Shown here: positions 1-64,000 of the stretch, one piece after another
How positions within the stretch are numbered: position 1 is the stretch's first letter
Layout of the letters: each line of letters begins with the position of its first letter
Virus record (IMG/VR): IMGVR_UViG_3300028048_002144
Reading direction: 5' to 3' (one strand)
Source of the DNA: a virus
Taxonomy: Duplodnaviria > Caudoviricetes
Length of the DNA stretch: 64,000 nucleotides
Notes under the pieces: generated by a model
Told to the model about the DNA's origin: nothing
The model's database searches: none
The model's input: the letters and a program-made list of their open reading frames with translations, nothing else
Made by a program: the position numbers and the translations under genes

Positions 1-479
1 ATAAATCCATATTTCTCTAATTCTTCTTTAGTATATCCTTTATCTAAAAAAGGTTTAATATCGCCATTACAATAGCCTATTCCCCAGTAGCGAATATCTT
101 TCTGGGTAATGCCTCTTTCTTTTAAATAAGCTATACTCTCTTTAGTATAACTAGTAAAGAAAATTTTAGCTGCATCTCGATATAATTCTTCATATCTTTT
201 CTTTTCCTTTAGATATTCCTTTATACCATGATCCTTTTTTATCTTTTTGCTTTTTAATATAGAATCTTCTATTTCAGCATAAGTTTTATCTTTTTGACTT
301 AACCTTGCTAGAGATACTATATCACCACCTTTATTACAGGATATACAACTAAAGAAGTTATTTTTTAATATTAATGTTTCTTTTCCACAAAAAGGACATT
401 CCGCAACAAGTGTTTCTTTTGTCAGTTTCTTTTTGTCATTGAAGAAATTATTAATATTAAAATATTCTCTTACTTCCAT
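1..479 (-). CDS. dnaG: DNA primase N-terminal part (runs off window edge)
   Basis: Manual translation MEVREYF...ECPFCGKE...FSCISCNKGGDIV...AYLKERGITQKDIRYWGIGY fits the primase zinc finger and the YLxxRG..GIGY motif. Confidence 0.8.
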   Translation of the reverse strand, partial: MEVREYFNINNFFNDKKKLTKETLVAECPFCGKETLILKNNFFSCISCNKGGDIVSLARLSQKDKTYAEIEDSILKSKKIKKDHGIKEYLKEKKRYEELYRDAAKIFFTSYTKESIAYLKERGITQKDIRYWGIGYCNGDIKPFLDKGYTKEELEKYGF

Positions 480-523
480 AAATACTTTCTTTCTAAGAAA
501 CTTATTGCCTTATTACTGCTTTA

Positions 524-754
524 TTACTGCTTTACAAAGACCTCAATCTTCATTGGAAGAAGTAACAAGAAACCATTCTCGAACTGAATAGCTCTTTTCT
601 TTAGTCCTTCGAGTGTTTCTACTCCAGTTACACCAGTCAAAACGAAAGTAAAGGTATCATCATCAACCTTAATAATCTCGTTGATATTGTTTCTCAAAAC
701 ATCCAAGAAGTAAGCTTTTCCCATCTTATTTACTTTTCTAATTGCAATTGTCAT
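524..754 (-). CDS. hypothetical protein
   Basis: ORF with AGGAGG RBS. Confidence 0.6.
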   Translation of the reverse strand: MTIAIRKVNKMGKAYFLDVLRNNINEIIKVDDDTFTFVLTGVTGVETLEGLKKRAIQFENGFLLLLPMKIEVFVKQ

Positions 755-794
755 TTTGTTTTCCTCCTTATTTTTGGTTACTTAATAATTAGTC

Positions 795-1211
795 CTATAC
801 GTCATATCCAACTGAATGAAAGATATAATATCTTCCATCTGATCTTTTCTGTGTTCTATAAGTTATTGTGAAAGACTGCCCTGTACAGTCAAACTGACTA
901 GGTGCACATTCTAATCGCATATTCTCTTCAAAGAAGTCCTGTGCCGATTTCTTGCTTTTGATTAATTCTGGTAATCGAGTTAGCAATAAATAGCCATCTA
1001 TATCACTAGCAATCATCTTGCTTACAACAGGAATCTTATTGTATGCACGGATATCTTTCTTTCTCTCATTAATACAATCTCGAAGAGCCTTTTCTTTTAC
1101 CTGGATCTCTTTTAAATCCTTATCTTTTCTCCACTGAGAACTATCTAAAAGCTCTTCATAGAACAAGATGCTTGAATATGCATTCCTAAGATCTCTTCTA
1201 TTTCTTATCAT
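795..1211 (-). CDS. hypothetical protein
   Basis: ORF with AGGAG RBS, co-oriented with neighbours. Confidence 0.65.
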   Translation of the reverse strand: MIRNRRDLRNAYSSILFYEELLDSSQWRKDKDLKEIQVKEKALRDCINERKKDIRAYNKIPVVSKMIASDIDGYLLLTRLPELIKSKKSAQDFFEENMRLECAPSQFDCTGQSFTITYRTQKRSDGRYYIFHSVGYDV

Positions 1212-1390
1212 AGTTATCTCCTATTCTTTATATGCTGGCTCAACATTTGACTTTTCAGATTCATCATGTCTCATCTCAGCCTTACGCCATACAACGCAAT
1301 GTCTACTACAGATTTCATTACAATTACTGCAAAAATCCTTTTCTTCTTTTTCTGTTATATACTCACCAACTCGCTTCATAGCTTATCTCC

Positions 1391-1597
1391 TCATTCTTTG
1401 TACACAGGCTCAATGCTTAACTTCTCACCCTTAATAGGAAAAATATCGTTTTCCTGCATACTTTTTACCATTTTTTCAGCTGATTCTTTATTTTTAGCTG
1501 CTCTGACTTCTACTACATTCCCGTTATTTGTTCTAACAACTTTGTATCCCAGTAATTCACTTACATTTGGAATTTTAGAAAATTGCTGCACGTTCAT
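1391..1597 (-). CDS. hypothetical protein
   Basis: ORF directly after the conserved promoter/RBS module. Confidence 0.65.
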   Translation of the reverse strand: MNVQQFSKIPNVSELLGYKVVRTNNGNVVEVRAAKNKESAEKMVKSMQENDIFPIKGEKLSIEPVYKE

Positions 1598-1637
1598 ATG
1601 TATACTTCCACCTTTCTATCTTTAAAATTCTGTTTAG

Positions 1638-1688
1638 AATATGAAAGATTTTTAGGAAGAAAAACCCTGGAATTTAATCCAGGGCTTT
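1638..1688 (-). promoter_or_regulatory. terminator hairpin + AAAAATCTTTCATATT promoter-like module (representative of about 30 copies)
   Basis: Hairpin CCCTGGA..TCCAGGG with U-tract, then the motif about 25-30 nt upstream of an RBS. Confidence 0.75.
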
Positions 1689-1698
1689 ACTCTTAATA

Positions 1699-3156
1699 TC
1701 AATTCTTTGTATCATCACATGCGAGTGCCGGTAATGAGATATCAGGTAGCCAATTTTCTTTCGACTTTCTTCTCAGTTCTTCTGGAACTGTTGAAGTATA
1801 GAATGCTGAGGTTTCAGCGATAGCAGCATCGATGAACCAAAAGACATCACCGTTCTGCATGATGTCAATAGACCACTGGCCATGCATGTCATCACAGTCT
1901 TTAATGAATTCAGTAACGTGTACTGTAACAGTGTCTTTATTAGCTTCATAACGGTCTACAAGACGTTCTTTGTTGAGACTGTAAGTAATATAGTCGTGCT
2001 TAGCATCAATATCGTTAGGTTTTGATTCTGCACGTTCTTTGAAGTGATTTAACATTACATCCGGATCCCAATAGTTATGTACACCGAGAACCTCTTTTGT
2101 ATCAAAATCCACGAATACTCTGTATTCGGTGTGAAGTGGCATACCATGATAGATAGTTTGATTACCTTCTACATCATCGATAAACTCACGGACAACCCAT
2201 TCAACTGTTGTTCCTGCTCCATAGATGCAAGGACTACATAATGGAGAAGCCATTTGAATATCTCTCTGATGAAGATACAACAGATATTCGCCAAGTTCTT
2301 TAACTTCTTTTTCACCCTGAATAAGGGCGTTTCTGAAGTCTTGTTTATTGGAACGGATTCCTGTTTTTACGAAATATTTCTTTGTATCATCAAGTCCAAA
2401 TACTTCATGGCAGTAGTTATCTACGATATCAAGCGTAGTTCTTGTAATCATAGGATATTCAACCTGTCTCGTAAGCTGAAGCATTGTGATTGGAACCTTT
2501 ATGATTTTTGTGTTTGGAATTTTGAAAAATCCATACTTGTCAACAGCCTTAGTCATTCTTGGAAGCCAATTACCCATAGATGAAGGATTGTTATCAATCA
2601 TAGAATATGTCAATTCATCAAGGTCAAGAATATCAAGTCCTTGTCTGAACATGTGATAACACGTTTTCTGCTTTTTAATATCAGTCTGTGTAAGGGCTTC
2701 GTTGAGAAAATAAAGCAATTCCTTGCCTGTATCAGGTATATCTCTCTGAGCATACAAACCTGTACACTGAGGCTGAATACTTTTTGGCAATGCTTTTATA
2801 TCTTCTGGCTTAACATGCTCAGAATCTGCAATACGATATGTAAAATCGATGAGTTTCTGAGAAGTTGTCTCTCTTTCGTATGAATATACGACTGTCTGAG
2901 AAATAAATTCATTGACGATTTTACGAGCAATTTCCTTTGTTGCTTCATCAGATACAATATCGTTTTCTCTGAGTTCTGAAGCCTGTTTTGCATTTACTTC
3001 AAAGTAATTGTCTGATATACCTTTTTTAAAATCAGCTGCATGATAAGCGTTTTCAAACTCAACAATCGCTTCAGGATTGGTATTCAACATATTAGCAATC
3101 TCATCAAGAGATAATGCAGATTTCTTTGGCTTTATTAAGTTTTTTAAAAAATCCAT
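1699..3156 (-). CDS. ATP-grasp fold protein (R2K/D123-like)
   Basis: Motifs YFVKTG..S.KQDF, WVVREFI, EYRVFV, WSIDIM, WFID. Confidence 0.55.
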   Translation of the reverse strand: MDFLKNLIKPKKSALSLDEIANMLNTNPEAIVEFENAYHAADFKKGISDNYFEVNAKQASELRENDIVSDEATKEIARKIVNEFISQTVVYSYERETTSQKLIDFTYRIADSEHVKPEDIKALPKSIQPQCTGLYAQRDIPDTGKELLYFLNEALTQTDIKKQKTCYHMFRQGLDILDLDELTYSMIDNNPSSMGNWLPRMTKAVDKYGFFKIPNTKIIKVPITMLQLTRQVEYPMITRTTLDIVDNYCHEVFGLDDTKKYFVKTGIRSNKQDFRNALIQGEKEVKELGEYLLYLHQRDIQMASPLCSPCIYGAGTTVEWVVREFIDDVEGNQTIYHGMPLHTEYRVFVDFDTKEVLGVHNYWDPDVMLNHFKERAESKPNDIDAKHDYITYSLNKERLVDRYEANKDTVTVHVTEFIKDCDDMHGQWSIDIMQNGDVFWFIDAAIAETSAFYTSTVPEELRRKSKENWLPDISLPALACDDTKN

Positions 3157-3185
3157 TTTATTTTCTTCCTTTGTTTTAAAGAGCT

Positions 3186-3536
3186 TTACATCAATTCTTC
3201 GAGATCAAATCCTTCGTGGCAATAACCATAAGTATCTGATAGCCAATCAGAAACCAACTCTTCGAAATCTTCATCGTTATTATCAAAATCCTCTGGGATT
3301 TCTACTTCTGTTGGGATTCCCAAGAAATCGGCAGCAGTTATTACATTATGATGAATCTGGCTTAAAGCAAAATCATCTCTTTCTTCATCAGACATAGCTT
3401 TAAAAGCCTTTTCTTCTTTTTCAGTGCATTTAAGCGCCTTTGCTGCTTCATCTACAGACATGGTATCAAGCTTTTCTAAAATCTCATCCTTGTCAATATC
3501 CCATAAAATATTAGTTGTTTTATATCTTTTAGCCAT
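3186..3536 (-). CDS. hypothetical acidic protein
   Basis: ORF after promoter module and RBS. Confidence 0.7.
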   Translation of the reverse strand: MAKRYKTTNILWDIDKDEILEKLDTMSVDEAAKALKCTEKEEKAFKAMSDEERDDFALSQIHHNVITAADFLGIPTEVEIPEDFDNNDEDFEELVSDWLSDTYGYCHEGFDLEELM

Positions 3537-3772
3537 ATTTTTCTCCTTTCATACTTAAAAAAATCTATTTTAAATATGAATGATTTTTTACAACAAAAAA
3601 GCTAGAGATTAACTCTCTAGCTTTTATTTCTTGATTATTCAATTGTTCTTGCAAACGTTACAGCTTCTTCTTTTGTATCAAAGTAATATTTGCTTCCTAC
3701 TTCATCATCGCAAACCCATTTACCGTTCTTTAGGTAAATAAGCCATCCGTTTTCTATAATGCTATCCATTAT

Positions 3773-4141
3773 TTACACTCCCATATCATCCAATGCTTTT
3801 CTCAAAAAAGCGTCTATTACATTTTGCTTGTCTACACTCTCATAATTCTTGTAGAGGCATTGAATTCTTTCCCAAACTTCGTCTGTGAGATGAAAACTAC
3901 GCTTTTTTGTGTTTAGTTTAGAAAAATTAATATCAAGGCCTGTTTCTTTCCCTTTCTTTTTAATCATATCTTTTTCTTTTAACAGGGTGAAAGCTGATAC
4001 TCTACTAAATCCATAAGGACAATCTTCTGTTTCCCAATCTTTCATTGTTGTTCCATAGAAATAATAATATAAATCTTTATAATCATTATCATTTGCTTTT
4101 ACTCTGAATTCCTGTGGTTTTGTAAATAGTTTATCCATCAT
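3773..4141 (-). CDS. hypothetical protein, possible C-terminal ribbon-helix-helix
   Basis: KKRSFHLTDEVWERI...VIDAFLRKAL pattern; RBS present. Confidence 0.5.
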   Translation of the reverse strand: MMDKLFTKPQEFRVKANDNDYKDLYYYFYGTTMKDWETEDCPYGFSRVSAFTLLKEKDMIKKKGKETGLDINFSKLNTKKRSFHLTDEVWERIQCLYKNYESVDKQNVIDAFLRKALDDMGV

Positions 4142-4157
4142 TTTTCTCCTTTTTTTG

Positions 4158-4361
4158 TTACTTCAATAAATACAGCAATATAGATGCGAGAATTACGATT
4201 ATAAAACTGCCGATACACGTTGTTATCGCACGTTCCATTTTGTTATTATCATATGTGTTTTTCGCAACTATTGCAGGTACAATACCCCCGATAATACCGA
4301 TACTGCTAAATACCAGTATTGCAAATGTTGCCATTAGTCTTTTAAACTCAATATCCATCAT
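4158..4361 (-). CDS. small membrane protein
   Basis: Two hydrophobic segments; RBS. Confidence 0.6.
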   Translation of the reverse strand: MMDIEFKRLMATFAILVFSSIGIIGGIVPAIVAKNTYDNNKMERAITTCIGSFIIVILASILLYLLK

Positions 4362-4468
4362 TATTCTCCCTTTTCTTCAGCTATATGACCATCCATATTA
4401 TTTTTCTTTGGCTTATAATTTTCGATATCAATATTTGTTTCTTCCTGCATACTACTCTTTCCTTTCGA

Positions 4469-4867
4469 TTATTTATATTGTTCAGGGGATAGATATGCAA
4501 CGTCATCAAAAACATCATCAAATGTAGCTGTAAAGCCTGTAAAGAAATTTTCAAATTCCTGATCATAAGATTTTGTTTCTTCATCAAAACATGAAATATC
4601 CTTCTCTACACGATTCTCTTCGCTAATACTGATATATACATGTTTTCTCTTCAAAACAGCTGCTCTTAAAAGTATAAGAGACATAGGATCTTCGATTTCC
4701 ATTTCTACCAGGATATAAGTCTCATCTGGTGTTTCATATTCCTTACATCCAGTTGAACCTAATTCCGGCAAAGAAGTCTTAAAATCCTTCTCTTCCTCTA
4801 ACAGCTTTTTGATTTCTTCATAATCACTCTTTGTTAATACAATACTAAGCTTTTCTAAATAACTCAT
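4469..4867 (-). CDS. hypothetical protein
   Basis: ORF after promoter module. Confidence 0.65.
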   Translation of the reverse strand: MSYLEKLSIVLTKSDYEEIKKLLEEEKDFKTSLPELGSTGCKEYETPDETYILVEMEIEDPMSLILLRAAVLKRKHVYISISEENRVEKDISCFDEETKSYDQEFENFFTGFTATFDDVFDDVAYLSPEQYK

Positions 4868-4962
4868 ATTATCGTCCTTTCTTTCATCGTTTTTCTATTA
4901 ATATGAAAGATTTTTAGCAAACAAAAAGCACTCAACAAAGAGTGCCTTTTGATATTATTATT

Positions 4963-5394
4963 CTATTCTGTTAGATAGTCAGAAAGATTTGTAAAGTATT
5001 CTTTTATACTTTCCTCTGTAATTATCTTATTACTTTTAATACGTGCTTCTTGCCACGGTGTTTGTTGGCTTATTAACTCTAGTAAACGAGTAGTTGAGAA
5101 TTTATCGCATAAGTCAATTACTTCGTCTACCATCTTTCTGTCTTCTTCTTTAACATAAAACCAATCTGATTCGAATGGAATAATATTTCCGTTGCCAAAA
5201 GGTTTATATTTATAATAGATGTTAGGTATTACTGGGCCAACATCCCAGGCTTCTATTTCCGCATTAAAGCACGGGACACCCTTTTCACATAAGAACTGGG
5301 CTTGAATATAGTAAAGAATACATTGCAATTTCAGATTATTAACAGGAGTTTTTCTGATAATATGTCTTGCTATTAAACAAACGTTATATTCCAT
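4963..5394 (-). CDS. Panacea/DUF4065 (SocA/GepA-like) antitoxin-domain protein
   Basis: NLKLQCILYYIQA, IEAWDVGPV, ISQQTPW motifs. Confidence 0.85.
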   Translation of the reverse strand: MEYNVCLIARHIIRKTPVNNLKLQCILYYIQAQFLCEKGVPCFNAEIEAWDVGPVIPNIYYKYKPFGNGNIIPFESDWFYVKEEDRKMVDEVIDLCDKFSTTRLLELISQQTPWQEARIKSNKIITEESIKEYFTNLSDYLTE

Positions 5395-5405
5395 AGTAGA
5401 CTCCT

Positions 5406-5612
5406 CTAAATGCTGATAATTCTAGTATGGTCATGCAAGCATTCTTCGCAGACCTCTTTACCTTCATAATCAAACAGTTCTTCTACATCTTTTCCACATT
5501 CATCACAATATAAATGTAGTACATGTCGTCTCGGGCAACTATCACCTAAACAAGGATATCCTGGGGATTCACAACTACAACATTCGTTTTCATATGTCTG
5601 CATTATACTCAC
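5406..5612 (-). CDS. small Cys-rich zinc-binding protein
   Basis: Several CxxC pairs. Confidence 0.6.
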   Translation of the reverse strand: MSIMQTYENECCSCESPGYPCLGDSCPRRHVLHLYCDECGKDVEELFDYEGKEVCEECLHDHTRIISI

Positions 5613-5830
5613 TCACTTTCTTTCTTCGCTTTTTCATATGCAGTAATAAACTGCTCGCATACATCTGAATCGTAACGATCAAATTCTTCGTACCAGCCTT
5701 CTTTTAAGACACTTATTATTGCTGCTCTATCTCTATCGTTGCTGATCTGGTTTACTACCTTTTCTTTTAATTCTGGATTGCTATTGCATTCCTTAATCAT
5801 GTCCTGGATATCATCATTTGTATAAAACAT
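5609..5830 (-). CDS. hypothetical protein, paralogous to the N-terminus of 8259..8996
   Basis: Shared F(D/E)RYD.DV..QF..A(Y/F)E.A motif. Confidence 0.65.
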   Translation of the reverse strand: MFYTNDDIQDMIKECNSNPELKEKVVNQISNDRDRAAIISVLKEGWYEEFDRYDSDVCEQFITAYEKAKKESE

Positions 5831-5862
5831 TCTTTTTCTCCTTATTACTCAATTTTTCCTTA

Positions 5863-6483
5863 TTACTCAAAGCTCTTGTATATCTTCTCGAAATCTACTT
5901 CATGCAGAATTTTAAGTAGTTTATCCATCTCTGGATTTCTCCAAGCGTGATGTCCGTATATATGACAATCATTGCTATAATGGTAATCATTACTCTTCAA
6001 GAAGTTCTGTGCATCTTCTGATGATAAGAAACAATTAGATTCTTCTTCAACTCTCTTATACTGAAGATGAATAAATCTACCATCTTCACCAGTTGCATCA
6101 TTTAAGTTTTCTGCTAACTCTTCTGTATCAAAAGAATTAACCAAAAGTTCCCACTGTTCTTTAACGAAATCATCTTCATAAAATTCGTTATCATTTAGGA
6201 TTTTTGTCACTATCTCTTTAGTGAAATCATCATAATCTTCACTGTCACATACTTCTTCTGTGCTCACAGTGTCATAAACAGTAAATCCATCTGGATCATC
6301 AAGCTTTTCTCCATAGATTTTCTTTGTATCCAGAATTGTCCAATACAAAGGATCTGCTGTACTCGCATTGTCCTGTGTATTAATATCTTTCTGCAGATTC
6401 ATAAGGAATTCTACTTCTTCCTTTGTTATGTTTCTCTTTTCATAGGTATCTTCTCTTCTTTTTAAATTAAAAAATTTAGCCAT
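5863..6483 (-). CDS. hypothetical phage-type protein
   Basis: ORF after promoter module; TQDN.STADP and AWRNPEM motifs. Confidence 0.65.
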   Translation of the reverse strand: MAKFFNLKRREDTYEKRNITKEEVEFLMNLQKDINTQDNASTADPLYWTILDTKKIYGEKLDDPDGFTVYDTVSTEEVCDSEDYDDFTKEIVTKILNDNEFYEDDFVKEQWELLVNSFDTEELAENLNDATGEDGRFIHLQYKRVEEESNCFLSSEDAQNFLKSNDYHYSNDCHIYGHHAWRNPEMDKLLKILHEVDFEKIYKSFE

Positions 6484-6941
6484 TAATTTTCTCCTTTCTG
6501 ATTTTCAAAATTCTATTTGTAATATGAATGATTTTTGGATAAAAAATAAGCACTGGTTAACCCAGTGCTTATTACTTAATTTAGATATAATACGTGTATC
6601 TGCATTTATTCTTCCACCTCTTTAATTATTTCAAATATTTCTTCCTCTGATAGATCTTCATAATCCCCGACTTGAAAAGAACATTGATAGTTGGTTAAGT
6701 GGGGACAATATTTATATTTTTTGTAATCCATTATTTACCTCGTCACAAAGCATTTTTATTTTTTAATAACTGGTGTTCGAAAGTATCTGGTGAATGTTAT
6801 CTATCTTCCCAAATATCTACAATATCTTTGTAATTGCATCCCATAGCATTACAACAAAATTTCTTCGCTTGACGTTTATTTTCAGCGATAGTTCTAAAAT
6901 GATAGATACTACCGTAAATTTCGTAAGACACAACATATTTT

Positions 6942-7190
6942 CTACCCATTATATACCTCTAACTTTGCTTCAAGCGGAATTACTTCAATATCGTCTGTGA
7001 AATAAACAAGTCCATAATTCTCTAAATCAACTGCATTGCAAGATATTTCATATTCATTTATTACTTTGTTTAATTTCATATAAATGTGGTTAAGGTGCTC
7101 ACTAGATGTTTTGAAAACCTCTCCGCTTTTGAGATTTTTAAACTGTTTAGCTGCTTTATTATTAGATTCAAATACTTTTAATGTATCCAT
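6942..7190 (-). CDS. hypothetical protein
   Basis: ORF after promoter module. Confidence 0.65.
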   Translation of the reverse strand: MDTLKVFESNNKAAKQFKNLKSGEVFKTSSEHLNHIYMKLNKVINEYEISCNAVDLENYGLVYFTDDIEVIPLEAKLEVYNG

Positions 7191-7279
7191 TATTTTCTCC
7201 TTTCATTCTTTAATTTTGTTTTAAATATGAATGATTTTTTTATATAAAAAACGCCCCAGTTAATCCTGGAGCGTTTCTA

Positions 7280-7472
7280 TTATTTTAGATCAAAAGTAAT
7301 ATCATCAGCAATTGCCAGCCAAATACCAGCTATTACATGCTCGACTATTATGATAGGGAAAAACACAATTGCAGGATAGTCGTGGTTAAACATCAGTATT
7401 GTAAGAAACATATCAAGCATTATTGTTAACTGAATAATGAAATTACTATCTAAAAAAAATACTTTTCTTCAT
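7280..7472 (-). pseudogene. small membrane protein frameshifted in a T8 run (error or phase variation)
   Basis: Removing one T gives MKKSIFLDSNFIIQLTIML...ITFDLK* after a purine-rich RBS. Confidence 0.45.
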
Positions 7473-7577
7473 ATGGCTCTCTTCTCTTTCTGCCTTTCGC
7501 AGAAAACAAAAAGCCAGGAGTTATATTCACTCCTGACTTTCATAAATACTATTCATTCCTTATATGACAGATTTTTT
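7473..7577 (-). promoter_or_regulatory. two-hairpin leader with internal terminator (copy 1)
   Basis: TCTGTCATAT promoter, then TGAAAGTCAGGAG..CTCCTGGCTTTTT and TTCTGCGAAAGGCAGAA; near-identical to 48138-48246. Confidence 0.6.
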
Positions 7578-8259
7578 ATTTCGTGAATTCTAATTCTGTC
7601 AGTACATCATCATAACTGATATCGAAGCTTTTGCACTTTCTGAAAGACCAGCTTAGATCATTAATCTTTGTAGCAGTGCACATAAGAAGCATATCATCTC
7701 TTTTTAGTGATACTTCTTCTTTTCCCCATTTATCCATCAGCACTCTAGTATCAAATCCTCTATTAGTACCAACAGCATATCCGTTTGGAGTCTTTGTGAT
7801 AGTGAGTTTCAGATCCTTGTCTATCATATAGATATCTTTACAAAACTCTGTAAGAAGTTCTTCGCTATTGATATCAAAATCAAAGAACCATTTCTTCTCT
7901 TTTGCACATTCCTTCGTTGCTGCGATTGCTGCAATCTTTGAATCAATACTGCAAAGATTGAAATCATCATTATTAATTAGATGCTTAACGAGTTCTTTCT
8001 TAACCTTTGCCATATCTCTTGTATTATTAGACATATATAGTCTACATCGTTCCAGGTCTACACCTTTAAGGCAAAAGTCTTTAAAGGTATCTTTTAACTC
8101 TTCAAAAGATCGTGTAGTAAGAAATGCTTTTCTTCTGTCTTTGAATCCTTCTATGTTTCTATTATCTTTATTTCGAGAAACCATAAGCACTACTCTAGCT
8201 TCTTTATCGCCTAGATTAGTTGTTTCTCCCCACTTACTAAAGTTTCCTGCCATAATCAT
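7576..8259 (-). CDS. hypothetical protein
   Basis: 227-aa ORF with WFFDFD and TPNGY motifs; function not assigned. Confidence 0.65.
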   Translation of the reverse strand: MIMAGNFSKWGETTNLGDKEARVVLMVSRNKDNRNIEGFKDRRKAFLTTRSFEELKDTFKDFCLKGVDLERCRLYMSNNTRDMAKVKKELVKHLINNDDFNLCSIDSKIAAIAATKECAKEKKWFFDFDINSEELLTEFCKDIYMIDKDLKLTITKTPNGYAVGTNRGFDTRVLMDKWGKEEVSLKRDDMLLMCTATKINDLSWSFRKCKSFDISYDDVLTELEFTK

Positions 8260-8996
8260 TATTCCTCATCTTCTTTATTCATATTGTTGCGAGAAAAATT
8301 CTCAAGAATTACATCAGCTAAATATTTACCTGGGTTTAACCAGATTTCATATTTAGGATTTCCAACTCTCATATTTTCTTCGCTGGTCCAGTTATCCCAG
8401 TTCTTATCTAGCACGTTTAGGAATTTACTCATATCTTCTATATGATCATTATTTCTATTCTTATATCTATTAAAGTATTCCTCCTTACACTCTGTACGAG
8501 GAATTACTTTAGCGATAGTAACGTTGTGCTCATTCAGAAGATTAAGAACTTTCTCGTGCTGACTAACAAATATAAAATCATACTTGTTACTCTGGATATT
8601 TTTGAGAATATACTTTACGTATTCTTCTTCCCAGCCATCACCCTTAAATTTAGATGAATCAGAATCATGGATACTAAATCCATATTCTCCCTGGTGATTG
8701 AAAAGATATGTTTTCCCACATCCAGGGAATGCAGAAATTACAATAGTTGGGTTAATTTCTCTCTCTTCTTTAATAGCTTCTTCAAATGCCGCAACAAACT
8801 GTCTACGAACATCTGGATCATAGCGTTCAAATGTCTCATAATCTCTACTTGAAATTACATCCTGGATAGCTTTCCAAGCTGAGCAATCATTGATTTTATC
8901 TAATACTTTTTTACCAAAACTCATATTATCATGACTTTTTTCAAGCATTCTCTGTACATCATAATTTGAATATATTGCATTTTTTGTAAATAACAT
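8259..8996 (-). CDS. P-loop kinase-like protein
   Basis: Walker A ISAFPGCGKT and DSDSS motif. Confidence 0.65.
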   Translation of the reverse strand: MLFTKNAIYSNYDVQRMLEKSHDNMSFGKKVLDKINDCSAWKAIQDVISSRDYETFERYDPDVRRQFVAAFEEAIKEEREINPTIVISAFPGCGKTYLFNHQGEYGFSIHDSDSSKFKGDGWEEEYVKYILKNIQSNKYDFIFVSQHEKVLNLLNEHNVTIAKVIPRTECKEEYFNRYKNRNNDHIEDMSKFLNVLDKNWDNWTSEENMRVGNPKYEIWLNPGKYLADVILENFSRNNMNKEDEE

Positions 8997-9045
8997 TGTT
9001 TTTTCTCCTGTTTTTCATTAGTCCTACTTATTTATCTATTTCTAC

Positions 9046-9264
9046 TTATTTGTCTACTCGTTCCAAATCTTTCTCATCAAAAAGAAGAAGTCCTGGTCTA
9101 AATCCTTCTGTGTGATGTTCCTTCCAAGGGTTATTCTGATCCAGTTTAACAGTTACTCTTCCTATATTGTCAGTTTTAACAATTTCTCCGACAAAGCCCT
9201 TTGTAATATAGATATCGTTTGTGATTTCTACTTTTTCGCCTGTTTTGAATTTATTATTTCTCAT
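9046..9264 (-). CDS. small SH3/KOW-like hypothetical protein
   Basis: FKTGEKVEI...GEIV pattern. Confidence 0.55.
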   Translation of the reverse strand: MRNNKFKTGEKVEITNDIYITKGFVGEIVKTDNIGRVTVKLDQNNPWKEHHTEGFRPGLLLFDEKDLERVDK

Positions 9265-9293
9265 TGTTTTAGTTCCTTTTCTAGTTCTTATTA

Positions 9294-9932
9294 TTAGTTG
9301 AGTGCATTCTTCATCTTTACAATAGTTTCATCGTATTTATTTCTTACTTTTTCTAAAATCTCTTCTACTTCAATCGGGTGATTGTCGTTAGAATCAACGC
9401 CTACATGGAACCATAGAGGGTTGATTGCTCCATTCTTGTTCATGAAATCCTCTTTCTGATGCGTATGCCCAAAAAGAGAAATTACTTCTGAACCTAGATT
9501 ATCCTTATACGGATATGGATCTACATTTGTAGGAATAGCGTACGTTTTCACTACTGGATAATGTGAGATAATGAATTTTTGCTTGTTAATAGTAATTGTA
9601 TGTGCAACATCTGGGAAAACATTAAATCCAAGTTGCTTATAGATTTTTACCTTAGTGTTAGTATCGTGATTTCCTAGAGTTACACATACATTTTTGCACT
9701 TAATTTCTTTTAATAAGCTATATACATAGTTATAAGCTTTCTTATCTCTATCTATATGCATATCTCCCATACAAATGTCTCCTAAGATGTATAGATAATC
9801 ATCTTCAGCGACCATATTGTTTATATTATCTATAATTGCACGGTCATGTTCTTTTATTGAATTAAACCCTCGCTTTTTATAGATAAATTCTTTGTTATGA
9901 TTTAGATGTAAATCACTTGTAAAAAAATTCAT
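9294..9932 (-). CDS. calcineurin-like metallophosphoesterase
   Basis: SDLH, LGD, GNHD, SHYP and GHTH motifs. Confidence 0.9.
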   Translation of the reverse strand: MNFFTSDLHLNHNKEFIYKKRGFNSIKEHDRAIIDNINNMVAEDDYLYILGDICMGDMHIDRDKKAYNYVYSLLKEIKCKNVCVTLGNHDTNTKVKIYKQLGFNVFPDVAHTITINKQKFIISHYPVVKTYAIPTNVDPYPYKDNLGSEVISLFGHTHQKEDFMNKNGAINPLWFHVGVDSNDNHPIEVEEILEKVRNKYDETIVKMKNALN

Positions 9933-10048
9933 ATAACGCTCCTCTCAGGTCTTTTTTAATTAATCAGATTTAATATGAATGATTTTTATACGAAAAAACC
10001 ACTCAGATTATTCTGAGTGGTTTTACAATTCTTATATGAACTTATAAT

Positions 10049-10260
10049 GTTATGTTTTAGATGCAAATCACTCGTAAATTGACGCACCCATTGGCTAAAA
10101 CCAATGGGATTCTTGCTTCACCGTGCGGTTGCACTATTTAGTATCTGCTTTTGTAGTACCTCATAGCGACTTACATACACTCCACAAGCGTGACTTTCCG
10201 AGCGTCCCTCGGTAGTTAATGTTTATAGGATTAATCTGCTCCGAAGCCTATTATTTCTAA
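10049..10260 (-). ncRNA. TnpB omegaRNA (reRNA) with flanking guide
   Basis: Structured region between the tnpB stop and the right end; guide is the flank at and below 10078; boundaries approximate. Confidence 0.6.
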
Positions 10261-11497
10261 TGCTTTGTCGAGAATATTATCTGCGGCATTGTTATCCCTA
10301 TCGTGATAAGCACCACAAACAGGACAAGTCCATTCTCGAACATTAAGATTCTTAACTTCTTTGTTTTGATAGCCACAATGATTACACAACTGACTTGATG
10401 CATAGAACCTCGGTACTTTGACAACTGTACTACCGTAGATTTTAGCTTTGTATTCAATCATAGTTACAAACTTTGACCAAGAAGCATCAGAGATAGACTT
10501 TGCTAATTTGTGATTACGAACCATTCCTTTTACATTAAGATCTTCGAGTGCTATCAGTTGATTTTCCTGAACAATCCTCGTTGACTCTTTCTGTAAGAAG
10601 TCATTCCTTTGGTTAGTAATATGTTCATGTATCCTTGCCACAACCTTACGTTGTTTCTGTATGTTGGAACATTCGGATAGCGGTCTATCATATATCGGAT
10701 GCCTATAACCTTTAATGATTTTGTAGCCTACGATATGACTTTCTATCATTTTGGAAAGTTTATGTTGCGCTTTAGCGAGTTTCTTCTGTGATTTTGTTAA
10801 GTACTTGTTGTTAGGGCATTTGTAACCGTTGGTATCAGAATAGAAATCTTTGATACCAAGATCAATGCCTACCATGTAACCGTTGTTGGTTACATCAGAT
10901 GTGGGCACATCTACATTCAACACACAGAAGTATTTATCACTTGGCGTTTGCTCTATGGTAGCGTTGTTTATTTTTGCAGAAGATAAGTCCATAGAAACCT
11001 TTGCCTTGACGTAGCCAAGTTTTGGCAACTTAATATGTTTGCCATCTAAAGTTACACAGATATTGTTGTTTACATTCTGTGTGCGGTAGGTTTTAAAGGT
11101 TTCCTTTTTAGACTTAAAGTGAGGGTAGCCTGCTAAATGTTTAAAGAAGTTTTTATATGCTCTATCCAAATCCTTTAGGGCTTGTTGCAAAGATATAGCG
11201 TCTACATTTTTTAGGAAAGCAAAATTATCTTCTTTCTTTAGGTTGGTCAGCATAGCATTGGTTTCTTTGTAACCAATACCAACGGAAGTAGTTTCGTAGG
11301 TTTCTTTACGCAGAGCAAGACCTTTATTGTAAACCAATCTACAACAACCAAAAGTATTCGCTATTAAGTTTTGTTGTGTTTTATTAGGATATATCCTTAT
11401 ACGAACACCTTTTAGCATACTTATTACTCCTTGTAATCTATTTCTATAATAATGCGAGTTAGTAAGTGTAAAATAGTTTTTCGCCCATGAGTAATTT
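10079..11497 (-). mobile_element. TnpB-only IS200/IS605 (IS1341-like) element
   Basis: Right end: CCCATTGG..CCAATGGG hairpin then TCAA. Left end inferred after TTAT at 11498-11501 (less certain). Confidence 0.75.
10231..11418 (-). CDS. tnpB: RNA-guided endonuclease TnpB
   Basis: HTH_OrfB N-terminus; RuvC GIDLG, EDL, DRDNNAA; CNHCG/CPVCG zinc finger. Confidence 0.95.
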
Positions 11498-11672
11498 ATA
11501 AAATCTATTGATACTAATTATTTTTTCTCTTTTTCTTTATCACTTTCTTTTTCTTCCTTGTTTCTATCTTTTTTCTCTAAGCATACTTTATCATCACAAT
11601 CTTCACAAAACATATACGTGACTTTGTGATCTACTATAGGGCAATATTTACTCATGTTCATGCCTTTCTAAA

Positions 11673-11993
11673 TTAAATTGTCCATATTTTTAAAACTGTT
11701 AAACTAAGTAAAATTTGGGCAAAGTATATAACATCTTTACAGTTTTTTACTTTATAATGGCTATTAGTTATAGCATTTACTATGTTAACTAGACATTTTT
11801 GCACTTCTGGAATTCCTAAAGATGCAATTGCAATAATCACTGCGACAAATATTACCATTCCTAGCGCATATTCTGAACAATATGGTGAGTCATAATTTTT
11901 CACAGCGTTTAAAAAATTTATTGCAAAACTCATAGAAATTAGTAAACACGTTGAACATAAGATTACTCTTGACATCATTTCCATCATAAACAT
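11673..11993 (-). CDS. membrane protein
   Basis: Hydrophobic segments. Confidence 0.55.
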   Translation of the reverse strand: MFMMEMMSRVILCSTCLLISMSFAINFLNAVKNYDSPYCSEYALGMVIFVAVIIAIASLGIPEVQKCLVNIVNAITNSHYKVKNCKDVIYFAQILLSLTVLKIWTI

Positions 11994-12005
11994 TCTCTCT
12001 TTCCG

Positions 12006-12500
12006 TTATTTGAGGAGTTCATCAAATTCCTTCTCTGCTGCTTCAATAACACGATTAATACTCTTTTCTTTCTCTTTATCGCTTACGTCAATTGAATCTA
12101 AATTATACATAACATATTCGAGATATTTTTCTTTCATCCAGTTATCAAATTTATCAGTTGTAAGAGTTTTAAGAGTTATATAAATAGATTTTCTTTTGTT
12201 TATAATCTCTGAACTGTTTGATAAAGGATATCTAGTGTGCTTAATAGTATTCTCTATACTCCCCCACAAACATTCATATCCTGCGATTACAGATTTTAAG
12301 ATATCATCTTCTATCTTAAATGGCAGTCTATGTTCTTCTTCTTCATACAAACCTAATTTTTTGCTTTCAGCGAAAATACATTTTAGATTATCAAAGATAT
12401 CTTCTTTTGTTTTTATACCAATAGCTTTCCATTCTTCTTTTGTAACTGGCAAAAGTTGCTTTATTTTTGCAAATTTAATATTTCTCATGAATGGCTTCAT
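12006..12500 (-). CDS. hypothetical protein
   Basis: ORF after AAGTCATATT promoter variant. Confidence 0.65.
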   Translation of the reverse strand: MKPFMRNIKFAKIKQLLPVTKEEWKAIGIKTKEDIFDNLKCIFAESKKLGLYEEEEHRLPFKIEDDILKSVIAGYECLWGSIENTIKHTRYPLSNSSEIINKRKSIYITLKTLTTDKFDNWMKEKYLEYVMYNLDSIDVSDKEKEKSINRVIEAAEKEFDELLK

Positions 12501-12627
12501 ACTATCTTCCTTTTGAAAACAATTTCTATATTATTAATATGACTTGAACTTCTACTTTTAAGGATTTTCGTTCCGTTTTTCTATAAAAAAAGAACCCACA
12601 AATTGTGAGTCCTTTTATAGTAAATCA

Positions 12628-13476
12628 TTATTCTTCCTTATTTAGTATTTCTGCTATTTTAATATTCCTCAATTTTCTTACTATTAAAGCAAAAATTATT
12701 CCTCCTAATACGGCAGCAGCAGTTGATGCATATATAGTTACATCTTTTGGATATCCTTCAAAATTAATGAATCTCGGGATATAAGATATCGCCTGGTATA
12801 TTACAAGTAGCAAATATACAAAATAGATATTATCTGTTACCTTAAACCAGTAGCTTAAATAAATGCCTACCGCAATCTGTATAGGTATAGAATATACGTT
12901 TTCATTTTCTACACATCCAAATATTGCTCCGGCTACAACTATATATAATAATGGGATATCATATAGATACATCTCCAACCTTTTATTAGTAACATAAATA
13001 AAGAGTAATATCTCTATTGCAGATACTACAAATATCTGTAGCAATGTCTGAATTATATTGGCTGCATTTACATACATTCCTGTAATATTATTCATTGTAC
13101 TGTTAATGTATGATGCTGTTCCAAAGAATATAATAGGGATTACTGCCAGGGAATACCGTTTCTGCGTCCTAGAAGGCCTCAAATCGGCTTTAAAGTCCTT
13201 TATATAGTTAGTTCCTAGATAAAAGCCCATAATCGCCATAATGACGTAATATAAAGTCGATATGATGTAATTAAAATTAGCAGTATTAAATCCTTCATCA
13301 TCTTTAAAAATCCTAAATATGCTGAATACTACATTTCCTAGCATAAAAAACAGCACTATAAAGAATATTGATGGAAGAAGTGTTTTTATCGATTGCTTTA
13401 ATCTATTTATTAATCGCTCGTCTTTATATGTATAAAGAGATATATCATTTGCAGTTCTTACTTCTCTTTTTGACAT
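12628..13476 (-). CDS. polytopic membrane protein, possibly degenerate CAAX/Abi family
   Basis: About 8 TM segments; IEILLF and AIFG resemble CPBP motifs but the catalytic residues are incomplete. Confidence 0.5.
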   Translation of the reverse strand: MSKREVRTANDISLYTYKDERLINRLKQSIKTLLPSIFFIVLFFMLGNVVFSIFRIFKDDEGFNTANFNYIISTLYYVIMAIMGFYLGTNYIKDFKADLRPSRTQKRYSLAVIPIIFFGTASYINSTMNNITGMYVNAANIIQTLLQIFVVSAIEILLFIYVTNKRLEMYLYDIPLLYIVVAGAIFGCVENENVYSIPIQIAVGIYLSYWFKVTDNIYFVYLLLVIYQAISYIPRFINFEGYPKDVTIYASTAAAVLGGIIFALIVRKLRNIKIAEILNKEE

Positions 13477-13509
13477 AACTGATCCTTTCTTATATTTGTT
13501 TAAGTGAAA

Positions 13510-14103
13510 CTAAAAATAAACATGCGTCTGATAACCGCCAAAATTGAGTACTTTAAGTGTACGATGACGAGTATTTTCAAAGTCAGTATCCTTTTCTGTA
13601 TTGTTCTTTGAAGCTTTTACTTTATCAACATACTTTAGAGTTGGCTTACTTGATGGATCCGTATCCTTAGAAATATAGTAAATTACATATCCATCTTCAA
13701 TGTTTTCTAATGAATATTTATTATACTTCTTTTTATCTTTGGTATACTTTTCTTTAATTGAAGCTCTAATATTTTTAATAGAATTATCTGGATTCTTAAA
13801 TTTCATAACAACTCTATCACTATTTGTATCTATAATATTGTTATCTTCATCTATAAAATTTATACTTACCAAACTGTTTTTATTGTTAACCACATAATTG
13901 ATGAAATGAGTATTGATAATATTGCTGCTAAAAGATATAAACAATCCTGCAAGCATGAAGAACTTTGCAAAAAAGAGAAAATCCTCCCATCCATTTCTTT
14001 CTGAATTTTTATAACAATAAAAACCGAATGCGAAAATTGCTATTCCAAATAAACTAAGTCCTATACATGTATTTCTACTTATTATTTCACTAAAAAAATC
14101 CAT
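13510..14103 (-). CDS. membrane-anchored hypothetical protein
   Basis: Two N-terminal TM segments. Confidence 0.6.
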   Translation of the reverse strand: MDFFSEIISRNTCIGLSLFGIAIFAFGFYCYKNSERNGWEDFLFFAKFFMLAGLFISFSSNIINTHFINYVVNNKNSLVSINFIDEDNNIIDTNSDRVVMKFKNPDNSIKNIRASIKEKYTKDKKKYNKYSLENIEDGYVIYYISKDTDPSSKPTLKYVDKVKASKNNTEKDTDFENTRHRTLKVLNFGGYQTHVYF

Positions 14104-14136
14104 AATAATTATCTTTCCTTTCTGTTTTTATTCTTC

Positions 14137-14553
14137 TTATTCTGCTTCATGATCTGGAAATTCAGCTTCTGGTAGCCAAGCTTTAGGATTGAAATACAGT
14201 TTATACTGATATGGATTTTCTTCCTGGTCATCTAATGTTTCTATAATGTATGTAACATTATCAGCCAATCCAATGTAATACATCTTAAACTTGTCTTTAC
14301 CAGTCTTAATCATGACTTCAAGCTGATGTCTGCCTTCATCTCTTACTTCTGTAATAGCGATTCGACCACTCAGAACAAGCAGGTTATCTCCAGTAATGCC
14401 ATTGATTACTGTAATTCTTCTCATAGACTTAAAATTATCAGCATCTTTCTTTACGTTATGAGTCGCAATCTCATTTTCTGTACATGCTGTAAGTGGTGTA
14501 GTAACTACGCAAATAGCAAAAACTAATACTAAAAGTTTCTTAATCTTTCTCAT
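14137..14553 (-). CDS. phage-type lipoprotein
   Basis: Signal peptide with LTAC lipobox; ADNF..MRRITVINGIT motif. Confidence 0.7.
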   Translation of the reverse strand: MRKIKKLLVLVFAICVVTTPLTACTENEIATHNVKKDADNFKSMRRITVINGITGDNLLVLSGRIAITEVRDEGRHQLEVMIKTGKDKFKMYYIGLADNVTYIIETLDDQEENPYQYKLYFNPKAWLPEAEFPDHEAE

Positions 14554-14556
14554 TTC

Positions 14557-15000
14557 TTATTTCTCACTTTCTTTCGATTTTTTCTTTTTTACTCCGAATA
14601 AATTATCTATACTTGCCGGATCCTCTGGTTCGATGGTTTTATATATTTCTAGTTCACATACAGACTGATAAATCAGACTAAATAAAACTACAATAATTTG
14701 AATAGCAATAATTACTCCATCAGCCATTGTTGTTAAAGTAGATAATTTAAGATTTGATATTTTACTTACTGCTGATGCTATATGATTATCAAAAAAGCTT
14801 ACTACCATAGCCACAAAATTTATTTCAGCTAAAAATAACGGAGTGAGCGGATGCCTTCCTATACGTCTGCATACCTTGTCTCCGCTCAATGTAACTTCCC
14901 AAAATCTTACTAATAATATAAGCATTGTTATAGTTGTTAAAAATGAAGCTAAAGTACTTAACTTAAATGCCCATGATAAAAATTCTCCCGTATTATTCAT
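14557..15000 (-). CDS. membrane protein
   Basis: Three TM segments; RBS. Confidence 0.6.
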   Translation of the reverse strand: MNNTGEFLSWAFKLSTLASFLTTITMLILLVRFWEVTLSGDKVCRRIGRHPLTPLFLAEINFVAMVVSFFDNHIASAVSKISNLKLSTLTTMADGVIIAIQIIVVLFSLIYQSVCELEIYKTIEPEDPASIDNLFGVKKKKSKESEK

Positions 15001-15098
15001 TTTTATCCTCCATTTCTGAAACTTTAACCTTCAGCTCTGAAATAAAGTTTTCCATGCAATTATATTTATCGCAATTCACTGTATCTCCACAGAGTTTC

Positions 15099-15842
15099 TT
15101 ATATTCCTGGTATTCCTCTTCGTTTCAAGGCCTCTTTTGTATCTTCAGACATTTCATAGCCCTTACCCCATAATTTGAATAAGATGTAATCATTTCGTTC
15201 TTTTTGGGAAAGGCTTTTTAATACAAATATTAGATACTCATACATCTTTGCTTTTTCTTCATACATTTCTGTTTTTGTAGCATTTTTATATAAGTGAAGC
15301 CAATATTCGTATCCAGATCTTATAGCGTTATATAGATTGAAACTAAATTTCGGATCTTCCATTAAGTTATTATAATTAAGCAAATTACCAGCTTTTAGTT
15401 CCAAAAAGATACAAAGAATTGTAGTGTATATTTGTTCTGGATCTTTAAATTTTGGATATGTGCATGTTTTATTAATTTTGTCCCAATTTTCTTCTGTTGT
15501 TGGCAGATATTGGAAAACAGATGCTAATTTCATATCTTTCTTTAGACTATAAAATACATCTGTTATTACAACATAGATCATCGTAATAATTGCCAAACAA
15601 ATAAATAATACTACTAATACCGAAAGGCCGCTTATCCAAGGTACTTTAGTAAAAAATTCAATCAAGTTCTTGGACATATATGGTTTAAACAAGAATAATG
15701 TGAGGTTGCCAATTCCATAAGGGATAGAAATGATCCCAGCTAGACAAAGTATTATTGTTAAAACACAAATAATGTCTGTTCCTGTATTAGTATCATTGAA
15801 AAATGCGTTTAAATACGATTTCTTCTGTTTTATTTCTTTCAT
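15099..15842 (-). CDS. membrane protein
   Basis: Two TM segments; follows promoter variant. Confidence 0.6.
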   Translation of the reverse strand: MKEIKQKKSYLNAFFNDTNTGTDIICVLTIILCLAGIISIPYGIGNLTLFLFKPYMSKNLIEFFTKVPWISGLSVLVVLFICLAIITMIYVVITDVFYSLKKDMKLASVFQYLPTTEENWDKINKTCTYPKFKDPEQIYTTILCIFLELKAGNLLNYNNLMEDPKFSFNLYNAIRSGYEYWLHLYKNATKTEMYEEKAKMYEYLIFVLKSLSQKERNDYILFKLWGKGYEMSEDTKEALKRRGIPGI

Positions 15843-16047
15843 TGATTTATACTTCCTTTCTTTTAAGCAATCTTATATATTTAATATGACTTAAAATTTT
15901 TGTTTTCACGGTTTTGTATTTGTTTTTGTTCAAATAACATAGCATTTTCGGTGATAATTTCTTATTTGTGAGGGAATATAAAAAAGAACCCACAAAATGT
16001 GAGTTCTTTTACTATGAATTTCGTTATTCTTTCGTTTCTATCTGAAC

Positions 16048-16329
16048 TTACGCCTGTTCCTGCAACTGTTCTTTTGCTAACTCCTTATATTTACCAAGGA
16101 TTACTCCAGTAATATGAGCGTATAGTTCCTTACTAAGAGGGAAAGCTACGTCCTCATATGTTCCATCTGCTTTAGCCTTAGAAGGGAATGCTACAAAATG
16201 GTGGCCGTTCCTATCCTCCATAACTCTTATATTCTTTACGACAAATGCATCATCAAGCGTAAAACTTCCGATTGCTTTTACTGCCCTGTCGTTATCAATT
16301 ATTTTAAGTCTTACTTCTGATACCTTCAT
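16048..16329 (-). CDS. spoVG: SpoVG family protein
   Basis: MKVSEVR..KAIGSFTLDDAFVVKNIRV..FVAFPS..DGTYEDVAFP. Confidence 0.9.
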   Translation of the reverse strand: MKVSEVRLKIIDNDRAVKAIGSFTLDDAFVVKNIRVMEDRNGHHFVAFPSKAKADGTYEDVAFPLSKELYAHITGVILGKYKELAKEQLQEQA

Positions 16330-16513
16330 GATTATTAATTCTCCTTCTTATTGGCTTCATTTTCTAGGACATTCATCCGAATAATAACATCCTATTTTTG
16401 CATGTTTGCATTTTTTACATTCCTTTGGAGTGTTTCTCTTGCTCGTTTTCATATCCTTTATCTTTCGTAAAATATTGTCAATTAATCTCATTATTTCACC
16501 CTTCTTATTTTGC

Positions 16514-16798
16514 TTAAATCAAATATATCAGCATAGTTACATAATGAATAATTTGGTCTTGTACATAATTGATTTTCTTATATCGTGCTTTTAGTGGATC
16601 TACGATTAAATGTGCTGCCAATAATACGCCTAATCTCCAGTCAAAGCCAAAGCATACATAAAAGGGCAGGCAGTATAACACGCAATGCACAAACAAGTGA
16701 TACCAATTTTCACCTTTTGTTTTGGCAATAAAATCAATCTGTAGTACATAATCACCTACTAAGTGGCAACAAATAAGTTTAAATATTAGCTCTGCCAT
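16514..16798 (-). CDS. DUF3307-like membrane protein
   Basis: HLVGDYVLQ, H..LY and HLIVD..K..DQ..H motifs. Confidence 0.75.
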   Translation of the reverse strand: MAELIFKLICCHLVGDYVLQIDFIAKTKGENWYHLFVHCVLYCLPFYVCFGFDWRLGVLLAAHLIVDPLKARYKKINYVQDQIIHYVTMLIYLI

Positions 16799-17217
16799 TA
16801 TTCAATCCTCTCTGTGTAATCAGTTTCAAGTAAAACTACTCCATCTTCTGAAAAAGTGAGATCATCTATTTTTGTAACAGCATAATATCCATCTACATAA
16901 TCAGCTGTATTCGGAATAAATATCTTTGCATCTTTTGGGAGGCTTGATAATTCCTTAATTAACTGTTTTACAGTCATAACTTTTTCGTTTTCGTCCTCTT
17001 TCTCTTCTTTCTCTGATCTGATTAAAGGGTGATTGCCACACTTTAAATAGTTAGGACAAAATAAATCGCCATGATCCCAATCTGCTCCCCAGAGTTCGAT
17101 ATCCTTGCTCCGGAAAGATGTCTTAGTAAGCTTATGAAAATGCTTATCTAAATTTTTAACCTCGATTTGTACATTACCCATCCAAACCATTTCAGTTCCG
17201 CATTTTGGACACTTCAT
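16798..17217 (-). CDS. zinc-ribbon hypothetical protein
   Basis: MKCPKCG start; C-terminal MTVKQLIKEL module. Confidence 0.6.
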   Translation of the reverse strand: MKCPKCGTEMVWMGNVQIEVKNLDKHFHKLTKTSFRSKDIELWGADWDHGDLFCPNYLKCGNHPLIRSEKEEKEDENEKVMTVKQLIKELSSLPKDAKIFIPNTADYVDGYYAVTKIDDLTFSEDGVVLLETDYTERIE

Positions 17218-17236
17218 CGTTTTCTTCCTTTCTTAA

Positions 17237-17599
17237 TTAGACTAAATATATTGTGTTATCTGGTGTTTCCCATTCGATATCATTTTCTGAAGAAAATATA
17301 TTCTCATCTGGATTTGCTATTTCTGAGAATGAATATTCTTTTACTATTGGAGAATTGTCGTCCTCGCCAGATAAAACTATTCTGGCAAGATCTTCTAAAG
17401 ATTTCTTTTCAAAGTATTCATATTCACCACCATCTAACATATTTCCATTACTGTCGTAGATATAATATCCAACCATTCCAATAGAACCTTCTAAGTATCT
17501 ATCGTTATCGCTTTCATAGATATATAAATAATGCATATCTCTTGTGCGATATAATGCCGCATTTTTTGTTAGCGGATTATCACTACTTGTTTTTGCCAT
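17237..17599 (-). CDS. hypothetical protein
   Basis: ORF with RBS. Confidence 0.6.
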   Translation of the reverse strand: MAKTSSDNPLTKNAALYRTRDMHYLYIYESDNDRYLEGSIGMVGYYIYDSNGNMLDGGEYEYFEKKSLEDLARIVLSGEDDNSPIVKEYSFSEIANPDENIFSSENDIEWETPDNTIYLV

Positions 17600-17601
17600 T
17601 T

Positions 17602-17961
17602 TTATTCTTCTCCTATATATTTTTTAAGAACATTCAACATCATTATTTGTCCCTGTCCTAATAAATTGACTAAACCCGTATTTGGATCTGTATTGCATTC
17701 AATATTAAATTTCATATCTTCAATAGCATCATCAATATTGGAACGCAACTTAAATAATTGCTGATGTTCTGCTAATAATGCTTTATTGGTTTCAGCTAAA
17801 TCTAAAATTACGAGTCGCAATGTCTCATATTCAGAACGATCTACCACATCTGTTTTAGGCAATTCGCCAACATCATAAACATATTTTGCATTTCCGTCAT
17901 CATCAATGATTGACAAATTATCCCAATCGTCAATTCTTGATATATCCATATATTCTGCCAT
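17602..17961 (-). CDS. hypothetical protein
   Basis: Abutting operon gene. Confidence 0.6.
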   Translation of the reverse strand: MAEYMDISRIDDWDNLSIIDDDGNAKYVYDVGELPKTDVVDRSEYETLRLVILDLAETNKALLAEHQQLFKLRSNIDDAIEDMKFNIECNTDPNTGLVNLLGQGQIMMLNVLKKYIGEE

Positions 17962-18270
17962 TTACTCTCCCTTTCGTTTACTCAAAGTTTTAAACATCTT
18001 ATTCCATTTCTCAATGAGTTCTTCTTTATCTTCGTAGTATCCCGTACTCATACCGCAATCACTATTAAGGCATTCAATCGAATAGTCACTACGGAATTTG
18101 TACTGATGAACCATTAGTTTTACACAGGAATGACACATAGGGCATTCGTTGTGGTATTCAGTTGCTTTTTCCTGCTTTGGTTGGCTGATTCTTATTCCTA
18201 TGCCAATGCCGATTGCCAAAGTAATTGCTGATACAAATCCGATAACTAAAATTGCTAGGTTCTTGTTCAT
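17962..18270 (-). CDS. membrane-anchored Lar-like zinc-ribbon protein
   Basis: TM segment, then CPMC..IEC..CG..EELIEKWN. Confidence 0.5.
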   Translation of the reverse strand: MNKNLAILVIGFVSAITLAIGIGIGIRISQPKQEKATEYHNECPMCHSCVKLMVHQYKFRSDYSIECLNSDCGMSTGYYEDKEELIEKWNKMFKTLSKRKGE

Positions 18271-18482
18271 TACTCCCTCACTTCCTTTATGTTTTTAACG
18301 TGGCTTTTCCTGAAGCACACATCTGTTTCTGGGCATCTTAAATAATAATGTTGTGGATGCATCATAAGTGGCTCAAAGTGTTCGTTCCACCCAAGTACAC
18401 CAATTCTGCTATGCCCATCAAGAAATGTTACTTCGACTTGCTTATTAAGATATTTGTCTAACTTTTCACTTCTTCTATTCAT
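18270..18482 (-). CDS. small Sm/SH3-like hypothetical protein
   Basis: YLNKQVEVTFLDG..IGVL. Confidence 0.5.
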   Translation of the reverse strand: MNRRSEKLDKYLNKQVEVTFLDGHSRIGVLGWNEHFEPLMMHPQHYYLRCPETDVCFRKSHVKNIKEVRE

Positions 18483-18691
18483 TTGTTTTCTCCTTTATCA
18501 AGTGATACTGTAACTAATGAATATGGGATTCGTTTAGTTTTGTCTGTAACTAAAATTACTCTCCAATCATATTTTTCTCGTTCTAATATATGATTAATTG
18601 TTTTCTTGGTTCTATATGCAGTAGATCGAGAACAATCTAAAGCAACTGCACCATCAAAACCAAGTTCTTCAATTATCATTCTGATATCCAT
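18479..18691 (-). CDS. hypothetical protein
   Basis: Overlapping operon gene with RBS. Confidence 0.55.
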   Translation of the reverse strand: MDIRMIIEELGFDGAVALDCSRSTAYRTKKTINHILEREKYDWRVILVTDKTKRIPYSLVTVSLDKGENK

Positions 18692-18703
18692 TTATATTCT
18701 CCT

Positions 18704-18886
18704 TTAATATCCTATTAAAATTGCAATTTCCTTTGAATTAAAAAACACTTCTTCTACCTGATCTTCTTTTACGATATAAAGTTCTTCAAATTTCTTTATT
18801 GCGTCTTCTTTTGATCTGGCATAACAAAGAGCTAAATCTTCAAGTTCTTTATCTTCATTTATAATTTTAAGTCGATATAATCTCAT
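18704..18886 (-). CDS. hypothetical protein
   Basis: ORF after promoter module. Confidence 0.6.
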   Translation of the reverse strand: MRLYRLKIINEDKELEDLALCYARSKEDAIKKFEELYIVKEDQVEEVFFNSKEIAILIGY

Positions 18887-18996
18887 TTACTTTCTCCTTT
18901 CATACTTAAATTCTGCTTTTAATATGAAAGAAATTTCCATAATAAAAACGCCCAGATCTCTCTGAGCGTTTATTTTTAAATATTTAATTTTTTCTT

Positions 18997-19278
18997 TTAT
19001 TTTTCGTTACATAAGACTTCTCTTATCTTATCAATATAGAAATAATCTTCTGACATGCTATCGTTATCATGATCTTTTATGATCTTCTCAATCTTTTGCA
19101 GCTTCTGCATTGATTTAATAGCAAAGTCTATTGCATACCAGGTACTAATAGGATGTGCTTCATATCCGTAGCCTTCGATGTAGCTATCCTGAATACCCTG
19201 TAAGTCTTTTATTGCGATTTCGTATGACTGATCCTCTTTTGATTTTTCTAAAGCTCGCCTTAATTCTTCTTCGTTCAT
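18997..19278 (-). CDS. hypothetical protein
   Basis: ORF with RBS. Confidence 0.6.
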   Translation of the reverse strand: MNEEELRRALEKSKEDQSYEIAIKDLQGIQDSYIEGYGYEAHPISTWYAIDFAIKSMQKLQKIEKIIKDHDNDSMSEDYFYIDKIREVLCNEK

Positions 19279-19387
19279 TTACTCTCTCCTAAACTCTTTA
19301 ATATCTGTTTAAAATCATCATAATAGCCTACCCAAGCCCAATTATGTTCTAACGATTCAAGAGTGTTATAATAATCACCGTTTTTAA

Positions 19388-19573
19388 TTAAACGTAATAA
19401 TGTATCCTTTTTATGTGAGTCGTTTCTGTCTCCATTTCTTCAATGATCTCGATCATTAAATGCATCATTTGTTCCATAGAGTCTTGAATTTGGTTTAGAT
19501 CTTTGTCATGTCCCACTTTATACTGTAGATCTCGTGCCTTTTCATACAATTTCTTTTTCTTATCACCTGTCAT
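19388..19573 (-). CDS. hypothetical protein
   Basis: ORF after promoter module. Confidence 0.6.
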   Translation of the reverse strand: MTGDKKKKLYEKARDLQYKVGHDKDLNQIQDSMEQMMHLMIEIIEEMETETTHIKRIHYYV

Positions 19574-19636
19574 TTGTTTATTCTCCTTCCAAACTTTATA
19601 ATTCTAGTAATAATATGAATGATTTTCGAAAGTGTC

Positions 19637-20086
19637 TTATAAGTAGCAAACGATTATTTCAACGTCAAAATCATCAAATGTTTTATGAATTATTTCTTCT
19701 ACTTTTTCCCATTTTAGCTTATCGAGTCCACAACCAATTAGTGGCATAGCAATTTTTAACGGTGTATCATCAGGACTAAAAAATAAATGTCTTTTTAGAT
19801 GTAATAATGCCTGCTCGAGAGTTTCGTAAGTAGGCTTTAAATAATAACGCTTCTTAGTAACTAGGTTAAATACGCCTTTAAAACCATCTATTTCTGTATA
19901 TAAACAATAACCTTCATCATTCCAAGCAAGAAATGGATACTTGTTAAATAGAGCGTCTTTTACACCTCTTTTTGCAAATTCTCTGGCTATACCAGCTCCT
20001 AATTCAAAATCCGAACTAATGCAATGAACTAAATAAAAATCGCTGTCTACTGTAAATAAATCTCTTTTTTCTTTTCTTATTTTCAT
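19637..20086 (-). CDS. macro domain ADP-ribose glycohydrolase (Poa1p/TARG1-like)
   Basis: DLF..LVHCISSDF.LGAGIA, FNLVTK, IAMPLIGCGLDKLKW. Confidence 0.9.
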   Translation of the reverse strand: MKIRKEKRDLFTVDSDFYLVHCISSDFELGAGIAREFAKRGVKDALFNKYPFLAWNDEGYCLYTEIDGFKGVFNLVTKKRYYLKPTYETLEQALLHLKRHLFFSPDDTPLKIAMPLIGCGLDKLKWEKVEEIIHKTFDDFDVEIIVCYL

Positions 20087-20588
20087 CTGTCATTCTCCAA
20101 GTCTAATTCTGTTTTCTTATTTTCTGCCCTACATTTATCTAACTTAATAGACCACTCATAATAAGATTTATCACTTATACCGTTGTTATAATATTCGTGG
20201 CACTTATTAGGACAATCTATACATTTACATTCCATATGTTTTCTCCTCTCTGTTTCCAAAATTCTGTTTATAATATGAATTATTTTTAGAGGGGTTTATG
20301 TGGGGAGTTTATGGAAAAAAATATGAGATTACGAGATTGTGAAAGAATATGTATTATTTGTTAGTTTGACCTGGTGTGCGTTTAATAGGACTAAGGATAA
20401 TATGCTTGATTAATATATTTAGCTAAAAGGTAATATGTTTAGTTAGAAACTTTAGCCAGAAGTTATATTCAGAGTTATAACCAGAATTTATTTATTAAAA
20501 GTAGGCAGCAGTTATATATAAAAAAACAGGCAGCTTATGCTACCTGTCTTGTAATGGGTTATATGATATTTACTTTTGTCTATTATCA

Positions 20589-20789
20589 CTAAATATCACG
20601 AAAATCCTTACCGTACTTTTTCGACAAGCTATATATAGCCTTATCATATACTTCTTTCGTTATATAGTTGGTATCATATAAATTCTTTGTCAATATTACT
20701 TCTATTGGGATACCTTTTAGTTTATCTGCTTTCTGCTTACGCATTTCTTCTTTAACTTCTCTAAAATTTATTATTTTCTTATCTCTCAT
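20589..20789 (-). CDS. small protein with SHOCT-like tail
   Basis: NLYDTNYITKEVYDKA; RBS and downstream terminator. Confidence 0.55.
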   Translation of the reverse strand: MRDKKIINFREVKEEMRKQKADKLKGIPIEVILTKNLYDTNYITKEVYDKAIYSLSKKYGKDFRDI

Positions 20790-20945
20790 ATATTTACCTT
20801 TCTTTGTGATGATTAATTACAAGGCAGCAGTATATAGTTAATCTTGTTTACAAGAAAAGATACTCTTACTTGCAAGAAGAGATATATTATACTGGGTGCA
20901 AGCAAGCTATATATCTGCTTGTTTAGCTATATATATTTGATTTTA

Positions 20946-21166
20946 CTTTTATTACCTATAATATGATAATAAAAGTATATTTTGATTTATTTCTATAAGT
21001 ATAGATGATTATTTTAGTTACCTATAATATGGTATTTTAAGGCTAAATTTTATTCATTATTTTTGCAGCTAGTGTTAGCTTTTATTACCTATAATATGAT
21101 GATTAAGTATAGGAATAGGCGGTTATTTGCTTTATGTTAGAGTATTTTTATTACCTATAATATGGT
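20946..21166. repeat. 4 copies of TTACCTATAATATG at 66-67 bp period
   Basis: Cores start at 20952, 21018, 21085 and 21151 with non-identical spacers. Confidence 0.85.
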
Positions 21167-21591
21167 AAATATGTGGTTACAGGTAATTATTCTATCTCTG
21201 TACGGGAGAGTGTATGTATTGATATACGTTCGATTAGTTTCTATCCGCACATGAGAGGGATAGCCATTAGGTGAGGAATGGTATTATCTTTATCTGTGCC
21301 TATATGTCTTTCTTTATGCCACAGGGGATATATTACTGTGCGAGTGGTTTATTATTTAAGTGTAGGCAAGTATTATCTATGCTTCTCAGGAGAAGTAATG
21401 GCTATGATGATAGTAAAAGTATAGGCTTATGGTTATATCATATTTATTCTCTTATTTATAACCGAAAAGTATTCGTTTTTAATCATATGAGAAGTAATTT
21501 CTATGGAGAAGTGTATGATATACTACACTTTGATAAAGTGTAACACTTTAATCAAAAAACACCCTCTTAAAAACAAGAGGGTGTCCATACA

Positions 21592-22308
21592 TTAAAGTCC
21601 AGTAAAACAAATAAAGAACGACATTAATAACCAAGTAATCCAATATAGCTTTATAAAAAAATGATCATTCTTAAAATACTCTTCTGGTAGAAATCCAAAT
21701 AGTTCTGGTCTGTTAGATGAAGTATAAAGAATCATCTTTGAGCCTTCTTTATAAGCTTTTTCAGTAAATAATTCTACCTTTCTTAAAGGCATTCCCATTT
21801 TATTTGTACTGCTAGGAAATGTTCTAGCAGTTGTTCCATATGTTTCTAAAGCTTCTTTCTCAGTAACCCATACATATGTATTAAACTCATGTAGGTCTAA
21901 TGGTAACATACTTGAGAAAGTAACATCCTTTGTAGAAATAGTTTGACTATGCGCAGGCACACTTCTCTCTACCATTCCAAAGGTCTTTTTATCCTTTCTG
22001 TAAGGAATTCTACCCCATCTAGGGCCTTTCTTATTCTTTATGAAGTAATTAACGATATTTTCGTTGTTATCGTATACGTATCTCTTTCTACCCTTAAATA
22101 AAGTGCTTGCTGCCATTAAAAGCAAAAGAAAAACTATACCAGAAAGAACTTTATTGATAGTATTATACATACTATCTGGCAACCTCATATCATAAAGAAA
22201 ATATTCTACTGCATAGCAAATAACACATACAACGGGTGCAGCAAACATGTTAAATACGAAATAATCTCTTTCCTCTTTCTTATAAGCTTTATAATTAGTG
22301 TCCGACAT
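21592..22308 (-). CDS. membrane protein
   Basis: Three TM segments; promoter variant upstream. Confidence 0.6.
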   Translation of the reverse strand: MSDTNYKAYKKEERDYFVFNMFAAPVVCVICYAVEYFLYDMRLPDSMYNTINKVLSGIVFLLLLMAASTLFKGRKRYVYDNNENIVNYFIKNKKGPRWGRIPYRKDKKTFGMVERSVPAHSQTISTKDVTFSSMLPLDLHEFNTYVWVTEKEALETYGTTARTFPSSTNKMGMPLRKVELFTEKAYKEGSKMILYTSSNRPELFGFLPEEYFKNDHFFIKLYWITWLLMSFFICFTGL

Positions 22309-22430
22309 AACAATATCCTTTCTACTCTAAATAAGTATTATATTATATTCTATTCTATATATATAATATGACACTATCAAACTATTTTTTAGCATTTTTT
22401 CTTTCATATTTTTATTGAAGAGTATTAACG

Positions 22431-22682
22431 GTGTTTATAGAAAGAGTAAGAGGTACAGATATGGTTTACCCATCTAATGATCTGGTAGATACACTTTCCT
22501 CTAATACCCCTATGAAATCACCTATAGAGATTAATTTATTACGAGAGAAAAAGCGAAAACTTGAACGTGAACAGCATGAGTTGAATAAGGATAATGTCCA
22601 AAAATCAGCTTCTTATCGTAATAAACAGAAGGTTAAAGAAAAGGGTATTAAAGCTGCTCTTCTACCGGATTTTTACCGGTGA
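22431..22682 (+). CDS. hypothetical protein
   Basis: One of the few plus-strand ORFs; preceded by CTTTCATATT on the plus strand; start may be the later ATG. Confidence 0.5.
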   Translation: MFIERVRGTDMVYPSNDLVDTLSSNTPMKSPIEINLLREKKRKLEREQHELNKDNVQKSASYRNKQKVKEKGIKAALLPDFYR

Positions 22683-24032
22683 ATTGCTCCGACTTTTATA
22701 AGTCGGAGCTTCTTGCTTCAACCATTACTGCATTCCTAACAAGTTACCTTGTCGGCTCGTCTTACACAATGTCCACAAGCGTATAAGTTCGGGCTATTCC
22801 ATCCCTACTATAATATTTAGTTCTAATCTACTTCAGCCAGTAGTCGTAATCCTTCGTTTAGGATATTGATAGCTGCGTTTTGATCACGATCCATCGTAAG
22901 ACCACAATCGCATACCATTTTACGGATGGTTAAGTCTCTCATTTCTGGATGTTTTGTTCCACAACAATGACAAATTTGTGATGACGGGAACCACTTATCT
23001 ACTTTTACAAGATATTTGTTTCTTTCTGATAACTTATATTCAAGCATCGACAGAAACATACCATAACCGTTATCCAGAGTAGCTTTACCGTTCCCAAATC
23101 CTTTATTAGACATAGCTTGCATGTTTAAGGATTCCACACATACAACATCATACCGATTGGCTATCTCAGTAGATATCTTATGCAGATTATCCAGACGCTG
23201 ATTAGCAATATGTCTATGGATTTTGTTTACTTTACGGAGTTGTTTTATATAATTTTTGGACTTTACCTCGTGTTTTTTAGATCCTTGCATGCGGGATAGC
23301 CTACGCTGTGCTTTGGCAAGTTTATCATGACTCTCACGATAATATTTGTGATTAGTTCCTACGTTACCGTTGCTATCCACATATAAGCCATTAGAAGCGT
23401 AGTCTAATCCGATAGCATTGGTCTTATCTGCTACATAAAGATTTGTTATATTCGCAAACTCAAAAAGAATAGAAATATAATATTTGCCATCTGATTCTTG
23501 TGATACGGTAGCGGATTTAATAATCCAATCGCTATCAGGAATACGATGGATAACTGCTTTTACCTTACCAATCTTAGGAAGCTTGATATATTTATTCTCT
23601 ATGATAGCAACAGTGCCTTTTTGATTATTAGTAGTATAGGACTTTCGGCTATGTTTTGCAGACTTGAATTTAGGGAATCCGTTTTTCTTTTTGCGGGATT
23701 TACTAAATGCATTGCGAAATGCTTCCTGTAAATCCATTTGCTTATTAGCAAGAGCTAGACTATCCACTTCTTTGAGATAAGGATAATCTTTTTTGTATTT
23801 AGCAGGTGTAACAGTAGGGAACTTGCCAGTAGCCTTGTAACCTTCAATTTTATCGGAAAGCATAAGATTCCAGACCTTACGACAACAGCCAAAGGTTTTA
23901 GCAAACATAACAGATTGTTCAGTTGTCGGATATATTCTGTACTTAATTGCTCTATTCATTAACTACCTCATGCGATTCATTTTATCGCCTATACTGTGCT
24001 TATTGGTGAGGAAATCTCGTCCACGGTGACTC
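22679..24032 (-). mobile_element. TnpB-only IS200/IS605 element inserted after TTAT
   Basis: Right end: GCTCCGACTT..AAGTCGGAGC hairpin then TTCAC. Removing 22679-24032 gives a TAA stop in frame with the plus-strand ORF. Confidence 0.75.
22823..23959 (-). CDS. tnpB: RNA-guided endonuclease TnpB
   Basis: HTH_OrfB; RuvC GLDY, VES, DRDQNAA; zinc finger. Confidence 0.95.
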   Translation of the reverse strand: MNRAIKYRIYPTTEQSVMFAKTFGCCRKVWNLMLSDKIEGYKATGKFPTVTPAKYKKDYPYLKEVDSLALANKQMDLQEAFRNAFSKSRKKKNGFPKFKSAKHSRKSYTTNNQKGTVAIIENKYIKLPKIGKVKAVIHRIPDSDWIIKSATVSQESDGKYYISILFEFANITNLYVADKTNAIGLDYASNGLYVDSNGNVGTNHKYYRESHDKLAKAQRRLSRMQGSKKHEVKSKNYIKQLRKVNKIHRHIANQRLDNLHKISTEIANRYDVVCVESLNMQAMSNKGFGNGKATLDNGYGMFLSMLEYKLSERNKYLVKVDKWFPSSQICHCCGTKHPEMRDLTIRKMVCDCGLTMDRDQNAAINILNEGLRLLAEVD

Positions 24033-25482
24033 ATAATTCTAATTTGATTTCTTTTGCTTCAGCATTCTTTTCATAGATTTGTTTATTAACTAATGTCTGT
24101 GTTTGAGACAATAAAAATCTTACACCTAACTTATTTTTGAATGCCTTTTTAGCAATTTCTTTCTTTAAATCATCAGACATATATATTGATATATTATATT
24201 TGTCTGACATCTTTTTCTCTGGAGAGATTCGTTTATCACATAAAATCTTATAAAAATCCTCTTCTTTTAGTTCGTTTAATTCTGTAATAGATGTAATTCG
24301 TCCTGCTATTTCTGGGATAATCCCAAACTTGATAATATCGTCAATGCTTATCTCTTTATGTTCTGATGCATTGTTTTCTGAGCCAAATCCAATTGTATGT
24401 GGTTTATCTGTTTTTGCTTTATATAACATCTCAAAAGCACCTAAAAATACAAAAGAGATATTACTTGTATTAATAATTACCTTGCTATATTTATCAAAAT
24501 TAACAGTAACGTTAGTGCCTTCTATCATAGATAAGAATTCACCTTGTAATGTTCTATGTAACTGTTCTCCACCAGATGTTATTTTAGGCGAACACATTTT
24601 ATCAAATTCATCAAATACGATAATACTATGTTCTACGTCCTCTACACTCATTCCAGAAGCTAACATTTCTTCTAAAACAGAATATGATTTCTTATTGCCG
24701 GTAAATCCATCCGCAGTAATAGATGATACGTCATATATATAAATATTATTATTAAGCTTCTGTAATGTTCTCCATATTTCGGTTTTGCCAGATCCAGATG
24801 GCCCGATAAAAAGTGCATTTTCTTTAATATCTCGATTTCTTTCCCATAGAATCATAGCAGCTTGTTTCTTTGCTTCTTCCTGGGAAAATACAAAGTTATC
24901 TAAAAACTGCTTAATATCTTGTGGTTGTAATTTATCTTTGATAACATCTTTTAGATCTAAGCATAGACTAGGATCTATTTCACTTTTAATTTTATCCCAT
25001 TTTTTAGGCAAATATGTACTTAATACATTTTCATAATCTATTTCTGGGAGTTCTGGGGCATCATCACCATATAGGTTATCTAAATCTTCTATAGATTCCA
25101 TACTCCTAAAATCAGCTAAAGATAGATTATCAATGTCTACACCAGAGAATGTTTTAGATACTCCAAAAATATCTTCTTCTGTAACAATATTTGCGCCTTT
25201 TATAGTCAAAGCAACATCTATATTCCCCTCTATTTCTTTTTCACATAAGAATCCTTTATCTACAAGAGAATCAATAATCTCTTTAGAATAATCTTTTTCA
25301 TAATCATATGTTTGCTCTAACATATTTAACATATCATCCAAATTGATAAATAATACTGGAACATAATTAGGATCCATTTCTGCGTTAATTGTGATTTCTG
25401 CCCAGTATCGAGAAAGCATGATACAATATAGGCGCAGCATTCTTTTTTCGTTGTCTGTTAGTTTCTCTTTTATATTATCCAT
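24031..25482 (-). CDS. ClpX-like AAA+ ATPase with divergent N-terminus
   Basis: QEEAKK, GPSGSGKTE, IIVFDEFDK, QGEFLSMIEG, FGIIPEIAGR, LGVR. Confidence 0.85.
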   Translation of the reverse strand: MDNIKEKLTDNEKRMLRLYCIMLSRYWAEITINAEMDPNYVPVLFINLDDMLNMLEQTYDYEKDYSKEIIDSLVDKGFLCEKEIEGNIDVALTIKGANIVTEEDIFGVSKTFSGVDIDNLSLADFRSMESIEDLDNLYGDDAPELPEIDYENVLSTYLPKKWDKIKSEIDPSLCLDLKDVIKDKLQPQDIKQFLDNFVFSQEEAKKQAAMILWERNRDIKENALFIGPSGSGKTEIWRTLQKLNNNIYIYDVSSITADGFTGNKKSYSVLEEMLASGMSVEDVEHSIIVFDEFDKMCSPKITSGGEQLHRTLQGEFLSMIEGTNVTVNFDKYSKVIINTSNISFVFLGAFEMLYKAKTDKPHTIGFGSENNASEHKEISIDDIIKFGIIPEIAGRITSITELNELKEEDFYKILCDKRISPEKKMSDKYNISIYMSDDLKKEIAKKAFKNKLGVRFLLSQTQTLVNKQIYEKNAEAKEIKLEL

Positions 25483-25584
25483 AAAAACCTCTTTTTATTT
25501 TTAATATGACTTGATATCCTAGGTTTTCTCTGTTTTTAGCGCAAAAATAAAACCAGAGATTTCTCTCTGGTTTTATAATTAACA

Positions 25585-27321
25585 TTAATCCCTTGAATAC
25601 TTGTCTACAGCTCCTATTGTTTTAGCTTCTGCTGATACTTTTATATCCAATAGATATGCTTTGTTCGTCTTATCATCTATTACATGTACTTCATAGCCAT
25701 TTTCATCTTCGAATTCCTTTAATTTTGCATATGTTTCTGGCCACTCTTTAGAGTATAAAGAGTCAACATGGAATAGCAAATGAGATGACTTCTTTTTTAA
25801 CGGTTCAGCATTTTGAGCAAAAGCTACATATGTTGTAGTTGCAACTTCATCACTATTATCATTATCATTCTGATCTTCTTTAATCAGAACGTTTAATCGA
25901 ATAGCATTGTTTTTCTTTAGCAAGATCTCATTTTTATTAATGAATTTCTCAAAACATAATACTCTTATAGAATCTGTTTTATCTTCCAAATCAAACATAA
26001 CCATTGATTTTCCGGTTTTAGTCTTTTTATACTCTAAATTTGTGATAATACCAGATATATATTCAGTATTTAGTTCTACATTCTCAATAGGCTTATCAAC
26101 TACGTTATAGTATTCAATCGGATGATTAGTAATAAAAGCACCAATAAGTTCCTTTTCCTTCATCAATGCTTCGTAATCATCTTCTTTTGAACTCTCTAAA
26201 TGATATATTTCTACATCATTCATTTCTGCTAATAATGCGTTAACACTATTTTCAGCATTCTGGATTTTTTTCTGAATAGAGTCTACTGTAGGAATTTTAT
26301 TGTTTGTAATAATATTACTAATAGCGATATTATTTTCGGTTAATATCTCTTTAAATTCATTTATATTATTACCTTTATATGATTCCACTAAAGGTTTTGT
26401 ATTTTTTAGCGCTACCAATTTTTTCTTTTTATCTTTCATAGTTTTTCGTAGTGCTAATAACTCTTTAACTGGAGTAAACTCCTCTTCACTAGCATCATAA
26501 TCCAGATCTATGTTCGAATATCCCAGACTTCTAAAAGCCCCAATATCTATTAAGTTTTTAATAGTTGCATCTTCAATAGAAGTACATCTATTAATAAAAT
26601 CCTTAAAGCTTCTAAATGGACCGTCTTTTTTTCTGGTTAATAGAATATGTTTAACATCATCAGTTTTTAGTCCCTTAATCATATTAAAACCTAGAATTAT
26701 AGTAGGCGTTTCTCTTTCTCCTACTACAATACATTTAGCATTAGATTTATTGATATCTGGTGTAGAAACTGACACTTTAAAGTCTTTTGCATCTTCTATG
26801 ATACCGTTTATTTTTTCTAGCTTATCAGTATGATCAAGAATTGATGCAAAATATTCTCCTGGATAATAATATTTGAGTGCTGCTGTTTTGAATGAAGTTA
26901 GTGCATAACAAGCCGCATGAGATTTATTAAAGGCATATTTTGCGAATTTGAGCATTTTTTCGAATAGATCTTCTGCTACTCTTTTGCTTTCCTCTGGAGT
27001 ATCACAGATTTTTCTATCTATGCAGCCTTTAATAAAAATTTCTCTTTCAGCTAAAATCTCATCTTCATGCTTTTTAGACATGGCTCGTCTAACTATATCA
27101 GCTTTGCCAAGTGTATAATTCGCAAGTTCACAGAAAATCTGCATTACCTGTTCCTGGTATACAATTACAGAATATGTTTCGCCCAAAATAGGCTTTAATA
27201 ATTCTGTATCATACTTAACATTAGCATTTTTCTTATTCTTAATATAGTTAGGGATTTCGTCTATAGGCCCTGGTCTATACAAAGCATTCATAGCTATCAA
27301 GTCTTCAAATTTTAGACTCAT
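25585..27321 (-). CDS. dnaE: DNA polymerase III alpha, C-terminal fragment (fingers, HhH, OB)
   Basis: FEDLIAMNALYRPGP, VYQEQVMQ, YAFNKSHAACY, LKYYYP, PDINKS, EKELIG..ITNHP. Confidence 0.95.
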   Translation of the reverse strand: MSLKFEDLIAMNALYRPGPIDEIPNYIKNKKNANVKYDTELLKPILGETYSVIVYQEQVMQIFCELANYTLGKADIVRRAMSKKHEDEILAEREIFIKGCIDRKICDTPEESKRVAEDLFEKMLKFAKYAFNKSHAACYALTSFKTAALKYYYPGEYFASILDHTDKLEKINGIIEDAKDFKVSVSTPDINKSNAKCIVVGERETPTIILGFNMIKGLKTDDVKHILLTRKKDGPFRSFKDFINRCTSIEDATIKNLIDIGAFRSLGYSNIDLDYDASEEEFTPVKELLALRKTMKDKKKKLVALKNTKPLVESYKGNNINEFKEILTENNIAISNIITNNKIPTVDSIQKKIQNAENSVNALLAEMNDVEIYHLESSKEDDYEALMKEKELIGAFITNHPIEYYNVVDKPIENVELNTEYISGIITNLEYKKTKTGKSMVMFDLEDKTDSIRVLCFEKFINKNEILLKKNNAIRLNVLIKEDQNDNDNSDEVATTTYVAFAQNAEPLKKKSSHLLFHVDSLYSKEWPETYAKLKEFEDENGYEVHVIDDKTNKAYLLDIKVSAEAKTIGAVDKYSRD

Positions 27322-27424
27322 TTTTTAATTCCTCCTTTTTATCATTAAAAATCTACTTATAATATGAAAGATTAATAAGTCAATTTATCAAAAAAGCCCT
27401 GGGAATAATCCCAAGGCTTTTACA

Positions 27425-29512
27425 TTACTTGCTGTTTAAATAGAATGCTTTGAAGATATCAATCAATTTATCAGCTAGTTTGTTTGGTTCACATGCAATA
27501 AATTGCTTTCCATACATTTTACTATATGTATCCAAAATCTCTTTATTATAACTGTCATTCATATCCAAATACTCTGAGATATAAATAGGTACAACTATAA
27601 TACCATTTTCCCTAGCAATTCTAACAGCTTCCTGTACATCATATGCTGGATTAATTTCGGTAGAATTATAATCCGTAGGAAGACCATCTGAAATAATTAC
27701 AAATATCTTCTTTTCTTCTGGACGATTAAGGAGTTCTTTTGTGGCAATTCTGATTGAATATCCATCTTTATTTCCACATTCAGCATCTAATGCCTTTAAG
27801 AAATTGAATGAATTAGAATTACTCTGTACTTCATCAAACTCTTTTACACATCTATGAATAACGTTATTATCACTGCATGTAAATGATGTGATTTTAAGAG
27901 GCATTAATTCTTTAAATGCTTCTTCAATTAAAGTCGATGCTCTACATGCTAACTCTCTTTTACTTCCATACATAGAACCTGAATTATCCTGCAAGATATA
28001 TGCGACTCCGTCAAATTCTTTTTCGTCAATTTCACGTTCAAAGAATTCTGTTTCACCTAGAATCATCTTGTACAGATCATCTTCACAAACGTCTCCTCGT
28101 GTTAAATCTGTTTCGATTGACTTCTGGTTACGAAGAATCTGCATTAATTCCTGTTTAACTTTCTGAGCATTTGCCTGGATATCTGTAGGCGTTGGATAAT
28201 TCAACTTATATTCTCTAGGCAATTCTTTAAAAGTAACATCTGGATCATACAGTTTTCCTTCTGATTTTTCTAATGATGGTGGAGTTGGATTCATTTTAAC
28301 AGGCTTTTCCATAACGCTTTTTTGAGAATCAATTTTACTCTTTTCCTTTTCAGAAACTGCATCTAAGCTTTCCTGGGCTTCTTTTACATCCTCTTCTGAT
28401 GGTGTACTTTTAGCTGAATCTTTAAGCTTTTCTTTAACATCTTTGCCTTTAGCTTCATCTCCCTTATCTTTTTCTTCTTTTTTATCGCTTGATGAATCAA
28501 AGATATTAAATCCATTCATAGATATATCTTCGCCAGTTTCATCATCGCTCTCTTCATTCGGAGAAAAGTTTTTAGGAAGATTATCGTATCCTTTTGCATC
28601 TGTTGAAAACATTTTAGCAATAGCACCAAGCATATTTTCAACTTCTTCAGCATCTAGTTTTACAGCTTCTAAGAATAGATCGTAGAGCTTGTTTTCGATT
28701 TCTAAAGATTTCTTCATTACTGTCATTGTTGTTTTGGCAGTAACTGATGTACCGATATCCATAAGCATTGAATCTAAAAGAGTATTAACTTCACCATCTT
28801 CTTTTACTGTATCTGCATAGTTTTTCATATACAGGCCCGATGTTGATAATGAAAGAATCTGATTTAGAATAATCTGGAGTTTTTCAATAGCGGTTAAGTC
28901 TTCCTCTTTATGTGGAAGCTTAAATTCTGCGCTATTGTAACTCTTGTTTCGGCTTACTAACAACTGGTTTTTAAAGTTATTAGATATCTCCATCTGTTTT
29001 CTTTCAATACGTCCATCTTCCATAGCATTACAGATAAAATGGTTAAATTCTTTGATTAAAGGAAGATTGATATAAATCTTTTCCTTTTCTCGCAAATACT
29101 TCAAGAATTTATCGTAATCTTCGTCTTTCTTAAAGCATCTAGTTTTACCTTCATACTTCGTTGACATATAGACAAAAAACGATTTTAAACCGGTTTTAAG
29201 TCCCCACATCCATGATCTAGCTGATGTATGTAAGATATGCCCAATCTCATGTCCAATAAGATACTTAATAACCAATACAAATTCTTTTTCATCTTTGCAT
29301 TCAACTATTAGTGGATTGCTTAATCCAATGTTAATGCACGGTGTGTTTTCATCATTATCAGTATAAACATCCTCAGAAAAATCCATTGTTAAACAAATTT
29401 CTTTGTCGATGTTATTAAGTATCCCCCATACTTTGACTTCACTATCAAATATGTTGTAATACTTATACCATTGCTTCTCAATAGCTTCAATATCTACAAT
29501 TTTAACGTTCAT
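27425..29512 (-). CDS. VWA-domain protein with N-terminal HExxH domain (CobT/NorD-like MoxR partner)
   Basis: HEIGH, NAMEDGRIE; MIDAS DNSGSM and ISDGLP. Confidence 0.85.
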   Translation of the reverse strand: MNVKIVDIEAIEKQWYKYYNIFDSEVKVWGILNNIDKEICLTMDFSEDVYTDNDENTPCINIGLSNPLIVECKDEKEFVLVIKYLIGHEIGHILHTSARSWMWGLKTGLKSFFVYMSTKYEGKTRCFKKDEDYDKFLKYLREKEKIYINLPLIKEFNHFICNAMEDGRIERKQMEISNNFKNQLLVSRNKSYNSAEFKLPHKEEDLTAIEKLQIILNQILSLSTSGLYMKNYADTVKEDGEVNTLLDSMLMDIGTSVTAKTTMTVMKKSLEIENKLYDLFLEAVKLDAEEVENMLGAIAKMFSTDAKGYDNLPKNFSPNEESDDETGEDISMNGFNIFDSSSDKKEEKDKGDEAKGKDVKEKLKDSAKSTPSEEDVKEAQESLDAVSEKEKSKIDSQKSVMEKPVKMNPTPPSLEKSEGKLYDPDVTFKELPREYKLNYPTPTDIQANAQKVKQELMQILRNQKSIETDLTRGDVCEDDLYKMILGETEFFEREIDEKEFDGVAYILQDNSGSMYGSKRELACRASTLIEEAFKELMPLKITSFTCSDNNVIHRCVKEFDEVQSNSNSFNFLKALDAECGNKDGYSIRIATKELLNRPEEKKIFVIISDGLPTDYNSTEINPAYDVQEAVRIARENGIIVVPIYISEYLDMNDSYNKEILDTYSKMYGKQFIACEPNKLADKLIDIFKAFYLNSK

Positions 29513-29614
29513 ATTTTCTCCTTTCTTATCTTAAAATTTCATCTTAAATATGAATGATTTTTTGTATAAAAAAAGATAGATATAGCATAAACTATATCTA
29601 TCTTTCTGTTTCAA

Positions 29615-31156
29615 TTACATATCACCGATGATATTGTTAATCAAATTGAGAATAACATCATTTCCAGCATCTGATGTTGCATTAACTACACATGTAGTAA
29701 TAGCCTTTGATAGCTTTGTCATAGGCATTTCCAGACCTTTTGTATTTACCATTACAGCAGCTGTTTCATTAAGTGCTCTTACGAAACCTCGAATATTAAG
29801 AGTATCATCTGAAATATTTCCCTTCTGGTTTGCGTCCTGGAACTTAATGTACAATTCATTACACTTCTCAAAATACTTGCGTGGCAGTCTAGTTTTAGTG
29901 TATTCCTCACATGATTCCATTAAGATATTTAAAATATCCTTATGATATGGGAATTTTACAACATCAAATCTTGACATTGTAGCTGCATCAAGTCTATTTG
30001 TAGATGTGTAATTGCTACCTACATTCTGTGTTCCGATAATAAAGAAATCCTTATTAATTTCTACTGTTCCAGACTTTGCATAGAAAGTTTTACTACCATC
30101 TGCAAAAGGATGCAGGGCTGCTACAGTATTGCTATTACCGTGGTTGATCTCATCTGCGAAATATGGGATTCCTACAGGAGCAGCCTGGAGAAGATTTCCT
30201 CTTTCTGTTCCTAATCTAGGAGCCATTGAACAGTCTTTAGCGTAATTATATGCAATTAGCAGTTCTTTTTCCTCTGGAGTAAGATCTGACATTTTTTTCT
30301 CATTAAGCTTTAAGCTCAATTCGATTTCAATAGCCTTATTTGCTTTTTCAGAGTCAAATGCATCAAGTGCTGATGGTACAGTAGTCTTTGTTTCAAACAA
30401 GTCATTAGCAGTCATTTTGTTATTCAGGATATCTTTTCTATATGGAAGATTTAATATCCAACAAATAGTCTCTGCCATTACACCTTTTCCTGTAGACTTA
30501 TCACCTTCAAAGATAAATGAAGATCCAGCTAATGCTTTACCGAGAACCATAGTGACAATACTCTCTTCTTTATAGAAGTTGATATTATCGTATGTATCTA
30601 CGAACTTAGCCTTTGGCTTAGAACCCTTTTCTTCTCTATTATGAGAAATCCAGTATTCAATTACTGACATAATGAGTTCCTTTGGAGCTGGGATTCTTAG
30701 ATACTTCTTTGATTCCAGATATTCTACAATCTCCATAGCATTGTCTTCATCAATGCAACCCTGGGCTACAGCTTCTTTTACTTTAGATACAATATCACTA
30801 GAAGACTCTACTTTAGTAGTAGTTGTCTTTCCTTTAGAAGCAACCTTTTTATCCTTCACCTTTACAGTAAAAGATACCAGCTGACCACCGTTTTCTTCAT
30901 ATGTATCTTTTGTAATTGAAAAATCAAATGTTAAAGCCATTTTGAGTGTATTCAGATCAACTGTTTCACCAGAATCATTATCAACTACACTCTCTACAAA
31001 TCCAACAGTAGTATCCTTATAATCCATAAGAATTCTAGGCTCTACAAGCTTGAATTCAAAAGCTGCATTCTTTACGCTATTAGCTGTAAAGTCTTTTAAA
31101 AGAACATCTCTCTGTGGATACATAAATGGTGTTTTAATTGTAATGTTATAATTCAT
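29615..31156 (-). CDS. MoxR/CbbQ/NorQ-type AAA+ ATPase
   Basis: GDKSTGKG, FADEIN, IGTQN..Y..TNRLDAATMSRF. Confidence 0.85.
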   Translation of the reverse strand: MNYNITIKTPFMYPQRDVLLKDFTANSVKNAAFEFKLVEPRILMDYKDTTVGFVESVVDNDSGETVDLNTLKMALTFDFSITKDTYEENGGQLVSFTVKVKDKKVASKGKTTTTKVESSSDIVSKVKEAVAQGCIDEDNAMEIVEYLESKKYLRIPAPKELIMSVIEYWISHNREEKGSKPKAKFVDTYDNINFYKEESIVTMVLGKALAGSSFIFEGDKSTGKGVMAETICWILNLPYRKDILNNKMTANDLFETKTTVPSALDAFDSEKANKAIEIELSLKLNEKKMSDLTPEEKELLIAYNYAKDCSMAPRLGTERGNLLQAAPVGIPYFADEINHGNSNTVAALHPFADGSKTFYAKSGTVEINKDFFIIGTQNVGSNYTSTNRLDAATMSRFDVVKFPYHKDILNILMESCEEYTKTRLPRKYFEKCNELYIKFQDANQKGNISDDTLNIRGFVRALNETAAVMVNTKGLEMPMTKLSKAITTCVVNATSDAGNDVILNLINNIIGDM

Positions 31157-31248
31157 TATAATCTCCTTTCAAACTTAAAAATTCTAATACTAATATGAAT
31201 GATTTTTATAATAAAAAAATAAGAGTAGGAAATCCTACTCTTATTTTC

Positions 31249-32331
31249 TTAACTAAGTTCTTTTAAGTATTTTCTCATTCCAGCAGACTCAAACTGAAAT
31301 ACGTTCTTTGTTCTTCCTTTAGCATAGATATTTTCGTATACCTCTTCAGCGGAATGGCCAAATCTATCCGTGCCTTCAACTGGGAAATCTTTCTCAATAT
31401 CAATATCTTCACCATAACGTTCGCTAATCATTCTGATAGCATCCGTCATTATTGATAAGTTATTAAGTCCTAGAAAATCCATTTTTAAAAGGCCATTTTC
31501 TTCAGATTCAATCTTATCTGTTTCTACTACTCTTTTATTAGAAACTATTGTTGTAGACGTATAATTAGTAATATCGTTATCATCATAGATAATAATACCA
31601 GCTGCATGCTGTCCATACTGTCTTAGCATTCCCTCAATATTATATGCAATGTCCAGGATCTTTATTGCATTTTCGTTAGCAGAAAAATCAGATTTCAAAC
31701 TTTCAATCAAAGTAGTTTTATTATCATCAATCTCTGAATCAAAAGCCCAGAAATTATCGGTAATCTTTTTACAGATTTCATCAGCTAACGCATAATATGC
31801 ACCAGGAGATCCAACAAGTTCACCATAATATCGAGCAGCATCTTTTACGGAAGACTTTGGCTTTAAATATGATTTAGTGATAATTCCTGCTACTGCATCG
31901 TTTCCATATTTATTCTTAACATAAAGAATAACTTTGTTTCTTACATTTGGAGAAAAATCACAGTCCAAATCGGGCATAGATACTCTTTCTACGTTCAAAA
32001 ATCTTTCGAACAATAGATTATATTTGAGTGGATCAAGTCCAGTAATTCCAAGTAAATATACTACTAACGAACCAGCTCCAGATCCTCTTCCTACTCCAGT
32101 ACCCTGTCCTATTTTGAAATTATGCTCTTTTACATATTTCTTTGCTTCTTCGATAGTTAATGGTACTTCGTCTAATAGTTCATCTGGAACTACTCCGATA
32201 ACTCTACCATATTCAATGAAATCTTTTACGATTAAGAAATAATCGTTATATCCCATTTCATTGATAACGCTTAATTCGTATTCTACTCGTTCCTTGTGGG
32301 CTTTTGTCCAACCAGATAATCCTGGGTATTT
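31249..32331 (-). CDS. dnaE: DNA polymerase III alpha, palm/thumb fragment (continues the PHP ORF in the -1 frame)
   Basis: ERVEYELSVINEMGYNDYFLIV, GRGSGAGS, LLFERFLN.ER.SMPDLDCDF, HAAG, LLKMDFLGL, FQFES. Confidence 0.9.
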   Translation of the reverse strand, partial: KYPGLSGWTKAHKERVEYELSVINEMGYNDYFLIVKDFIEYGRVIGVVPDELLDEVPLTIEEAKKYVKEHNFKIGQGTGVGRGSGAGSLVVYLLGITGLDPLKYNLLFERFLNVERVSMPDLDCDFSPNVRNKVILYVKNKYGNDAVAGIITKSYLKPKSSVKDAARYYGELVGSPGAYYALADEICKKITDNFWAFDSEIDDNKTTLIESLKSDFSANENAIKILDIAYNIEGMLRQYGQHAAGIIIYDDNDITNYTSTTIVSNKRVVETDKIESEENGLLKMDFLGLNNLSIMTDAIRMISERYGEDIDIEKDFPVEGTDRFGHSAEEVYENIYAKGRTKNVFQFESAGMRKYLKELS

Positions 32332-33761
32332 TTCTTTATACCTTCTATAACCGCCTTTTTAAGAAGCATTTTGCTGTCTTTTGTTTTATCGAATACTGGA
32401 TAATGTCCCTCTCTCTCTGGAGTGAATTCGATTTTAATCTTATTTAGATTAAGCATAGCTTCTTTTACAGTTTCTGCATCAAAGATCTGCAATAATGCAT
32501 ATGCTAGTTCATTTGGTGACTTGATATAAAGTTCCTTATCCCACGGTTCGTCCGAAATGCGCTCAAATCGGAGATATCTGGCTACAGAGCGTTTAGTAAT
32601 AGATGAAACGGAATTATCCGGCAAATGGCTATCATTTGCGGCAATTAGAGGTATCTTATTATCTTTAGCAATCTTTACTAATGCTGTATAAAGAGTTTCC
32701 TCTTCTACCATACCATGATTCTGAATTTCAATGAAGAAATTATCTTTGCCTACTCTATCTCTTACTAATGCAATAATTCTAGTGGCAGCTTCAAAAGCTT
32801 CTTTTTCTGAAAACAAAATATGCTGTTTTTCAATACTGATTCTTATTGATTCATTTTTGCTGTATTTCTTTTCTAGTTCATCAAGTTCAGCTTTAAATTT
32901 TTTCTTATTCAGATTAGCCTCTTTGATAGCATCTTTGTTTTCTCCAAGTCTTTTATCCTTAGATACTTTTAAGTCCTCTTTTGAGGCTTTTAATAGCTTT
33001 ATTTCATTTTCGTCTTTTTTAGCTTTTGCATTTCTTAAATCGTTTGAAATGTCTGTATTCAATTTACAATACTCTTCTTTAAGAGTATTCTCTTTTTCTT
33101 TTAAATTTTCTATCAAAACATCCATCTGTTTAATAGAGTCATTTAAAGAACTTACCTTCTCACTAATTGAAGGATCATAATTATCCTTATTTGCATTATA
33201 GACTTTGTTAAGGCTACAATATCTTCTTAACTGAAGTGATGGCAAACCTTGAATACAAGCTGTTGTTATTACAACGGAATCGTTGAACTCTGTTGCTAAC
33301 AAATCTTCGAACTTAATTGCCGGTTTCCCTGCATGCATTGCTTCGCTTTTAGACACCAGTTTATCTATGATTCTTTTTCCCTGCTTATTTTTAGCAAGCA
33401 TTATCATATGTGCTACTGCTGTCTGCGCATCATACGGTGGACAAGTGACATATGCTTCTGTACCGTAAATAATATGCACGTTTTCTTTCTTCGCAGCTTT
33501 TAAGCACTGGAACATTGACGTAAATGAACCATGCTCTGTTACTGTGAAATATTCATAGCCTTTTTCTTTAGCTTTACGCACATATTTACTCGGTTCATCT
33601 ACAGCATCATTTACAGAACCACCTGGGTGATTATGCAAAGATACTTTTACCTCAGAATTAAAATCAATCCCTGTTTTTGTTTTTACAATCTCATTGATCT
33701 TTCCTTCTGGAAGATTAAAATATTTCGCTTTGTCTTCTGTATAATTTTTATACTCTAACAT
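32283..33761 (-). CDS. dnaE: DNA polymerase III alpha, PHP domain with coiled-coil insert
   Basis: LHNH, TEHG, GTEAY, HMIMLAKN, EIQNH, ANDSH. Confidence 0.9.
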   Translation of the reverse strand: MLEYKNYTEDKAKYFNLPEGKINEIVKTKTGIDFNSEVKVSLHNHPGGSVNDAVDEPSKYVRKAKEKGYEYFTVTEHGSFTSMFQCLKAAKKENVHIIYGTEAYVTCPPYDAQTAVAHMIMLAKNKQGKRIIDKLVSKSEAMHAGKPAIKFEDLLATEFNDSVVITTACIQGLPSLQLRRYCSLNKVYNANKDNYDPSISEKVSSLNDSIKQMDVLIENLKEKENTLKEEYCKLNTDISNDLRNAKAKKDENEIKLLKASKEDLKVSKDKRLGENKDAIKEANLNKKKFKAELDELEKKYSKNESIRISIEKQHILFSEKEAFEAATRIIALVRDRVGKDNFFIEIQNHGMVEEETLYTALVKIAKDNKIPLIAANDSHLPDNSVSSITKRSVARYLRFERISDEPWDKELYIKSPNELAYALLQIFDAETVKEAMLNLNKIKIEFTPEREGHYPVFDKTKDSKMLLKKAVIEGIKKNTQDYLVGQKPTRNE

Positions 33762-33852
33762 GAAGCTCTCCTTTCTTTTCTTAAAAATCTAATATTAATA
33801 TGAATGATTTTTATAAAAGAAAACCTACTGTGGTTAACAGTAGGTATCTAAA

Positions 33853-34065
33853 TTATTTTTTATTGTTTCTTCTTGGATCAAAAATTCCCGTTCTTGAAAA
33901 CGTTGCATTCTTCATATCATCTGGTTCAACTCCACCAATTTTGCTATACGAAGAATTCTTTTTTCGTACTTCTTGAGATAGCATTGGTATATCTGGATTT
34001 TTAACCGGATATTCCATGTTATTTGTGTTAAATTGAGATGCTCCTCCAAAAATATTATCAAACAT
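33853..34065 (-). CDS. hypothetical protein
   Basis: Short ORF with RBS before a terminator. Confidence 0.5.
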   Translation of the reverse strand: MFDNIFGGASQFNTNNMEYPVKNPDIPMLSQEVRKKNSSYSKIGGVEPDDMKNATFSRTGIFDPRRNNKK

Positions 34066-34085
34066 TTTCCTGTTCCTTTCTATTA

Positions 34086-35501
34086 CTATTTCACATTAAT
34101 AGCTGTTATTACTGAACATCCGTATTTCTGTTCTTTTTTAGCAGTCCATATATCAATTTCTGACGGTGTTTTTAAGTTATCTATTTCTTTTAATTCGTTC
34201 TGGATACCGTTTCTATCCGCAGATATAATAGCTACAAAAACAGCTTCTAACATATCTCTGGATATATTTTTTGCACGTTCTAAACGTCTACAATTCTCTT
34301 TATTCTTAAAGCAATCCATTTCTTGTGCTTTTACAAATATCTGTTCAATTCTTTTCTCATCTGTTTTACTGATATTATTGGTTTTATCTTTTTTAATATC
34401 TTCCAGGATAAAATTTTTAGCATCTTCGTTATTCAAGATAATAATTTTATTCTTTCCAGATTTTTTGGCTTTATACAAAATATCATCTGCTCTTTTAATA
34501 AAAGTATGAATATCTTCATTGGCTGCATATTTTGTAACACCACCAGAAAAAGTGATTCTATCCTGTACGTCTGGATAAGAACTATTTCTAAAGATACTAT
34601 GAATTCGGTCTAATACTGTAACTATTTCATTTTCTTTTTTATTCAAGAAAATAATACCGAACTCTTCTCCACCATATCTTGTTGGAATAATCTCTTCCGA
34701 AGATTCATTATTCAAGATCTGACCTAAATGCTTTAGAACTTCATTTCCCTTTTCATGTCCGTATTCATCATTTACTTTCTTAAAATCATCAATATCTAGT
34801 ATTGCGAAATAAATCTCTGTTTTATTTTTTATTTCTTCTGTTATTTTCATTTCCATAAAAGCATGATTGTATACATTTGTCAGTTCATCTTGAATTGATT
34901 TTTTGTACCATATAGTCGCTTTTTGTTCTTTCGCTATTATGAACTTTTCTTTTTCTTTTTCATGTTTGATCATAATGTTAGTCAATACATATCCTAATAA
35001 GAATATTGCAAAAGTAATTAACACATTATGATTAAAATTTTTAGGTAATGGAGTTATAGATATTTCTGCAGTTACTATCAATATTGTTAAGATGCTTAAT
35101 ATGATATGGAAAATGTTTTTCGTTATTACTAGATTTCCATATATAATTGATACGAATAATGGTACTACAAATAACAAATACAATGCCGAAAACATATAAT
35201 GTAGATAAACTATATTTGTAATAATTACAATTAGCTCTATTAAAGGTAAGGCATTCTTTATTTCGTTTGTTATTGTCTTTTGTGCTATTAGCATTCTTGT
35301 AAATATATGCATCGTTAAATTTATTGATGTAGGGAATATAACTCCACCCCATACATTTCTTTTGACATCCAAATATTTTGCGAATACTACAAAAAATAGA
35401 ATTTCAAATATACATTGCAAGACGATGTTGATGAAATTCATTTTAAGTAGGTCGTTTCGCCAATTAGTAAGGATATCTTCATAGTTTTGTTTTGTTTTCA
35501 T
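34086..35501 (-). CDS. membrane-bound diguanylate cyclase (GGDEF)
   Basis: About 5 TM segments; DELT.VYN, DIDDFK.VND.YGH..G, RYGGEEF, RADDILYKAK..GKN. Confidence 0.9.
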   Translation of the reverse strand: MKTKQNYEDILTNWRNDLLKMNFINIVLQCIFEILFFVVFAKYLDVKRNVWGGVIFPTSINLTMHIFTRMLIAQKTITNEIKNALPLIELIVIITNIVYLHYMFSALYLLFVVPLFVSIIYGNLVITKNIFHIILSILTILIVTAEISITPLPKNFNHNVLITFAIFLLGYVLTNIMIKHEKEKEKFIIAKEQKATIWYKKSIQDELTNVYNHAFMEMKITEEIKNKTEIYFAILDIDDFKKVNDEYGHEKGNEVLKHLGQILNNESSEEIIPTRYGGEEFGIIFLNKKENEIVTVLDRIHSIFRNSSYPDVQDRITFSGGVTKYAANEDIHTFIKRADDILYKAKKSGKNKIIILNNEDAKNFILEDIKKDKTNNISKTDEKRIEQIFVKAQEMDCFKNKENCRRLERAKNISRDMLEAVFVAIISADRNGIQNELKEIDNLKTPSEIDIWTAKKEQKYGCSVITAINVK

Positions 35502-35609
35502 AAAAATAATCCTATTAAAAATAATCAACGTATCAATATTAATATGACTGATTGAGAAAACAAAAAAGCCTTACTAGCATATCGCTAGTAAGACTTTGTA
35601 AAAGGAGGG

Positions 35610-35738
35610 CTACTTTTCTTCCTGATCCTCGCTCATGTAATGAACCATATCCAGGAAAAGTGAGATTGCTCCTGCATTCTTTTCGTTAACTTCAATTGAT
35701 CTCTTCTTGTTAACTTCGTTTTCGTTCTGCTTTGCCAT
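35610..35738 (-). CDS. 42-aa small protein (not in ORF track)
   Basis: MAKQNENEVNKKRSIEVNEKNAGAISLFLDMVHYMSEDQEEK, with AAAGGAG RBS, leader and terminator. Confidence 0.65.
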   Translation of the reverse strand: MAKQNENEVNKKRSIEVNEKNAGAISLFLDMVHYMSEDQEEK

Positions 35739-35840
35739 AATAGGCTCCTTTCTTCTTCCTGCTTGGCAGGAGCTACAAGCAGGGATTCTAACTCCTTGCT
35801 TTCAATTATTTTCTACATTATTTATATGACAGATTTTTTT
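35739..35840 (-). promoter_or_regulatory. two-hairpin leader (divergent copy)
   Basis: TCTGTCATAT, then TGAAAGCAAGGAG..CCCTGCTT and CCTGC..GCAGG. Confidence 0.5.
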
Positions 35841-35856
35841 ATCATTTTTTGAGGAA

Positions 35857-36558
35857 TTAAAATGTTACAGAATTTCTTTCTACAAACATCTTAGGAATCT
35901 TCTTTATCTTTTTAATTCCTTTCTTTTCTTGTAATCTGTTATACACTAAATTTGCTGTTACATCAGCTGCTCGAATCATCTTATTCTTTGCTTTGTTTGA
36001 TTTTAGATATAAGACTTCTACGCCATTTGCATGAGGAAACATCGGTGGGTAATGAACAGAAAAATCATTATTGTATGTACCACGAATAAAAATTTGTTCT
36101 AAGCTTTCTTTTATATCAGCTTTAGAATCAATACTTTCATCGTGGTCATCCATGTAAATATCTATCTGGTCTATCTCATTAGGATTTATTTTCTTCTCTT
36201 TTATTAACTGCGATAATGTTTTGATAATTGCTCTCTTATGAGCATAATTGAGATATCTTTGTTTATCTTTCTTATCCTTAAACAAATCTTTATTGATTTC
36301 TTTTAGAGTAAAGATAATAGAGTATTTATAGCATGAAATTTTATTAACAATATTGTTTTTCTTATCCATTGGTAGCATATAACCTTTTATTTCTCCACTA
36401 GGAATATCAACTCTTATATTCTGTTCTATCTGGTTATATGTATTCTTTAACTGACTATCCTGCTTATCTCCGAGAACGATTAACCCAGAAATAACAAAAT
36501 AATCATAATGATTCCTATCAAATGTTCCCGATTCATCCGAATAAATTTTTATCTTCAT
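35857..36558 (-). CDS. DUF3800 family protein
   Basis: IYSDESG..FVISG, EIKG, IRAADVTAN. Confidence 0.75.
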   Translation of the reverse strand: MKIKIYSDESGTFDRNHYDYFVISGLIVLGDKQDSQLKNTYNQIEQNIRVDIPSGEIKGYMLPMDKKNNIVNKISCYKYSIIFTLKEINKDLFKDKKDKQRYLNYAHKRAIIKTLSQLIKEKKINPNEIDQIDIYMDDHDESIDSKADIKESLEQIFIRGTYNNDFSVHYPPMFPHANGVEVLYLKSNKAKNKMIRAADVTANLVYNRLQEKKGIKKIKKIPKMFVERNSVTF

Positions 36559-36689
36559 ATATTGCCCCTTTCTTTTTAAAAAATCTATTAATAATATGAA
36601 TGATTTTTTATTTGATTTATATGAAAAATAAAACCCAGGAGTAATTCTCCTGGGTTTATGTAAACTATTTGCAAATCAATAATAATCTA

Positions 36690-37349
36690 TTAACTTGCCA
36701 TTCTGATTTCCTTTGTAACTGCGTCAAATACGTATACATGATCAGACAACTGTTCTTCTGGTGCAACCTGTCCAGCATTTACTTCCTGAACCATTGCAGT
36801 CATATCTTTTGGATCCTTATCCTTTACGCTGATTGCAATTACTTCATGAATAGATGAAGGAAGGATAAAGAGATCAGAGCCTACCTTCTCTGCAAGTTCT
36901 GAAAGAACATCCTTTGAGAATCCATTAATTGCTCCATTCACCCTTGATTCATTTGAGATTACATACATCATATTCTCTGGAGCGTCTTCTGGGAATGCTG
37001 CCTCAAGCATTTCAGAAGGTAAATCACTCATCATTTCTCTCATAACTTCATTCATAGTCTGTACAGTTACAGGCATCTGTTCAGCCATATTCTTCATTGC
37101 TGATTCGTGAAGTTCTTCCAAAGTAATGTTCCACATAAGCATATGCTCATTTCTAATGGTAATTGTCATAACACCATCAGATTCTTTCTTAATCAATACC
37201 TTATAGATAATAGAAAGATCTTCCATGTCTGTGTGTGGAACGTTTTCCAGCAGACTCTCATTGCGCTTTGTGTTGATGATTGCAGCAACAACATGGTCCT
37301 TTACATAATCTGCATCAGCATAAGTTACAAATTCATCCATACTAAACAT
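36690..37349 (-). CDS. DUF5688-like protein
   Basis: DLSIIY, MYVISN..NGA, LFILPSSIHEVI, MVQEVN..LSDHVY. Confidence 0.75.
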   Translation of the reverse strand: MFSMDEFVTYADADYVKDHVVAAIINTKRNESLLENVPHTDMEDLSIIYKVLIKKESDGVMTITIRNEHMLMWNITLEELHESAMKNMAEQMPVTVQTMNEVMREMMSDLPSEMLEAAFPEDAPENMMYVISNESRVNGAINGFSKDVLSELAEKVGSDLFILPSSIHEVIAISVKDKDPKDMTAMVQEVNAGQVAPEEQLSDHVYVFDAVTKEIRMAS

Positions 37350-37468
37350 AGTTTTATTCTCCTTTCAATCTATGAAAACTACATCTTAAATATGAAAGAT
37401 TTTTAGAAAAAAAATTAAAAAAATAAAGCCAGAAAAAATCTGGCTTTATATATTAAAATTAAAACAAA

Positions 37469-37861
37469 CTATGGGAGAATAGAATTAATAAGATTAAATG
37501 CGTCAAGAAATTCTTCATTAGTAGCTCCTAGACAAGAATTATGAATAGCCAAAAGCTTTTCTTTGTATACTTTCTCTGCTTGATCATATCCATTATCATA
37601 CAACTCTTTAATTCTCGTTAAAGATGCACGGAAATAAAGCTTATCTGAAATATAATCAATATATGGTTTAGTTTCTTCTAAAATATCAATAATTTGATCC
37701 ATTGTATATTTGAGTTTTTCGTGTCTTCTATCATCAAGATAGAAAACATCTATACAAAACTCTTCCATTTTTTCTGTTAATGGATGCTGTTTTTGATTAA
37801 CCCCCTGGATACAATTATACAAATCATGTCCTATTAGATTTATTAGTTCTGTGTTTTCCAT
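37469..37861 (-). CDS. hypothetical protein
   Basis: Operon gene with RBS. Confidence 0.6.
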   Translation of the reverse strand: MENTELINLIGHDLYNCIQGVNQKQHPLTEKMEEFCIDVFYLDDRRHEKLKYTMDQIIDILEETKPYIDYISDKLYFRASLTRIKELYDNGYDQAEKVYKEKLLAIHNSCLGATNEEFLDAFNLINSILP

Positions 37862-37870
37862 TAGTATCTC

Positions 37871-38050
37871 CTAATTATTGTCATCATCATATTCAACTTC
37901 TGTTATTTCTACATATTCTGAAGACTCGTCTAAGTCAAAATCTCTTTTATCTACAAATGCCTTCGCTTCTTCATATGTAGGGAATGTGCCTATTTGCTCT
38001 TGAAAATTATGATATTTATTGAATATATCTACTGCATATTTTGTTTTCAT
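37871..38050 (-). CDS. hypothetical protein
   Basis: Start moved to MKTKY after GGAGG. Confidence 0.55.
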   Translation of the reverse strand: MKTKYAVDIFNKYHNFQEQIGTFPTYEEAKAFVDKRDFDLDESSEYVEITEVEYDDDNN

Positions 38051-38060
38051 AGCATTCCTC

Positions 38061-38978
38061 CTATGCAAAAGACAGTTCTTTAACTGATACTGTTTTAGTA
38101 AGACGTTTAGCTATATTTTTTACCTTTTCTTTGTCAAATTCTACAAGAATAGCTTTTCTTTTTGTTTCTATAGCAGCTTCACCAGTAACACCAGATCCGG
38201 CAAAAGGATCTAAGATTATTTCATTTTCATTTGTAAGAAATTCAATAATCTGTTTATATAATTCTACTGGTTTTTCCGAACAAGATATTCGCTCTTTTTT
38301 AGGAACTGCCTGTACATCGAAACAAGTTGGTAGCATTCCTTTTGCTCCACTCATAAAACGTGTAGGATTTCCATTTTCATCTAATCCTCTCTGTTTATCT
38401 GGGCGTAAAGCTCTAGCTTTACCTTTAGAAAAGATCATAATATCTTCAGTATTCTTTGCACATCTTCCCGTATTAGATACAAAAGTGCCTTTCTTCCAAG
38501 GGATTTTTGCATAATACTCAAATCCACATTCCTTAGCCCAGGATTTAATCTGATACAAGTATTCAAAATTCGTAGCAGATTCTGGTGGTAATACTTCAAC
38601 TAAAAATGCTCCATCTTCTAAAACTCTTGCCTTTTCAATGAAATCTTCTTTTGTATATCTAAAAGTTTCATAGTCGGCAAAATTTCGATTTCCACCTTTA
38701 GTTGATTTCTTATCATCCCAAGGGTGATCGCATAATAGCAGCTGAATTGAATTATCCTTAATACTATCTAATTTTCTTCCGTTACCCTCAATCAGCAAAA
38801 CAGATTCATCTTCAGTAAGATAAAGACCTCTGCCTACTTTCTGAAACAAGATGCCTAGGTTTTCGTATATTCTTGCTCTTACAGATTCTGGGTTTGATTC
38901 TGGATTAACTTCATACGCTTCTTTTAAAGAAAATGATTTTCCCTTAAATACTTCTATAATATTGTTAACAATACTCAT
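38061..38978 (-). CDS. DNA amino-methyltransferase (N6-A/N4-C, beta order), orphan
   Basis: Motif IV DHPW before EKPVEL and motif I DPFAGSG. Confidence 0.85.
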   Translation of the reverse strand: MSIVNNIIEVFKGKSFSLKEAYEVNPESNPESVRARIYENLGILFQKVGRGLYLTEDESVLLIEGNGRKLDSIKDNSIQLLLCDHPWDDKKSTKGGNRNFADYETFRYTKEDFIEKARVLEDGAFLVEVLPPESATNFEYLYQIKSWAKECGFEYYAKIPWKKGTFVSNTGRCAKNTEDIMIFSKGKARALRPDKQRGLDENGNPTRFMSGAKGMLPTCFDVQAVPKKERISCSEKPVELYKQIIEFLTNENEIILDPFAGSGVTGEAAIETKRKAILVEFDKEKVKNIAKRLTKTVSVKELSFA

Positions 38979-39100
38979 TTTATCTCCTTTCATACTTAAA
39001 AAATCTACTTTAAATATGAATTATTTTTATAATAAAAAATACCCAGGAGCTATGCTCCTAGGTATTTATGTATTAATCGTTCGTTAATAAACGTTATTAT

Positions 39101-39475
39101 TTAGTTTTCGTCTCCGAACTTCATCTTTGCTCCACAATGACAATATGGAAATTCTTTTAAAAGGCTCATCTTTCCGTGATATTTACTACTTATTTCTCGT
39201 CCACATTCTGAACAATGATAAGTTTGAAATCCGACTGCCTGCACACCCTGGTAATCGTTAAGAATCCATTTACCTTCTTTACGCTCATCTAATTTCATTA
39301 AGGCATAATTCTCTTTGATTTTCTCAAGAATTTTACCCTGGCGATAAGCTGTGTTGAATTCTTTTACGAATGCTTCTAAATTCTTCTGTGAGATTTTGCA
39401 CATACCTAATCGGTCATACTTGGCACGAATAGTTCTTCCATCAAGTAATTCATATTCTTTAGTTTCCATTTTCAT
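39101..39475 (-). CDS. phage-type zinc-ribbon protein
   Basis: GKWI...YHCSECG...PYCHCGAKM. Confidence 0.65.
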
Positions 39476-40298
39476 TCTCGCTTTCTGCTTTATATGGTTC
39501 AGGTTTTGGCATCCAAGCGGTTATATATTTTTCCGTTCTCTTTTCGAAAGGAAATACAGTGCCATATACAACAGTTGTTTCTCCAAATATTTGAGTAACA
39601 AGCACTTGTTGACCTTTTTCTGGCAACCTCTCACTACAAGGAATCCAGTTTCGTACAGGTATAACGGACGATAAACCTTCAATACGTTTTCTCAGCTCTG
39701 AATCTAATGTAACATCGCAACCATTACCAGTAGAATAGAATATCTGATCCATTACATCCTTTCTACTTACTGCATCATTGCAAGGTTCCGATTCTAACTT
39801 TCTTCCTAATTCATCAGCCTTACGCATATACCATTTTGTACGTTTTAGCCATTTGTTAAATTCTTCTTCATCCCCTAGTATTGTTTTAACAGCATTTTCG
39901 TCATCAAAATAATCTACTAAATTCTGATATCGTTCAATAGCTAGAGAATTGTCTTCCAGGGCTTCATCAAATCCTTTTGCGTATCCATTCTCATACTCAT
40001 TTGATACTAATTCTCTGTATTCCTTTTTAGTTAGTATCACTTCGTCTTTTTGAAGTTCTTGATCTAGTAGATGACATAACTCTAATGCTTCATCATGAGT
40101 CAATCTGTTATCCCAACATTTGTAATCACTTGCTAGTTTATAGATATGCTGTTTTGCATCTTGAAATTTTTCATAAGGTTTTTGATCTCGTTCTAAGACT
40201 TTAAGAATAATTTTATAATCATCTACATCAAGATATATCTCAGCATTATCTTTAGCTAATTCACTTTTTATGTACTTAACTATTTCTTCTTTCGTCAT
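39459..40298 (-). CDS. phage-type protein with C-terminal DUF551
   Basis: [23 protein letters not shown]. Confidence 0.75.
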
Positions 40299-40300
40299 AT

Positions 40301-40660
40301 TTATCTCTCCAGGTCTTCTTCTATTTCTTCCTCTTCTACTTCTAGACCTTCAAATGGTCCCTTAGTATCAGCATTTCCAAATACAGAAGGAAGAGGTTCT
40401 GCTTTCTTATTCTTTTCAGCTTCTTCGAGTAGTTTATCTAGGATTTCTAAACAATGCTTATATGAGCATGCTTTTGCCTCTTTTTTCTCATCAACTTCTT
40501 TTATGCCACATTTACTAGATTCACTCCAAAACTTAACTTCGTTTTCGATTTCTTCTCTAGCCTGTTTAATTCGGTGTAATAAATGATTTTTACACTCACT
40601 TGTGCAACAGAATTCTTTATAACAATTTTCACAAAACTCTGTAGTATGCCATTTACTCAT
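40301..40660 (-). CDS. hypothetical protein with acidic tail
   Basis: Operon gene ending EEEEIEEDLER. Confidence 0.6.
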   Translation of the reverse strand: MSKWHTTEFCENCYKEFCCTSECKNHLLHRIKQAREEIENEVKFWSESSKCGIKEVDEKKEAKACSYKHCLEILDKLLEEAEKNKKAEPLPSVFGNADTKGPFEGLEVEEEEIEEDLER

Positions 40661-41021
40661 TATTCTTCACCTCTCTTTTATATGGTGAATTCCATACTTT
40701 TATTGGAATAAATACTTGCGGTTCATTATTATTAGAATAATCTTTATTAACTATCATATCATCTTGAGCAAGTGTTCCAAAATTTACGTTTGGAAACATA
40801 GTTTCAATCATTTTTCCGACTGTTATATCATCAGGGAGTATAGTTGCGTCTTCAAAAGCTTTTTCTAACATTTCTGCAGTTTCTCTTTCATAATTCCCGC
40901 ACATTGAAATATCATATTTCAAAGAGTGGTTAATATCGCATTTTACTCTCTCAAAAAAGTCATTGAATTTGTCCTGTAAATCTTTTGCAAATTCATCAGG
41001 GATATTAATACTTACGTTCAT
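40653..41021 (-). CDS. hypothetical protein
   Basis: Operon gene with RBS. Confidence 0.6.
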   Translation of the reverse strand: MNVSINIPDEFAKDLQDKFNDFFERVKCDINHSLKYDISMCGNYERETAEMLEKAFEDATILPDDITVGKMIETMFPNVNFGTLAQDDMIVNKDYSNNNEPQVFIPIKVWNSPYKREVKNNE

Positions 41022-41044
41022 TTTTATACCTCTACTTCTTACTC

Positions 41045-41584
41045 TTATCCGAAAACTTCAATCATTCCTAAAATAACAGCAGCCATATATTTATATGTCT
41101 GTCTATGGTCTATATTAGGCCCTACCCAAGAATCCTGGATTAAATGTCCAGTGCCTTCTGAGTCAAAAATCATTCTCGGGCGATCATTAATTCCGTTATA
41201 AAATTTAACTGCATATCCACCGTTTTTAACCCATTCATCTAGGTTTTTCTTAAAATCATCTACTAATATGCAAAGATTAGATCCCATCTCAACATACTTA
41301 AATTTAGAATCACCATATGGCACAAAAGTAACTGGGATTTCTTTTAATCCGTTATTTTTTAACCACTGTTTCTTTTCATCTTCTGCATATCCATTCTGAT
41401 ATACTGATGTGAGAATTCTTACCTGGTATCCAGATTCTTTAAGATAAAAAATCAGTTTCTTTACAGTAGTTTCAATTTCTCTTTTTAAGAAATATCCTGG
41501 TGATGAAACCTCTTCTAGTGTTGCTTTTTCATTCCATTTGCAAAGTACACCATCCATATCAAAATAAATCGTAACATTCTTCAT
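41045..41584 (-). CDS. HAD 5'(3')-deoxyribonucleotidase-like protein
   Basis: FDMDGVL, ILTS, K..WL, ILVDD..KNL..W..GG. Confidence 0.8.
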   Translation of the reverse strand: MKNVTIYFDMDGVLCKWNEKATLEEVSSPGYFLKREIETTVKKLIFYLKESGYQVRILTSVYQNGYAEDEKKQWLKNNGLKEIPVTFVPYGDSKFKYVEMGSNLCILVDDFKKNLDEWVKNGGYAVKFYNGINDRPRMIFDSEGTGHLIQDSWVGPNIDHRQTYKYMAAVILGMIEVFG

Positions 41585-41713
41585 AAGTTCTCCTTTCTGT
41601 TTTCAAAATTCTGTTTATAATATGAATGATTTTTATTAAGGATTTTTTAGGAGTCCTGATTATCAAATTAGAGCAACAAAAAACACCCAGGAATAATTCC
41701 CAGGTGTTTTCAT

Positions 41714-43447
41714 TTAAACTTCGATATCCAACATTCTAATCTGAGTAGTAGTTTTACCATTAAAACTATTCTCTGATAAAGTGCCATAAATCGTAAATTT
41801 CTTTGGAGCTTTCAATGCTTTAAACTTCTCAAATACTTTGCCTTTAAAATCTACAGCTTCAATATCGTTAGATATCATTTTCACCATATTTTTGTTCTGT
41901 CCCATTATAAGATAATGCAATCCCTTAAACTTAGATTCAGCTTCAAAACCAGTAATCTTGAAGATAGGTTCACTATGTCCCTGTCCATATGGAGCAAATT
42001 CCTTTACTGATTCATAGGTATCTGCTACATCGTTAATGCTAATTTCGTAATCATATTCCTTATCAAGGTCTTTATCTGGTACATCTTCGATTACTGAACT
42101 CATACCTTTTTTGAATTCATCAAAATTTTTATCCAGAATAGAAACTCCAGCAGCTAAAGCGTGTCCACCATATTTTTCAATGAGTTTAACATTCTTATCC
42201 AAAGCATCCTTCAGATTTGAATTACCATAACCTCTTCCAGATCCTTTTAATAACTCTCCATATACAGGTACGTTATTATCGTCTACAAGAATATTGTTAT
42301 TTTCATCAGTCTGAATTGCAGGAGTGAATACAAAACAATCTGTTTTATACATCTCGCTTAACTGACCGGCAATAATTCCAGATAATCCTTCATAGATATT
42401 AGCGTCTCCTTCTTTAGGAACATATTTGACTATTAAAGGACTATCATTTTCCATATGCTCAGTTTCAATCATCTGAATCAATGCTTTTTTGATTTTTTCA
42501 GTTAAATCTTTTCTGGTATCGTTAAATTCAACGATATGTTCAGTTAATGGTCTGATTACTGAAAATTCATTATTATCTAGCGTTAGGTAATTTACCATTT
42601 CTTCGCCACCAGTATCTTTTAATCTACCAGGAGCATTAATAATAGGACCTAATGCAAAACCGATGTCTTTTTCATTAATCTGTTCTATTTTATTAATCTT
42701 ACGAAGCAAATCATACATAGCACTTGTTCTTCCAGAGTTCTGTAAAATAAGTTCTAACCCCTGCTTAACGATCAGATAATTGTCATACTGGAATTTATTG
42801 TTGTAGCATGTAATCAAATCAACGCTATCGCAAATAGTTCCAATCATAGCAAGGACTGTAATTTTATCCATTACAAAATCTGGTACAACACCAATTTCCT
42901 GTGCAAGCTTATATACAAGTCCAGCTCCACAATACATATTGAAGTCTGCACTATCTTCTATAGCTTCTGGATCAATAACAACATCTGCTGGTGGGATTAC
43001 ATCTGACATATGATGGTCTAATACCAATACATCATAGCCCTTTTCTTTAGCTTTAAGTATTGCATCAGTTGCAGCAATTCCATTATCAACCGTAATAAGC
43101 AATCCTCTCTCTACTTTTGGCATGAATTCTGAACCATCTTCCAATTTAGAATCAATGATTTTTTCTGATAAACCATATCCATTACTAAATCTTCGAGGAA
43201 TCCATTTTTTTACGTCCTTAAATTCTAATGCCGAGAGCAAAATAGTTAGCCCTGTTGTTGATGTAATTCCGTCTACGTCATAATCTCCTACTATTCTAAT
43301 AGGATCACATTTATGAGAATATAAAAGCAAAACACCATCTTCCATGCCTTTAACCTTATATTCTGTACTTTTTCTGTTATTATCTTTGAAAAGAAACGTT
43401 TCGTTCTCTTCAAAACTTGATAAAAACTTTTCTTTTTGTTTCCACAT
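41714..43447 (-). CDS. recJ: ssDNA exonuclease RecJ
   Basis: GDYDVDG, GYGL, TVDNG, DHH, INAPGRL, GSGR, GGH..AAG, APYGQG. Confidence 0.93.
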   Translation of the reverse strand: MWKQKEKFLSSFEENETFLFKDNNRKSTEYKVKGMEDGVLLLYSHKCDPIRIVGDYDVDGITSTTGLTILLSALEFKDVKKWIPRRFSNGYGLSEKIIDSKLEDGSEFMPKVERGLLITVDNGIAATDAILKAKEKGYDVLVLDHHMSDVIPPADVVIDPEAIEDSADFNMYCGAGLVYKLAQEIGVVPDFVMDKITVLAMIGTICDSVDLITCYNNKFQYDNYLIVKQGLELILQNSGRTSAMYDLLRKINKIEQINEKDIGFALGPIINAPGRLKDTGGEEMVNYLTLDNNEFSVIRPLTEHIVEFNDTRKDLTEKIKKALIQMIETEHMENDSPLIVKYVPKEGDANIYEGLSGIIAGQLSEMYKTDCFVFTPAIQTDENNNILVDDNNVPVYGELLKGSGRGYGNSNLKDALDKNVKLIEKYGGHALAAGVSILDKNFDEFKKGMSSVIEDVPDKDLDKEYDYEISINDVADTYESVKEFAPYGQGHSEPIFKITGFEAESKFKGLHYLIMGQNKNMVKMISNDIEAVDFKGKVFEKFKALKAPKKFTIYGTLSENSFNGKTTTQIRMLDIEV

Positions 43448-43567
43448 TGTTTTTCTACCACCTTTCTGACTTTAAAATTTCAATATTAATATGAATTATT
43501 TTTGCAATAAAAATTCCTGCTACAACATATGTCATAGCAGGATATGTTATATTATAGAATAATTCTT

Positions 43568-44806
43568 TTATCGCTCAAGTTCTTCTACAACCTTATGAGG
43601 TTTTTCATGATGTTTTTCATCATTATCTATATCTTTCTGACTTACTGGGCCCGTCAAAGGATCATCATCTATATATCCATAGAAATCATTAAAATCATTT
43701 CTTTCTTTTGTTATTCTTCTCTCCAGATTTTCTTTTTCTAATTCTTGCTCTATTTTAAATTTATCTAATGGTTGAGACTCTATTAAATATTTAATATTAA
43801 GTTCTTGTTCAATCTCTTCCCTTGATTTTAATTTAGATGGAATAGACAAAAAAGTTACTAATTGGTATGAAGGAAATTTATCTTCTTTTGTTTCCTTTGT
43901 TTCTTCATACACATTATCTTTTTCTTTACCTTTAAACATTTTGTTTAGTTTAGATAAAAAACTTTCCTTTTTATGTTCTTCTTTTTTCTGTTCTTTTTTA
44001 ATATCTTCGTATATATCTTTTTGTGCATTTTCGTCTTCAGTTTCATTTTCAGAACCATTATTTTCATCTTTTGAATTTAAACTACTACTATCATCATATA
44101 AATCATCAAATAAATCTATATCTTTTGTATCGTTTTCTTTATCACTTTCTTCGTCAGCTTTTGTGTTATGCGCAAAAAAATTACTTCCGAAAATATCTGA
44201 TAAATCATTAGAAAAAGGTTTTTTATCTACAACAGAGTTTTTTATTTCTCTGGCATTATCAAAATCATCGAAGTCATCGAAATCATCAAAGTTGTTAATA
44301 TCGTTATTATCTTCATTATTTTTATCTTGTATAGGTTTTTCAAAATCATTTTCTGTATCAGAAAAATCATCTATATCGTCATTTTCGTCTTTTTGATCTT
44401 CCTGGGAAGCTGTCATTAAATCATCTCTAAAGACTTCTTCTTCATCGTATTCGATCTTGTGTTCCTCAATATCTTTTTTATATTCAGTAATAGTTTTATT
44501 AACTTCTCGTTCACCGTCTTCATCTTCTGTAAATTTGAACGTAATTTTACCATCTTCATCTTCAAACTCTGCGGATTCAAAATCCAACCCAGTTTCTATA
44601 TCATATGGAATATCATCTATAAGCTCCTTAAATGCCTCAAATTCCGTTTCGTAATCTTCATCGCCCAGTAATTCCACTTCGCCTTCTAAATTCGTTTCTG
44701 AGGCTTCTAGCGCTTCTGTTTTAATAAGTTTATTTCCTTTTTTACCCGTTGCTTTTATATATGGGGCTAATTCATAATTTTCTTTTACTATAGCTTTTAA
44801 ATACAT
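43568..44806 (-). CDS. highly acidic low-complexity protein
   Basis: D/E-rich with FDD repeats. Confidence 0.65.
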   Translation of the reverse strand: MYLKAIVKENYELAPYIKATGKKGNKLIKTEALEASETNLEGEVELLGDEDYETEFEAFKELIDDIPYDIETGLDFESAEFEDEDGKITFKFTEDEDGEREVNKTITEYKKDIEEHKIEYDEEEVFRDDLMTASQEDQKDENDDIDDFSDTENDFEKPIQDKNNEDNNDINNFDDFDDFDDFDNAREIKNSVVDKKPFSNDLSDIFGSNFFAHNTKADEESDKENDTKDIDLFDDLYDDSSSLNSKDENNGSENETEDENAQKDIYEDIKKEQKKEEHKKESFLSKLNKMFKGKEKDNVYEETKETKEDKFPSYQLVTFLSIPSKLKSREEIEQELNIKYLIESQPLDKFKIEQELEKENLERRITKERNDFNDFYGYIDDDPLTGPVSQKDIDNDEKHHEKPHKVVEELER

Positions 44807-44867
44807 ACATTTGCCTTTCTAAAAAAGCACCCAAAGCAAATATGCTTCGGATGCTCATTACTTTAGT

Positions 44868-45140
44868 TTAGCCTAAACCGAAAGTTGCTTTAGCCTGGCC
44901 TATTACACTTTCATTTCTCTTATTTGCTACAATCATAGCTGTATCTGGGTGTCCGCAGCCATATCTATATCTCAAGATAATTCCACCACTTTCCGTTCCA
45001 GTTTCGTCAGCTCCGAGTTCATTCCAGGTTACTTTTACTTTCTCGTTTCCGCATTCAGGACAAACAACCTTTTTAAATCTCTGGCCCTGTCCTTCTTTAA
45101 AACTATTTTCGATATCTATTCGAACATCTTCATTTAGCAT
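44868..45140 (-). CDS. zinc-ribbon hypothetical protein
   Basis: CPECG..CGH. Confidence 0.55.
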   Translation of the reverse strand: MLNEDVRIDIENSFKEGQGQRFKKVVCPECGNEKVKVTWNELGADETGTESGGIILRYRYGCGHPDTAMIVANKRNESVIGQAKATFGLG

Positions 45141-45222
45141 AATATTCCTCTTTTCTGTAATTATATTTTTGTTTCTAGTGAATTATTAAATTACTCACTA
45201 AAAAGAATATGACAGAAGAATA

Positions 45223-46284
45223 TTACCAAGTTTTATTCACTTCTTTGATACAAGCAGCATATAATTGTTGAATAGAAAATAAGGTTAATCCTTTCGCTTC
45301 ATCACACATTTCATTAAATCCACTAAAGTTATATTTAAGCAAATCTGCATTCTTATACATTATCTTTATCATATCAATTTCTTCTTGCGTTAATTCTTCA
45401 TTCACATCTTTAGCAGATAAGAGTTCATATAAATTCTCAATATAACTTAATTTATCTTTTATAAGTCCTTTTGTTGTGTTAGATAAAATATGATCTATAT
45501 TAATTGAATTATTAAAATCTTCAACAAAATATGTAGGGACCTTTTTATCGCCTAAATACTTATTTATGCTCTTTACGAAAATGTCTTTTATGATTACTGC
45601 TAAATTATATTCAATCATCGTTAATACTACGAAATCTTCGTCTTTTATCTTCTCATATTCACTTTCGCTTAAAAGCATCTTTAAATATCTTTTAGCTTCT
45701 ACATCTGGATACATAGAAGTTTTATCTTCATTGTATCTAAATCTATTCTCAAAATATATAAATGATAAAGGAATAGATTTTATCTTTCTTTTACCTAAAG
45801 CATAATCTGAAAATACATTCTTACACATATCCAGCTGCTCAGCATCTAAAGTTTTATTGTTTCTCATCTTACCTTTATTATAGAGGATTTGTGTTAAATA
45901 ATATCTTATACTTTGGTTTTTTGAAGAGTCCTTCTTTTTATTTATTTCCTTATATCCGAAATTTTCGATCTTCTCAACCGTAAAATGATATGGTAAATCT
46001 AATTTGTCTAATTCCCTTTTCAGTCCTTTTAGTATAAAATCATATAAATCATTACATACTATATCTATTTTCTCTGTTGAGATTATCAGATTAGGGATAA
46101 AGTAATTTAATGCGTATTGTTTTTGCGTCTTTTGATTTGACTTCAGCATTAGTAAATAATAAGCAGGGATATCTAATAGATTATTCCCTCTTGCTAAACT
46201 ATATACTGCGTTTTCATATATTTGTATTTGATCTTCAAATTTAAGTGCTTTTTGTACACTAATTTTTAAATTATGAGCTTGCAT
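45223..46284 (-). CDS. hypothetical protein
   Basis: 353-aa ORF with GAGG RBS. Confidence 0.65.
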   Translation of the reverse strand: MQAHNLKISVQKALKFEDQIQIYENAVYSLARGNNLLDIPAYYLLMLKSNQKTQKQYALNYFIPNLIISTEKIDIVCNDLYDFILKGLKRELDKLDLPYHFTVEKIENFGYKEINKKKDSSKNQSIRYYLTQILYNKGKMRNNKTLDAEQLDMCKNVFSDYALGKRKIKSIPLSFIYFENRFRYNEDKTSMYPDVEAKRYLKMLLSESEYEKIKDEDFVVLTMIEYNLAVIIKDIFVKSINKYLGDKKVPTYFVEDFNNSINIDHILSNTTKGLIKDKLSYIENLYELLSAKDVNEELTQEEIDMIKIMYKNADLLKYNFSGFNEMCDEAKGLTLFSIQQLYAACIKEVNKTW

Positions 46285-46305
46285 AGAAAACCTCTTTCTT
46301 TTTTT

Positions 46306-46354
46306 GTAAAAAAATCGTTCATATTTTAAATAGTTAGATATTGAAAGAAAGGAG
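46306..46354 (+). promoter_or_regulatory. plus-strand copy of the promoter module
   Basis: AAAAAAATCGTTCATATTTTAAATAG..AAAGGAG before the plus-strand ORF. Confidence 0.7.
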
Positions 46355-46363
46355 TTGATTAAT

Positions 46364-46690
46364 ATGTTTTTTACACATAGTCAATCCAAAAATTCTTTCG
46401 GGTTCGTGTTTACAGCTTTCAAATTGTCTGTTAAGTTAACTGTATTTATCTGGATATTTGCACAGTGTTTAAAGATTAAACCTATGCTTGCCCAGGAACT
46501 AAATAACGGTTTTAATTTTACTCAGACACAGAATCCAGCAGTTGTAACAATGAACACCGAAACCCCGAACTCTTTCAATATATTTAATGGTTTAAGTAAT
46601 ATTAAAAAGGACTACGATAGCCTTTTTGATACTTGGGAAGAAACAAAAATAATTCTTTCTAACCCAGATTACTTAAATACAATGAATTAA
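46364..46690 (+). CDS. membrane-anchored hypothetical protein
   Basis: Promoter module and RBS upstream; shared terminator downstream. Confidence 0.6.
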   Translation: MFFTHSQSKNSFGFVFTAFKLSVKLTVFIWIFAQCLKIKPMLAQELNNGFNFTQTQNPAVVTMNTETPNSFNIFNGLSNIKKDYDSLFDTWEETKIILSNPDYLNTMN

Positions 46691-46736
46691 GTTAGAGTAA
46701 AAAACGGTAGTCTTATAATTTGGCTACCGTTTTCTT

Positions 46737-47537
46737 TTATTGATTTTCACTTTCGTTTATCATCTGTTCTAATTCTTTCATCATATTTTGCTCTTCTTCA
46801 GTTGAATTCGTATCAGACGTATTTTCTTCAGCATGTTCTTGAACATAGTTTTGCATTTCTACTTGTTTTTGATTATCATTCATCTTTACGATGAAATTTA
46901 ACAGCTCTGAGCCATTATCTTCATTTATCGTGTAATAACAAATATCTGTTTTATTATCGAATTCTTTTATATACAAAACAGTATGATCAGATGTATCTAC
47001 TATTTCATATAATCCATTCTCCATCTTTTTAATATCTGGATTATTTTTATTAAGTGTTGGCATAATGTAGAACACATTTGTTTCGTCTTTTACATATACG
47101 TAATTCTTATCAAAGTTCTTTTCTTTAATAAGATCCTTTATCTTTAGTTTCTCAAAAGATAGATTTTCTGCCGGAATATTCTTTTCTTTTGCATACTCTA
47201 CAAAAGTCTTATATCCTAAATCCTTACCAGTTTTAAGATATATACTTTTGACTTCATCTGGTATGTCGTTCATATAATCTAGTGATTTGTCTTCTGGTTT
47301 TTCTTTACCTATTGCCATTGATACAGCATCCTGTAATGTAGGTTTCTTCTTTGTTTCAAATTTCTGTTTGAATGCAAACATACCCATTTCAATTGATACA
47401 CATAATATTGTTATAACAATTGTAACTATTACAATCGTTCCTATCAGTGAACGAGTTCCTGCCTTATCCGAGTCTTCTCCATTACTACGTCTTTCCTGTA
47501 TTAACTGATTTGCGTTTATCTTTTTATTTTTAAACAT
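46737..47537 (-). CDS. single-TM hypothetical protein
   Basis: N-terminal TM segment. Confidence 0.65.
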   Translation of the reverse strand: MFKNKKINANQLIQERRSNGEDSDKAGTRSLIGTIVIVTIVITILCVSIEMGMFAFKQKFETKKKPTLQDAVSMAIGKEKPEDKSLDYMNDIPDEVKSIYLKTGKDLGYKTFVEYAKEKNIPAENLSFEKLKIKDLIKEKNFDKNYVYVKDETNVFYIMPTLNKNNPDIKKMENGLYEIVDTSDHTVLYIKEFDNKTDICYYTINEDNGSELLNFIVKMNDNQKQVEMQNYVQEHAEENTSDTNSTEEEQNMMKELEQMINESENQ

Positions 47538-47648
47538 ATTTCCACCTTTTTAAAAATCTCTTTTATCTAAATATGACAGAACTGGCTAACGACATAAAAA
47601 AAACACCCCTTATATTAATAAGGAGTGTTTTTCAATCTTTTACTGTTT

Positions 47649-48137
47649 TTAGAAAACGATTACCTTTCTTTTATCAGCTTTAAGATTGTTGATTTCTGGT
47701 TCTCTATCGGAAATCACATCAGCAATTTCATCAATAGCTTTGAACTCATCAATTACTTCTTCAACAAATGCAGCAATTTCTTCTGCAGTCTCTTCAATAT
47801 CGTCAGTTGGATCAGATACATAAACATCAAGTGGTAATTCTGCTTTAGCCATCATTTTCTTTACAAAGAAGAACTTATTAACAAGTCTCTTACAAGTCTT
47901 GGCATAATTTCTTTCAATGTATTCTGGTTTATAAGCCAACTTCTGGTTGTAGAAATAGAAGATTGTCTCACACTTCTTGTAGTCATAATAGCAATCAAGA
48001 AGTTCAATAATGTTCTCAAGCGGATATGTAAACTTGTTGTTTCTTGGATTTGTATATCCGTTCTCTTCCTCTGATGCGATATAAAGTGCTACATTTTCGT
48101 TGCTCTTGTTTTTGAAGTCATAATAGTTGTTGTACAT
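47649..48137 (-). CDS. hypothetical protein
   Basis: Follows the structured leader. Confidence 0.65.
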   Translation of the reverse strand: MYNNYYDFKNKSNENVALYIASEEENGYTNPRNNKFTYPLENIIELLDCYYDYKKCETIFYFYNQKLAYKPEYIERNYAKTCKRLVNKFFFVKKMMAKAELPLDVYVSDPTDDIEETAEEIAAFVEEVIDEFKAIDEIADVISDREPEINNLKADKRKVIVF

Positions 48138-48246
48138 TTTATTCTCCCTTCTCTCTGCCTCATTTCGCAGAAAACAAAAAGTCAGGAGTTGTACTTACTC
48201 CTGACTTTCATTAAATACTTTACAATATTTATATGACAGATTTTTT
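48138..48246 (-). promoter_or_regulatory. two-hairpin leader with internal terminator (copy 2)
   Basis: TGAAAGTCAGGAG..CTCCTGACTTTTTGTTTTCTGCGAAA..GGCAGA. Confidence 0.6.
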
Positions 48247-48268
48247 ATTATTTTTCTTACGTTTTATT

Positions 48269-48814
48269 TTACTTCATTTCATAGCCTTCTTTTATAGTAA
48301 TAGTAGAGAAACTTTCAATAGTTGAAAGCTTTTTCTTTAGTTCGTCAATTGTCTTGCCATGATATCCGATAAGAATGCCTGGATTAGATGAAACTAATAA
48401 TATATCTACCTTATTAGACTCATCCTTAGAAAGTACACACTGAATATTAGCGTATTTCTGAAGGTTGTTTTTATGAACCCATTCCTGTATTTCATATAAA
48501 ATTTTATTGATTCCATTTATTTCATATAAATTTTTGTTATTCGTATGGTCGTTATGAGGTACATCAGCTTTTCTTTCGCTCTTTGTCATATTATTGCATA
48601 CAGTATCAATCATCTTCTGCTGCGTTTGAACGATTTCAAAAAGTTTATCAATGCAGTCATACATAATCTCACGTTCATTATAACGATGATGCCAGCTGCT
48701 CGAACCATGACTATGATCAGTATTTCGGACATCACTTAATCGCCAGTCGATTGATTCGATACACTTTGCAACACTCTCTTTCATGTTTTTAATATAAGCT
48801 TTGTCTATTGCCAT
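48269..48814 (-). CDS. protein with C-terminal KH domain
   Basis: SSNPGILIGYHGKTIDELKKKL (GxxG, type II KH-like). Confidence 0.6.
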   Translation of the reverse strand: MAIDKAYIKNMKESVAKCIESIDWRLSDVRNTDHSHGSSSWHHRYNEREIMYDCIDKLFEIVQTQQKMIDTVCNNMTKSERKADVPHNDHTNNKNLYEINGINKILYEIQEWVHKNNLQKYANIQCVLSKDESNKVDILLVSSNPGILIGYHGKTIDELKKKLSTIESFSTITIKEGYEMK

Positions 48815-48938
48815 TATTTTTTCTCCTTTCAAACTTTAAAATTCTAGTATTAATATGAATGATTTTTATAATAAAAAAAATACCCAGGAGCTATGCTCTA
48901 AGATATTTTTCTTATTGTCTTATTAATCACCCTTAAAT

Positions 48939-49235
48939 TTACTTATGCATTGCCTTTTTCTTCTCTGCAATAATCTCTTCTACACATTTTCTAGCAATTC
49001 CTAAATGTATTAGATACTGACCAGCATTAGGATCATTATCTTTATTGATTCGATATTTCTGTTCATGCTGTTCTATTACTCTTTTAGTTTTCTCCAGACT
49101 GTCAATTGGTATTCCAAAAGCTGTACAGTCTAAAGAGCCTGTATTAGAAATTATATTTTCACTCTTAATCTGGAGAGATTTATCACCCTTAAATGCATCT
49201 GATAATGCTCCAATAAGTTCTGCTCTATTATCCAT
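48939..49235 (-). CDS. hypothetical protein
   Basis: Operon gene. Confidence 0.6.
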   Translation of the reverse strand: MDNRAELIGALSDAFKGDKSLQIKSENIISNTGSLDCTAFGIPIDSLEKTKRVIEQHEQKYRINKDNDPNAGQYLIHLGIARKCVEEIIAEKKKAMHK

Positions 49236-49237
49236 TC

Positions 49238-49828
49238 TTATTCCTCATTTTCTAAAAAGTTGACATTTAAACTTAATAATTCACCAATAAAAAGTTTTTG
49301 TATATAATCTTTATCCCTTTTAATAGGATAATTTATATTGAAAAAATCATCAGAAAGGTTTTCTAACATTTCTACAACATCATCTTCTGAATTAATATCG
49401 GGATTAATATCAGGTACAGAGAGTCCTAAAAAATGCAAATTAGGTTCTGGACCAGCTGCTAGTGATACATAAACTTCATACATATCGGCATCTAAAACTC
49501 GACAGACAATTCTAAGTCCATATTTTAAAACACCTCGTACATATGGTTCCCAGTATTCAGCTTTACCTTTAGAATAAAAATGAAGATCATTACTAAAATC
49601 TTTAAGTAATGGAAATTGTTCTAGTGGATATACTCGAACATACTCTTTTACTGTTTTTACTGCAGCTTTATTTTCTGCTACAGTAATACATTCTTTTAAA
49701 TAATTTAATTCATCTTTAGTGAAGTTTATATTAGTATTATCTTCTTGAATTGCCTGTGTTATATGATTTAACATATATCTACTAGGGTGTGCTTTTGATA
49801 TTACTTTTACCATTTTCATCCTCCTCAT
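49238..49828 (-). CDS. hypothetical protein
   Basis: Operon gene. Confidence 0.6.
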   Translation of the reverse strand: MRRMKMVKVISKAHPSRYMLNHITQAIQEDNTNINFTKDELNYLKECITVAENKAAVKTVKEYVRVYPLEQFPLLKDFSNDLHFYSKGKAEYWEPYVRGVLKYGLRIVCRVLDADMYEVYVSLAAGPEPNLHFLGLSVPDINPDINSEDDVVEMLENLSDDFFNINYPIKRDKDYIQKLFIGELLSLNVNFLENEE

Positions 49829-50264
49829 CTAATCTTTTCTTTTCACTTTCTTTCATCATTTTTTCCAATTTAGGTGTTAATGGTGTTTTAATTATTTCCA
49901 AAGCATTATTTTTTAGAGCTTCTCTATAATCATCTCCATCATATAAGACTAAGATGCATAGTTCATAACTATAAGGCAGCACATCTTTTACTAACTTTTC
50001 TAATTCATCTGAATGTTCTTTTATAAATTTAGAACGTTTATTTAGTAAATATTTGCTAATTAACATAGGACCAAATATCACAACATAGAAACCCCAAGAA
50101 TAAAGTAAAATGCACGATATTGTTGGATTTATACTTTGCCCAATTGGTGTGTCATATATAAATTTTATAAGTCCCCAAAATAATAGGATATTACACAAAT
50201 ACATTAAGAAAAATGTGCAAATATCTTTGTTATGTTGTTTTATAACAAATTTCGTATTCATCAT
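49782..50264 (-). CDS. membrane protein
   Basis: Two TM segments. Confidence 0.6.
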   Translation of the reverse strand: MMNTKFVIKQHNKDICTFFLMYLCNILLFWGLIKFIYDTPIGQSINPTISCILLYSWGFYVVIFGPMLISKYLLNKRSKFIKEHSDELEKLVKDVLPYSYELCILVLYDGDDYREALKNNALEIIKTPLTPKLEKMMKESEKKRLDEEDENGKSNIKSTP

Positions 50265-50274
50265 ATTTATCCTC

Positions 50275-50571
50275 TTATTCTTTTAAAAACTTTCGATAAA
50301 TGTTATCAATTTCTTCTTTTGTGGTTGTAATATTTCTATCTTTCCCTTTATTGATTATGTCTTCATAATCTCCTGGGATTAACTTATAATCACAAAACCT
50401 AGATGAATGTATGGACCACAAAGAATACAATTCTTTTTGCACAAAATTTATCTTTTTATACAGTTTTGCTCTCGGAACCTCTACAAAAATTATGAAATAT
50501 ATAAATCCTGCTATTGCTGTTGTTATAGCAATTGTCGATACTATGTAAAAAATGGTATATATCGTATTCAT
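50275..50571 (-). CDS. single-TM hypothetical protein
   Basis: Tail paralogous to that of 51064..51834. Confidence 0.6.
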   Translation of the reverse strand: MNTIYTIFYIVSTIAITTAIAGFIYFIIFVEVPRAKLYKKINFVQKELYSLWSIHSSRFCDYKLIPGDYEDIINKGKDRNITTTKEEIDNIYRKFLKE

Positions 50572-50591
50572 ACAAAGCCTCCCTTTATTAC

Positions 50592-51047
50592 TTATTCGTG
50601 GATCTCGTTCTCTGACTTCTCAAACTTTACTTTTAGTCTTTCGTATTCGGCACGTTCTTTCGCTTCTTCTTCTAATTTCTTCTGCTTTTCTTTAGTTTCT
50701 CTCTCGGCAGCTTCTAGTTCTTTTTCCTGCTGACGAAGTTTATAATATTCATGTCGTGCTTCTTCCTGATCTAATAAAAGCCATTCTGATTTAATATCTT
50801 CGCATTCAGAATAAGTATCTCCATTAGCTCCAGAAGTTCCACTAACAGACAAATCGCAGCCTAGCTTATATGAGTTTTGATGATATATATGATGCTCTTT
50901 TAAAATATCAATTTCGTTTATATCTTCTACTTCACGCAAAATATCTGATAGTCTATCTTTGATAGCCTCATACTTTTCAACTATTTCTTTTATTTCTTCT
51001 GTTGTAGTTATATCTTTATAACCTATTACCTTAATTGGGTTTAGCAT
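50592..51047 (-). CDS. coiled-coil hypothetical protein
   Basis: ERAEYERLKVKF tail. Confidence 0.6.
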   Translation of the reverse strand: MLNPIKVIGYKDITTTEEIKEIVEKYEAIKDRLSDILREVEDINEIDILKEHHIYHQNSYKLGCDLSVSGTSGANGDTYSECEDIKSEWLLLDQEEARHEYYKLRQQEKELEAAERETKEKQKKLEEEAKERAEYERLKVKFEKSENEIHE

Positions 51048-51063
51048 TGTTTTCTCCTCATCA

Positions 51064-51834
51064 CTACTTCAAAAACAATCGGAAAATACCATCAATTTCT
51101 TCTTTTGTAATTGTAAGATCTTCGTTTTCCCCTTTATTGATTATGTTTTCGTAATCCTCCAAGCTTAACTCAAAATCACCAAATGCAGGTTGATGCGTAT
51201 CATATAAGGAATTTAATTCTCCAAGTATAAATTGAACTTTATTTTTAGGTTTTGTTATCTTTACTACACATGCACTAGGACTTGGTTTCCCTATTACAAA
51301 ACATTCATTTTTAGACTTCTCTTCATTCGAAAATTTATCCAAAAATGTAGTTACATGATACAAATCTACTCTTCTATCAAACTCATTTAATTCTAAGATT
51401 TCTTGTTCAATATCAATAAGTGATTCCAAGTTATCATCTATATACGCAAAATGCTCTCTATAATTCTTTTCTTCATGACAAATTTCATCGACTAAAAATT
51501 TAATTACTGTTCCTTTCTGATCCGAACTATTAACTCCCCAGAAATCATCTCTATCTACAACGTCAGGCATATATCTATCCAGGAAGTCTAATTTAGCAAA
51601 TATTTCCTGGCTACCTCTTGAACAAGAAGACAAGATTAGAATTCTATTGCCTTCATCTTTTAGTCTTTTAATCACGTTAATTACCGGCACAAAAGGCTTA
51701 CTATATTCGTCATAACAGGCTCTTATCTTTCTGATATTATTTTCAAAATCATTAGGATCTACCATGATAGTGCCTTCTTTGTCATTAAAACGAGGAGTAG
51801 AAATAACACCATCGAAATCAAAAATATAAATCAT
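51064..51834 (-). CDS. HAD superfamily phosphatase
   Basis: IFDFDGV, ILSS, YIDD. Confidence 0.75.
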   Translation of the reverse strand: MIYIFDFDGVISTPRFNDKEGTIMVDPNDFENNIRKIRACYDEYSKPFVPVINVIKRLKDEGNRILILSSCSRGSQEIFAKLDFLDRYMPDVVDRDDFWGVNSSDQKGTVIKFLVDEICHEEKNYREHFAYIDDNLESLIDIEQEILELNEFDRRVDLYHVTTFLDKFSNEEKSKNECFVIGKPSPSACVVKITKPKNKVQFILGELNSLYDTHQPAFGDFELSLEDYENIINKGENEDLTITKEEIDGIFRLFLK

Positions 51835-52225
51835 AAAGTGTCCTTCTTTCTAATAAAAACTACTCACATATTTAATATGACAGTTCGTGAGTTTATTTCT
51901 TATTTATTTACCTATTTCTCTTTTTGTCTCCATATATAATTATGGTAATTCTGGAAATAAATAAGCATAAAGAAACACCTAGTCTCATACAAGGCTAGGT
52001 GCTGTAATTTATTCATATGATTTAATTAATAATCAAAGGTTCTTTTTCTTCCAGACGCAAATATTCTTTATAATACTCTCTATCAGACGTAAAACCTTTT
52101 TCTACAAAATGATTGACAACTTTTTCAAAAGCATCTTCTTTTGTGTCAGCCTTTACATAACCATCATGTCCTTCGAAATAGAAATAAAACATATACAAAA
52201 CCCCTTTCTATAATTTTCTTTTTAG

Positions 52226-52309
52226 TGGATAGGGTAGGACTTGAACCTACAATGTCAATAAGACGACAGTTTTACAGACTGCTGCATTACCAATTCTGCT
52301 CATCTATCC
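52226..52309 (-). tRNA. tRNA-Tyr(GTA)
   Basis: Cloverleaf; GCAGT-CTGTAAA-ACTGT; long V-arm. Confidence 0.9.
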
Positions 52310-52329
52310 ATATTCTATTCAATGTCTAT

Positions 52330-52524
52330 TTATTGTAAAAAATACATAATTAAAATTGAAGCTCCAAACAATATAAAAGCTTTAAGCATAGCTTGTATAC
52401 TATCAATTTTTCTTTCATCTTTTGTATTTTGATAAGATAAATAAGGAATAAGTCCTTTAAATACAAAATAAACCATTGAAATTGATGTACCTACTATTGC
52501 TGATATAAATAAAATAGTTTTCAT
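52330..52524 (-). CDS. small membrane protein
   Basis: Two TM segments; RBS. Confidence 0.55.
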   Translation of the reverse strand: MKTILFISAIVGTSISMVYFVFKGLIPYLSYQNTKDERKIDSIQAMLKAFILFGASILIMYFLQ

Positions 52525-52568
52525 TTTCTTTTCCTCTTTTAATAAGCATTAAGATAAATACATTTAAA

Positions 52569-52657
52569 AGTAGGTGATCGGAATCGAACCGATGATCTAT
52601 AAATAAGACGTACAGTTTTGCAGACTGCCTTCTCGAACCAACAGAGAATTCACCTAC
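52569..52657 (-). tRNA. tRNA-Cys(GCA), atypical long variable arm
   Basis: GCAGT-CTGCAAA-ACTGT; T-arm ATCGG-TTCGATT-CCGAT; U73. Confidence 0.7.
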
Positions 52658-52837
52658 ATATATAATTATTTTTCTTTGGTAGTTTGCAATATTGGATATT
52701 TGTTCTAGGTTTAGGGCATTGTTCTAATGGTTTCCATTTGAAGCTATCCATTAAATATCCTAGAACACATTGCATTTCGTATTTGCTACAAGGACTAGAT
52801 TCAAGTGCTCTACATCCATCACATGATTTTTTCATAA

Positions 52838-53134
52838 TTATCCTTCTTTACTATCTATCCATATAAGTGTAGCTGGAGCAATTACCAGATAAAATATTGC
52901 AATTTTACTAAGAGTTTTCGGTATCAACAAAAAAATTTTCGGAATTAAAAAGAAACACAATAGATCAATAAGATAAAGTCCTGCTATCATGCGTGGAACA
53001 AATCTTTTTGCATGTTCTTCCATTTCATGTTCAGCCTCTCCAATCTTTGTAGTTTTCTCTTCTGGAGAAAGTTCTTCATTAGTTATTGTGCTTGTCACTT
53101 TTGTTGCAAACTTCATATATTCCTTGAGAAACAT
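52838..53134 (-). CDS. membrane protein
   Basis: C-terminal TM segments. Confidence 0.55.
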   Translation of the reverse strand: MFLKEYMKFATKVTSTITNEELSPEEKTTKIGEAEHEMEEHAKRFVPRMIAGLYLIDLLCFFLIPKIFLLIPKTLSKIAIFYLVIAPATLIWIDSKEG

Positions 53135-53155
53135 TTCTTTACTCCCTATTAAAAT

Positions 53156-53488
53156 CTACCAGCCTATTGTTAATAAATCCAAGCATGTTTCATTATCATG
53201 TGTAAATTCTTGATATCCTACTACAATCATTTCCGGATCATAAGAGTCATAGTCTAAAGGATTAATCTTTCCATTTTCGATTTTAAACACACCACAAAAA
53301 CCAAACACATTTGACCATCCAGGAATTTTACTTACATCATGTAACTGGATTACAGCATATTTATCCGAAAATAAATCTGTTTTATCAAACTCAGTTGGCT
53401 TTTCTAAAAATGAAAAATCTTTATAGTCATCAGTATTTAATACACGTTGTTTAAGTTTTTCAAAGGTTTCTTTTTCATTCATTATCAT
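53156..53488 (-). CDS. hypothetical protein
   Basis: Operon gene. Confidence 0.6.
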   Translation of the reverse strand: MIMNEKETFEKLKQRVLNTDDYKDFSFLEKPTEFDKTDLFSDKYAVIQLHDVSKIPGWSNVFGFCGVFKIENGKINPLDYDSYDPEMIVVGYQEFTHDNETCLDLLTIGW

Positions 53489-53784
53489 GCCTCAAAACAA
53501 TTTTTATTAGTTTTTGTTTCTGGGTTTTCTGCTAATATTGAATCAAGAATTACTACTCGTGTTCTTTTGGTTTGTTGTCTAAATTTTTCTAAATCACGAT
53601 CATCACTAACAAAATATGTATCTGTGTAATTACACTCTAACTCTCTTTTAACAACATCAGAAACAGATTCATATTGCTGACGTTTTGCGTATCGCAAAAA
53701 TGCTGCTTTAGCAGCTTCGAAAAAGGGATCTCCTTCTTCTTTTTTAGGCTTAAAAAGATTTTTTATACAAGATAATACTTTCAT
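53485..53784 (-). CDS. hypothetical protein
   Basis: AAGGAG RBS. Confidence 0.6.
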   Translation of the reverse strand: MKVLSCIKNLFKPKKEEGDPFFEAAKAAFLRYAKRQQYESVSDVVKRELECNYTDTYFVSDDRDLEKFRQQTKRTRVVILDSILAENPETKTNKNCFEA

Positions 53785-53823
53785 ATTTTCATTCTCCTTA
53801 TAAATTCAATTATGTTTCTAACA

Positions 53824-54120
53824 TTAATTGTCCTGTAATAATATAATAAGATTTTTCAGAGCTTCTTCTGGAGTATTGCCTTTACCGATAATATAATCGT
53901 TTACATCATGGTCAGGATCATTTCCTTCCCAAAAGTTTTGGCATTCAACATCTCCTGCATCAACAGGAAGTTCAAAAAATATATATGATGGAGATAGATT
54001 AAACGCAAGAAAGCAAGCTCCCGAATATGCTCCACCATATCTGTCTTCGATAATGCAAAGAGGACATGGTATTTTTAAATTTATAAGTTCAGATGATTTC
54101 TGGTTTAAATCTTTATTCAT
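53824..54120 (-). CDS. hypothetical protein
   Basis: Start moved to MNKDL after AAGGAG; the longer track ORF overlaps tRNA-His. Confidence 0.65.
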   Translation of the reverse strand: MNKDLNQKSSELINLKIPCPLCIIEDRYGGAYSGACFLAFNLSPSYIFFELPVDAGDVECQNFWEGNDPDHDVNDYIIGKGNTPEEALKNLIILLQDN

Positions 54121-54142
54121 ATTTTCGTTCTCCTTATAAAAA

Positions 54143-54230
54143 GGGTGAAGGAGGAGACTCGAACTCCCACGAGCATTACACTCGGCAGATCCACAATCTG
54201 CTGCGTCTTCCAATTTCGCCACCAACACCC
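54143..54230 (-). tRNA. tRNA-His(GTG), Leu-like body with long variable arm
   Basis: GCAGA-TTGTGGA-TCTGC; G-1:C73; V-arm CGAGTGTAATGCTCG. Confidence 0.8.
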
Positions 54231-54232
54231 TA

Positions 54233-54307
54233 TTGCAGAACTGGGAGTCGAACCCAGTATCTCGAGATTATGAGACTCGAATGGTATATCCGTTCCACTC
54301 TTCTGCC
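54233..54307 (-). tRNA. tRNA-Met(CAT), 1:72 mismatch
   Basis: CGAGT-CTCATAA-TCTCG; standard T-arm. Confidence 0.75.
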
Positions 54308-54345
54308 ATGTTATAAAATTATTACAACTAGATTTAGGAAGGTCT

Positions 54346-54416
54346 CTCCCCAGTACAGGACTCGAACCTTGATTTCTTCGTTTCCAAAGTGTTCTACCGA
54401 TTGAACTAACCGGGGA
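54346..54416 (-). ncRNA. tRNA-like RNA with a GAAA tetraloop instead of an anticodon loop
   Basis: Acceptor TCCCCGG/CTGGGGA, canonical D-arm, CTTTG-GAAA-CGAAG, GGTTCGAGTCC. Confidence 0.65.
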
Positions 54417-54441
54417 TTCGCCTTCCATGTCTAATTGTTTA

Positions 54442-54514
<73 letters not shown>

Positions 54515-54638
54515 CTATTAATAATTAATGTCTACGGTCCGAAAACGCCTCGTCTGCAGCCGATACCTTTTATACTGAAATAACAGTTTAAGCATGGCCA
54601 AAAACTGTGCAAACGTATACACAAGGAATAGACAGTAG

Positions 54639-54711
54639 TGATTCCTGCGAGAATCGAACTCTGCATCTTAGCCTTGAAAGGGCTATGTCATAACCATTAG
54701 ACCAAGGAACC
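54639..54711 (-). tRNA. tRNA-Glu(TTC)
   Basis: TAGCC-CTTTCAA-GGCTA. Confidence 0.9.
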
Positions 54712-54821
54712 ATGACTCGTTGTTTAGCTAATTTTTAAGTGGACAACGATAACCACTCGCACTAAATTGTAAAACATAAAGTTTCATTTAATAATTCAAG
54801 TTTAGCCTACTTGTTTATTTG

Positions 54822-55814
54822 TTATCTATCGTCTCCGATATCAAAATCGTCCATAGAATCCGAGATATCTTTTTCCTTTTTGATATTCGGTTCTGGCTTT
54901 TTGTAACATATATCTCCACGTTCTAAATGTATTTCTAAAGCGTGATCCAAAATACGTTCTTTTCTTTCTTGTATCATTGTCTTATAAAAATTCTTACGAG
55001 TATCTGATATGATAGGTGTCTCATCAATGATTTTATTGATTTTATCCATATCAATATTTGGAACGATTTTCGCAATTGCTCTTACACAATTAATATCATC
55101 ACTTGAATTAAGCATCTCGTGATAAGTGTATTTTTCTGCATGCTTAATGTCATCTGTTTTTAATAGTGCTGCTTTAGGAAAATCGTACATTCTTCTATCG
55201 ATTTCTTCCCTGCTACTTAGAATTTTTTCAAATGCCTTTTCAGCCAATCCAGGATATAAAGAACTACCACAATCATAAACAGGTGCTAAACGAATTGTTC
55301 GTTCTTGTTCATTAACAAGATATCCCCAGTTCCCCTTATGGCGATCAAAATTGCCAATCAAAGCATCTGCAACAAATGTATCCCAATACCTAGCTATCGA
55401 TTCATCTCTAATTACGGATAATAGAGATCGATCTATGGTTCCATATATTTGATTGTATGTTGGTATGCGACCAATCTCGTTTTTTCTATATACAGTACGC
55501 ATAAACCAATCGAACTCCTGAAGCTTTTCACCTGGTTGTACAAAGTCTTTACATGCAACAACCGGTTCATCCTCATACACACCTAATAAAGTATCGTGTG
55601 TTGGTAATCCCAAAGATCCTACTATATGGCTACCAATGTATTCTGAGAATACGCTGTTTGAGGTGCTTGTTGTCAAATCATTAATCTTTTGTTTTTCATC
55701 GGCAAATTTAAGCATATAATGTTCGCCATTATAAATGATTGATTTCTTAGAATCTGAACCACCATAATCACGCAAACCTTGTTGTGCATATGTAAAATCA
55801 ATGATTTGTTCCAT
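54822..55814 (-). CDS. HipA/CtkA-like Ser/Thr kinase
   Basis: YGGS..K, YMLKF, SEYIG, DALIGNFDRHKGNWG, APVYDCGSSL. Confidence 0.85.
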   Translation of the reverse strand: MEQIIDFTYAQQGLRDYGGSDSKKSIIYNGEHYMLKFADEKQKINDLTTSTSNSVFSEYIGSHIVGSLGLPTHDTLLGVYEDEPVVACKDFVQPGEKLQEFDWFMRTVYRKNEIGRIPTYNQIYGTIDRSLLSVIRDESIARYWDTFVADALIGNFDRHKGNWGYLVNEQERTIRLAPVYDCGSSLYPGLAEKAFEKILSSREEIDRRMYDFPKAALLKTDDIKHAEKYTYHEMLNSSDDINCVRAIAKIVPNIDMDKINKIIDETPIISDTRKNFYKTMIQERKERILDHALEIHLERGDICYKKPEPNIKKEKDISDSMDDFDIGDDR

Positions 55815-56019
55815 ATATACCACCTCTACAGTAATAATCTTTTAAAGCTTCTTGTTGTTCTCGTGTCAAATCGATATCATATGAATTAATATCCGAACGA
55901 AGATTGTCCATGTAACAATCTGGAAGCTCGCCACCACTGTTTAAATACTCTAACAATTCATCGATATCTCTTTGAATCAAATACGGAATATTAAAATCGA
56001 ACTTCTTTGCATAATACAT
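55798..56019 (-). CDS. small protein overlapping the kinase start (candidate antitoxin)
   Basis: AAGGAG RBS before MYYAK; overlaps the kinase gene. Confidence 0.55.
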   Translation of the reverse strand: MYYAKKFDFNIPYLIQRDIDELLEYLNSGGELPDCYMDNLRSDINSYDIDLTREQQEALKDYYCRGGIYGTNH

Positions 56020-56138
56020 ATATTGTGCTCCTTTTAAATATGTATATCTTTTTATTTGAAACAAAATAACGTTCCATATAATTAGTATAACATTATCATT
56101 TCTACATTATTTACAAAAATAGATTCGATTTAAAGGAA

Positions 56139-56195
56139 TAGCGATAACCGGATTCGAACCGATACCTTGCAAATGCACCATTACACCATATCGCC
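56139..56195 (-). ncRNA. 57-nt tRNA-like RNA lacking the anticodon stem
   Basis: GGCGATA/TATCGCT acceptor, D-arm, TTGCAAGGT linker, ATCGG-TTCGAAT-CCGGT. Confidence 0.65.
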
Positions 56196-56422
56196 ATCAG
56201 ACCGTTTTTAGTCGCCTTTAAAGTTTAATCTCAAAGGATCTCTTGAGTGCGTGATCAAACTCTGTGTCTTTTAATGCCCTATAGGCTCTGTTCTTTAATG
56301 CCCTGTAGGCATGATACTATGATAGGTTTATGGTCTCTTATCCCCGACCTCTCGGATATGTTTAAAGTCTCTAACCCGACTAATTTTGAATCGTCCACTA
56401 AAGCAGGACCTCTCTAATTTTA

Positions 56423-56767
56423 TCAACTATTTTTAACTAGGATATTCTTCATAAAAATATAGTCATTCAAAAAATCTTGTATTTTAGCCTTAACCTTTAT
56501 TGATCCTAGAGTATCTTTCGTTCTATTCATTGTTGAAAATACTAAATCTCTTCTTTTTACATCATCATCAATAAAATAACGGGTATCACAATGAAGAGAA
56601 TTACAAAGTAGTTCTAAATCAAAAGTATTAATTTCTTCGTAAGCAAGTTCATTAGCAATTAGTTTCTTAATTACATCTTCATCTACAAAAGACTCTTTAG
56701 ATAAAATAGAACAATCAATATTCAACATATTCATTCTTTTACGCAATTCATTACCAATGTACTTCAT
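56423..56767 (-). CDS. XRE-like HTH protein
   Basis: IGNELRKRM..LSKES.V..I..L...LCNSLHCDTRYF. Confidence 0.55.
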   Translation of the reverse strand: MKYIGNELRKRMNMLNIDCSILSKESFVDEDVIKKLIANELAYEEINTFDLELLCNSLHCDTRYFIDDDVKRRDLVFSTMNRTKDTLGSIKVKAKIQDFLNDYIFMKNILVKNS

Positions 56768-57012
56768 ACGTAAACTCCTATTTAACTATGCTTACAAAAG
56801 ATATCAAAAATATTATTTATCGTGTTTTAGATGATAGAATTTTCATCCAAATCAATCTATATGTATGAATTAAAGACTCTGTGTATTCTTGCATTTCTTT
56901 TAGAATTTTTGGATCTTCAATATGCTTAGGATACCCATATTTTGTTGCATTTAAAAACAAGTGTATCTTAACGTATTTCTCTCGTATTTTTAATTCTTCC
57001 TCAGTCGTATGG

Positions 57013-57198
57013 TTACCAATATGTATTCCATACTGACCAAACTATTATTTTTAACCAAAACGGAACTTTTTTCATTTCTTGAATCATTTCTGGGTGATCT
57101 ATAATATAAATAATTTTACATTTCTCAAGATAAATACGAATAAGAATAAGAATAAGAATTACTATAATTGCTCCAATTGTAATAATAGTTTCATTCAT
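57013..57198 (-). CDS. small membrane protein
   Basis: Start moved to MNETI; the longer track ORF overlaps tRNA-Trp. Confidence 0.5.
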   Translation of the reverse strand: MNETIITIGAIIVILILILIRIYLEKCKIIYIIDHPEMIQEMKKVPFWLKIIVWSVWNTYW

Positions 57199-57231
57199 TA
57201 TTGCAATATCTTCCCTTTCTAAAACACTGAG

Positions 57232-57315
57232 CAGGCGTGGAGAGATTCGAACTCTCAGTATCCTTTCGGAGTCATGGTTTTGGAGACCACTGCTGTTCCG
57301 TTGAGCCACACGCCT
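57232..57315 (-). tRNA. tRNA-Trp(CCA), long variable arm
   Basis: GTGGT-CTCCAAA-ACCAT; V-arm TCC-GAAA-GGA; G73. Confidence 0.85.
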
Positions 57316-57371
57316 ATAAATAAGTATCAATATTAAGCAATTGTCTAAAATACGAGGTCTCAATACATCAG

Positions 57372-57455
57372 GAGCGTTGCAGGGAATTGAACCCTAAACT
57401 AGTATTTTCCTTCGGCTCAGAACCGCTGTGCTATCCGTTACACCAAACAACGCTC
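57372..57455 (-). ncRNA. atypical tRNA-like RNA (nominal CTG/Gln anticodon)
   Basis: 8-bp acceptor GAGCGTTG/CAACGCTC; weak anticodon stem; paralogous to 60257-60336. Confidence 0.55.
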
Positions 57456-57552
57456 ATATAGGTAATTTAGGCATTTTGCCAGGGTTTTATGTTGCCAGAT
57501 GCCTCCATCTTAGCGCAATCTTAAAACCACAACCTATTTACCCACATTTTAA

Positions 57553-57636
57553 CGCAGTATCCAGGACTCGAACCTGGAAACCATTTCTGGATGCTTGATT
57601 AGTAGTCAAGTGCTGTACCAATTGAGCCAATACTGC
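57553..57636 (-). tRNA. tRNA-Ser(ACT)
   Basis: CTTGA-CTACTAA-TCAAG; long V-arm; G73. Confidence 0.8.
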
Positions 57637-57803
57637 ATAATTAATGCAGCTCCTCTTGTCTCGAACCTTTACAGATAGGAAAGTTAGCTATTCTTTCGTT
57701 CGTCTGTTTTCCCCAGATCAAATATGCTGGTCTGTCAGGGGACTCAAGGATACTGCTTTAACTAGGTCGTAATGCCTAAAATACGAGGTCACAATGCCCC
57801 AAG

Positions 57804-57875
57804 CGACTCTACTGGGAATCGAACCCAAATCTTCGGATAGACAGTCCGACATAATAGCCGTTATACCATAGAGCC
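57804..57875 (-). tRNA. tRNA-Asp(GTC)
   Basis: TCGGA-CTGTCTA-TCCGA. Confidence 0.9.
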
Positions 57876-58137
57876 ATAGTGCCTACCAATTCACATTATC
57901 ATACATGGGGGGAGGTTCAAATATGTATGAATATGCTATAAGCTCGGCTTTGCTTCCATTTCAAAAGGAGAATTCTAATAATGAAAATAAACGCAGTAAA
58001 CTATAAACAAAATGAAAGGGGAATACTAAAACAAACACAAAAAAAGTGAATGGTATTTAGTAAACATGCGCTTATTCTATTATTAGAGTGCATCTAATGG
58101 GATTCGAACCCATACTCTATTGCTAGAAAGGGATTTT

Positions 58138-58823
58138 CGTACCACTATATCTTTCAATACCCATCTGTGTATATGGTTTGTGGTCTGGAATCAATCTTTG
58201 CCCACTACTAAAAGTGTTGGGGCAGGACATGTATATTCTCTACGCACTCACTTAATAGTGATTGGCACGGTATTGCTACTAGGAAAAGTTTCACCGTTTA
58301 GTGTCCATTCAGCGTAAATATTCCTATTTACCTGCTCATGCTTACCAGAGTAATTCAACTTCTTTTAGTCTGTTTTCCATTCGATATAAAAGTTTATAAC
58401 TATGACTACCTACTTTTCCTGAACATGATTTACTACAAGTTAAATAACGTGTTCTACCACGATTTATATCAACATAAAATCTTGTCCATTTATCGCTTTT
58501 CATAACAAACTTAGCACCACAAATAATACAGGTTTCAATTGTATCTTTGTATTTTCTAGAATGTTGTTTTTGATGCTCACCATGAACTAAAATTTCTAAA
58601 TTAGATAAATCATTATTATCTGGGTTTTCGTCTTTATGATGAACATCTTCTTCTGGCTTTAATGGCCTGCCTAGCTTCTTCGCCATTAAAATTCGAGGAT
58701 ATGAAATTACATGTGGTTTGCCATTTTCATCTACACAGTAAGCTCTCCACCTGCCATCCCTGCATTTGTAAGCTTTTTTAATAAAAAGATCCATATGCTA
58801 TCCTCTCTAAGGCCTTACTATCT
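58138..58823 (-). mobile_element. group I intron with homing endonuclease
   Basis: Exon ends in U and intron ends in G; P AAACGGTGAAAC, Q AATACCGTGCCAA, R GTAGAGAATA, S AAGATTGATTCCA. Confidence 0.85.
58342..58794 (-). CDS. intron-encoded HNH homing endonuclease
   Basis: LGRPL..EDVHHKDENPDNNDLSNLE..H..QH; C-terminal CxxC..CSxxC. Confidence 0.9.
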   Translation of the reverse strand: MDLFIKKAYKCRDGRWRAYCVDENGKPHVISYPRILMAKKLGRPLKPEEDVHHKDENPDNNDLSNLEILVHGEHQKQHSRKYKDTIETCIICGAKFVMKSDKWTRFYVDINRGRTRYLTCSKSCSGKVGSHSYKLLYRMENRLKEVELLW

Positions 58824-59109
58824 AAGTCCCTCGTGTCTGCCAGTTCCACCATAGATGCATATTTGTCTACTTAAAGAACCATTAGAAATGTAGACTTTAT
58901 TCTTTTTAATATAAGGATTTATGTTAATCGTACTACCCTATATTTGGAACCTGGTCAAAAATAAATAATAGATCAAAATAATAATAATATTGGTTAGTTA
59001 ACCTTCGTCTCTAATTCTGTTTGTAAATCTTCTTAAACCCATATCATAAGTCTTCCTTTCTGTAGCCTATTTTTTATTAATAAAATGAGTTTAATGCTTC
59101 ATTTTTTAA

Positions 59110-59181
59110 CAGCCCATACTGGATTCGAACCAGTGCATCAGGGAGTCAAATTCCCCTGCCTTACCGCTTGGCTAATGAGCT
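59110..59181 (-). tRNA. tRNA-Gln(TTG)
   Basis: GGGGA-ATTTGAC-TCCCT. Confidence 0.9.
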
Positions 59182-59354
59182 AGATTGTGGGGTTTATCAA
59201 ACCCCACATGTAAAGATTGAGTTATCTCAAAAAAATAATGAGATAAAGGGTAGGTAGGATTTCTACCATGAAAGAAAGTATAAAATCAACATTGAGATAT
59301 CAAAAAGTATCAAAAATATATCTCGAACTATAGTGAAATGGATACTTTTTATAG

Positions 59355-59428
59355 CGGATTCGCCAGGACTCGAACCTGGGACATCATGATTAACAGTCAT
59401 GCGTTCTAACCGACTGAACTACGAATCC
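59355..59428 (-). tRNA. tRNA-Asn(GTT)
   Basis: CATGA-CTGTTAA-TCATG. Confidence 0.93.
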
Positions 59429-59612
59429 ATACAGGAAACATCACTTTGATAAATGACGTTTCCAGGACATCCTTCTACAACATGGTAGACGATTATTCGA
59501 GGATTTTGATACCGCAGTTCCACAACTGCGTACAACAAACAGAAAGGAAGGTGACGTTACGTGAAGTGCGACCCCTATCTGTCTATTGCATTAAATTGTA
59601 AGAGACAGAGTG

Positions 59613-60221
59613 TTACATAAACACTCTATAAGAATAACTGCCGAACTCGTTTTACTAACTTCGCTCTATTCTTAATAGCACCACTATATTCGATCACATG
59701 GAAGATACATGCGAACCTAAATTGTACGGGTTTAGGCTATGTACCCTGGCAAGCCATGAAAGGACTGATACCTTTAACTTTCACCACCATTCGCATTAAA
59801 ATAACAGATCCTTATAAATCTTCTGTTTTTAAGATTTTAATGCAAGCATTAGGCTACTCGTACAGACTTCTATTCTTATTGGTAAGAATTTCTTCTTACA
59901 TCTATGCTTTACCTACTTATTTGATTATTCCAACTGCAGTATCCCTTGTTATCACACGCAGGGCTTACAGGGTTCCCTACCTATTTCTAGTGGGCTTATT
60001 ATCGCAGGTGATAGTTTGTCTTATCTTTAGCTTCGTCTATCAAGATATGCCATAACCAACGTTTGAGAGGTTCCTCTCTTTTATCTCTATTATTACTAAT
60101 AAAGAAGTGGGCTCTCACATACACTATCGCATATGCTTATCCTTTGATTGCATTATGCCCTAGCAGAGTTGGCGACTCTTCTGCACTAGGATGGCAATTA
60201 TTCTTATAGAATGTTTATGTA
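59613..60221 (-). ncRNA. large ornate ncRNA, ROOL/GOLLD-like (about 610 nt)
   Basis: 29-bp closing helix with two G-U pairs on the minus strand; many internal hairpins; lies within the tRNA island. Confidence 0.65.
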
Positions 60222-60256
60222 TTTTTCAATGTGCATATTAAGCTATTAAAAGCTTA

Positions 60257-60336
60257 GGGGCACCTAGAGAGTCGAACTCTAACCGGTGTTTTGTCTTTCA
60301 GGACCGCTGATGTGCTACCGTTACACTAAAATGCCC
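60257..60336 (-). ncRNA. tRNA-like RNA with remodelled anticodon region
   Basis: Acceptor GGGCATT/GGTGCCC with D- and T-arms but no 7-nt anticodon loop. Confidence 0.6.
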
Positions 60337-60463
60337 ATACTCAATGTTCTATTTAATGTGGGAACAAAGAAGCCACAGGGTAAAAGAAATGAATGAATTA
60401 ACAATCCAAGAAATCTTTGATATGAAGTCTTGAAATGATGCTGCCGACAATAACGACAGCAAG

Positions 60464-60537
60464 TGGACCATGTTGGACTCGAACCAACGACAGCTCGCTT
60501 ATGAGGCGAGTGGTCTAACCAACTGACCTAATGGTCC
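60464..60537 (-). tRNA. tRNA-Ile2(CAT) (or Met)
   Basis: CTCGC-CTCATAA-GCGAG; GGACC acceptor resembling Firmicute Ile2. Confidence 0.85.
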
Positions 60538-60665
60538 ATGCGAGAGACCAAAAATAAACAAGAGAAAGGAGACTGGTCTCTCTAAAACTATGAAAAAAAT
60601 ATTGATTTATTAAAGCAGAAAGCCCTATGCTCATATAAAACTTACGATAAGACCTTCTGCCTTAA

Positions 60666-60747
60666 TGACCCTGATGGGACTCGAACCCACATGAGCTACG
60701 CTCGCATGATTAAAAGTCATGTGCCATACCAATTAGGCGACAGAGTC
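60666..60747 (-). tRNA. tRNA-Lys(TTT), long variable arm
   Basis: CATGA-CTTTTAA-TCATG; V-arm GAGC-GTA-GCTC. Confidence 0.85.
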
Positions 60748-60883
60748 ATAGTGCAGATATTCTCTGCACTAAAAACGTATTTTGAAAGGAGTATATGCAA
60801 CAGATGATTTTACTTTATCTATCTTGTTGACATATTTAATATGACAGATATACTCCCTTTTCTTCATTTTTGTTATGATTTTT

Positions 60884-61234
60884 TTAAAAGAAATTAAAAA
60901 TTAAATATATAAGACCAATGGACGCAGTAATTACGCCTGCTAGTTTAAGTAATTCCTTTGATATTCTGAATAAATCTTCAAAAAAGCATCGAGTAACGCT
61001 TTTCTTATATTTATATATACCCGTATATTTATGATCCTTTACAAAACTAGGTTCATAGAAGTAAAAATATCGTCTATTTCTTACTCTGGTAAGCCTAGGA
61101 TTACTAGAAAATGGATATTGTGTTCCGAGTTTTAATTCGCCCAGATCTTTATCTTCTCTTATCCATTCAATTTTGTTTTTGCCTTCTACAAATTCTATTG
61201 GCCTTATGTTCTCTATATTTGCTTCGTATCTCAT
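60884..61234 (-). CDS. hypothetical protein with C-terminal TM
   Basis: ORF after promoter module. Confidence 0.6.
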   Translation of the reverse strand: MRYEANIENIRPIEFVEGKNKIEWIREDKDLGELKLGTQYPFSSNPRLTRVRNRRYFYFYEPSFVKDHKYTGIYKYKKSVTRCFFEDLFRISKELLKLAGVITASIGLIYLIFNFF

Positions 61235-61335
61235 AAATACTCCATATTCTTTTTATTTTTCTGGCTATCTTTAATATGAAAGATGCATAAAAGTACAAAA
61301 AATACCTCCAACACAAAGTTGAAGGTATTTTACAA

Positions 61336-62451
61336 TTACTTAAAGATAATGATAACATCATCTCCCATATCAATATGATCAATATACTCGTTGTTCTTAT
61401 TCTTCAGGATCTGGAGCGTAGCGACTACTTCTTTCTTGTTGACAGAAACAAAGTCAAACTGAGCATCCTTTGAATCTGGGATAGTTGCAGGCTGTACAGA
61501 AGATTCATCATTGCTTTCTTCGTTATTTTCTATTTCTGGTTCAGAAGTTTTCATATCTTCTTCTGTATTAATAGAAAATGCATCAAACAAGTCTTCCATA
61601 TCAGCAGCAGCTTTAATCGTATTATCCTTCTGATCTGGTTCAGATGGTGTTGAAACTGGCTCTGGAATTACAGGTGTTTCTTCTGGTGCTTTTTCCTCTG
61701 TAATCTTTTCATCCTTTTTCTTTGAACTAAAATCCTTAAATCTTTTAAGTGTTTCAGCCTTTAGATCAGCGTGGCTTTCCTGGTAATTAAGTTCATTAAT
61801 TAGTACACAAAGCATACTTGCATCGCCTAGCGCAGAATGAGGTTCATGAATTGTTAATCCTAAACTATCTGCGGCTAGCTGCTGATTAATCTTCTTATTA
61901 GATCCAAAGAATTTCTCGCTAATAGCCTGGGCATCAATGACACAAATATCATCAATAATAGAAATATCTGTATTTTCATTTACGCCCTGCTTAATCAATG
62001 TCTGAGAAATAAGTCTTACATCAAAATTGGAATTGTAAATATATACTTTCTTATTTCTAAGGATTGATAAGATTTCGCCCCAGCAGTTCCTAAACTTAGG
62101 AGAGATTTCTAACATCCAATCCGGCAGCTTGTTCTTTGCTGTTGCAAAGGTATTACTTTCACAATCTGGTTTAAATGTTTCATGGTACAACTTCTCTCCA
62201 TTTACACCAGTAATACCAATTTCGATAACTTCATCAGTATTAGTCAGGCCTGTAGTTTCTGTGTCCAGGAAGACAACATTATCCGAAAGATCACCTTTGT
62301 TTTTTACAACAAAGAGTTCTTCTTTTACTACTCTTTCGTAAAATGCTTTGTATTTGTCCTGGTTCTCCTGATCTTTAAATTTATAGCCAGAAGGTGTTAA
62401 TTCTCCACCTAAATGAATGGCCATTTTATTTAAAGTATTCATATCAATCAT
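61336..62451 (-). CDS. DEDDh 3'-5' exonuclease (DnaQ/epsilon-like) with acidic tail
   Basis: FLDTETTGL..DEVIEI, YNSNFD, HSALGDA. Confidence 0.88.
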   Translation of the reverse strand: MIDMNTLNKMAIHLGGELTPSGYKFKDQENQDKYKAFYERVVKEELFVVKNKGDLSDNVVFLDTETTGLTNTDEVIEIGITGVNGEKLYHETFKPDCESNTFATAKNKLPDWMLEISPKFRNCWGEILSILRNKKVYIYNSNFDVRLISQTLIKQGVNENTDISIIDDICVIDAQAISEKFFGSNKKINQQLAADSLGLTIHEPHSALGDASMLCVLINELNYQESHADLKAETLKRFKDFSSKKKDEKITEEKAPEETPVIPEPVSTPSEPDQKDNTIKAAADMEDLFDAFSINTEEDMKTSEPEIENNEESNDESSVQPATIPDSKDAQFDFVSVNKKEVVATLQILKNKNNEYIDHIDMGDDVIIIFK

Positions 62452-62526
62452 TATACTTTCTCCTTTCTTATCTATAAAAGTCTATCTTTAATATGAATTA
62501 TTTTTATAGCAAAAAAACCCTGGAGT

Positions 62527-63084
62527 TTAATCCAGGGCTTTACTCTTCAATTCTGCTAACAGTAAAATTTCTTTTGCGGTCTTATCTACATCATTCAAAC
62601 GAAGATTATTACAATCTATAATAATATCTTTTTTTAGAGGTATAGAGAAATCTTTTTTATCTGCGATAAGTCTACGTTCTATTTCCTCTGTAGAGTCTCC
62701 TCTTAATTCAGCTCTCTTTTTGATGTTTTCATCAGAAAGATCTAAATACACTCCAATAAAGTCTTTATTCAGTTCTTCCAGCTTCTTAACTCCATACGGG
62801 TTTAATACAATAACTGTATTATCTACAATTGAGTTCTTAGCACTTCCATACTGGCAGTATCCGAAAGCTGCATTATATTCCGCTGTTTCAATAAAGAACC
62901 CTTCGTTTTTCTTCTGGTTGAATTCATCATTATTTATAAAATGATAGTCAATACCATCTACTTCATTTGAACGTATAGGTCTAGTTGTGTAAGTAACCAC
63001 TCTTTTTAGTCCTAACTTCTCTAGTTCCTTTGCAATAGTAGTTTTTCCGCTATTAGTTTTACCAAAAATAACTAATGGTTTCAT
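62527..63084 (-). CDS. gmk: guanylate kinase
   Basis: GKTNSGKT, YTTRPIR..EVDGIDYHF, YGS, RGDS.EEIERRL. Confidence 0.88.
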   Translation of the reverse strand: MKPLVIFGKTNSGKTTIAKELEKLGLKRVVTYTTRPIRSNEVDGIDYHFINNDEFNQKKNEGFFIETAEYNAAFGYCQYGSAKNSIVDNTVIVLNPYGVKKLEELNKDFIGVYLDLSDENIKKRAELRGDSTEEIERRLIADKKDFSIPLKKDIIIDCNNLRLNDVDKTAKEILLLAELKSKALD

Positions 63085-63143
63085 TAAGTGCTCCTTTCTG
63101 CTTTTAAATTCTATTTAGAATATGACTTATAATTTTGGTATTT

Positions 63144-63934
63144 AGACATATGGGTGCAATATATGTTCCCATTTGTCTCAAGTTTTAATAAAAATCTTAA
63201 TTACAGACATTTGGGTAGTGAATTATAGACATATGGGTACTATTTTCACGTTAACCTTATAATAAAAGCCTTAAATAGTACCTATTTGTCTCTATTTATA
63301 AAACGCCAGTTGTTGTTTTGTATTTTTATATACAACAATTAGTTATTTATTTAGGAGAATTAAAAAGCCTTTATTTTCAAGGGATTCTAGCATTTATTAA
63401 AGACATTTAGGTATTTAATTTAAGACAAATACGTATTATATGATTGACAATCAAGGCATAAAATCGAGACATCTGGGCATTCTAAATTACTGACAAATAG
63501 GGGCTTTAATTGAGACATATAGAGCTTAATTAAAGACATATAGGGTGTGTTTTATTTCTACTAAAGACAAAATGGTATTCTTTTATAAAATAAGGACAAA
63601 TAGGTAGTTATTTATAGGTTTAATTGGTTTTTCTATGGATTGTTATTACTTTTATTAGATTATATATGCACCCATTTGTCTCAAGTTTTATTGGTTATAG
63701 AAAATAAAGACATTTGGGTACTATAATCTGAGACATTTAGGGAGTCATATTTTTAATTTGAGACATCTGGGTACTGCTTTTTATCTTTACGTATAAATTC
63801 AAATTAAGACATCTGGGTGCTTCGGCTAATTGCACATACACCCATTTGTCTTAAATTAATTAAATAGAGACATTTGGGTGTTATAATTTAAGACATTTGG
63901 GTACCAGAAAAATTGAAATTAAGACATTTGAGTA
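63144..63934. repeat. iteron-like array, about 20 copies of AGACAWHTRGGTR (candidate replication origin)
   Basis: Runs at 21-24 bp spacing (63401, 63423, 63445, 63467, 63491, 63513, 63534) plus four inverted copies in AT-rich non-coding DNA. Confidence 0.8.
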
Positions 63935-64000
63935 CAGACGAGCACCTTTTTGTCTTTTCTTTTTTAGCATTTTTGTCTATTTCTTTTATATCATTTTTCA

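Follow-up and report, generated by a model that had tools for sequence, protein, structure and literature searches.

Organization of the locus

The window, that is, the whole stretch of phage DNA analysed, comprises 64,000 nucleotides. The source phage is a giant phage of the cow gut. At the locus a tnpB-bearing insertion element is followed by a short stub that resembles the start of a phosphoesterase gene, by a terminator-promoter module and by an intact phosphoesterase gene. All of these are located on the minus strand and are listed below in the direction of reading.

11498–11503, minus strand: TTTTAT target site and predicted TAM, with the core TTAT at 11501–11498, directly 5′ of the left end
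10079–11497, minus strand: IS200/IS605-family element of 1419 nt without tnpA, an internal-deletion derivative; ends defined by comparison with L001, L012, L014, L015, L018 and others
11476–11497, minus strand: left-end remnant, the first ~22 nt of the element, AAATTACTCATGGGCGAAAAAC; deletion join at about 11476/11475
11424–11474, minus strand: last 17 codons, including the stop, of an XRE-type HTH accessory gene, from alignment with L001, L012 and L014
10231–11418, minus strand: tnpB, 395 amino acids, with RuvC residues D186/E292/D375 and zinc finger CNHCG…CPVCG
10079–10313, minus strand: omegaRNA scaffold region, from the 3′ end of tnpB through the right end, with the right-end hairpin at 10087–10108
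10049–10078, minus strand: phosphoesterase stub and predicted guide, 30 nt, the first 16 nt being TTTACGAGTGATTTGC…
9968–10048, minus strand: junction module made of a 24-nt flank, a terminator (10024–9995) and a promoter-like core (9990–9970, ATAAAAATCATTCATATTAAA)
9933–9967, minus strand: gene-specific leader with RBS GAGAGGAG at 9946–9939
9294–9932, minus strand: resident calcineurin-like phosphoesterase, 212 amino acids, Pfam Metallophos / Metallophos_2

Ends of the element and its target site

The ends of the element were mapped by comparison with related elements. The right end, …GTCAA at 10079, is supported by 13 independent junctions, which have …GGGT(G/A)(C/T/G)(G/T)TCAA in common and diverge afterwards, the following base being T, A or G. 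The flank, and with it the guide, therefore starts at 10078, where the initial annotation had placed it. A right end finishing in TCAAT was considered and rejected: after TCAA, five of the 13 junctions have A and one has G.

The left end starts with AAATTACTCA…, immediately after TTAT (11501–11498). The same TTAT is found 5′ of the left end in all eight independent insertions of related elements, and TTTAT in seven of them. The specificity of the TAM is predicted from these insertion sites, which are consistent with the TTAT proposed in the initial annotation. A join of ATGGGCGAAAAACTATTTTAC with the flank, which would give a reconstituted ORF with a TTAC TAM, was rejected on the evidence of the full-length relatives; the ATG of this join falls within the left end, and the real junction is TTTTAT|AAATTAC.

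Internal deletion

In L001 the full-length relative measures 1685 nt, compared to 1419 nt here. Comparison with L001, L012, L014 and L018 revealed that ~266 nt have been deleted, including the left-end hairpin, the element's own promoter and most of the XRE-HTH gene. The hairpin, CCCATTAGCTTTAGCTGATGGG, comes next after the left-end remnant in the relatives and is absent here. The HTH genes of the relatives are located between the left end and tnpB, encode 57–58 amino acids and match PF12844 or PF01381. An 8-nt repeat, AACCCATT, is present in L001 at both end points of the deletion, from which we infer a microhomology-mediated event.

Of the two subterminal hairpins by which a mobile element was judged, the right-end one (10087–10108) is present and the left-end one has been lost. 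No tnpA was found in the element or in the full-length relatives L001, L012 and L014, which contain the HTH gene and tnpB only. Since the left-end hairpin, the promoter and most of the HTH gene have been deleted, the element can be neither excised nor re-inserted by a TnpA.

TnpB and its omegaRNA

The tnpB product is an ISDra2-like protein of the IS200/IS605 family and a predicted RNA-guided nuclease. Matches to the Pfam families HTH_OrfB_IS605 (E = 2e-19), OrfB_IS605 (RuvC; E = 6e-21) and Cas12f1-like_TNB (E = 1e-23) all pass the curated cut-offs, and the ISDra2 TnpB structures 8exa/8h1j are matched with E = 7e-80. D186, E292 and D375 align with ISDra2 D191, E278 and D361, so the RuvC D/E/D residues are intact, as had been claimed from the sequence at the outset. 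The protein is 92–93% identical to copies in ordinary elements. For tnpB, the dN/dS along its own branch is ~0.14, and few changes private to it fall in invariant columns.

A consensus fold of the scaffold in eight relatives contains 52 pairs, 16 of them with compensatory changes. A match to Rfam RAGATH-18 at 10110–10188 is below threshold (24.8 bits vs a gathering score of 44.9). A contig from an RNA library is identical to 10239–10450, possibly as a result of DNA carry-over. As tnpB and the scaffold occupy the last place in a phage operon and precede the terminator at 10024–9995, they are probably transcribed by read-through.

In its domain set, D/E/D triad and zinc finger, the system is like the ISDra2 and other IS200/IS605 TnpB-omegaRNA systems (PMC8612924; PMC10097598; bioRxiv 10.1101/2023.03.14.532601). 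In both cases the scaffold shares sequence with the right end as well as with the 3′ end of tnpB, the flank behind …TCAA is the guide, and the target-site motif that precedes the left end is also the TAM, which is a prediction for the phage element. In ISDra2 the TAM is the transposon target site, and ~16 nt of the flank serve as the guide (PMC8612924). The TAM is TTGAT in ISDra2 and TTAT/TTTAT here. Unlike ISDra2, the phage element has no tnpA, its full-length relatives carry an XRE-HTH gene, and the phage copy lacks the left-end hairpin and resides in a lytic-type giant phage, where a further copy of the target gene, devoid of the TAM, is found alongside.

The predicted guide and its near-copy

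According to the initial annotation, the guide is a near-copy of codons 4–13 of the neighbouring phosphoesterase, all mismatches being at third codon positions. Both statements were borne out. A repeat finder showed that 27 of 30 nucleotides are identical between 10078–10049 and the codons in question (9923–9894), or 28 of 31 for the repeat pair 10048–10078 / 9893–9923. The mismatches (ACG/ACA, TTG/TTA and AAA/AAT, each at the third position) comprise two synonymous differences and one K-to-N difference; numbered from the right end, they correspond to guide positions 6, 15 and 24. The further suggestion that the resident gene is escape-mutated gains nothing from them, since third-position mismatches are typical of any two diverged coding copies and are no evidence of selection.

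The AT-richness of the sequence is the sole point in favour of a chance similarity. Elsewhere in the window the 30-mer has no ungapped match better than 18/30 on its own strand or 20/30 on the opposite one, so that in 128 kb (both strands) nothing else exceeds 20/30, compared to 27/30 here. Moreover, the two copies share their orientation, lie 155 nt apart and match in frame over a conserved motif. The comparison with background refutes chance similarity, to which we assign a negligible probability.

Past the 30/31-mer no homology above background was detected when the left flanks (p ~0.54) and the right flanks (p ~0.62) were compared with random phage windows. The likeness of the left flank to the start of the junction module (p ~0.08) was not significant either. 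At both edges of the 30-mer the likeness ends abruptly, as at recombination joints and not as in a decaying pseudogene, a point against the insertion history proposed below. Of 93 metagenomic sequences preselected for an 18/20 match over the first 20 positions of the stub, none is as near to the stub (best 25/30) as the resident gene is. Against this set, a CTAAA(A/T)CATAAC tail is common to the stub and the resident gene only. The two are, therefore, specifically related.

When the flanks are joined without the element, they read …TTT TAT|TTT ACG AGT GAT…, or F-Y-F-T-S-D, in agreement with the family consensus I-Y-F-T-S-D-L-H-L. The agreement at F-Y is weak evidence, since T-rich, AT-rich DNA is readily translated to F, I, L and Y.

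Junction module and resident phosphoesterase

The junction module is a 91% copy (70/77) of the module behind the SSB gene of the phage (L123 4612–4688). It abuts the stub directly, at the 5-nt microhomology CATAA, and the join looks like an illegitimate-recombination or template-switch junction. The promoter core ATAAAAATCATTCATATTAAA has ~20 occurrences in the window, all in a single orientation. Within the 85 kb of the genome examined, neither the leader nor the start of the resident gene has a second copy.

The resident phosphoesterase, 155 nt downstream of the stub in a terminator-promoter-RBS cassette of its own, has the full set of metallophosphoesterase motifs. It shares no more than 41% identity with its nearest homologue. 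In the second Metallophos gene of the phage (L121 15846–16667), the N-terminus is unrelated. The N-termini of the family read M-I-Y-F-T-S-D-L-H-L. The resident gene starts with ATG AAT TTT|TTT ACA, and the TAM position (9927–9924) is occupied by TTTT in place of TTAT, as noted in the initial annotation. Cleavage by ISDra2 TnpB is blocked by mismatches at guide positions 1–12 (PMC10097598). With TTTT at the TAM position and a mismatch at guide position 6, within the 12-nt seed, the resident copy should escape cutting if the complex is made.

The 20 nt to the left of the element contain neither a start codon nor an RBS and are not significantly similar to the resident leader. With such a bare flank, an insertion straight into a functional gene at this place requires at least one more deletion or another 5′ context. 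It had been proposed that the gene was rescued after the insertion by a re-promoted copy. Re-promotion receives some support, the resident gene being driven by a 91% duplicate of the post-SSB module; as to rescue, the 20-nt left flank does not distinguish it from a tandem paralogue or an allele replacement.

The left flank also bears on an explanation by coincidence of place. A phosphoesterase-like remnant might have pre-existed in the geneX-module spacer as a product of cassette shuffling, and the IS might later have hit a TTAT at its edge, leaving a guide match with no functional or historical link to gene disruption. Such an account is in line with a genome of ~30 terminator-promoter-RBS cassettes whose junction modules are copied among loci, with the lack of an RBS or start codon to the left of the element, and with homology confined to 30 nt. 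It is distinctly improbable, however, given that the edge of homology is the insertion point to the nucleotide and that across the joined flanks the family motif runs on in frame (F-Y|F-T-S-D), as if an IS had split a coding sequence; the origin of the remnant would still be unexplained.

Proposed history of the locus

Most likely, the locus is the scar of an old IS200/IS605 insertion into a copy of the phosphoesterase gene that was later rearranged, a reading which we consider probable on the sequence evidence; a cleave-and-rescue or homing cassette, considered below, is less likely. In the order of events that we infer, a TnpB-only, ISDra2-like element with the target TTAT/TTTAT would have entered a phosphoesterase copy at its 5′ end, in a rumen phage of ~205 kb. 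The site of insertion would have been TTTTAT|TTTACGAGTG…, in the in-frame sequence Phe-Tyr|Phe-Thr-Ser-Asp, which is the conserved metal-binding motif I of the enzyme family. The guide of TnpB is whatever DNA follows the right end, and it would therefore resemble the phosphoesterase start by descent and not by acquisition. Later rearrangements may have cut the disrupted copy down to the 30-nt stub, which would then have been joined, via the CATAA microhomology, to the duplicated terminator-promoter module. A separate deletion would have taken the ~266 nt inside the element (left-end hairpin, promoter and most of the HTH gene) and so made it immobile. An intact phosphoesterase copy lies 155 nt downstream and is 90% identical to the stub across 30 nt. 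Any target would presumably be a "TTAT + TTTACGAGTGATTTGC" allele of a related phage, free of the IS and cut in the course of ordinary TnpB homing or drive activity.

No IS-less relative or full-length stub-type allele was present in the collections searched, and the ancestral state is therefore unobserved. Relatives of the phage itself were absent from these collections: the nearest phosphoesterase is 41% identical, and DNA comparisons gave no near match. A megablast search of 9000–11700 against 50,697 phage records produced no match; with 12000–36000, the same records gave a single 80% patch. An exact-protein look-up led back to the same phage alone, in three assemblies that all contain the IS and show no difference over 850 nt. 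Logan contigs from four runs break inside the IS, because relatives of 85–93% co-occur; no bridge of an IS-less site was found among them, which is uninformative either way.

RNA-guided repression of the resident gene, an unlikely alternative

Phage-borne, immobilised relatives of TnpB with fixed guides act as repressors (bioRxiv 10.1101/2023.11.30.569447), and the guide studied here matches the 5′ end of the adjacent gene. TnpB might accordingly bind without cutting and repress the resident phosphoesterase in the manner of TldR, the nuclease-dead TnpB-like repressors of prophages (bioRxiv 10.1101/2023.11.30.569447; PMC13418256), which are likewise phage-borne immobilised TnpB derivatives with a guide fixed on one gene. 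TldR proteins have, however, lost RuvC residues and target TAM-bearing promoters. Here the RuvC triad is intact, the protein is full-length (395 amino acids, with no C-terminal truncation) and close to copies in ordinary elements, and the resident site has no TAM, has a seed mismatch and is located inside the ORF and not in a promoter. Membership in the TldR group was rejected, and we regard repression of this kind as very unlikely.

Possible targets in co-infecting phages

It is known that TnpB, by cleaving the empty site, can restore or drive the transposon that encodes it. Another reading builds on the insertion history and does not replace it. The immobilised TnpB-omegaRNA, kept by the phage or selfish, would form a natural RNA-guided cleave-and-rescue, or intronless-homing, cassette and would cut the motif-I region of TTAT phosphoesterase alleles in co-infecting relatives. 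The linked copy, TAM-less, wobble-recoded and newly promoted, would protect and complement the carrier, and the block would spread by break repair or the competitor would be destroyed. We consider this possible but rather unlikely.

Several features of the locus are in its favour. tnpB has remained intact, with a dN/dS of ~0.14, despite the immobility of the element; the deletion took the element's own promoter and the HTH gene and left tnpB, scaffold and guide; and tnpB is located within a phage operon whose terminator is found only past the guide. Within the coding sequence of the family, the guide falls on the stretch that is conserved best, and natural alleles with TTAT|TTTAC exist; phosphoesterase starts reading TTTAT|TTTAC… are found, for example, in L076. 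A duplicate of the guide nearby was found at none of 13 other junctions of related elements, which makes the arrangement unique among 14 related junctions, and the flank of the second TnpB of the phage has no duplicate within the 85 kb examined.

Known systems provide precedents. The predicted layout is that of the free-standing homing endonucleases Seg and Mob of phage T4, in which the nuclease is found beside its target gene and the phage's own allele is resistant (PMC13565253). SegF, SegB and Mob of T-even phages, agents of intronless homing and localised marker exclusion (PMC2330249, PMC13565253), are similarly encoded between phage genes, beside a conserved target gene, and the phage's own allele differs at the site, here by TTTT and by mismatches at positions 6, 15 and 24. 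Unlike in those systems, recognition here would be RNA-guided. In multicopy plasmids, the spread of an IS through the plasmid population was driven by TnpB without TnpA (PMC11870625), a comparable case in which IS-less copies within a population of multicopy replicons are eliminated or converted independently of TnpA. That drive is experimental and has the IS inside the target, whereas here the target gene is also present as a linked, predicted uncuttable copy. Non-restorative homing of transposons into co-infecting phages has been raised as a theoretical possibility (PMC13565253).

Several points count against such a role. In IMG/VR and the JGI metagenomes no sensitive allele, defined as TTAT with a perfect 12–16 nt match, was found, nor was TTAT with the perfect 16-mer detected in the JGI metagenomes; with its three variable positions set to N, the 30-mer gave 0 matches in IMG/VR. 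The best candidate target allele in the two collections, L076, has TTTAT and 15/16 matches, with a mismatch at seed position 6. In addition, the low dN/dS may predate the insertion and come from bacterial IS lineages, and wobble differences are expected between any diverged coding copies.

Implications

The use of TnpB between co-infecting phages has so far been a theoretical proposal only. This natural giant phage locus holds the three parts that it needs: an immobile but intact nuclease with its scaffold, a guide fixed on the conserved start of a gene, and a linked copy of the gene that is predicted to be uncuttable. Synthetic Cleave-and-Rescue (ClvR) drives, engineered in insects, combine an RNA-guided nuclease directed against a gene with a copy of the same gene that is tightly linked, recoded and uncleavable. 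The phage locus is similar in pairing a nuclease with a linked recoded copy and, if active, would be a natural microbial counterpart of these drives, so far hypothetical. If active, it would also be an RNA-guided counterpart of the marker exclusion by T4 Seg and Mob and a step from a selfish transposon nuclease towards a domesticated effector with a fixed guide. If inactive, it would be a well-delimited case of how IS insertion, microhomology joins and the copying of junction modules remodel cassette-built phage genomes. The locus also supplies a predicted TAM, TTAT/TTTAT, for a compact ISDra2-like TnpB clade.

Boundaries and integrity of the TnpB element

Relatives of the IS200/IS605-type TnpB element were taken from IMG/VR, ENA, Logan and a Eubacterium MAG. 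A right-end hairpin (CCCATTGG…CCAATGGG) followed by T(G/A)(C/T/G)(G/T)TCAA was common to 13 independent junctions, after which the sequences diverged completely, the next base being T, A or G. The right end therefore lies at 10079 and the flank starts at 10078, where the initial annotation had placed it. TTAT directly precedes the left-end start (AAAT(T/G)(A/G)C… or ATTAAGG…) in 8 independent insertions, with TTTAT in 7 of the 8, and the window reads TTTTAT at 11503-11498. Since the target motif of this transposon family doubles as the target motif (TAM) of TnpB (PMC8612924), the junction sequences make TTAT, as originally proposed, a well-supported predicted TAM for the window TnpB. Elements on other viral contigs (L019-L022, L024-L026) share this hairpin and end likewise in …ACGTCAA; the sequence that precedes the hairpin in them (…CAAACTTCTT…) is unlike the omegaRNA scaffold of the window, which suggests sharing of end modules between different element families.

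The ORF at 11418-10231 encodes TnpB with the family's three Pfam domains and matches ISDra2 TnpB structures at E 7e-80. D186, E292 and D375 are the aligned counterparts of the catalytic residues D191, E278 and D361 of ISDra2, in agreement with the claim of an intact RuvC triad. At 395 aa the protein is as long as its relatives; only 3 of its 13 private substitutions are at otherwise invariant columns. Private changes on the tnpB branch, which includes time before insertion into the phage, are 22 non-synonymous versus 40 synonymous (dN/dS ~0.14). By these sequence measures, tnpB is not decaying. The fold of the 3′ region is conserved across 8 relatives (52 pairs, 16 with compensatory changes); Rfam gave a sub-threshold match only, to RAGATH-18. 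One bovine-gut metatranscriptome library (run X3) contains a 212-nt contig identical to tnpB at 10239-10450; it may be a transcript or carried-over DNA.

Internal deletion near the left end of the element

Full-length relatives (L001, L012, L014, L018) begin with the first ~22 nt of the left end, a hairpin (CCCATTAGCTTTAGCTGATGGG) and a TTGACA/TATAAT-type promoter, followed by a gene for a 57-58-aa XRE-type HTH protein, which ends 3 nt before tnpB, and by tnpB itself. The HTH protein, absent from the relatives L015 and L016, may be a regulator encoded by the element itself, and as such comparable to Arc as reported for IS605 elements (bioRxiv 10.64898/2026.09.24.754181). Comparison with the relatives revealed two remnants in the window.

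Left-end and HTH gene features
11497-11476, minus strand: left-end remnant, first ~22 nt
11474-11424, minus strand: HTH gene remnant, last 17 codons
L001, 2822-2998: HTH gene (PF12844/PF01381)
L012, 267-443: HTH gene (PF12844/PF01381)
L014, 1278-1451: HTH gene (PF12844/PF01381)

Between the remnants ~266 nt are missing. AACCCATT is present at both deletion end points in L001, suggesting that the internal loss was a microhomology deletion. No tnpA was found in the window element or in its relatives. Because of the loss of the left-end hairpin and the lack of tnpA, this copy cannot be excised or re-inserted by peel-and-paste, and "restorative" homing after excision is therefore inapplicable to it. 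The relative L018 (Eubacterium sp. MAG, rumen, contig JAILQM010000134.1), whose TnpB is 92% identical, hints at a Eubacterium-type host as the source of the phage's element.

The guide and the resident phosphoesterase

The 30 nt directly after the right end (10078-10049, minus strand), hereafter the stub, form the predicted guide, which had been described as a near-copy of the neighbouring phosphoesterase start with mismatches at third codon positions only. Both statements hold. A repeat finder returned a 31-nt direct repeat of 90% identity (10048-10078 versus 9893-9923, spacing 155 nt), and the stub matches codons 4-13 of the gene (9923-9894) at 27/30, whereas the next-best ungapped matches of the 30-mer in the window reach 18/30 (same strand) and 20/30 (opposite strand); this comparison excludes chance. 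The three differences (ACG/ACA, TTG/TTA and AAA/AAT) all fall at third positions, two being synonymous and one changing K to N. The resident ORF, 9932-9294 (minus strand), encodes a calcineurin-like phosphoesterase, whose closest full-length protein homologue has only 41% identity. Its family starts with M-I-Y-F-T-S-D-L-H-L-x-H, so the repeat spans metal-binding motif I. When JGI metagenomes were scanned with TTTACNAGTGATTTNCATCT, 93 stretches matched, including many true phosphoesterase starts (M-I-Y|FTSDLHL…). Identity to the stub was at most 25/30 among them, compared with 27/30 for the resident gene, and the tail …CTAAA(A/T)CATAAC was common to stub and resident only. Stub and resident copy therefore share a gene lineage; the stub does not derive from a distant homologue.

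As noted initially, TTTT stands where the TAM would be in the resident copy, whose mismatches are at guide positions 6, 15 and 24. ISDra2 TnpB needs the TAM, and its cutting is abolished by double mismatches within positions 1-12 (PMC8612924, PMC10097598); if the window TnpB behaves likewise, it would be expected to spare the resident copy. The intact RuvC triad, together with the absence of a TAM at the resident gene, rules out repression in the manner of TldR.

Flanks of the element

After the stub comes an 81-nt stretch (10048-9968), hereafter the module, in which a 24-nt flank is followed by a strong terminator (10024-9995) and then by a promoter-like core of 21 nt. This core recurs ~20 times across the window, always oriented alike. 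The corresponding 16-21-nt intergenic motif (minus strand ATAAAAATCATTCATATTAAA), located after terminators and in one orientation at 9970-9990 and ~20 further sites (e.g. 3573, 6520, 7224, 19611, 29547, 31191, 33795, 36592, 41618, 48850 and 62487), looks like a phage-specific promoter marking gene cassettes. Reading of the phage sequence 21 kb past the window revealed a module 70/77 identical (91%) directly after the SSB stop codon (L123 4612-4688, 19 kb ahead of the window); A/G changes distinguish the terminator stems of the two copies. The window module begins immediately 3′ of the stub. The last bases of the stub are CATAAC and those of the SSB gene GCATAAG, which places the join on a 5-nt microhomology. 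Beyond the promoter core the two loci differ, the phosphoesterase having its own leader and RBS (GAGAGGAG, 9946-9939). Identity is 90.0% between stub and gene and 90.9% between the two modules, an equal divergence that is compatible with a single, unproven rearrangement yielding both duplications.

On the left, the element begins only 20 nt from the stop of a 47-aa upstream ORF (11518). This spacer contains neither a start codon in the stub frame nor an RBS, and it is not significantly similar to either the resident leader or the module start (p ~0.08 for the latter). The joined flanks read in frame as …N-R-F-Y|F-T-S-D-L-H-L-K-H-N; F-Y fits the family's I-Y or I-W, but T-rich sequence readily gives such residues.

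Origin of the arrangement

We conclude that the locus is most likely the scar of an insertion, with a second copy of the gene next to it. In the simplest account, the IS would have inserted at TTTTAT|TTTAC within a phosphoesterase copy, which would later have shrunk to the stub and been joined to a copied junction module, an intact copy standing in the next cassette. A TnpB element necessarily has as its guide the DNA that follows its right end, and the likeness of guide and gene is therefore explained by descent. The two copies could stem from a tandem paralogue followed by deletions, from replacement by a related phage's allele through illegitimate recombination, or from template-switch repair duplicating the 5′ end; no IS-less relative, which would be needed to choose among these routes, was found in any collection searched.

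The initial annotation had proposed rescue by an escape-mutated copy or RNA-guided homing, mechanisms that are possible but unproven. A working homing or exclusion device, with TnpB using the stub-derived guide, appears rather unlikely to us. The layout resembles that of T4 free-standing homing endonucleases (PMC13565253), and TnpB can drive the spread of an IS in plasmid populations even when TnpA is absent (PMC11870625). Nuclease, scaffold and guide outlasted two deletions that took all else, phage transcription should, from the position of tnpB, pass through to the terminator just past the guide, and among 14 related junctions the window locus alone has a nearby guide copy. However, no sensitive allele (TTAT with a perfect seed) was found in IMG/VR or the JGI metagenomes, the best (L076) having TTTAT and a mismatch at position 6. 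The sole sign of expression is the RNA-library contig, which may be DNA, and wobble differences are normal between diverged coding copies.

The phage

The window is part of a bovine gut metagenome contig of 205,255 bp, with a G+C content of 29-36%, replication genes (primase, ligase, SSB and similar) and transcription almost wholly in one direction; every gene discussed at the locus is on the minus strand. We infer a large lytic-type phage; no close relative was found in the phage collection. The same phage has a second TnpB gene (22823-23959, minus strand; 378 aa, 34% identity to the first), placed after a 483-aa ATPase-like gene, with a scaffold-like region extending to about 22690; within the 85 kb of phage read, its downstream flank has no duplicate. 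An unrelated second Metallophos gene (273 aa, N-terminus MKVLVIPDIHLKP) lies at L121 15846-16667, ~5 kb before the window start.

Follow-up and report, generated by a model that had tools for sequence, protein, structure and literature searches.

The stretch of DNA analysed here (the window) covers 64 kb of an element of 205 kb, which is plasmid- or phage-like and derives from gut bacteria. The DnaE-type polymerase of this element is encoded by two separate genes, referred to below as the N half and the C half, and no rejoining element accompanies them. The stop of the N half (31249) and the start of the C half (27321) are separated by two genes and three terminator/promoter sets, and the locus comprises four transcription units, each with its own terminator, KTCATATT motif and ribosome-binding site (RBS) (Table 1). 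The KTCATATT motif occurs 46 times in the window against 18 copies expected, and its minus-strand copies lie about 36 to 40 nt ahead of gene starts. The second open reading frame of the N half (the palm ORF) terminates in ...FQFESAGMRKYLKELS and a stop codon, also given as ...VFQFESAGMRKYLKELS-TAA, and Rfam returned only spurious hairpin-type matches at the hairpin that follows. Both the terminator that the preliminary description had placed behind the palm piece and the promoter and RBS that it had assigned to the C half were confirmed.

Table 1. Features of the split dnaE locus, with positions as numbered in the 64-kb window
Feature	Position	Strand	Length	Remarks
Promoter-like motif TTCATATT before N half	33797..33804	-		36 nt upstream of start
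DnaE N half, first ORF	32283..33761	-	492 aa	PHP domain (PF02811, E 1e-21)
A5 run inside N half	32329..32333	-		Frame-change site
DnaE N half, second ORF	31249..32256	-	335 aa	Palm (PF07733, DNA_pol3_alpha, E 6e-60), thumb and early fingers (~60 residues)
Terminator after N half	~31212..31246	-		G+C-poor hairpin and T-run, read from sequence
TTCATATT motif before AAA+ gene	31192..31199	-		
MoxR/CobS-like AAA_5 ATPase gene	29615..31156	-	513 aa	
Terminator after AAA+ gene	29568..29606	-		Hairpin and T-run
TTCATATT motif before VWA gene	29547..29554	-		
CobT_C/VWA protein gene	27425..29512	-	695 aa	HExxH (HEIGH) motif near N terminus
Terminator after VWA gene	27389..27420	-		Hairpin and T-run
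TTCATATT motif before DnaE C half	27361..27368	-		
AGGAGG RBS of DnaE C half	27331-27336			
DnaE C half	25585..27321	-	578 aa	Starts MSLKFEDLIAMNALYRPGP with ATG

The PHP, palm and fingers/HhH/OB parts of a DnaE-type C-family polymerase III alpha subunit are all present at the locus, distributed over more than a single polypeptide. The catalytic aspartates (PDxDxD and DFLGL; D96, D98, D100, and D260 of the N half) are invariant across 28 sequences. The C half contains the remaining fingers, the HhH motif (HHH_6, E 8e-22), a helical insert, the OB fold, and a small C-terminal domain, together with the conserved motifs RPGP, YQEQ, RRAMSKK, and FNKSH. The Pfam match to the OB fold scores 24.4 bits, under the curated cut-off of 27 bits, and the predicted model of the C half has a beta-barrel at residues 421 to 507.

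The N half contains both palm subdomains, and the cut runs within the fingers domain. A single Pfam finger-domain model of 166 positions is shared out between the two proteins, with positions 1 to 59 in the N half and 63 to 164 in the C half. In alignments to PDB structures, residue 334 of the palm ORF corresponds to residue 623 of Escherichia coli alpha and residue 5 of the C half to residue 628, and the cut falls at 679/686 in Taq numbering. An intact relative (P0122) aligns without gaps, its residues 472 to 848 matching the N side and 849 to 1399 the C side. The earlier statement that almost no residues were lost at the break can be sharpened accordingly: none was lost (E. coli alpha 623/628; P0122 848/849). 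The AlphaFold2 (AF2) model of the C half (pLDDT 86) has coil at residues 1 to 4 and a helix at residues 5 to 14, and the break falls between helix 325-334 of the N half and this helix.

The N half is itself distributed over two ORFs in different frames, which the preliminary description had missed; its account of two genes stands for the break between the N and C halves but takes no notice of the frame break within the N half. The PHP ORF aligns to residues 39 to 496 of the N half at locus L009, its approximately 17 C-terminal residues are out of frame, and the homologous frame of the palm ORF is open already from about position 32349. Using tblastn with the single-ORF N halves of relatives, the frame change was located between 32337 and 32331, with zero query residues lost, and we therefore assign the break to the A5 run, where one extra A would yield ...GIKKKYPGLSGWTKAHKERVEYELSVINEMGY. 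Because the relatives maintain a single open frame across this site, the break most likely reflects a fault in the assembly or else a recent mutation, and is not part of the design of the gene. If real, it would truncate the N half. A programmed -1 frameshift at the A-run was considered and rejected as unsupported: the heptamer is non-canonical, the relatives are in frame, and there is no downstream structure (z 0.07).

The same 1-nt break could also be genuine and mark a polymerase that is dead or dying in this element, with replication left to host or other element enzymes. Such decay would fit two observations: the palm ORF lacks a separate RBS and promoter (no such signal, nor a terminator, was found between the PHP and palm ORFs), and no fold supports programmed frameshifting. 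However, both sides of the break encode conserved residues without loss, in both frames, the catalytic and finger motifs are all intact, and a homopolymer miscall explains the break equally well. There is no further stop or indel in 1,400 codons, so that any lesion would be at most very recent, and we regard a dying gene as unlikely.

No intein or Hint family was detected in either protein (Pfam, E ≤ 0.01), only polymerase domains, and the polymerase homology reaches residue 334 of the 335 residues of the palm ORF and begins at residue 4 to 5 of the C half. The preliminary description was thus right that neither an N- nor a C-half of an intein is present. An E-value scan with Rfam found no group I or II intron in positions 24000 to 35500, where spurious matches remained below gathering scores, and no free-standing homing endonuclease gene lies in the gap, which is occupied by the AAA_5 and CobT_C/VWA genes. 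It is conceivable that the halves are nonetheless joined covalently into one working chain, whether by trans-splicing of the RNA, by a cryptic clasp resembling an intein, or by some other ligation. Three N-half forms in the wider family (P0140, P0174, and P0220) stop within conserved motifs and continue as unrelated residues, which suggests that introns exist in some relatives. Covalent joining at the present locus is highly improbable, given the outcome of the Rfam scan and the extension of polymerase sequence to the extreme ends of both proteins, which leaves no space for intein halves. Further points against it are the separate stop, terminator, promoter motif, RBS, and ATG of the halves, the C-half start positions, which differ by 0 to 8 residues among relatives, and the separation of the halves by more than 10 kb in some relatives.

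The cut is conserved among relatives, as the preliminary description had proposed to check. C halves beginning at this site form the cluster of the window and 26 further clusters (36 to 42% identical), and six N halves end there (those of the four other loci L009, L013, L017, and L018, plus P0121 and P0210), five of which come from sequenced loci. The C halves start 0 to 8 residues before IEDIIAMNALYRPGP (34 to 56 in eight clusters), and the N halves of relatives end 4 to 7 residues past GMxxxLKxL. Several other apparently split C halves (P0057, P0067, P0070, and others) were set aside as truncated calls, since near-identical long forms adjoin them in the tree. A near-DNA search in phages gave no match, and a search of viral contigs yielded only relatives of about 30% identity, which were left out of further comparison. 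The clade, comprising 27 split rows and one intact row, received an SH-aLRT support of 95, and monophyly of the split rows was not rejected (p-AU 0.56). The catalytic and finger motifs are invariant across the clade (D96/D98/D100/D260; RPGP, QEQ, RR..SKK, and FNKSH), and the divergences of the N half correlate with those of the C half (21 pairs, r = 0.95). The halves are separated by as little as 93 nt or by as many as ten genes, and in some elements they lie far apart. At L013, where the halves are adjacent, the 93-nt gap contains a terminator, GTCATATT, and an RBS. These sequence comparisons point to an old fission that probably occurred once, at the base of the clade, after which the two genes would have drifted apart, with different genes now between them in different elements (the MoxR-like AAA+/VWA pair in the window).

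Misassembly and decay of the halves had been named in advance as outcomes that would undo the two-gene reading. Instead, the split is conserved across loci, with invariant motifs and co-diverging halves, and it is therefore neither a misassembly nor a sign of decay. The window does come from an assembled metagenome and contains one or more probable base errors, and the split could in principle have arisen in this contig through faulty assembly or gene calling; since an identical break with similar signals recurs at independent loci in NCBI, ENA, and Logan assemblies, this reading is refuted and deserves next to no credence.

In L016, the gene immediately behind the intact dnaE matches the AAA_5 gene of the gap along the whole length of the latter, at 38% identity. 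As judged from such comparison, the MoxR-like AAA+/VWA pair belongs to the backbone genes of the element family and is not an invader. The idea that an invading cassette split the gene was rejected on two counts, namely the orthology of the AAA_5 gene to the backbone gene beside the intact L016 dnaE and the spacers, which are different in every relative.

In cyanobacteria, DnaE is also encoded by two separate genes, possibly far apart, and the Ssp/Npu DnaE split intein ligates the exteins at the cut …FAEY/CFNKSH. Reviews of this system are PMC2677866 and PMC4031507. The cyanobacterial system resembles the present locus in having two separately expressed dnaE genes with a cut in the fingers region, but each piece there carries an intein half and neither does here. 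The cyanobacterial cut would correspond to Y129/A130 of the C half in the window, 129 residues downstream of the present break, and no cut of that type is present, as KYAFNKSH is intact at C-half residues 128 to 135.

Split enzymes without splicing are documented in other families. The family-B polymerase gp43 of Aeromonas phages 25 and 44RR is split into 43A and 43B and the NrdA of phage Aeh1 is likewise split; these are essential replication enzymes whose pieces are separately translated, co-purify, and are active without splicing, and the cuts, where either untranslated sequence or inserted genes lie between the pieces, are linked to homing endonuclease genes (PMC2988022). By analogy, 43A/43B and the Aeh1 NrdA offer a precedent for active non-covalent split enzymes: the pieces in the window likewise have separate translation signals and a break without residue loss. 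They differ in that gp43 has a family B rather than a family C fold and in that backbone genes occupy the gap here in place of the homing endonuclease link. In group 2.2 jumbo phages, a minimal pol III alpha module is divided between its NTP-binding and Mg/template-binding subdomains into two stand-alone proteins, whose genes lie far from each other; this module is predicted to reconstitute, lacks PHP, HhH, and OB, and accompanies a family-B polymerase (Iyer et al. 2021, PMC7824862). The C-family catalytic module is divided between two proteins in both cases, whereas the window encodes a full-length DnaE with its accessory domains present and cut in the fingers. Fractured genes, known from phages and metagenomes, are replication genes whose two parts are separated by other genes and in which a free-standing homing endonuclease gene is flanked by split-intein halves (Dassa et al. 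2009, PMC2677866). The window shares the divided replication gene and the intervening genes, but it has neither the split-intein halves nor the endonuclease gene. In a full-text literature search, no account of a full-length DnaE split without an intein came up, an absence that is not proof.

Collectively, we consider it quite probable that the locus encodes a naturally fissioned C-family DnaE polymerase that is active as two non-covalently associated chains. The N subunit would comprise PHP, palm, thumb, and the first two fingers helices, and the C subunit would contribute the remainder of the fingers together with HhH and OB, with the cut in a loop of 3 to 5 residues joining two helices within the fingers. 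The subunits would be transcribed and translated apart, each having a KTCATATT promoter, an RBS, and a terminator to itself. With the catalytic aspartates in the N subunit and the conserved basic and finger motifs in the C subunit, neither half should polymerise alone, and the active enzyme would most likely arise by fragment complementation, in which the two chains co-fold into one fingers domain. We infer the association of the two proteins, their activity, and their role as the replicase of the element from sequence, and the element, of whose 205 kb the window covers 64 kb, may carry a second polymerase.

The two proteins might instead no longer act together and have assumed separate roles, the N half as a PHP nuclease or phosphoesterase and the C half as a DNA- or clamp-binding factor by Rep3/ParA. 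At L011 and L015 the C half adjoins Rep3 and ParA, at a distance from any N half, and L021 encodes a stand-alone PHP protein; for L011, L014, and L015 the N half is assumed to be present outside the flanks covered. Separate roles are nevertheless very unlikely, considering that the active-site aspartates of N and the dNTP/template-contact motifs of C are invariant across the clade, that the divergences of the two halves are tightly correlated, and that the cut crosses one structural domain and leaves no complete fingers in either piece. More broadly, the separately promoted C subunit is frequently found beside Rep3/ParA.

Returning to the two-chain polymerase, related lineages show two other cuts of the same protein, one between PHP and palm and another about 30 residues after the present site. 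A bolder proposal, to which we give a small chance, is that these are modular multi-subunit C-family replicases, cut at three sites in sister lineages and maintained all the same, in which the C subunit acts as a regulated, limiting factor that turns on the element's own replicase. Such a switch may, for example, set upkeep as a plasmid apart from lytic or run-away replication, and the neighbouring MoxR-like AAA+/VWA pair might aid the assembly of the halves.

Textbooks present the bacterial replicase DnaE as a single chain, and the best-known case in which it is naturally split depends on a split intein. At the present locus, evolution has kept a full-length DnaE in two unlinked genes, cut in the middle of the fingers and without a rejoining element. 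Should the halves reconstitute, they would reveal where C-family polymerases tolerate a split, with uses in split-polymerase tools and in structure-function work on fingers closure, and would assist the annotation of such halves, which are now labelled "partial" or "OB-fold protein." Among replication enzymes, few non-covalent "genes in pieces" are proven, and a C-family member would then join them.

The dnaE region occupies the minus strand of the window from 33761 to 25585 and comprises five ORFs, in which the N half of DnaE (the PHP and palm ORFs) is separated from the C half by an AAA_5/VWA gene pair. The palm ORF terminates in ...VFQFESAGMRKYLKELS followed by a TAA stop, and the C half begins with MSLKFEDLIAMNALYRPGP. 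A hairpin and T-run lie 3′ of each of the three upstream units, followed by TTCATATT, an instance of the element's promoter-like motif KTCATATT, ~36 to 40 nt ahead of the next gene start and then by an AGGAG-type RBS. The motif occurs 46 times in the window (18 expected), including copies at 33797, 31192, 29547, 27361, and 25503 that lie ahead of minus-strand gene starts. The expression signals named in the preliminary description, a terminator after the palm piece and a promoter module and RBS ahead of the C half, are present in the sequence.

Coordinates of the DnaE pieces, their neighbors, and loci of relatives
Feature	Sequence	Coordinates	Strand	Remarks
PHP-domain ORF	window	32283-33761	-	492 aa; Pfam
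Palm ORF	window	31249-32256	-	335 aa; Pfam
AAA_5 ATPase	window	29615-31156	-	513 aa; Pfam
CobT_C/VWA protein	window	27425-29512	-	695 aa; Pfam
Remaining DnaE fingers + HhH + OB fold (C half)	window	25585-27321	-	578 aa; Pfam
GGDEF diguanylate-cyclase-domain protein	window	34086-35528		directly upstream of DnaE N half
TnpB / IS605 OrfB	window	10231-11418		Cas12f1-like TNB domain
TnpB / IS605 OrfB	window	22823-23959		Cas12f1-like TNB domain
Second split site	L019	2663-6983
N half similar to that of L019	L020	3482-6124
PHP and palm-to-OB proteins	L021	1840-5816
ParA, Rep3 initiator, C half	L011	225-5112		plasmid-like
ParA, Rep3 initiator, C half	L015	6639-11680		plasmid-like
Rce1-like (CPBP) gene	L009	11799-12710
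Rce1-like (CPBP) gene	L014	12282-13076
Rce1-like (CPBP) gene	L015	11788-12696
Rce1-like (CPBP) gene	L018	11828-12736

A single Pfam finger model is divided between the two chains, with positions 1 to 59 in the palm ORF and 63 to 164 in the C half. Alignment to solved structures equates palm residue 334 with E. coli alpha 623 and C-half residue 5 with 628, and palm residue 331 with Taq 679 and C-half residue 4 with Taq 686, while the window pieces match the intact relative P0122 (1403 aa) at residues 472 to 848 and 849 to 1399. All three comparisons (Pfam model, structure, and P0122) indicate zero residues lost, in agreement with the earlier claim that almost none were. In AlphaFold models, the break falls within a short loop that connects the terminal helix of the N piece (325 to 334) to the opening helix of the C piece (5 to 14). 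The split had also been described as free of inteins and introns, and this held: Pfam (E <= 0.01) returned polymerase domains only on both proteins and no intein, and a permissive Rfam scan of 24000-35500 yielded sub-threshold hairpin noise only and no intron. Polymerase homology extends to the ends of both palm and C-half proteins, which leaves no space for intein halves. The counterpart of the cyanobacterial split-intein site, which lies between AEY and CFNKSH, is an unbroken KYAFNKSH (C-half residues 128 to 135), 129 residues downstream of the fingers break. HhH and OB are separated in the C half by a long helical insert (residues 284 to 369) with a clade-conserved KKVPTxDSIxKRI motif, and an extra small alpha/beta domain lies beyond the OB fold (residues 513 to 575); no clamp-binding motif was identified in the C half.

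The fingers break is shared by related elements at the equivalent residue. Among proteins of similar length, to which the search for C-half relatives was confined, 26 further clusters (P0002-P0027) share the domain set and 36 to 42% identity across ~98% of the C half, starting 0 to 8 residues ahead of IEDIIAMNALYRPGP. Eight C-half clusters (P0002, P0004, P0006, P0014, P0019, P0022, P0026, and P0029) bear an N-terminal extension of 34 to 56 residues ahead of the conserved start, which could be a docking peptide and is absent from the window's C half. Six N halves (those of loci L009, L013, L017, and L018, 831 to 893 aa, and proteins P0121 and P0210) stop 4 to 7 residues past GMxxxLKxL. The halves are separated by 93 nt in L013, a gap still holding a terminator hairpin, GTCATATT, and an RBS; by four small genes in L017; by a 5′-3′ exonuclease, DUF3232, and one more gene in L018; and by ten genes in L009. 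No N half was found within 3 to 10 kb of the C half in L011, L014, and L015. A mobile invader as the cause of the split was considered for the AAA_5/VWA pair and rejected: along its entire length, the AAA_5 protein shares 38% identity with the product of the gene after the intact dnaE in L016, which marks the pair as backbone.

In a C-region tree of 91 rows, 27 split forms and one intact form (P0122) constitute a clade (SH-aLRT 95) with the window as its earliest branch. Grouping the 27 split rows to the exclusion of P0122 gives a tree that is slightly better and not rejected (p-AU 0.56), so that a single ancient fission is tenable, and one such event probably took place at the base of the split clade. 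Other apparently split rows, which adjoin near-identical long forms elsewhere in the tree, were treated as truncated calls. The widespread form P0035 (802 aa, 73 contigs) starts within the palm just before PDxDxD, lacks PHP, and may be a further split form or a start miscall.

The same protein is cut elsewhere in relatives. The N half of L019 extends ~30 residues past the window's break to ...RPGPMDAIPEYIENKKAQAG, followed by a stop, and a 539-aa C half comes after 94 nt with a terminator, TTCATATT, and RBS; for L020, no C half was found within 6.5 kb. This second and independent split site follows RPGPMDxIPxxIxxKK, ~30 residues downstream of the fingers break. L021 is a clean fission of PHP from palm: a separate 393-aa PHP protein ends ...HYPKFTY-TAG, its stop overlapping an AGGAGG that precedes the start codon (ATG) of a palm-to-OB protein of 927 aa. 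Together with the window's clade, these cuts place breaks at three or more positions of DnaE in sister lineages. Three N-half-like proteins (P0140, P0174, and P0220) break off within conserved motifs, past RPGP or YQ, to continue as a few unrelated residues, which looks like read-through into introns or other inserts.

The "two genes" of the preliminary description stand at the fingers, but the N half is not a single gene in this sequence, a PHP/palm frame break having been missed. The PHP and palm ORFs lie in different frames 26 nt apart, and no promoter motif, terminator, or RBS was found between them. Alignment of N halves from relatives in which that half is a single ORF runs in frame -3 as far as 32337/32334 and resumes in frame -2 at 32331. 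The relatives' residues are contiguous (496 to 499) over the change, which locates a one-base break in the A5 run at 32329-32333, where the relatives remain in frame. One added A restores ...EGIKKKYPGLSGWTKAHKERVEYELSVINEMGY, matching KGINWRYPNGKGWDEEHQKRMEYELNII of L009. The heptamer at this run is non-canonical as a slippery site, and no RNA structure was detected downstream (z = 0.07). We take the frame break to be either an error of assembly or a mutation of very recent origin.

The contig of the element (205,278 bp) also encodes, within the window, RecJ, a ClpX-like ATPase, a DnaQ-like exonuclease, a DNA methylase, the GGDEF protein, and two TnpB genes on the strand of the backbone genes. 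The AAA_5 protein (pair at 27425-31156) is MoxR/CobS-like with Walker A GDKSTGKG, and its CobT_C/VWA partner has an N-terminal HEIGH (HExxH) motif. In four relatives, not in the window, an Rce1-like (CPBP) membrane protease gene is directly 3′ of the C half, and in two plasmid-like relatives the C half comes immediately after ParA and the Rep3 initiator. The contig of one relative bears the label of a Lachnospira pectinoschiza MAG.

In solved Pol III alpha complexes (2HNH, 3E0D), the conserved finger motifs make contacts with both the template and the incoming nucleotide. The catalytic aspartates are placed in N, the conserved finger motifs in C, and the cut goes through one structural domain, which suggests that each chain would be inactive singly and that the two would fold together by fragment complementation; we infer assembly and activity of the two-chain DnaE on these grounds. 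Documented working split replication enzymes include gp43 of Aeromonas phage 25, whose halves 43A/43B co-purify and polymerise, and the active split NrdA of Aeh1 (PMC2988022). The window's DnaE belongs neither to the split-intein DnaE class nor to the "fractured genes" class, the defining features of which were looked for and not found. Unlike the minimal split Pol III module of group 2.2 jumbo phages (Iyer et al., PMC7824862), it has full-length architecture cut in the fingers. No paper describing a full-length DnaE split without an intein emerged from a full-text literature search.

The PDxDxD and DFLGL aspartates are invariant in N, as are RPGP, QEQ, RR..SKK, and FNKSH in C. Over seven loci, the pairwise identities found for the N part and for the C part are correlated (r = 0.95), a value that, the pairs not being independent, shows co-inheritance of the halves rather than a probability. 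Motif upkeep and joint descent suggest that the halves remain functional and travel together.

Follow-up and report, generated by a model that had tools for sequence, protein, structure and literature searches.

Long variable arms on tRNA-Cys, -His, -Trp and -Lys genes of a rumen phage: probable working tRNAs on a class II body plan

Four tRNA genes of a 205-kb rumen phage, for tRNA-Cys(GCA), -His(GUG), -Trp(CCA) and -Lys(UUU), each carry an extra hairpin arm. By the textbook rule, the fifth arm of bacterial tRNAs is limited to those for Ser, Leu, Tyr and Sec and is regarded as an identity mark. The four genes probably encode working elongator tRNAs that carry their own amino acids on the five-arm plan of the Ser, Leu and Tyr tRNAs, remodelled within the tRNA array of the phage and with the arm possibly kept for the reason proposed below. 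The restriction of long arms to Leu, Ser, Tyr and Sec, from which the preliminary description of this DNA had started, stands as a textbook rule but does not hold strictly, as is evident from published tRNAs (PMC5389517) and from our own scans. A literature search found no paper on these long-arm phage Cys, His, Trp and Lys families, the nearest published tRNAs being the allo-tRNAs and the selC* tRNA-Cys.

The analysis was centred on a 64-kb stretch of the phage contig (hereafter referred to as the window). Four genes with variable regions of 14-18 nt and cognate identity bases had been reported there, and all of these features, together with the coordinates, were recovered using ARAGORN, Rfam and reading of the sequence, from which the lengths of the variable regions are taken (Table 1). 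All four have the class II architecture, defined here by 10 or more variable-region nucleotides that form a hairpin, located between the anticodon arm and the T arm; the extra bases are placed in the variable region by the ARAGORN cloverleaves, and the Rfam alignments inspected (Cys, His and Tyr) concur. Each gene retains an intact 7-nt anticodon loop with U33 and a purine at position 37, a normal T loop, G18-G19 and the acceptor stem. The Rfam RF00005 scores are 59.2 bits for tRNA-Lys, 53.0 for tRNA-Trp and 38.2 for tRNA-His (gathering score 29), and each of these three combines a 7-bp acceptor with a 5-bp T stem and a 3-bp D stem, the D loops measuring 9-11 nt. The strength of the hairpin is unequal among the four tRNAs: RNAfold gives a clean five-arm cloverleaf for tRNA-Lys, the minimum-energy folds of tRNA-His and tRNA-Trp are not cloverleaves, and the arm stem of tRNA-Trp is absent from its minimum-energy fold. 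The best Rfam model for tRNA-Cys is tRNA-Sec (RF01852), at 41.7 bits and under the gathering score of 47; it is the only one of the four that can be drawn with an 8/4 as well as a 7/5 acceptor/T branch, and RNAfold predicts five arms for it, with 8 bp in the acceptor and 4 bp in the T stem. With its A8, its 5-bp D stem and 9-nt D loop, its weak arm and a sequence at most 67% identical to any in the phage Cys family, tRNA-Cys is an outlier.

Table 1. Positions of the long-arm tRNA genes, their variable regions and neighbouring features of the array in the window
Feature	Position	Strand	Detected with	Remarks
tRNA-Tyr(GUA)	52226..52309	-	ARAGORN; Rfam alignment	ordinary class II
tRNA-Cys(GCA)	52569..52657	-	ARAGORN; Rfam; RNAfold	89 nt, U73
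tRNA-Cys variable region	52594..52611	-	RNAfold	18 nt; weak 4-bp AT-rich stem
tRNA-His(GUG)	54144..54229	-	ARAGORN; Rfam	includes genome-encoded G-1 (54229); ARAGORN 54143-54228, 86 nt
tRNA-His variable arm	54169..54184	-	RNAfold	16 nt; 5-bp stem, 5-nt loop
tRNA mimic	54347-54415			non-decoding; GAAA tetraloop in place of anticodon loop
tRNA mimic	56139-56195			non-decoding; 57 nt long
tRNA-Trp(CCA)	57232..57315	-	ARAGORN; Rfam	ARAGORN 57231-57315, 85 nt
tRNA-Trp variable arm	57257..57273	-	ARAGORN	17 nt; 3-bp stem capped by GAAA loop
tRNA-Ser(ACU)	57553..57636	-		class II; A34; D arm of same type as that of tRNA-Trp
tRNA-Leu(UAA)	58088..58858	-	ARAGORN with intron option	class II
ORF in tRNA-Leu(UAA) intron	58342-58794
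tRNA-Lys(UUU)	60666..60747	-	ARAGORN; Rfam; RNAfold	ARAGORN 60665-60748, 84 nt
tRNA-Lys variable arm	60691..60704	-		14 nt; 4-bp stem, 3-nt loop

The four genes are considered real because they are detected by both ARAGORN and Rfam and because the copy for Lys is conserved in an independent contig. This second rumen contig, L518, carries an identical tRNA-Lys (0 mismatches in 82 positions) although its flanks show 21 differences in 221 aligned bases and a 43-nt indel.

Sequence kinship connects three of the genes with ordinary class II tRNAs. The tRNA-Cys is 75% identical to the adjacent tRNA-Tyr, the arm of which matches the 5' half of the Cys variable region; the anticodon stem is GCAGT/ACTGT in both, as had been claimed, and this tRNA-Tyr gene is likely to be the parent or a sibling of the Cys gene. 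The Leu-like D arm attributed earlier to tRNA-His is indeed seen (3-bp stem, 11-nt loop), and the nearest of 3,875 phage tRNAs are those for Leu (UAG/GAG), at 72-73% identity. The tRNA-Trp has a Ser-type D arm and is 84% identical, arm included, to the tRNA-Ser(AGA) of locus L001, the two arms being near-identical; L001 is the closest available related array, with a HipA-like protein 95% identical to that of the phage. The kinship of the Trp, His and Cys genes with class II Ser, Leu and Tyr genes, respectively, supports the suggestion of a remodelled tRNA set. The bodies would have arisen by remodelling of long-arm genes within the fast-changing array of the phage lineage, with a tRNA-Ser gene giving rise to tRNA-Trp, a tRNA-Leu-type gene to tRNA-His and a tRNA-Tyr-like gene to tRNA-Cys, each by a change of anticodon and the gain of the discriminator elements of the new synthetase.

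CysRS, TrpRS and LysRS recognise their substrates mainly by the anticodon and base 73, and HisRS by G-1:C73; therefore, the extra arm should be tolerated by all four. The bacterial identity rules for the Lys, Trp, His and Cys tRNAs were taken from a review (PMC9976931) and from established background. The cognate sets can be read in the window genes, namely A73 in tRNA-Lys, G73 with A1-U72 in tRNA-Trp, C73 with G-1 in tRNA-His and U73 in tRNA-Cys. Among the matches listed, A73 is carried by 86 of 115 Lys tRNAs, G73 by 86 of 89 Trp, U73 by 82 of 87 Cys and C73 by 39 of 45 His tRNAs, and G-1 is present in 42 of the 45 His tRNAs against 1-8% in the other three families. The variable regions of the matches listed fold at about -2 to -3 kcal/mol as compared to about -0.5 for shuffles, and compensatory changes were found in every arm pair tested among them (Lys 4/4, Trp 3/3, Cys 3/3), with an observed covariation score that none of 500 shuffles reached. 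Judged by this covariation, the arms are evidently selected helices, maintained by compensatory changes. The own discriminators and the covarying arms together favour working, correctly charged tRNAs over mis-charged ones, and the long-arm phage tRNAs most likely still carry the correct amino acid.

The set is not special to the phage studied here. Pattern scans of IMG/VR followed by ARAGORN verification identified at least 118 Lys, at least 115 Trp, at least 96 Cys and at least 46 His tRNAs with long arms, and 185,579 cellular genomes gave 69 pattern matches for long-arm Lys. Verification left 46 of these, mostly located within tRNA arrays: 30 of the 45 long-arm-Lys loci have at least five tRNAs within 8 kb. 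The design is common among phages and rare in cellular genomes. The long-arm phage families are large and diverse, with members chiefly in arrays of tRNA genes carried by big phages. Two jumbo phages in culture, Caulobacter CcrBL9 and Xanthomonas XacN1, have an annotated 87-nt tRNA-Lys. Among the isotypes most often long-armed in phage arrays are Lys(UUU), Thr(UGU) and Asn(GUU).

The arm may have been kept since a phage tRNA bearing it would look unlike the four-arm version of the host to proteins that inspect tRNA shape, the likeliest of these being tRNA-cutting or tRNA-modifying defence enzymes, or the host-shutoff nucleases of the phage itself. Resistance to tRNA-targeting defences, proposed in the preliminary description, is a plausible putative role of the set. 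In a more specific form, which we advance tentatively, the arm would be an anti-defence body plan: lying next to the variable pocket and to positions 40-43 on the 3' side of the anticodon stem, it could sterically shield the phage tRNAs for Lys, Thr, Asn, His, Cys and Trp from tRNases that read shape or cut stems (for example AriB-like enzymes, cutting between 40 and 41) or from the phage's own destroyers of host tRNA, with no loss of acceptance by the cognate synthetases, EF-Tu or the ribosome. The AriB cleavage site of E. coli tRNA-Lys is U36-A-A-U-C-A41, cut as UAAUC/A (PMC12409363), and the variable loop of tRNA-Tyr is cut by the Septu defence system (PMC13096335). The window tRNA-Lys keeps the AriB-sensitive sequence (U36 A37 A38 U39 C40 A41), free of the T5-type escape substitutions U39A and A41C, which counts against the evasion of defences.

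Alternatively, the arm could be a neutral leftover of the Ser/Leu/Tyr remodelling or of recombination in the array, tolerated by the synthetases, EF-Tu and the ribosome and conferring no benefit. This is rather unlikely, given the size of the families and an age sufficient for many compensatory arm changes to have accumulated, and given that the rarity of the design in cellular genomes and its abundance in phages suggest a phage-specific advantage, and that Lys(UUU), two anticodon steps away from any long-arm anticodon, is nevertheless represented by the IMG/VR members counted above. Near relatives differing solely in the presence of the arm are nonetheless what neutrality would predict: the window tRNA-Trp is 83% identical to a short-arm tRNA-Trp of L001 (Trp2), the difference being one 12-nt indel at the arm, and the window and L001 tRNA-Lys form a similar pair. 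The arm is dispensable in this near relative, because the Cys, His, Trp and Lys tRNAs of L001 are all of the ordinary short-arm type. Many of the long-arm isotypes (Cys, Trp, His, Asn, Thr, Ile(UAU) and Met) are also a single anticodon change away from a long-arm anticodon, and long-arm tRNAs compared minus the arm and the anticodon loop resemble both their own short-arm isotype and the Ser/Leu/Tyr tRNAs.

SerRS and LeuRS ignore the anticodon, and mis-charging with altered decoding had been suggested for the set; a retained Ser, Leu or Tyr identity would then place the wrong residue at UGG, AAA, CAY and UGY codons. Some serylation of tRNA-Trp is possible because it combines G73 with D and variable arms of the Ser type, and the A73 of tRNA-Lys is common to Leu and Tyr. 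However, tRNA-Trp carries A1-U72, G2-C71 and G3-C70, the pairs of E. coli tRNA-Trp, the discriminators track the anticodon isotype throughout the four families, and the U73 of Cys and the G-1:C73 of His are used by no long-arm synthetase. Moreover, the phage evidently uses the standard code, as the conserved W, K, H and C columns of its HipA-like gene are TGG, AAA/AAG, CAT and TGT in 8 of 8 cases, so that mis-insertion would harm its own proteins. Mis-charging, for which the allo-tRNAs (PMC5389517) and the nev-tRNAs (PMC3333845) are precedents, is disfavoured by these data and appears quite improbable.

A non-translational role, as decoys or regulators that sequester tRNA-binding toxins, nucleases or T-box-like sensors, is suggested by the evident non-decoding mimics in the same array (Table 1), with which two odd Gln-like RNAs are likewise counted. 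Such a role is scarcely probable for the four tRNAs, with their intact anticodon loops, normal T loops, G18-G19 and acceptor stems, and the family-wide conservation of synthetase identity elements points to charging. Elsewhere in the array, the anticodon loop of tRNA-Leu(UAA) is split by a 686-nt intron; the RNA-library contigs that match the region correspond to the ROOL RNA and to portions of the intron region, and none falls on the tRNAs. That the genes are decaying pseudogenes or prediction artefacts is barely credible in spite of the low Rfam score of tRNA-His, the sub-threshold tRNA-Sec score of tRNA-Cys and the two U.U mismatches in the tRNA-His acceptor (4:69 and 5:68), since U.U at acceptor positions 4-6 recurs in phage tRNA-His (17 of 47 genes with a long arm, 20 of 100 with a short one), the tRNA-Lys is perfectly conserved in L518 and hundreds of homologous designs have covarying arms.

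Four isotypes other than Ser, Leu, Tyr and Sec are long-armed in one phage, and the same is true in hundreds of phage genomes, with their own identity elements kept. If these tRNAs are correctly charged, a long arm is in nature no obstacle to CysRS, HisRS, TrpRS, LysRS, EF-Tu or the ribosome, and tRNA genes can switch amino-acid identity across the divide between class I and class II. The window tRNA-Trp and tRNA-Lys and their L001 counterparts would then constitute natural pairs, with and without the arm, for probing protection against tRNA-directed immunity, and the long-arm design would be of practical interest for building orthogonal tRNAs. If the anti-defence reading is true, a partly orthogonal tRNA set has been evolved many times by phages.

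Among known systems, the tRNA-Lys, -Thr and -Asn of phage T5 escape the PARIS nuclease AriB by point changes in or close to the site of cleavage, U39A and A41C (PMC11464382, PMC12409363), and anticodon-loop variants occur among nuclease-resistant phage tRNAs (PMC10264068). The window genes are likewise phage-encoded copies of defence-targeted tRNAs; they differ from the T5 tRNAs in having an extra arm, and the window tRNA-Lys retains U39, C40 and A41. The nematode nev-tRNAs (PMC3333845) have a class II scaffold with an anticodon that is neither Leu nor Ser and are charged with Leu in vitro; they are eukaryotic, retain Leu identity and are proposed to decode an alternative code, whereas the phage families retain the identity that matches their anticodon.

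The acceptor/T branch of the bacterial and phage allo-tRNAs (Mukai et al. 2017, PMC5389517) is 8/4 or 9/3, and their D stem is long, Sec-like and capped by a tetraloop; they have Ser identity, insert Ser or Ala in E. coli, and were seen with a His or a Lys anticodon only once each in that study. They share with the window tRNAs a long arm combined with anticodons outside Ser, Leu and Tyr, some of them also lie in phage tRNA clusters, and the UAU anticodon is common both among them and among the long-arm tRNAs of the surveyed loci. The window genes do not belong to this group: His, Trp and Lys have a 7/5 branch, 3-bp D stems and discriminators of their own isotype, none of the four has the Sec-like D stem with a tetraloop (although Cys can be drawn as 8/4), and in place of the Ser identity given by a long arm with G73, the bases U73, C73, G73 and A73 each match the anticodon isotype. 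The window tRNA-Cys is nearer to the selC* tRNA-Cys (PMC5389517; review PMC7609411), which is marked by U73 and GCA (or UCA) on a long-arm Sec-like body; it shares U73, the GCA anticodon, the long arm, 8/4 compatibility and tRNA-Sec as the best model. It departs from selC* in that it scores below the tRNA-Sec threshold, lacks the A51a bulge and has, in place of a lengthened anticodon stem, one of 5 bp with a mismatch at the sixth pair of the model; moreover, its gene belongs to a phage array and is similar to that of tRNA-Tyr next to it. Searches with Pfam and PHROGs of the ORFs of 150 aa or longer in the 64-kb window of the 205-kb contig revealed no selenocysteine machinery, selB* or cysS*. 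With the canonical class II tRNAs for Ser, Leu and Tyr the phage genes have in common the five arms, the 3-bp D stem with a long D loop, the hairpin variable arm and direct sequence kinship, and they depart from them in carrying the anticodons and discriminators of Cys, His, Trp and Lys.

The tRNA array of the window extends over 52.2-60.75 kb, lies on the minus strand throughout and comprises 13 tRNAs as predicted by ARAGORN, among which four isotypes with long variable arms, Cys(GCA), His(GUG), Trp(CCA) and Lys(UUU), occur together. The preliminary description had located these four correctly; their variable regions measure 18, 16, 17 and 14 nt, respectively, within the range of 14-18 nt given there. 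With the Rfam tRNA model (threshold 29 bits) Lys scored 59.2, Trp 53.0 and His 38.2 bits; the best Rfam model for Cys was tRNA-Sec, at 41.7 bits with a threshold of 47. The surplus bases of His fall in the variable region in the Rfam alignment, as do the extra arms of Lys and Trp in the ARAGORN cloverleaves, and this position, rather than the anticodon loop, rules out that the insertions are introns. With RNAfold, Lys and Cys adopted regular five-arm structures, Cys having 8 bp in the acceptor stem and 4 bp in the T stem, and an arm hairpin was predicted for His; no cloverleaf was predicted for His or Trp. The arm of Trp consists of 3 bp closed by GAAA, and that of Cys is weak and AT-rich.

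The window has a G+C content of 31%, with genes almost all on the minus strand, and its proteins are recorded on a contig of 205,278 bp. Its replication-type genes include, besides the polymerase listed in the table, a RecJ-like exonuclease and a ClpB-like ATPase. The entire window sequence is present in one bovine-gut DNA run; minor shares of the sequence in other runs were left out as evidence of habitat. We take the window to belong to a jumbo phage, or else a phage-like element, with a rumen Firmicute as host.

Features of the window and of two related contigs, L001 (a related tRNA array around a HipA-like gene) and L519 (a second relative); coordinates refer to the window unless a contig is named
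Feature	Position	Strand	Remarks
TnpB/IS605 OrfB-type genes (two)	10231-11418 and 22823-23959	-	Elsewhere than the polymerase ORFs
DNA polymerase III alpha-type enzyme	25585-33761	-	At least three separate ORFs; AAA and VWA genes in between
tRNA-like RNA	54347-54415	-	Above Rfam tRNA threshold; GAAA-capped 5-bp stem in place of anticodon loop
HipA_C-domain kinase gene (PF07804)	54822-55823	-	Inside tRNA array
tRNA-like RNA	56139-56195	-	Above Rfam tRNA threshold; 57 nt only
Odd 83-nt tRNA-like RNAs	57371-57453 and ~60260-60340	-	Also L519 1418-1500
tRNA-Ser with wobble A	57553-57636	-	Anticodon ACU; also L001 5848-5933, anticodon AGA
tRNA-Leu(UAA), split	58088-58858	-	686-nt intron after anticodon-loop position 35 (ARAGORN intron option)
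ORF in tRNA-Leu intron	58342-58794	-	150 aa; from translated sequence
ROOL RNA	59624-60214	-	Rfam 205 bits; inside tRNA array

Beyond the 13 tRNAs, Rfam identified three tRNA-like matches and a ROOL RNA of 590 nt in the array. In two rumen metatranscriptome runs, contigs 543-549 nt long with a depth of about 30 match the stretch 59641-60189 of the latter exactly. Contigs from rumen RNA libraries match ROOL and some other stretches, with possible carry-over of DNA, and none lies on the four tRNAs. The two shorter tRNA-like RNAs cannot decode. In the odd 83-nt family the anticodon stem is poorly paired and the variable region, 14-15 nt long, is A-rich and unpaired; ARAGORN assigns Gln(CUG) to the copy in the window and Lys(CUU) to that in L519. 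A34 is normally confined in bacteria to tRNA-Arg(ACG), and the two tRNA-Ser genes with a wobble A are additions to this. The ORF in the tRNA-Leu intron suggests, from its sequence, a homing endonuclease of the HNH type. With U ending exon 1 and G ending the intron, the borders would be compatible with a group I intron in the position classical for tRNA-Leu; no group I intron match was obtained for it with Rfam at E <= 1. A search with the HipA-like protein gave 1,557 homologues at E <= 0.001; few of these are named, the nearest of them coming from Blautia, Bilifractor and Lachnospiraceae assemblies. Aminoacyl-tRNA synthetases are phosphorylation targets of HipA-family kinases, and a link between the kinase and the tRNA set may be worth a look.

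Long-arm tRNAs were sought in IMG/VR with a pattern in which the distance between an isotype-typical anticodon loop and the T loop after it is possible only with a long variable region, matches being confirmed by an ARAGORN call of at least 82 nt at the same site. Confirmed tRNAs numbered at least 118 for Lys(UUU), at least 115 for Trp(CCA) and at least 96 for Cys(GCA), and the His scan yielded 96 stretches, with 46 His(GUG) confirmed. Many of the matches derive from contigs of 100-600 kb, and a tRNA-Lys of 87 nt is annotated in two cultured jumbo phages, Caulobacter CcrBL9 (MH588546.1, 81826-81912) and Xanthomonas XacN1 (AP018399.1, 30565-30651), in the latter beside a 77-nt tRNA-Lys. The same Lys pattern gave 69 stretches, 46 of them confirmed, in the cellular genomes of 185,579 prokaryote species (one genome each); 30 of 45 such loci have five or more tRNAs inside 8 kb, among them an array of the rumen isolate Butyrivibrio sp. 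XPD2002. Long-arm Lys is thus scarce in cells and frequent in phages, and therefore the explanation that host chromosomal tRNAs carry the same arms, which would have undermined the preliminary description, fails. A long arm on tRNAs other than Ser, Leu and Tyr is phage-associated and common in phages. In loci fetched for one isotype, long arms were also found on others, namely Lys, Cys, His, Trp, Asn, Thr and Ile (roughly 10-30%), and were rare on Ala, Val, Pro, Phe, Asp and Arg. Among the IMG/VR loci from the Lys scan (L007-L126), 10 of 11 tRNAs with the Ile anticodon UAU are 91-95 nt long, and about one-quarter of the long-arm Lys(UUU) among the matches listed have U73 instead of A73, many with arms of 11-12 nt and an unclear stem. 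A U.U mismatch at acceptor positions 4-6 occurs in 17/47 long-arm and 20/100 short-arm phage tRNA-His from IMG/VR loci, as against 1-4% in Lys and Cys, and the window His (54144-54228) belongs to this group.

The arms are real helices. Mean folding energies of the isolated variable regions were -2.8 (Lys), -3.0 (Trp), -2.2 (Cys) and -1.7 (His) kcal/mol, as against -0.4 to -0.6 for shuffles. Covariation was assessed in sets comprising all family members of one arm length, with no selection for pairing: compensatory changes were observed at 4/4 pairs of the 17-nt Lys arms (n=21; 77% of cells paired) and at 3/3 pairs of the 14-nt arms of both Trp (n=20; 89.5%) and Cys (n=20; 67%). The covariation score observed for these three families was equalled in 0/500 shuffles, and the signal was lost when the partner columns were slid. 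Chance hairpins are excluded by the shuffle energies together with the covariation.

The Lys gene of the window recurs on L518, a Logan rumen contig, with 0/82 differences, its flanks differing at 8/151 and 13/70 aligned positions and by a 43-nt insertion; by our own arithmetic, were the gene to change at the 9.5% seen in the flanks, all 82 bases would stay identical with a probability of about 3 in 10,000. On L519 a different Lys gene, whose arm length is hidden by an internal run of N, lies at the same position, and this swap shows turnover of a cassette. A relative about 88-90% identical, spanning Cys, Trp and Lys, is present in one DNA run (X8). The 90% protein clusters of the array-neighbour ORFs were singletons, except for the one leading to L518 and L519. 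The array had no megablast match among 50,697 phage records, no relatives were found in viral and genome contigs via the HipA-like kinase and the adjacent exonuclease, and IMG/VR contained no exact copy of the 21-mer from the His anticodon arm. Contigs with HipA homologues contained no tRNA gene (L002, L003) or, by their gene tables only, no gene-free gaps (L004-L006). The exonuclease has a single near relative, on a 1.5-kb contig, and the search with a 256-aa ORF downstream of the array gave a contig (L520) with protein genes and, by its gene table only, no gap beside the matched gene.

The likely ancestry of the genes emerges from comparison with L001, a contig from another metagenome, in which the gene for a HipA-like protein 95% identical to that of the window is embedded in an array of 31 tRNA genes; in that array the variable loops of Cys, His, Trp and Lys are of the usual short type. 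The window Trp is 83% identical to a short-arm Trp of that contig (Trp2), the difference being essentially one 12-nt indel at the arm, and 84% identical over its full length, including the arm, to its Ser(AGA); Trp2 and Ser(AGA) share 77% identity. This double kinship indicates that in this lineage a tRNA-Ser gene became a tRNA-Trp gene, the window holding the arm-retaining form. The window His, which has the Leu-type D arm previously noticed, is nearest to phage Leu(UAG/GAG) tRNAs, with GAG to GUG a single change. The Cys shares 75% identity with the Tyr next to it, as well as the start of the arm and, as already described, the anticodon stem; GUA to GCA is again one change. These kinships of Trp with Ser, His with Leu and Cys with Tyr bear out the proposal of a remodelled set, and the donors are unusually easy to recognise for four isotypes of a single array. 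The window Lys is 75% identical over aligned bases to the short-arm Lys of L001. With arm and anticodon loop removed, the family cores are similar to short-arm tRNAs of their own isotype as well as to Ser/Leu/Tyr, and far less so to other class I tRNAs; therefore, the families are mosaic or converged, and no single general origin can be assigned.

The four are probably working tRNAs that carry their cognate amino acids. Their identity bases are as first reported, U73 in Cys, G-1 (54229) with C73 in His, G73 in Trp and A73 in Lys, and Trp has in addition A1-U72, G2-C71 and G3-C70. Among the matches listed, base 73 is A in 86/115 Lys (U73 in 27), G in 86/89 Trp and U in 82/87 Cys, and G precedes position 1 in 4/115 Lys, 1/89 Trp and 7/87 Cys; in long-arm His, C73 is present in 39/45 and the preceding G in 42/45. 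The discriminator in each family is thus that of the isotype named by the anticodon. Charging by SerRS would predict G73 throughout, and to our knowledge no synthetase for long-arm tRNAs uses U73 or G-1:C73. From these identity rules we infer that the four would be charged by their own synthetases. Trp is the weakest case, as G73 with Ser-like D and variable arms could permit some serylation. The phage HipA-like gene uses TGG, AAA/AAG, CAT and TGT at 8/8 W, K, H and C columns conserved in 114 homologues; therefore, the phage reads these codons normally and mis-insertion would do harm. The suggestion that the set is mis-charged and alters decoding is thus unlikely, given the cognate discriminators and the standard codon use.

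As for what the arm may do, tRNA-cutting immunity is common and phages counter it with their own tRNAs (PMC10264068, PMC11464382, PMC11555353). AriB, the tRNA-cutting nuclease of the PARIS defence, targets Lys(UUU), Thr(UGU) and Asn(GUU) and cuts at 40|41 (PMC12409363), immediately beside the exit point of the arm, and these three isotypes are among those often long-armed in phage arrays. The window Lys retains the AriB-sensitive UAAUC|A; a comparison of the AriB-site motif between long- and short-arm Lys comprised only seven unbiased long-arm cases. The variable loop of tRNA-Tyr is itself the cutting site of Septu (PMC13096335), and an arm can therefore also be a liability; the near relative L001 manages without arms. 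A single anticodon step separates many of the long-arm isotypes from Ser, Leu or Tyr, which is what mere persistence of the arm after remodelling would produce. An advantage of differing from host tRNAs, within cognate reading, is weakly preferred over such pure neutrality.

The interpretation as a whole is partly supported, with a remodelled set, mis-charging unlikely and evasion of defences plausible. Phage families of Lys, Trp, His or Cys tRNAs that combine a long arm and cognate identity were not found described in the literature covered, which includes few subscription journals. The nearest published kinds are the allo-tRNAs and the selC* tRNA-Cys (PMC5389517, PMC7609411) and the nematode nev-tRNAs (PMC3333845). 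The defining features of allo-tRNAs (8/4 or 9/3 branch, Sec-like D arm, Ser identity) are absent from His, Trp and Lys. The window Cys resembles selC* in U73, GCA, the long arm and an 8/4-compatible branch, and differs from it in having no bulge and too low a score with the Sec model; no selB*- or cysS*-type gene was noticed in the window.
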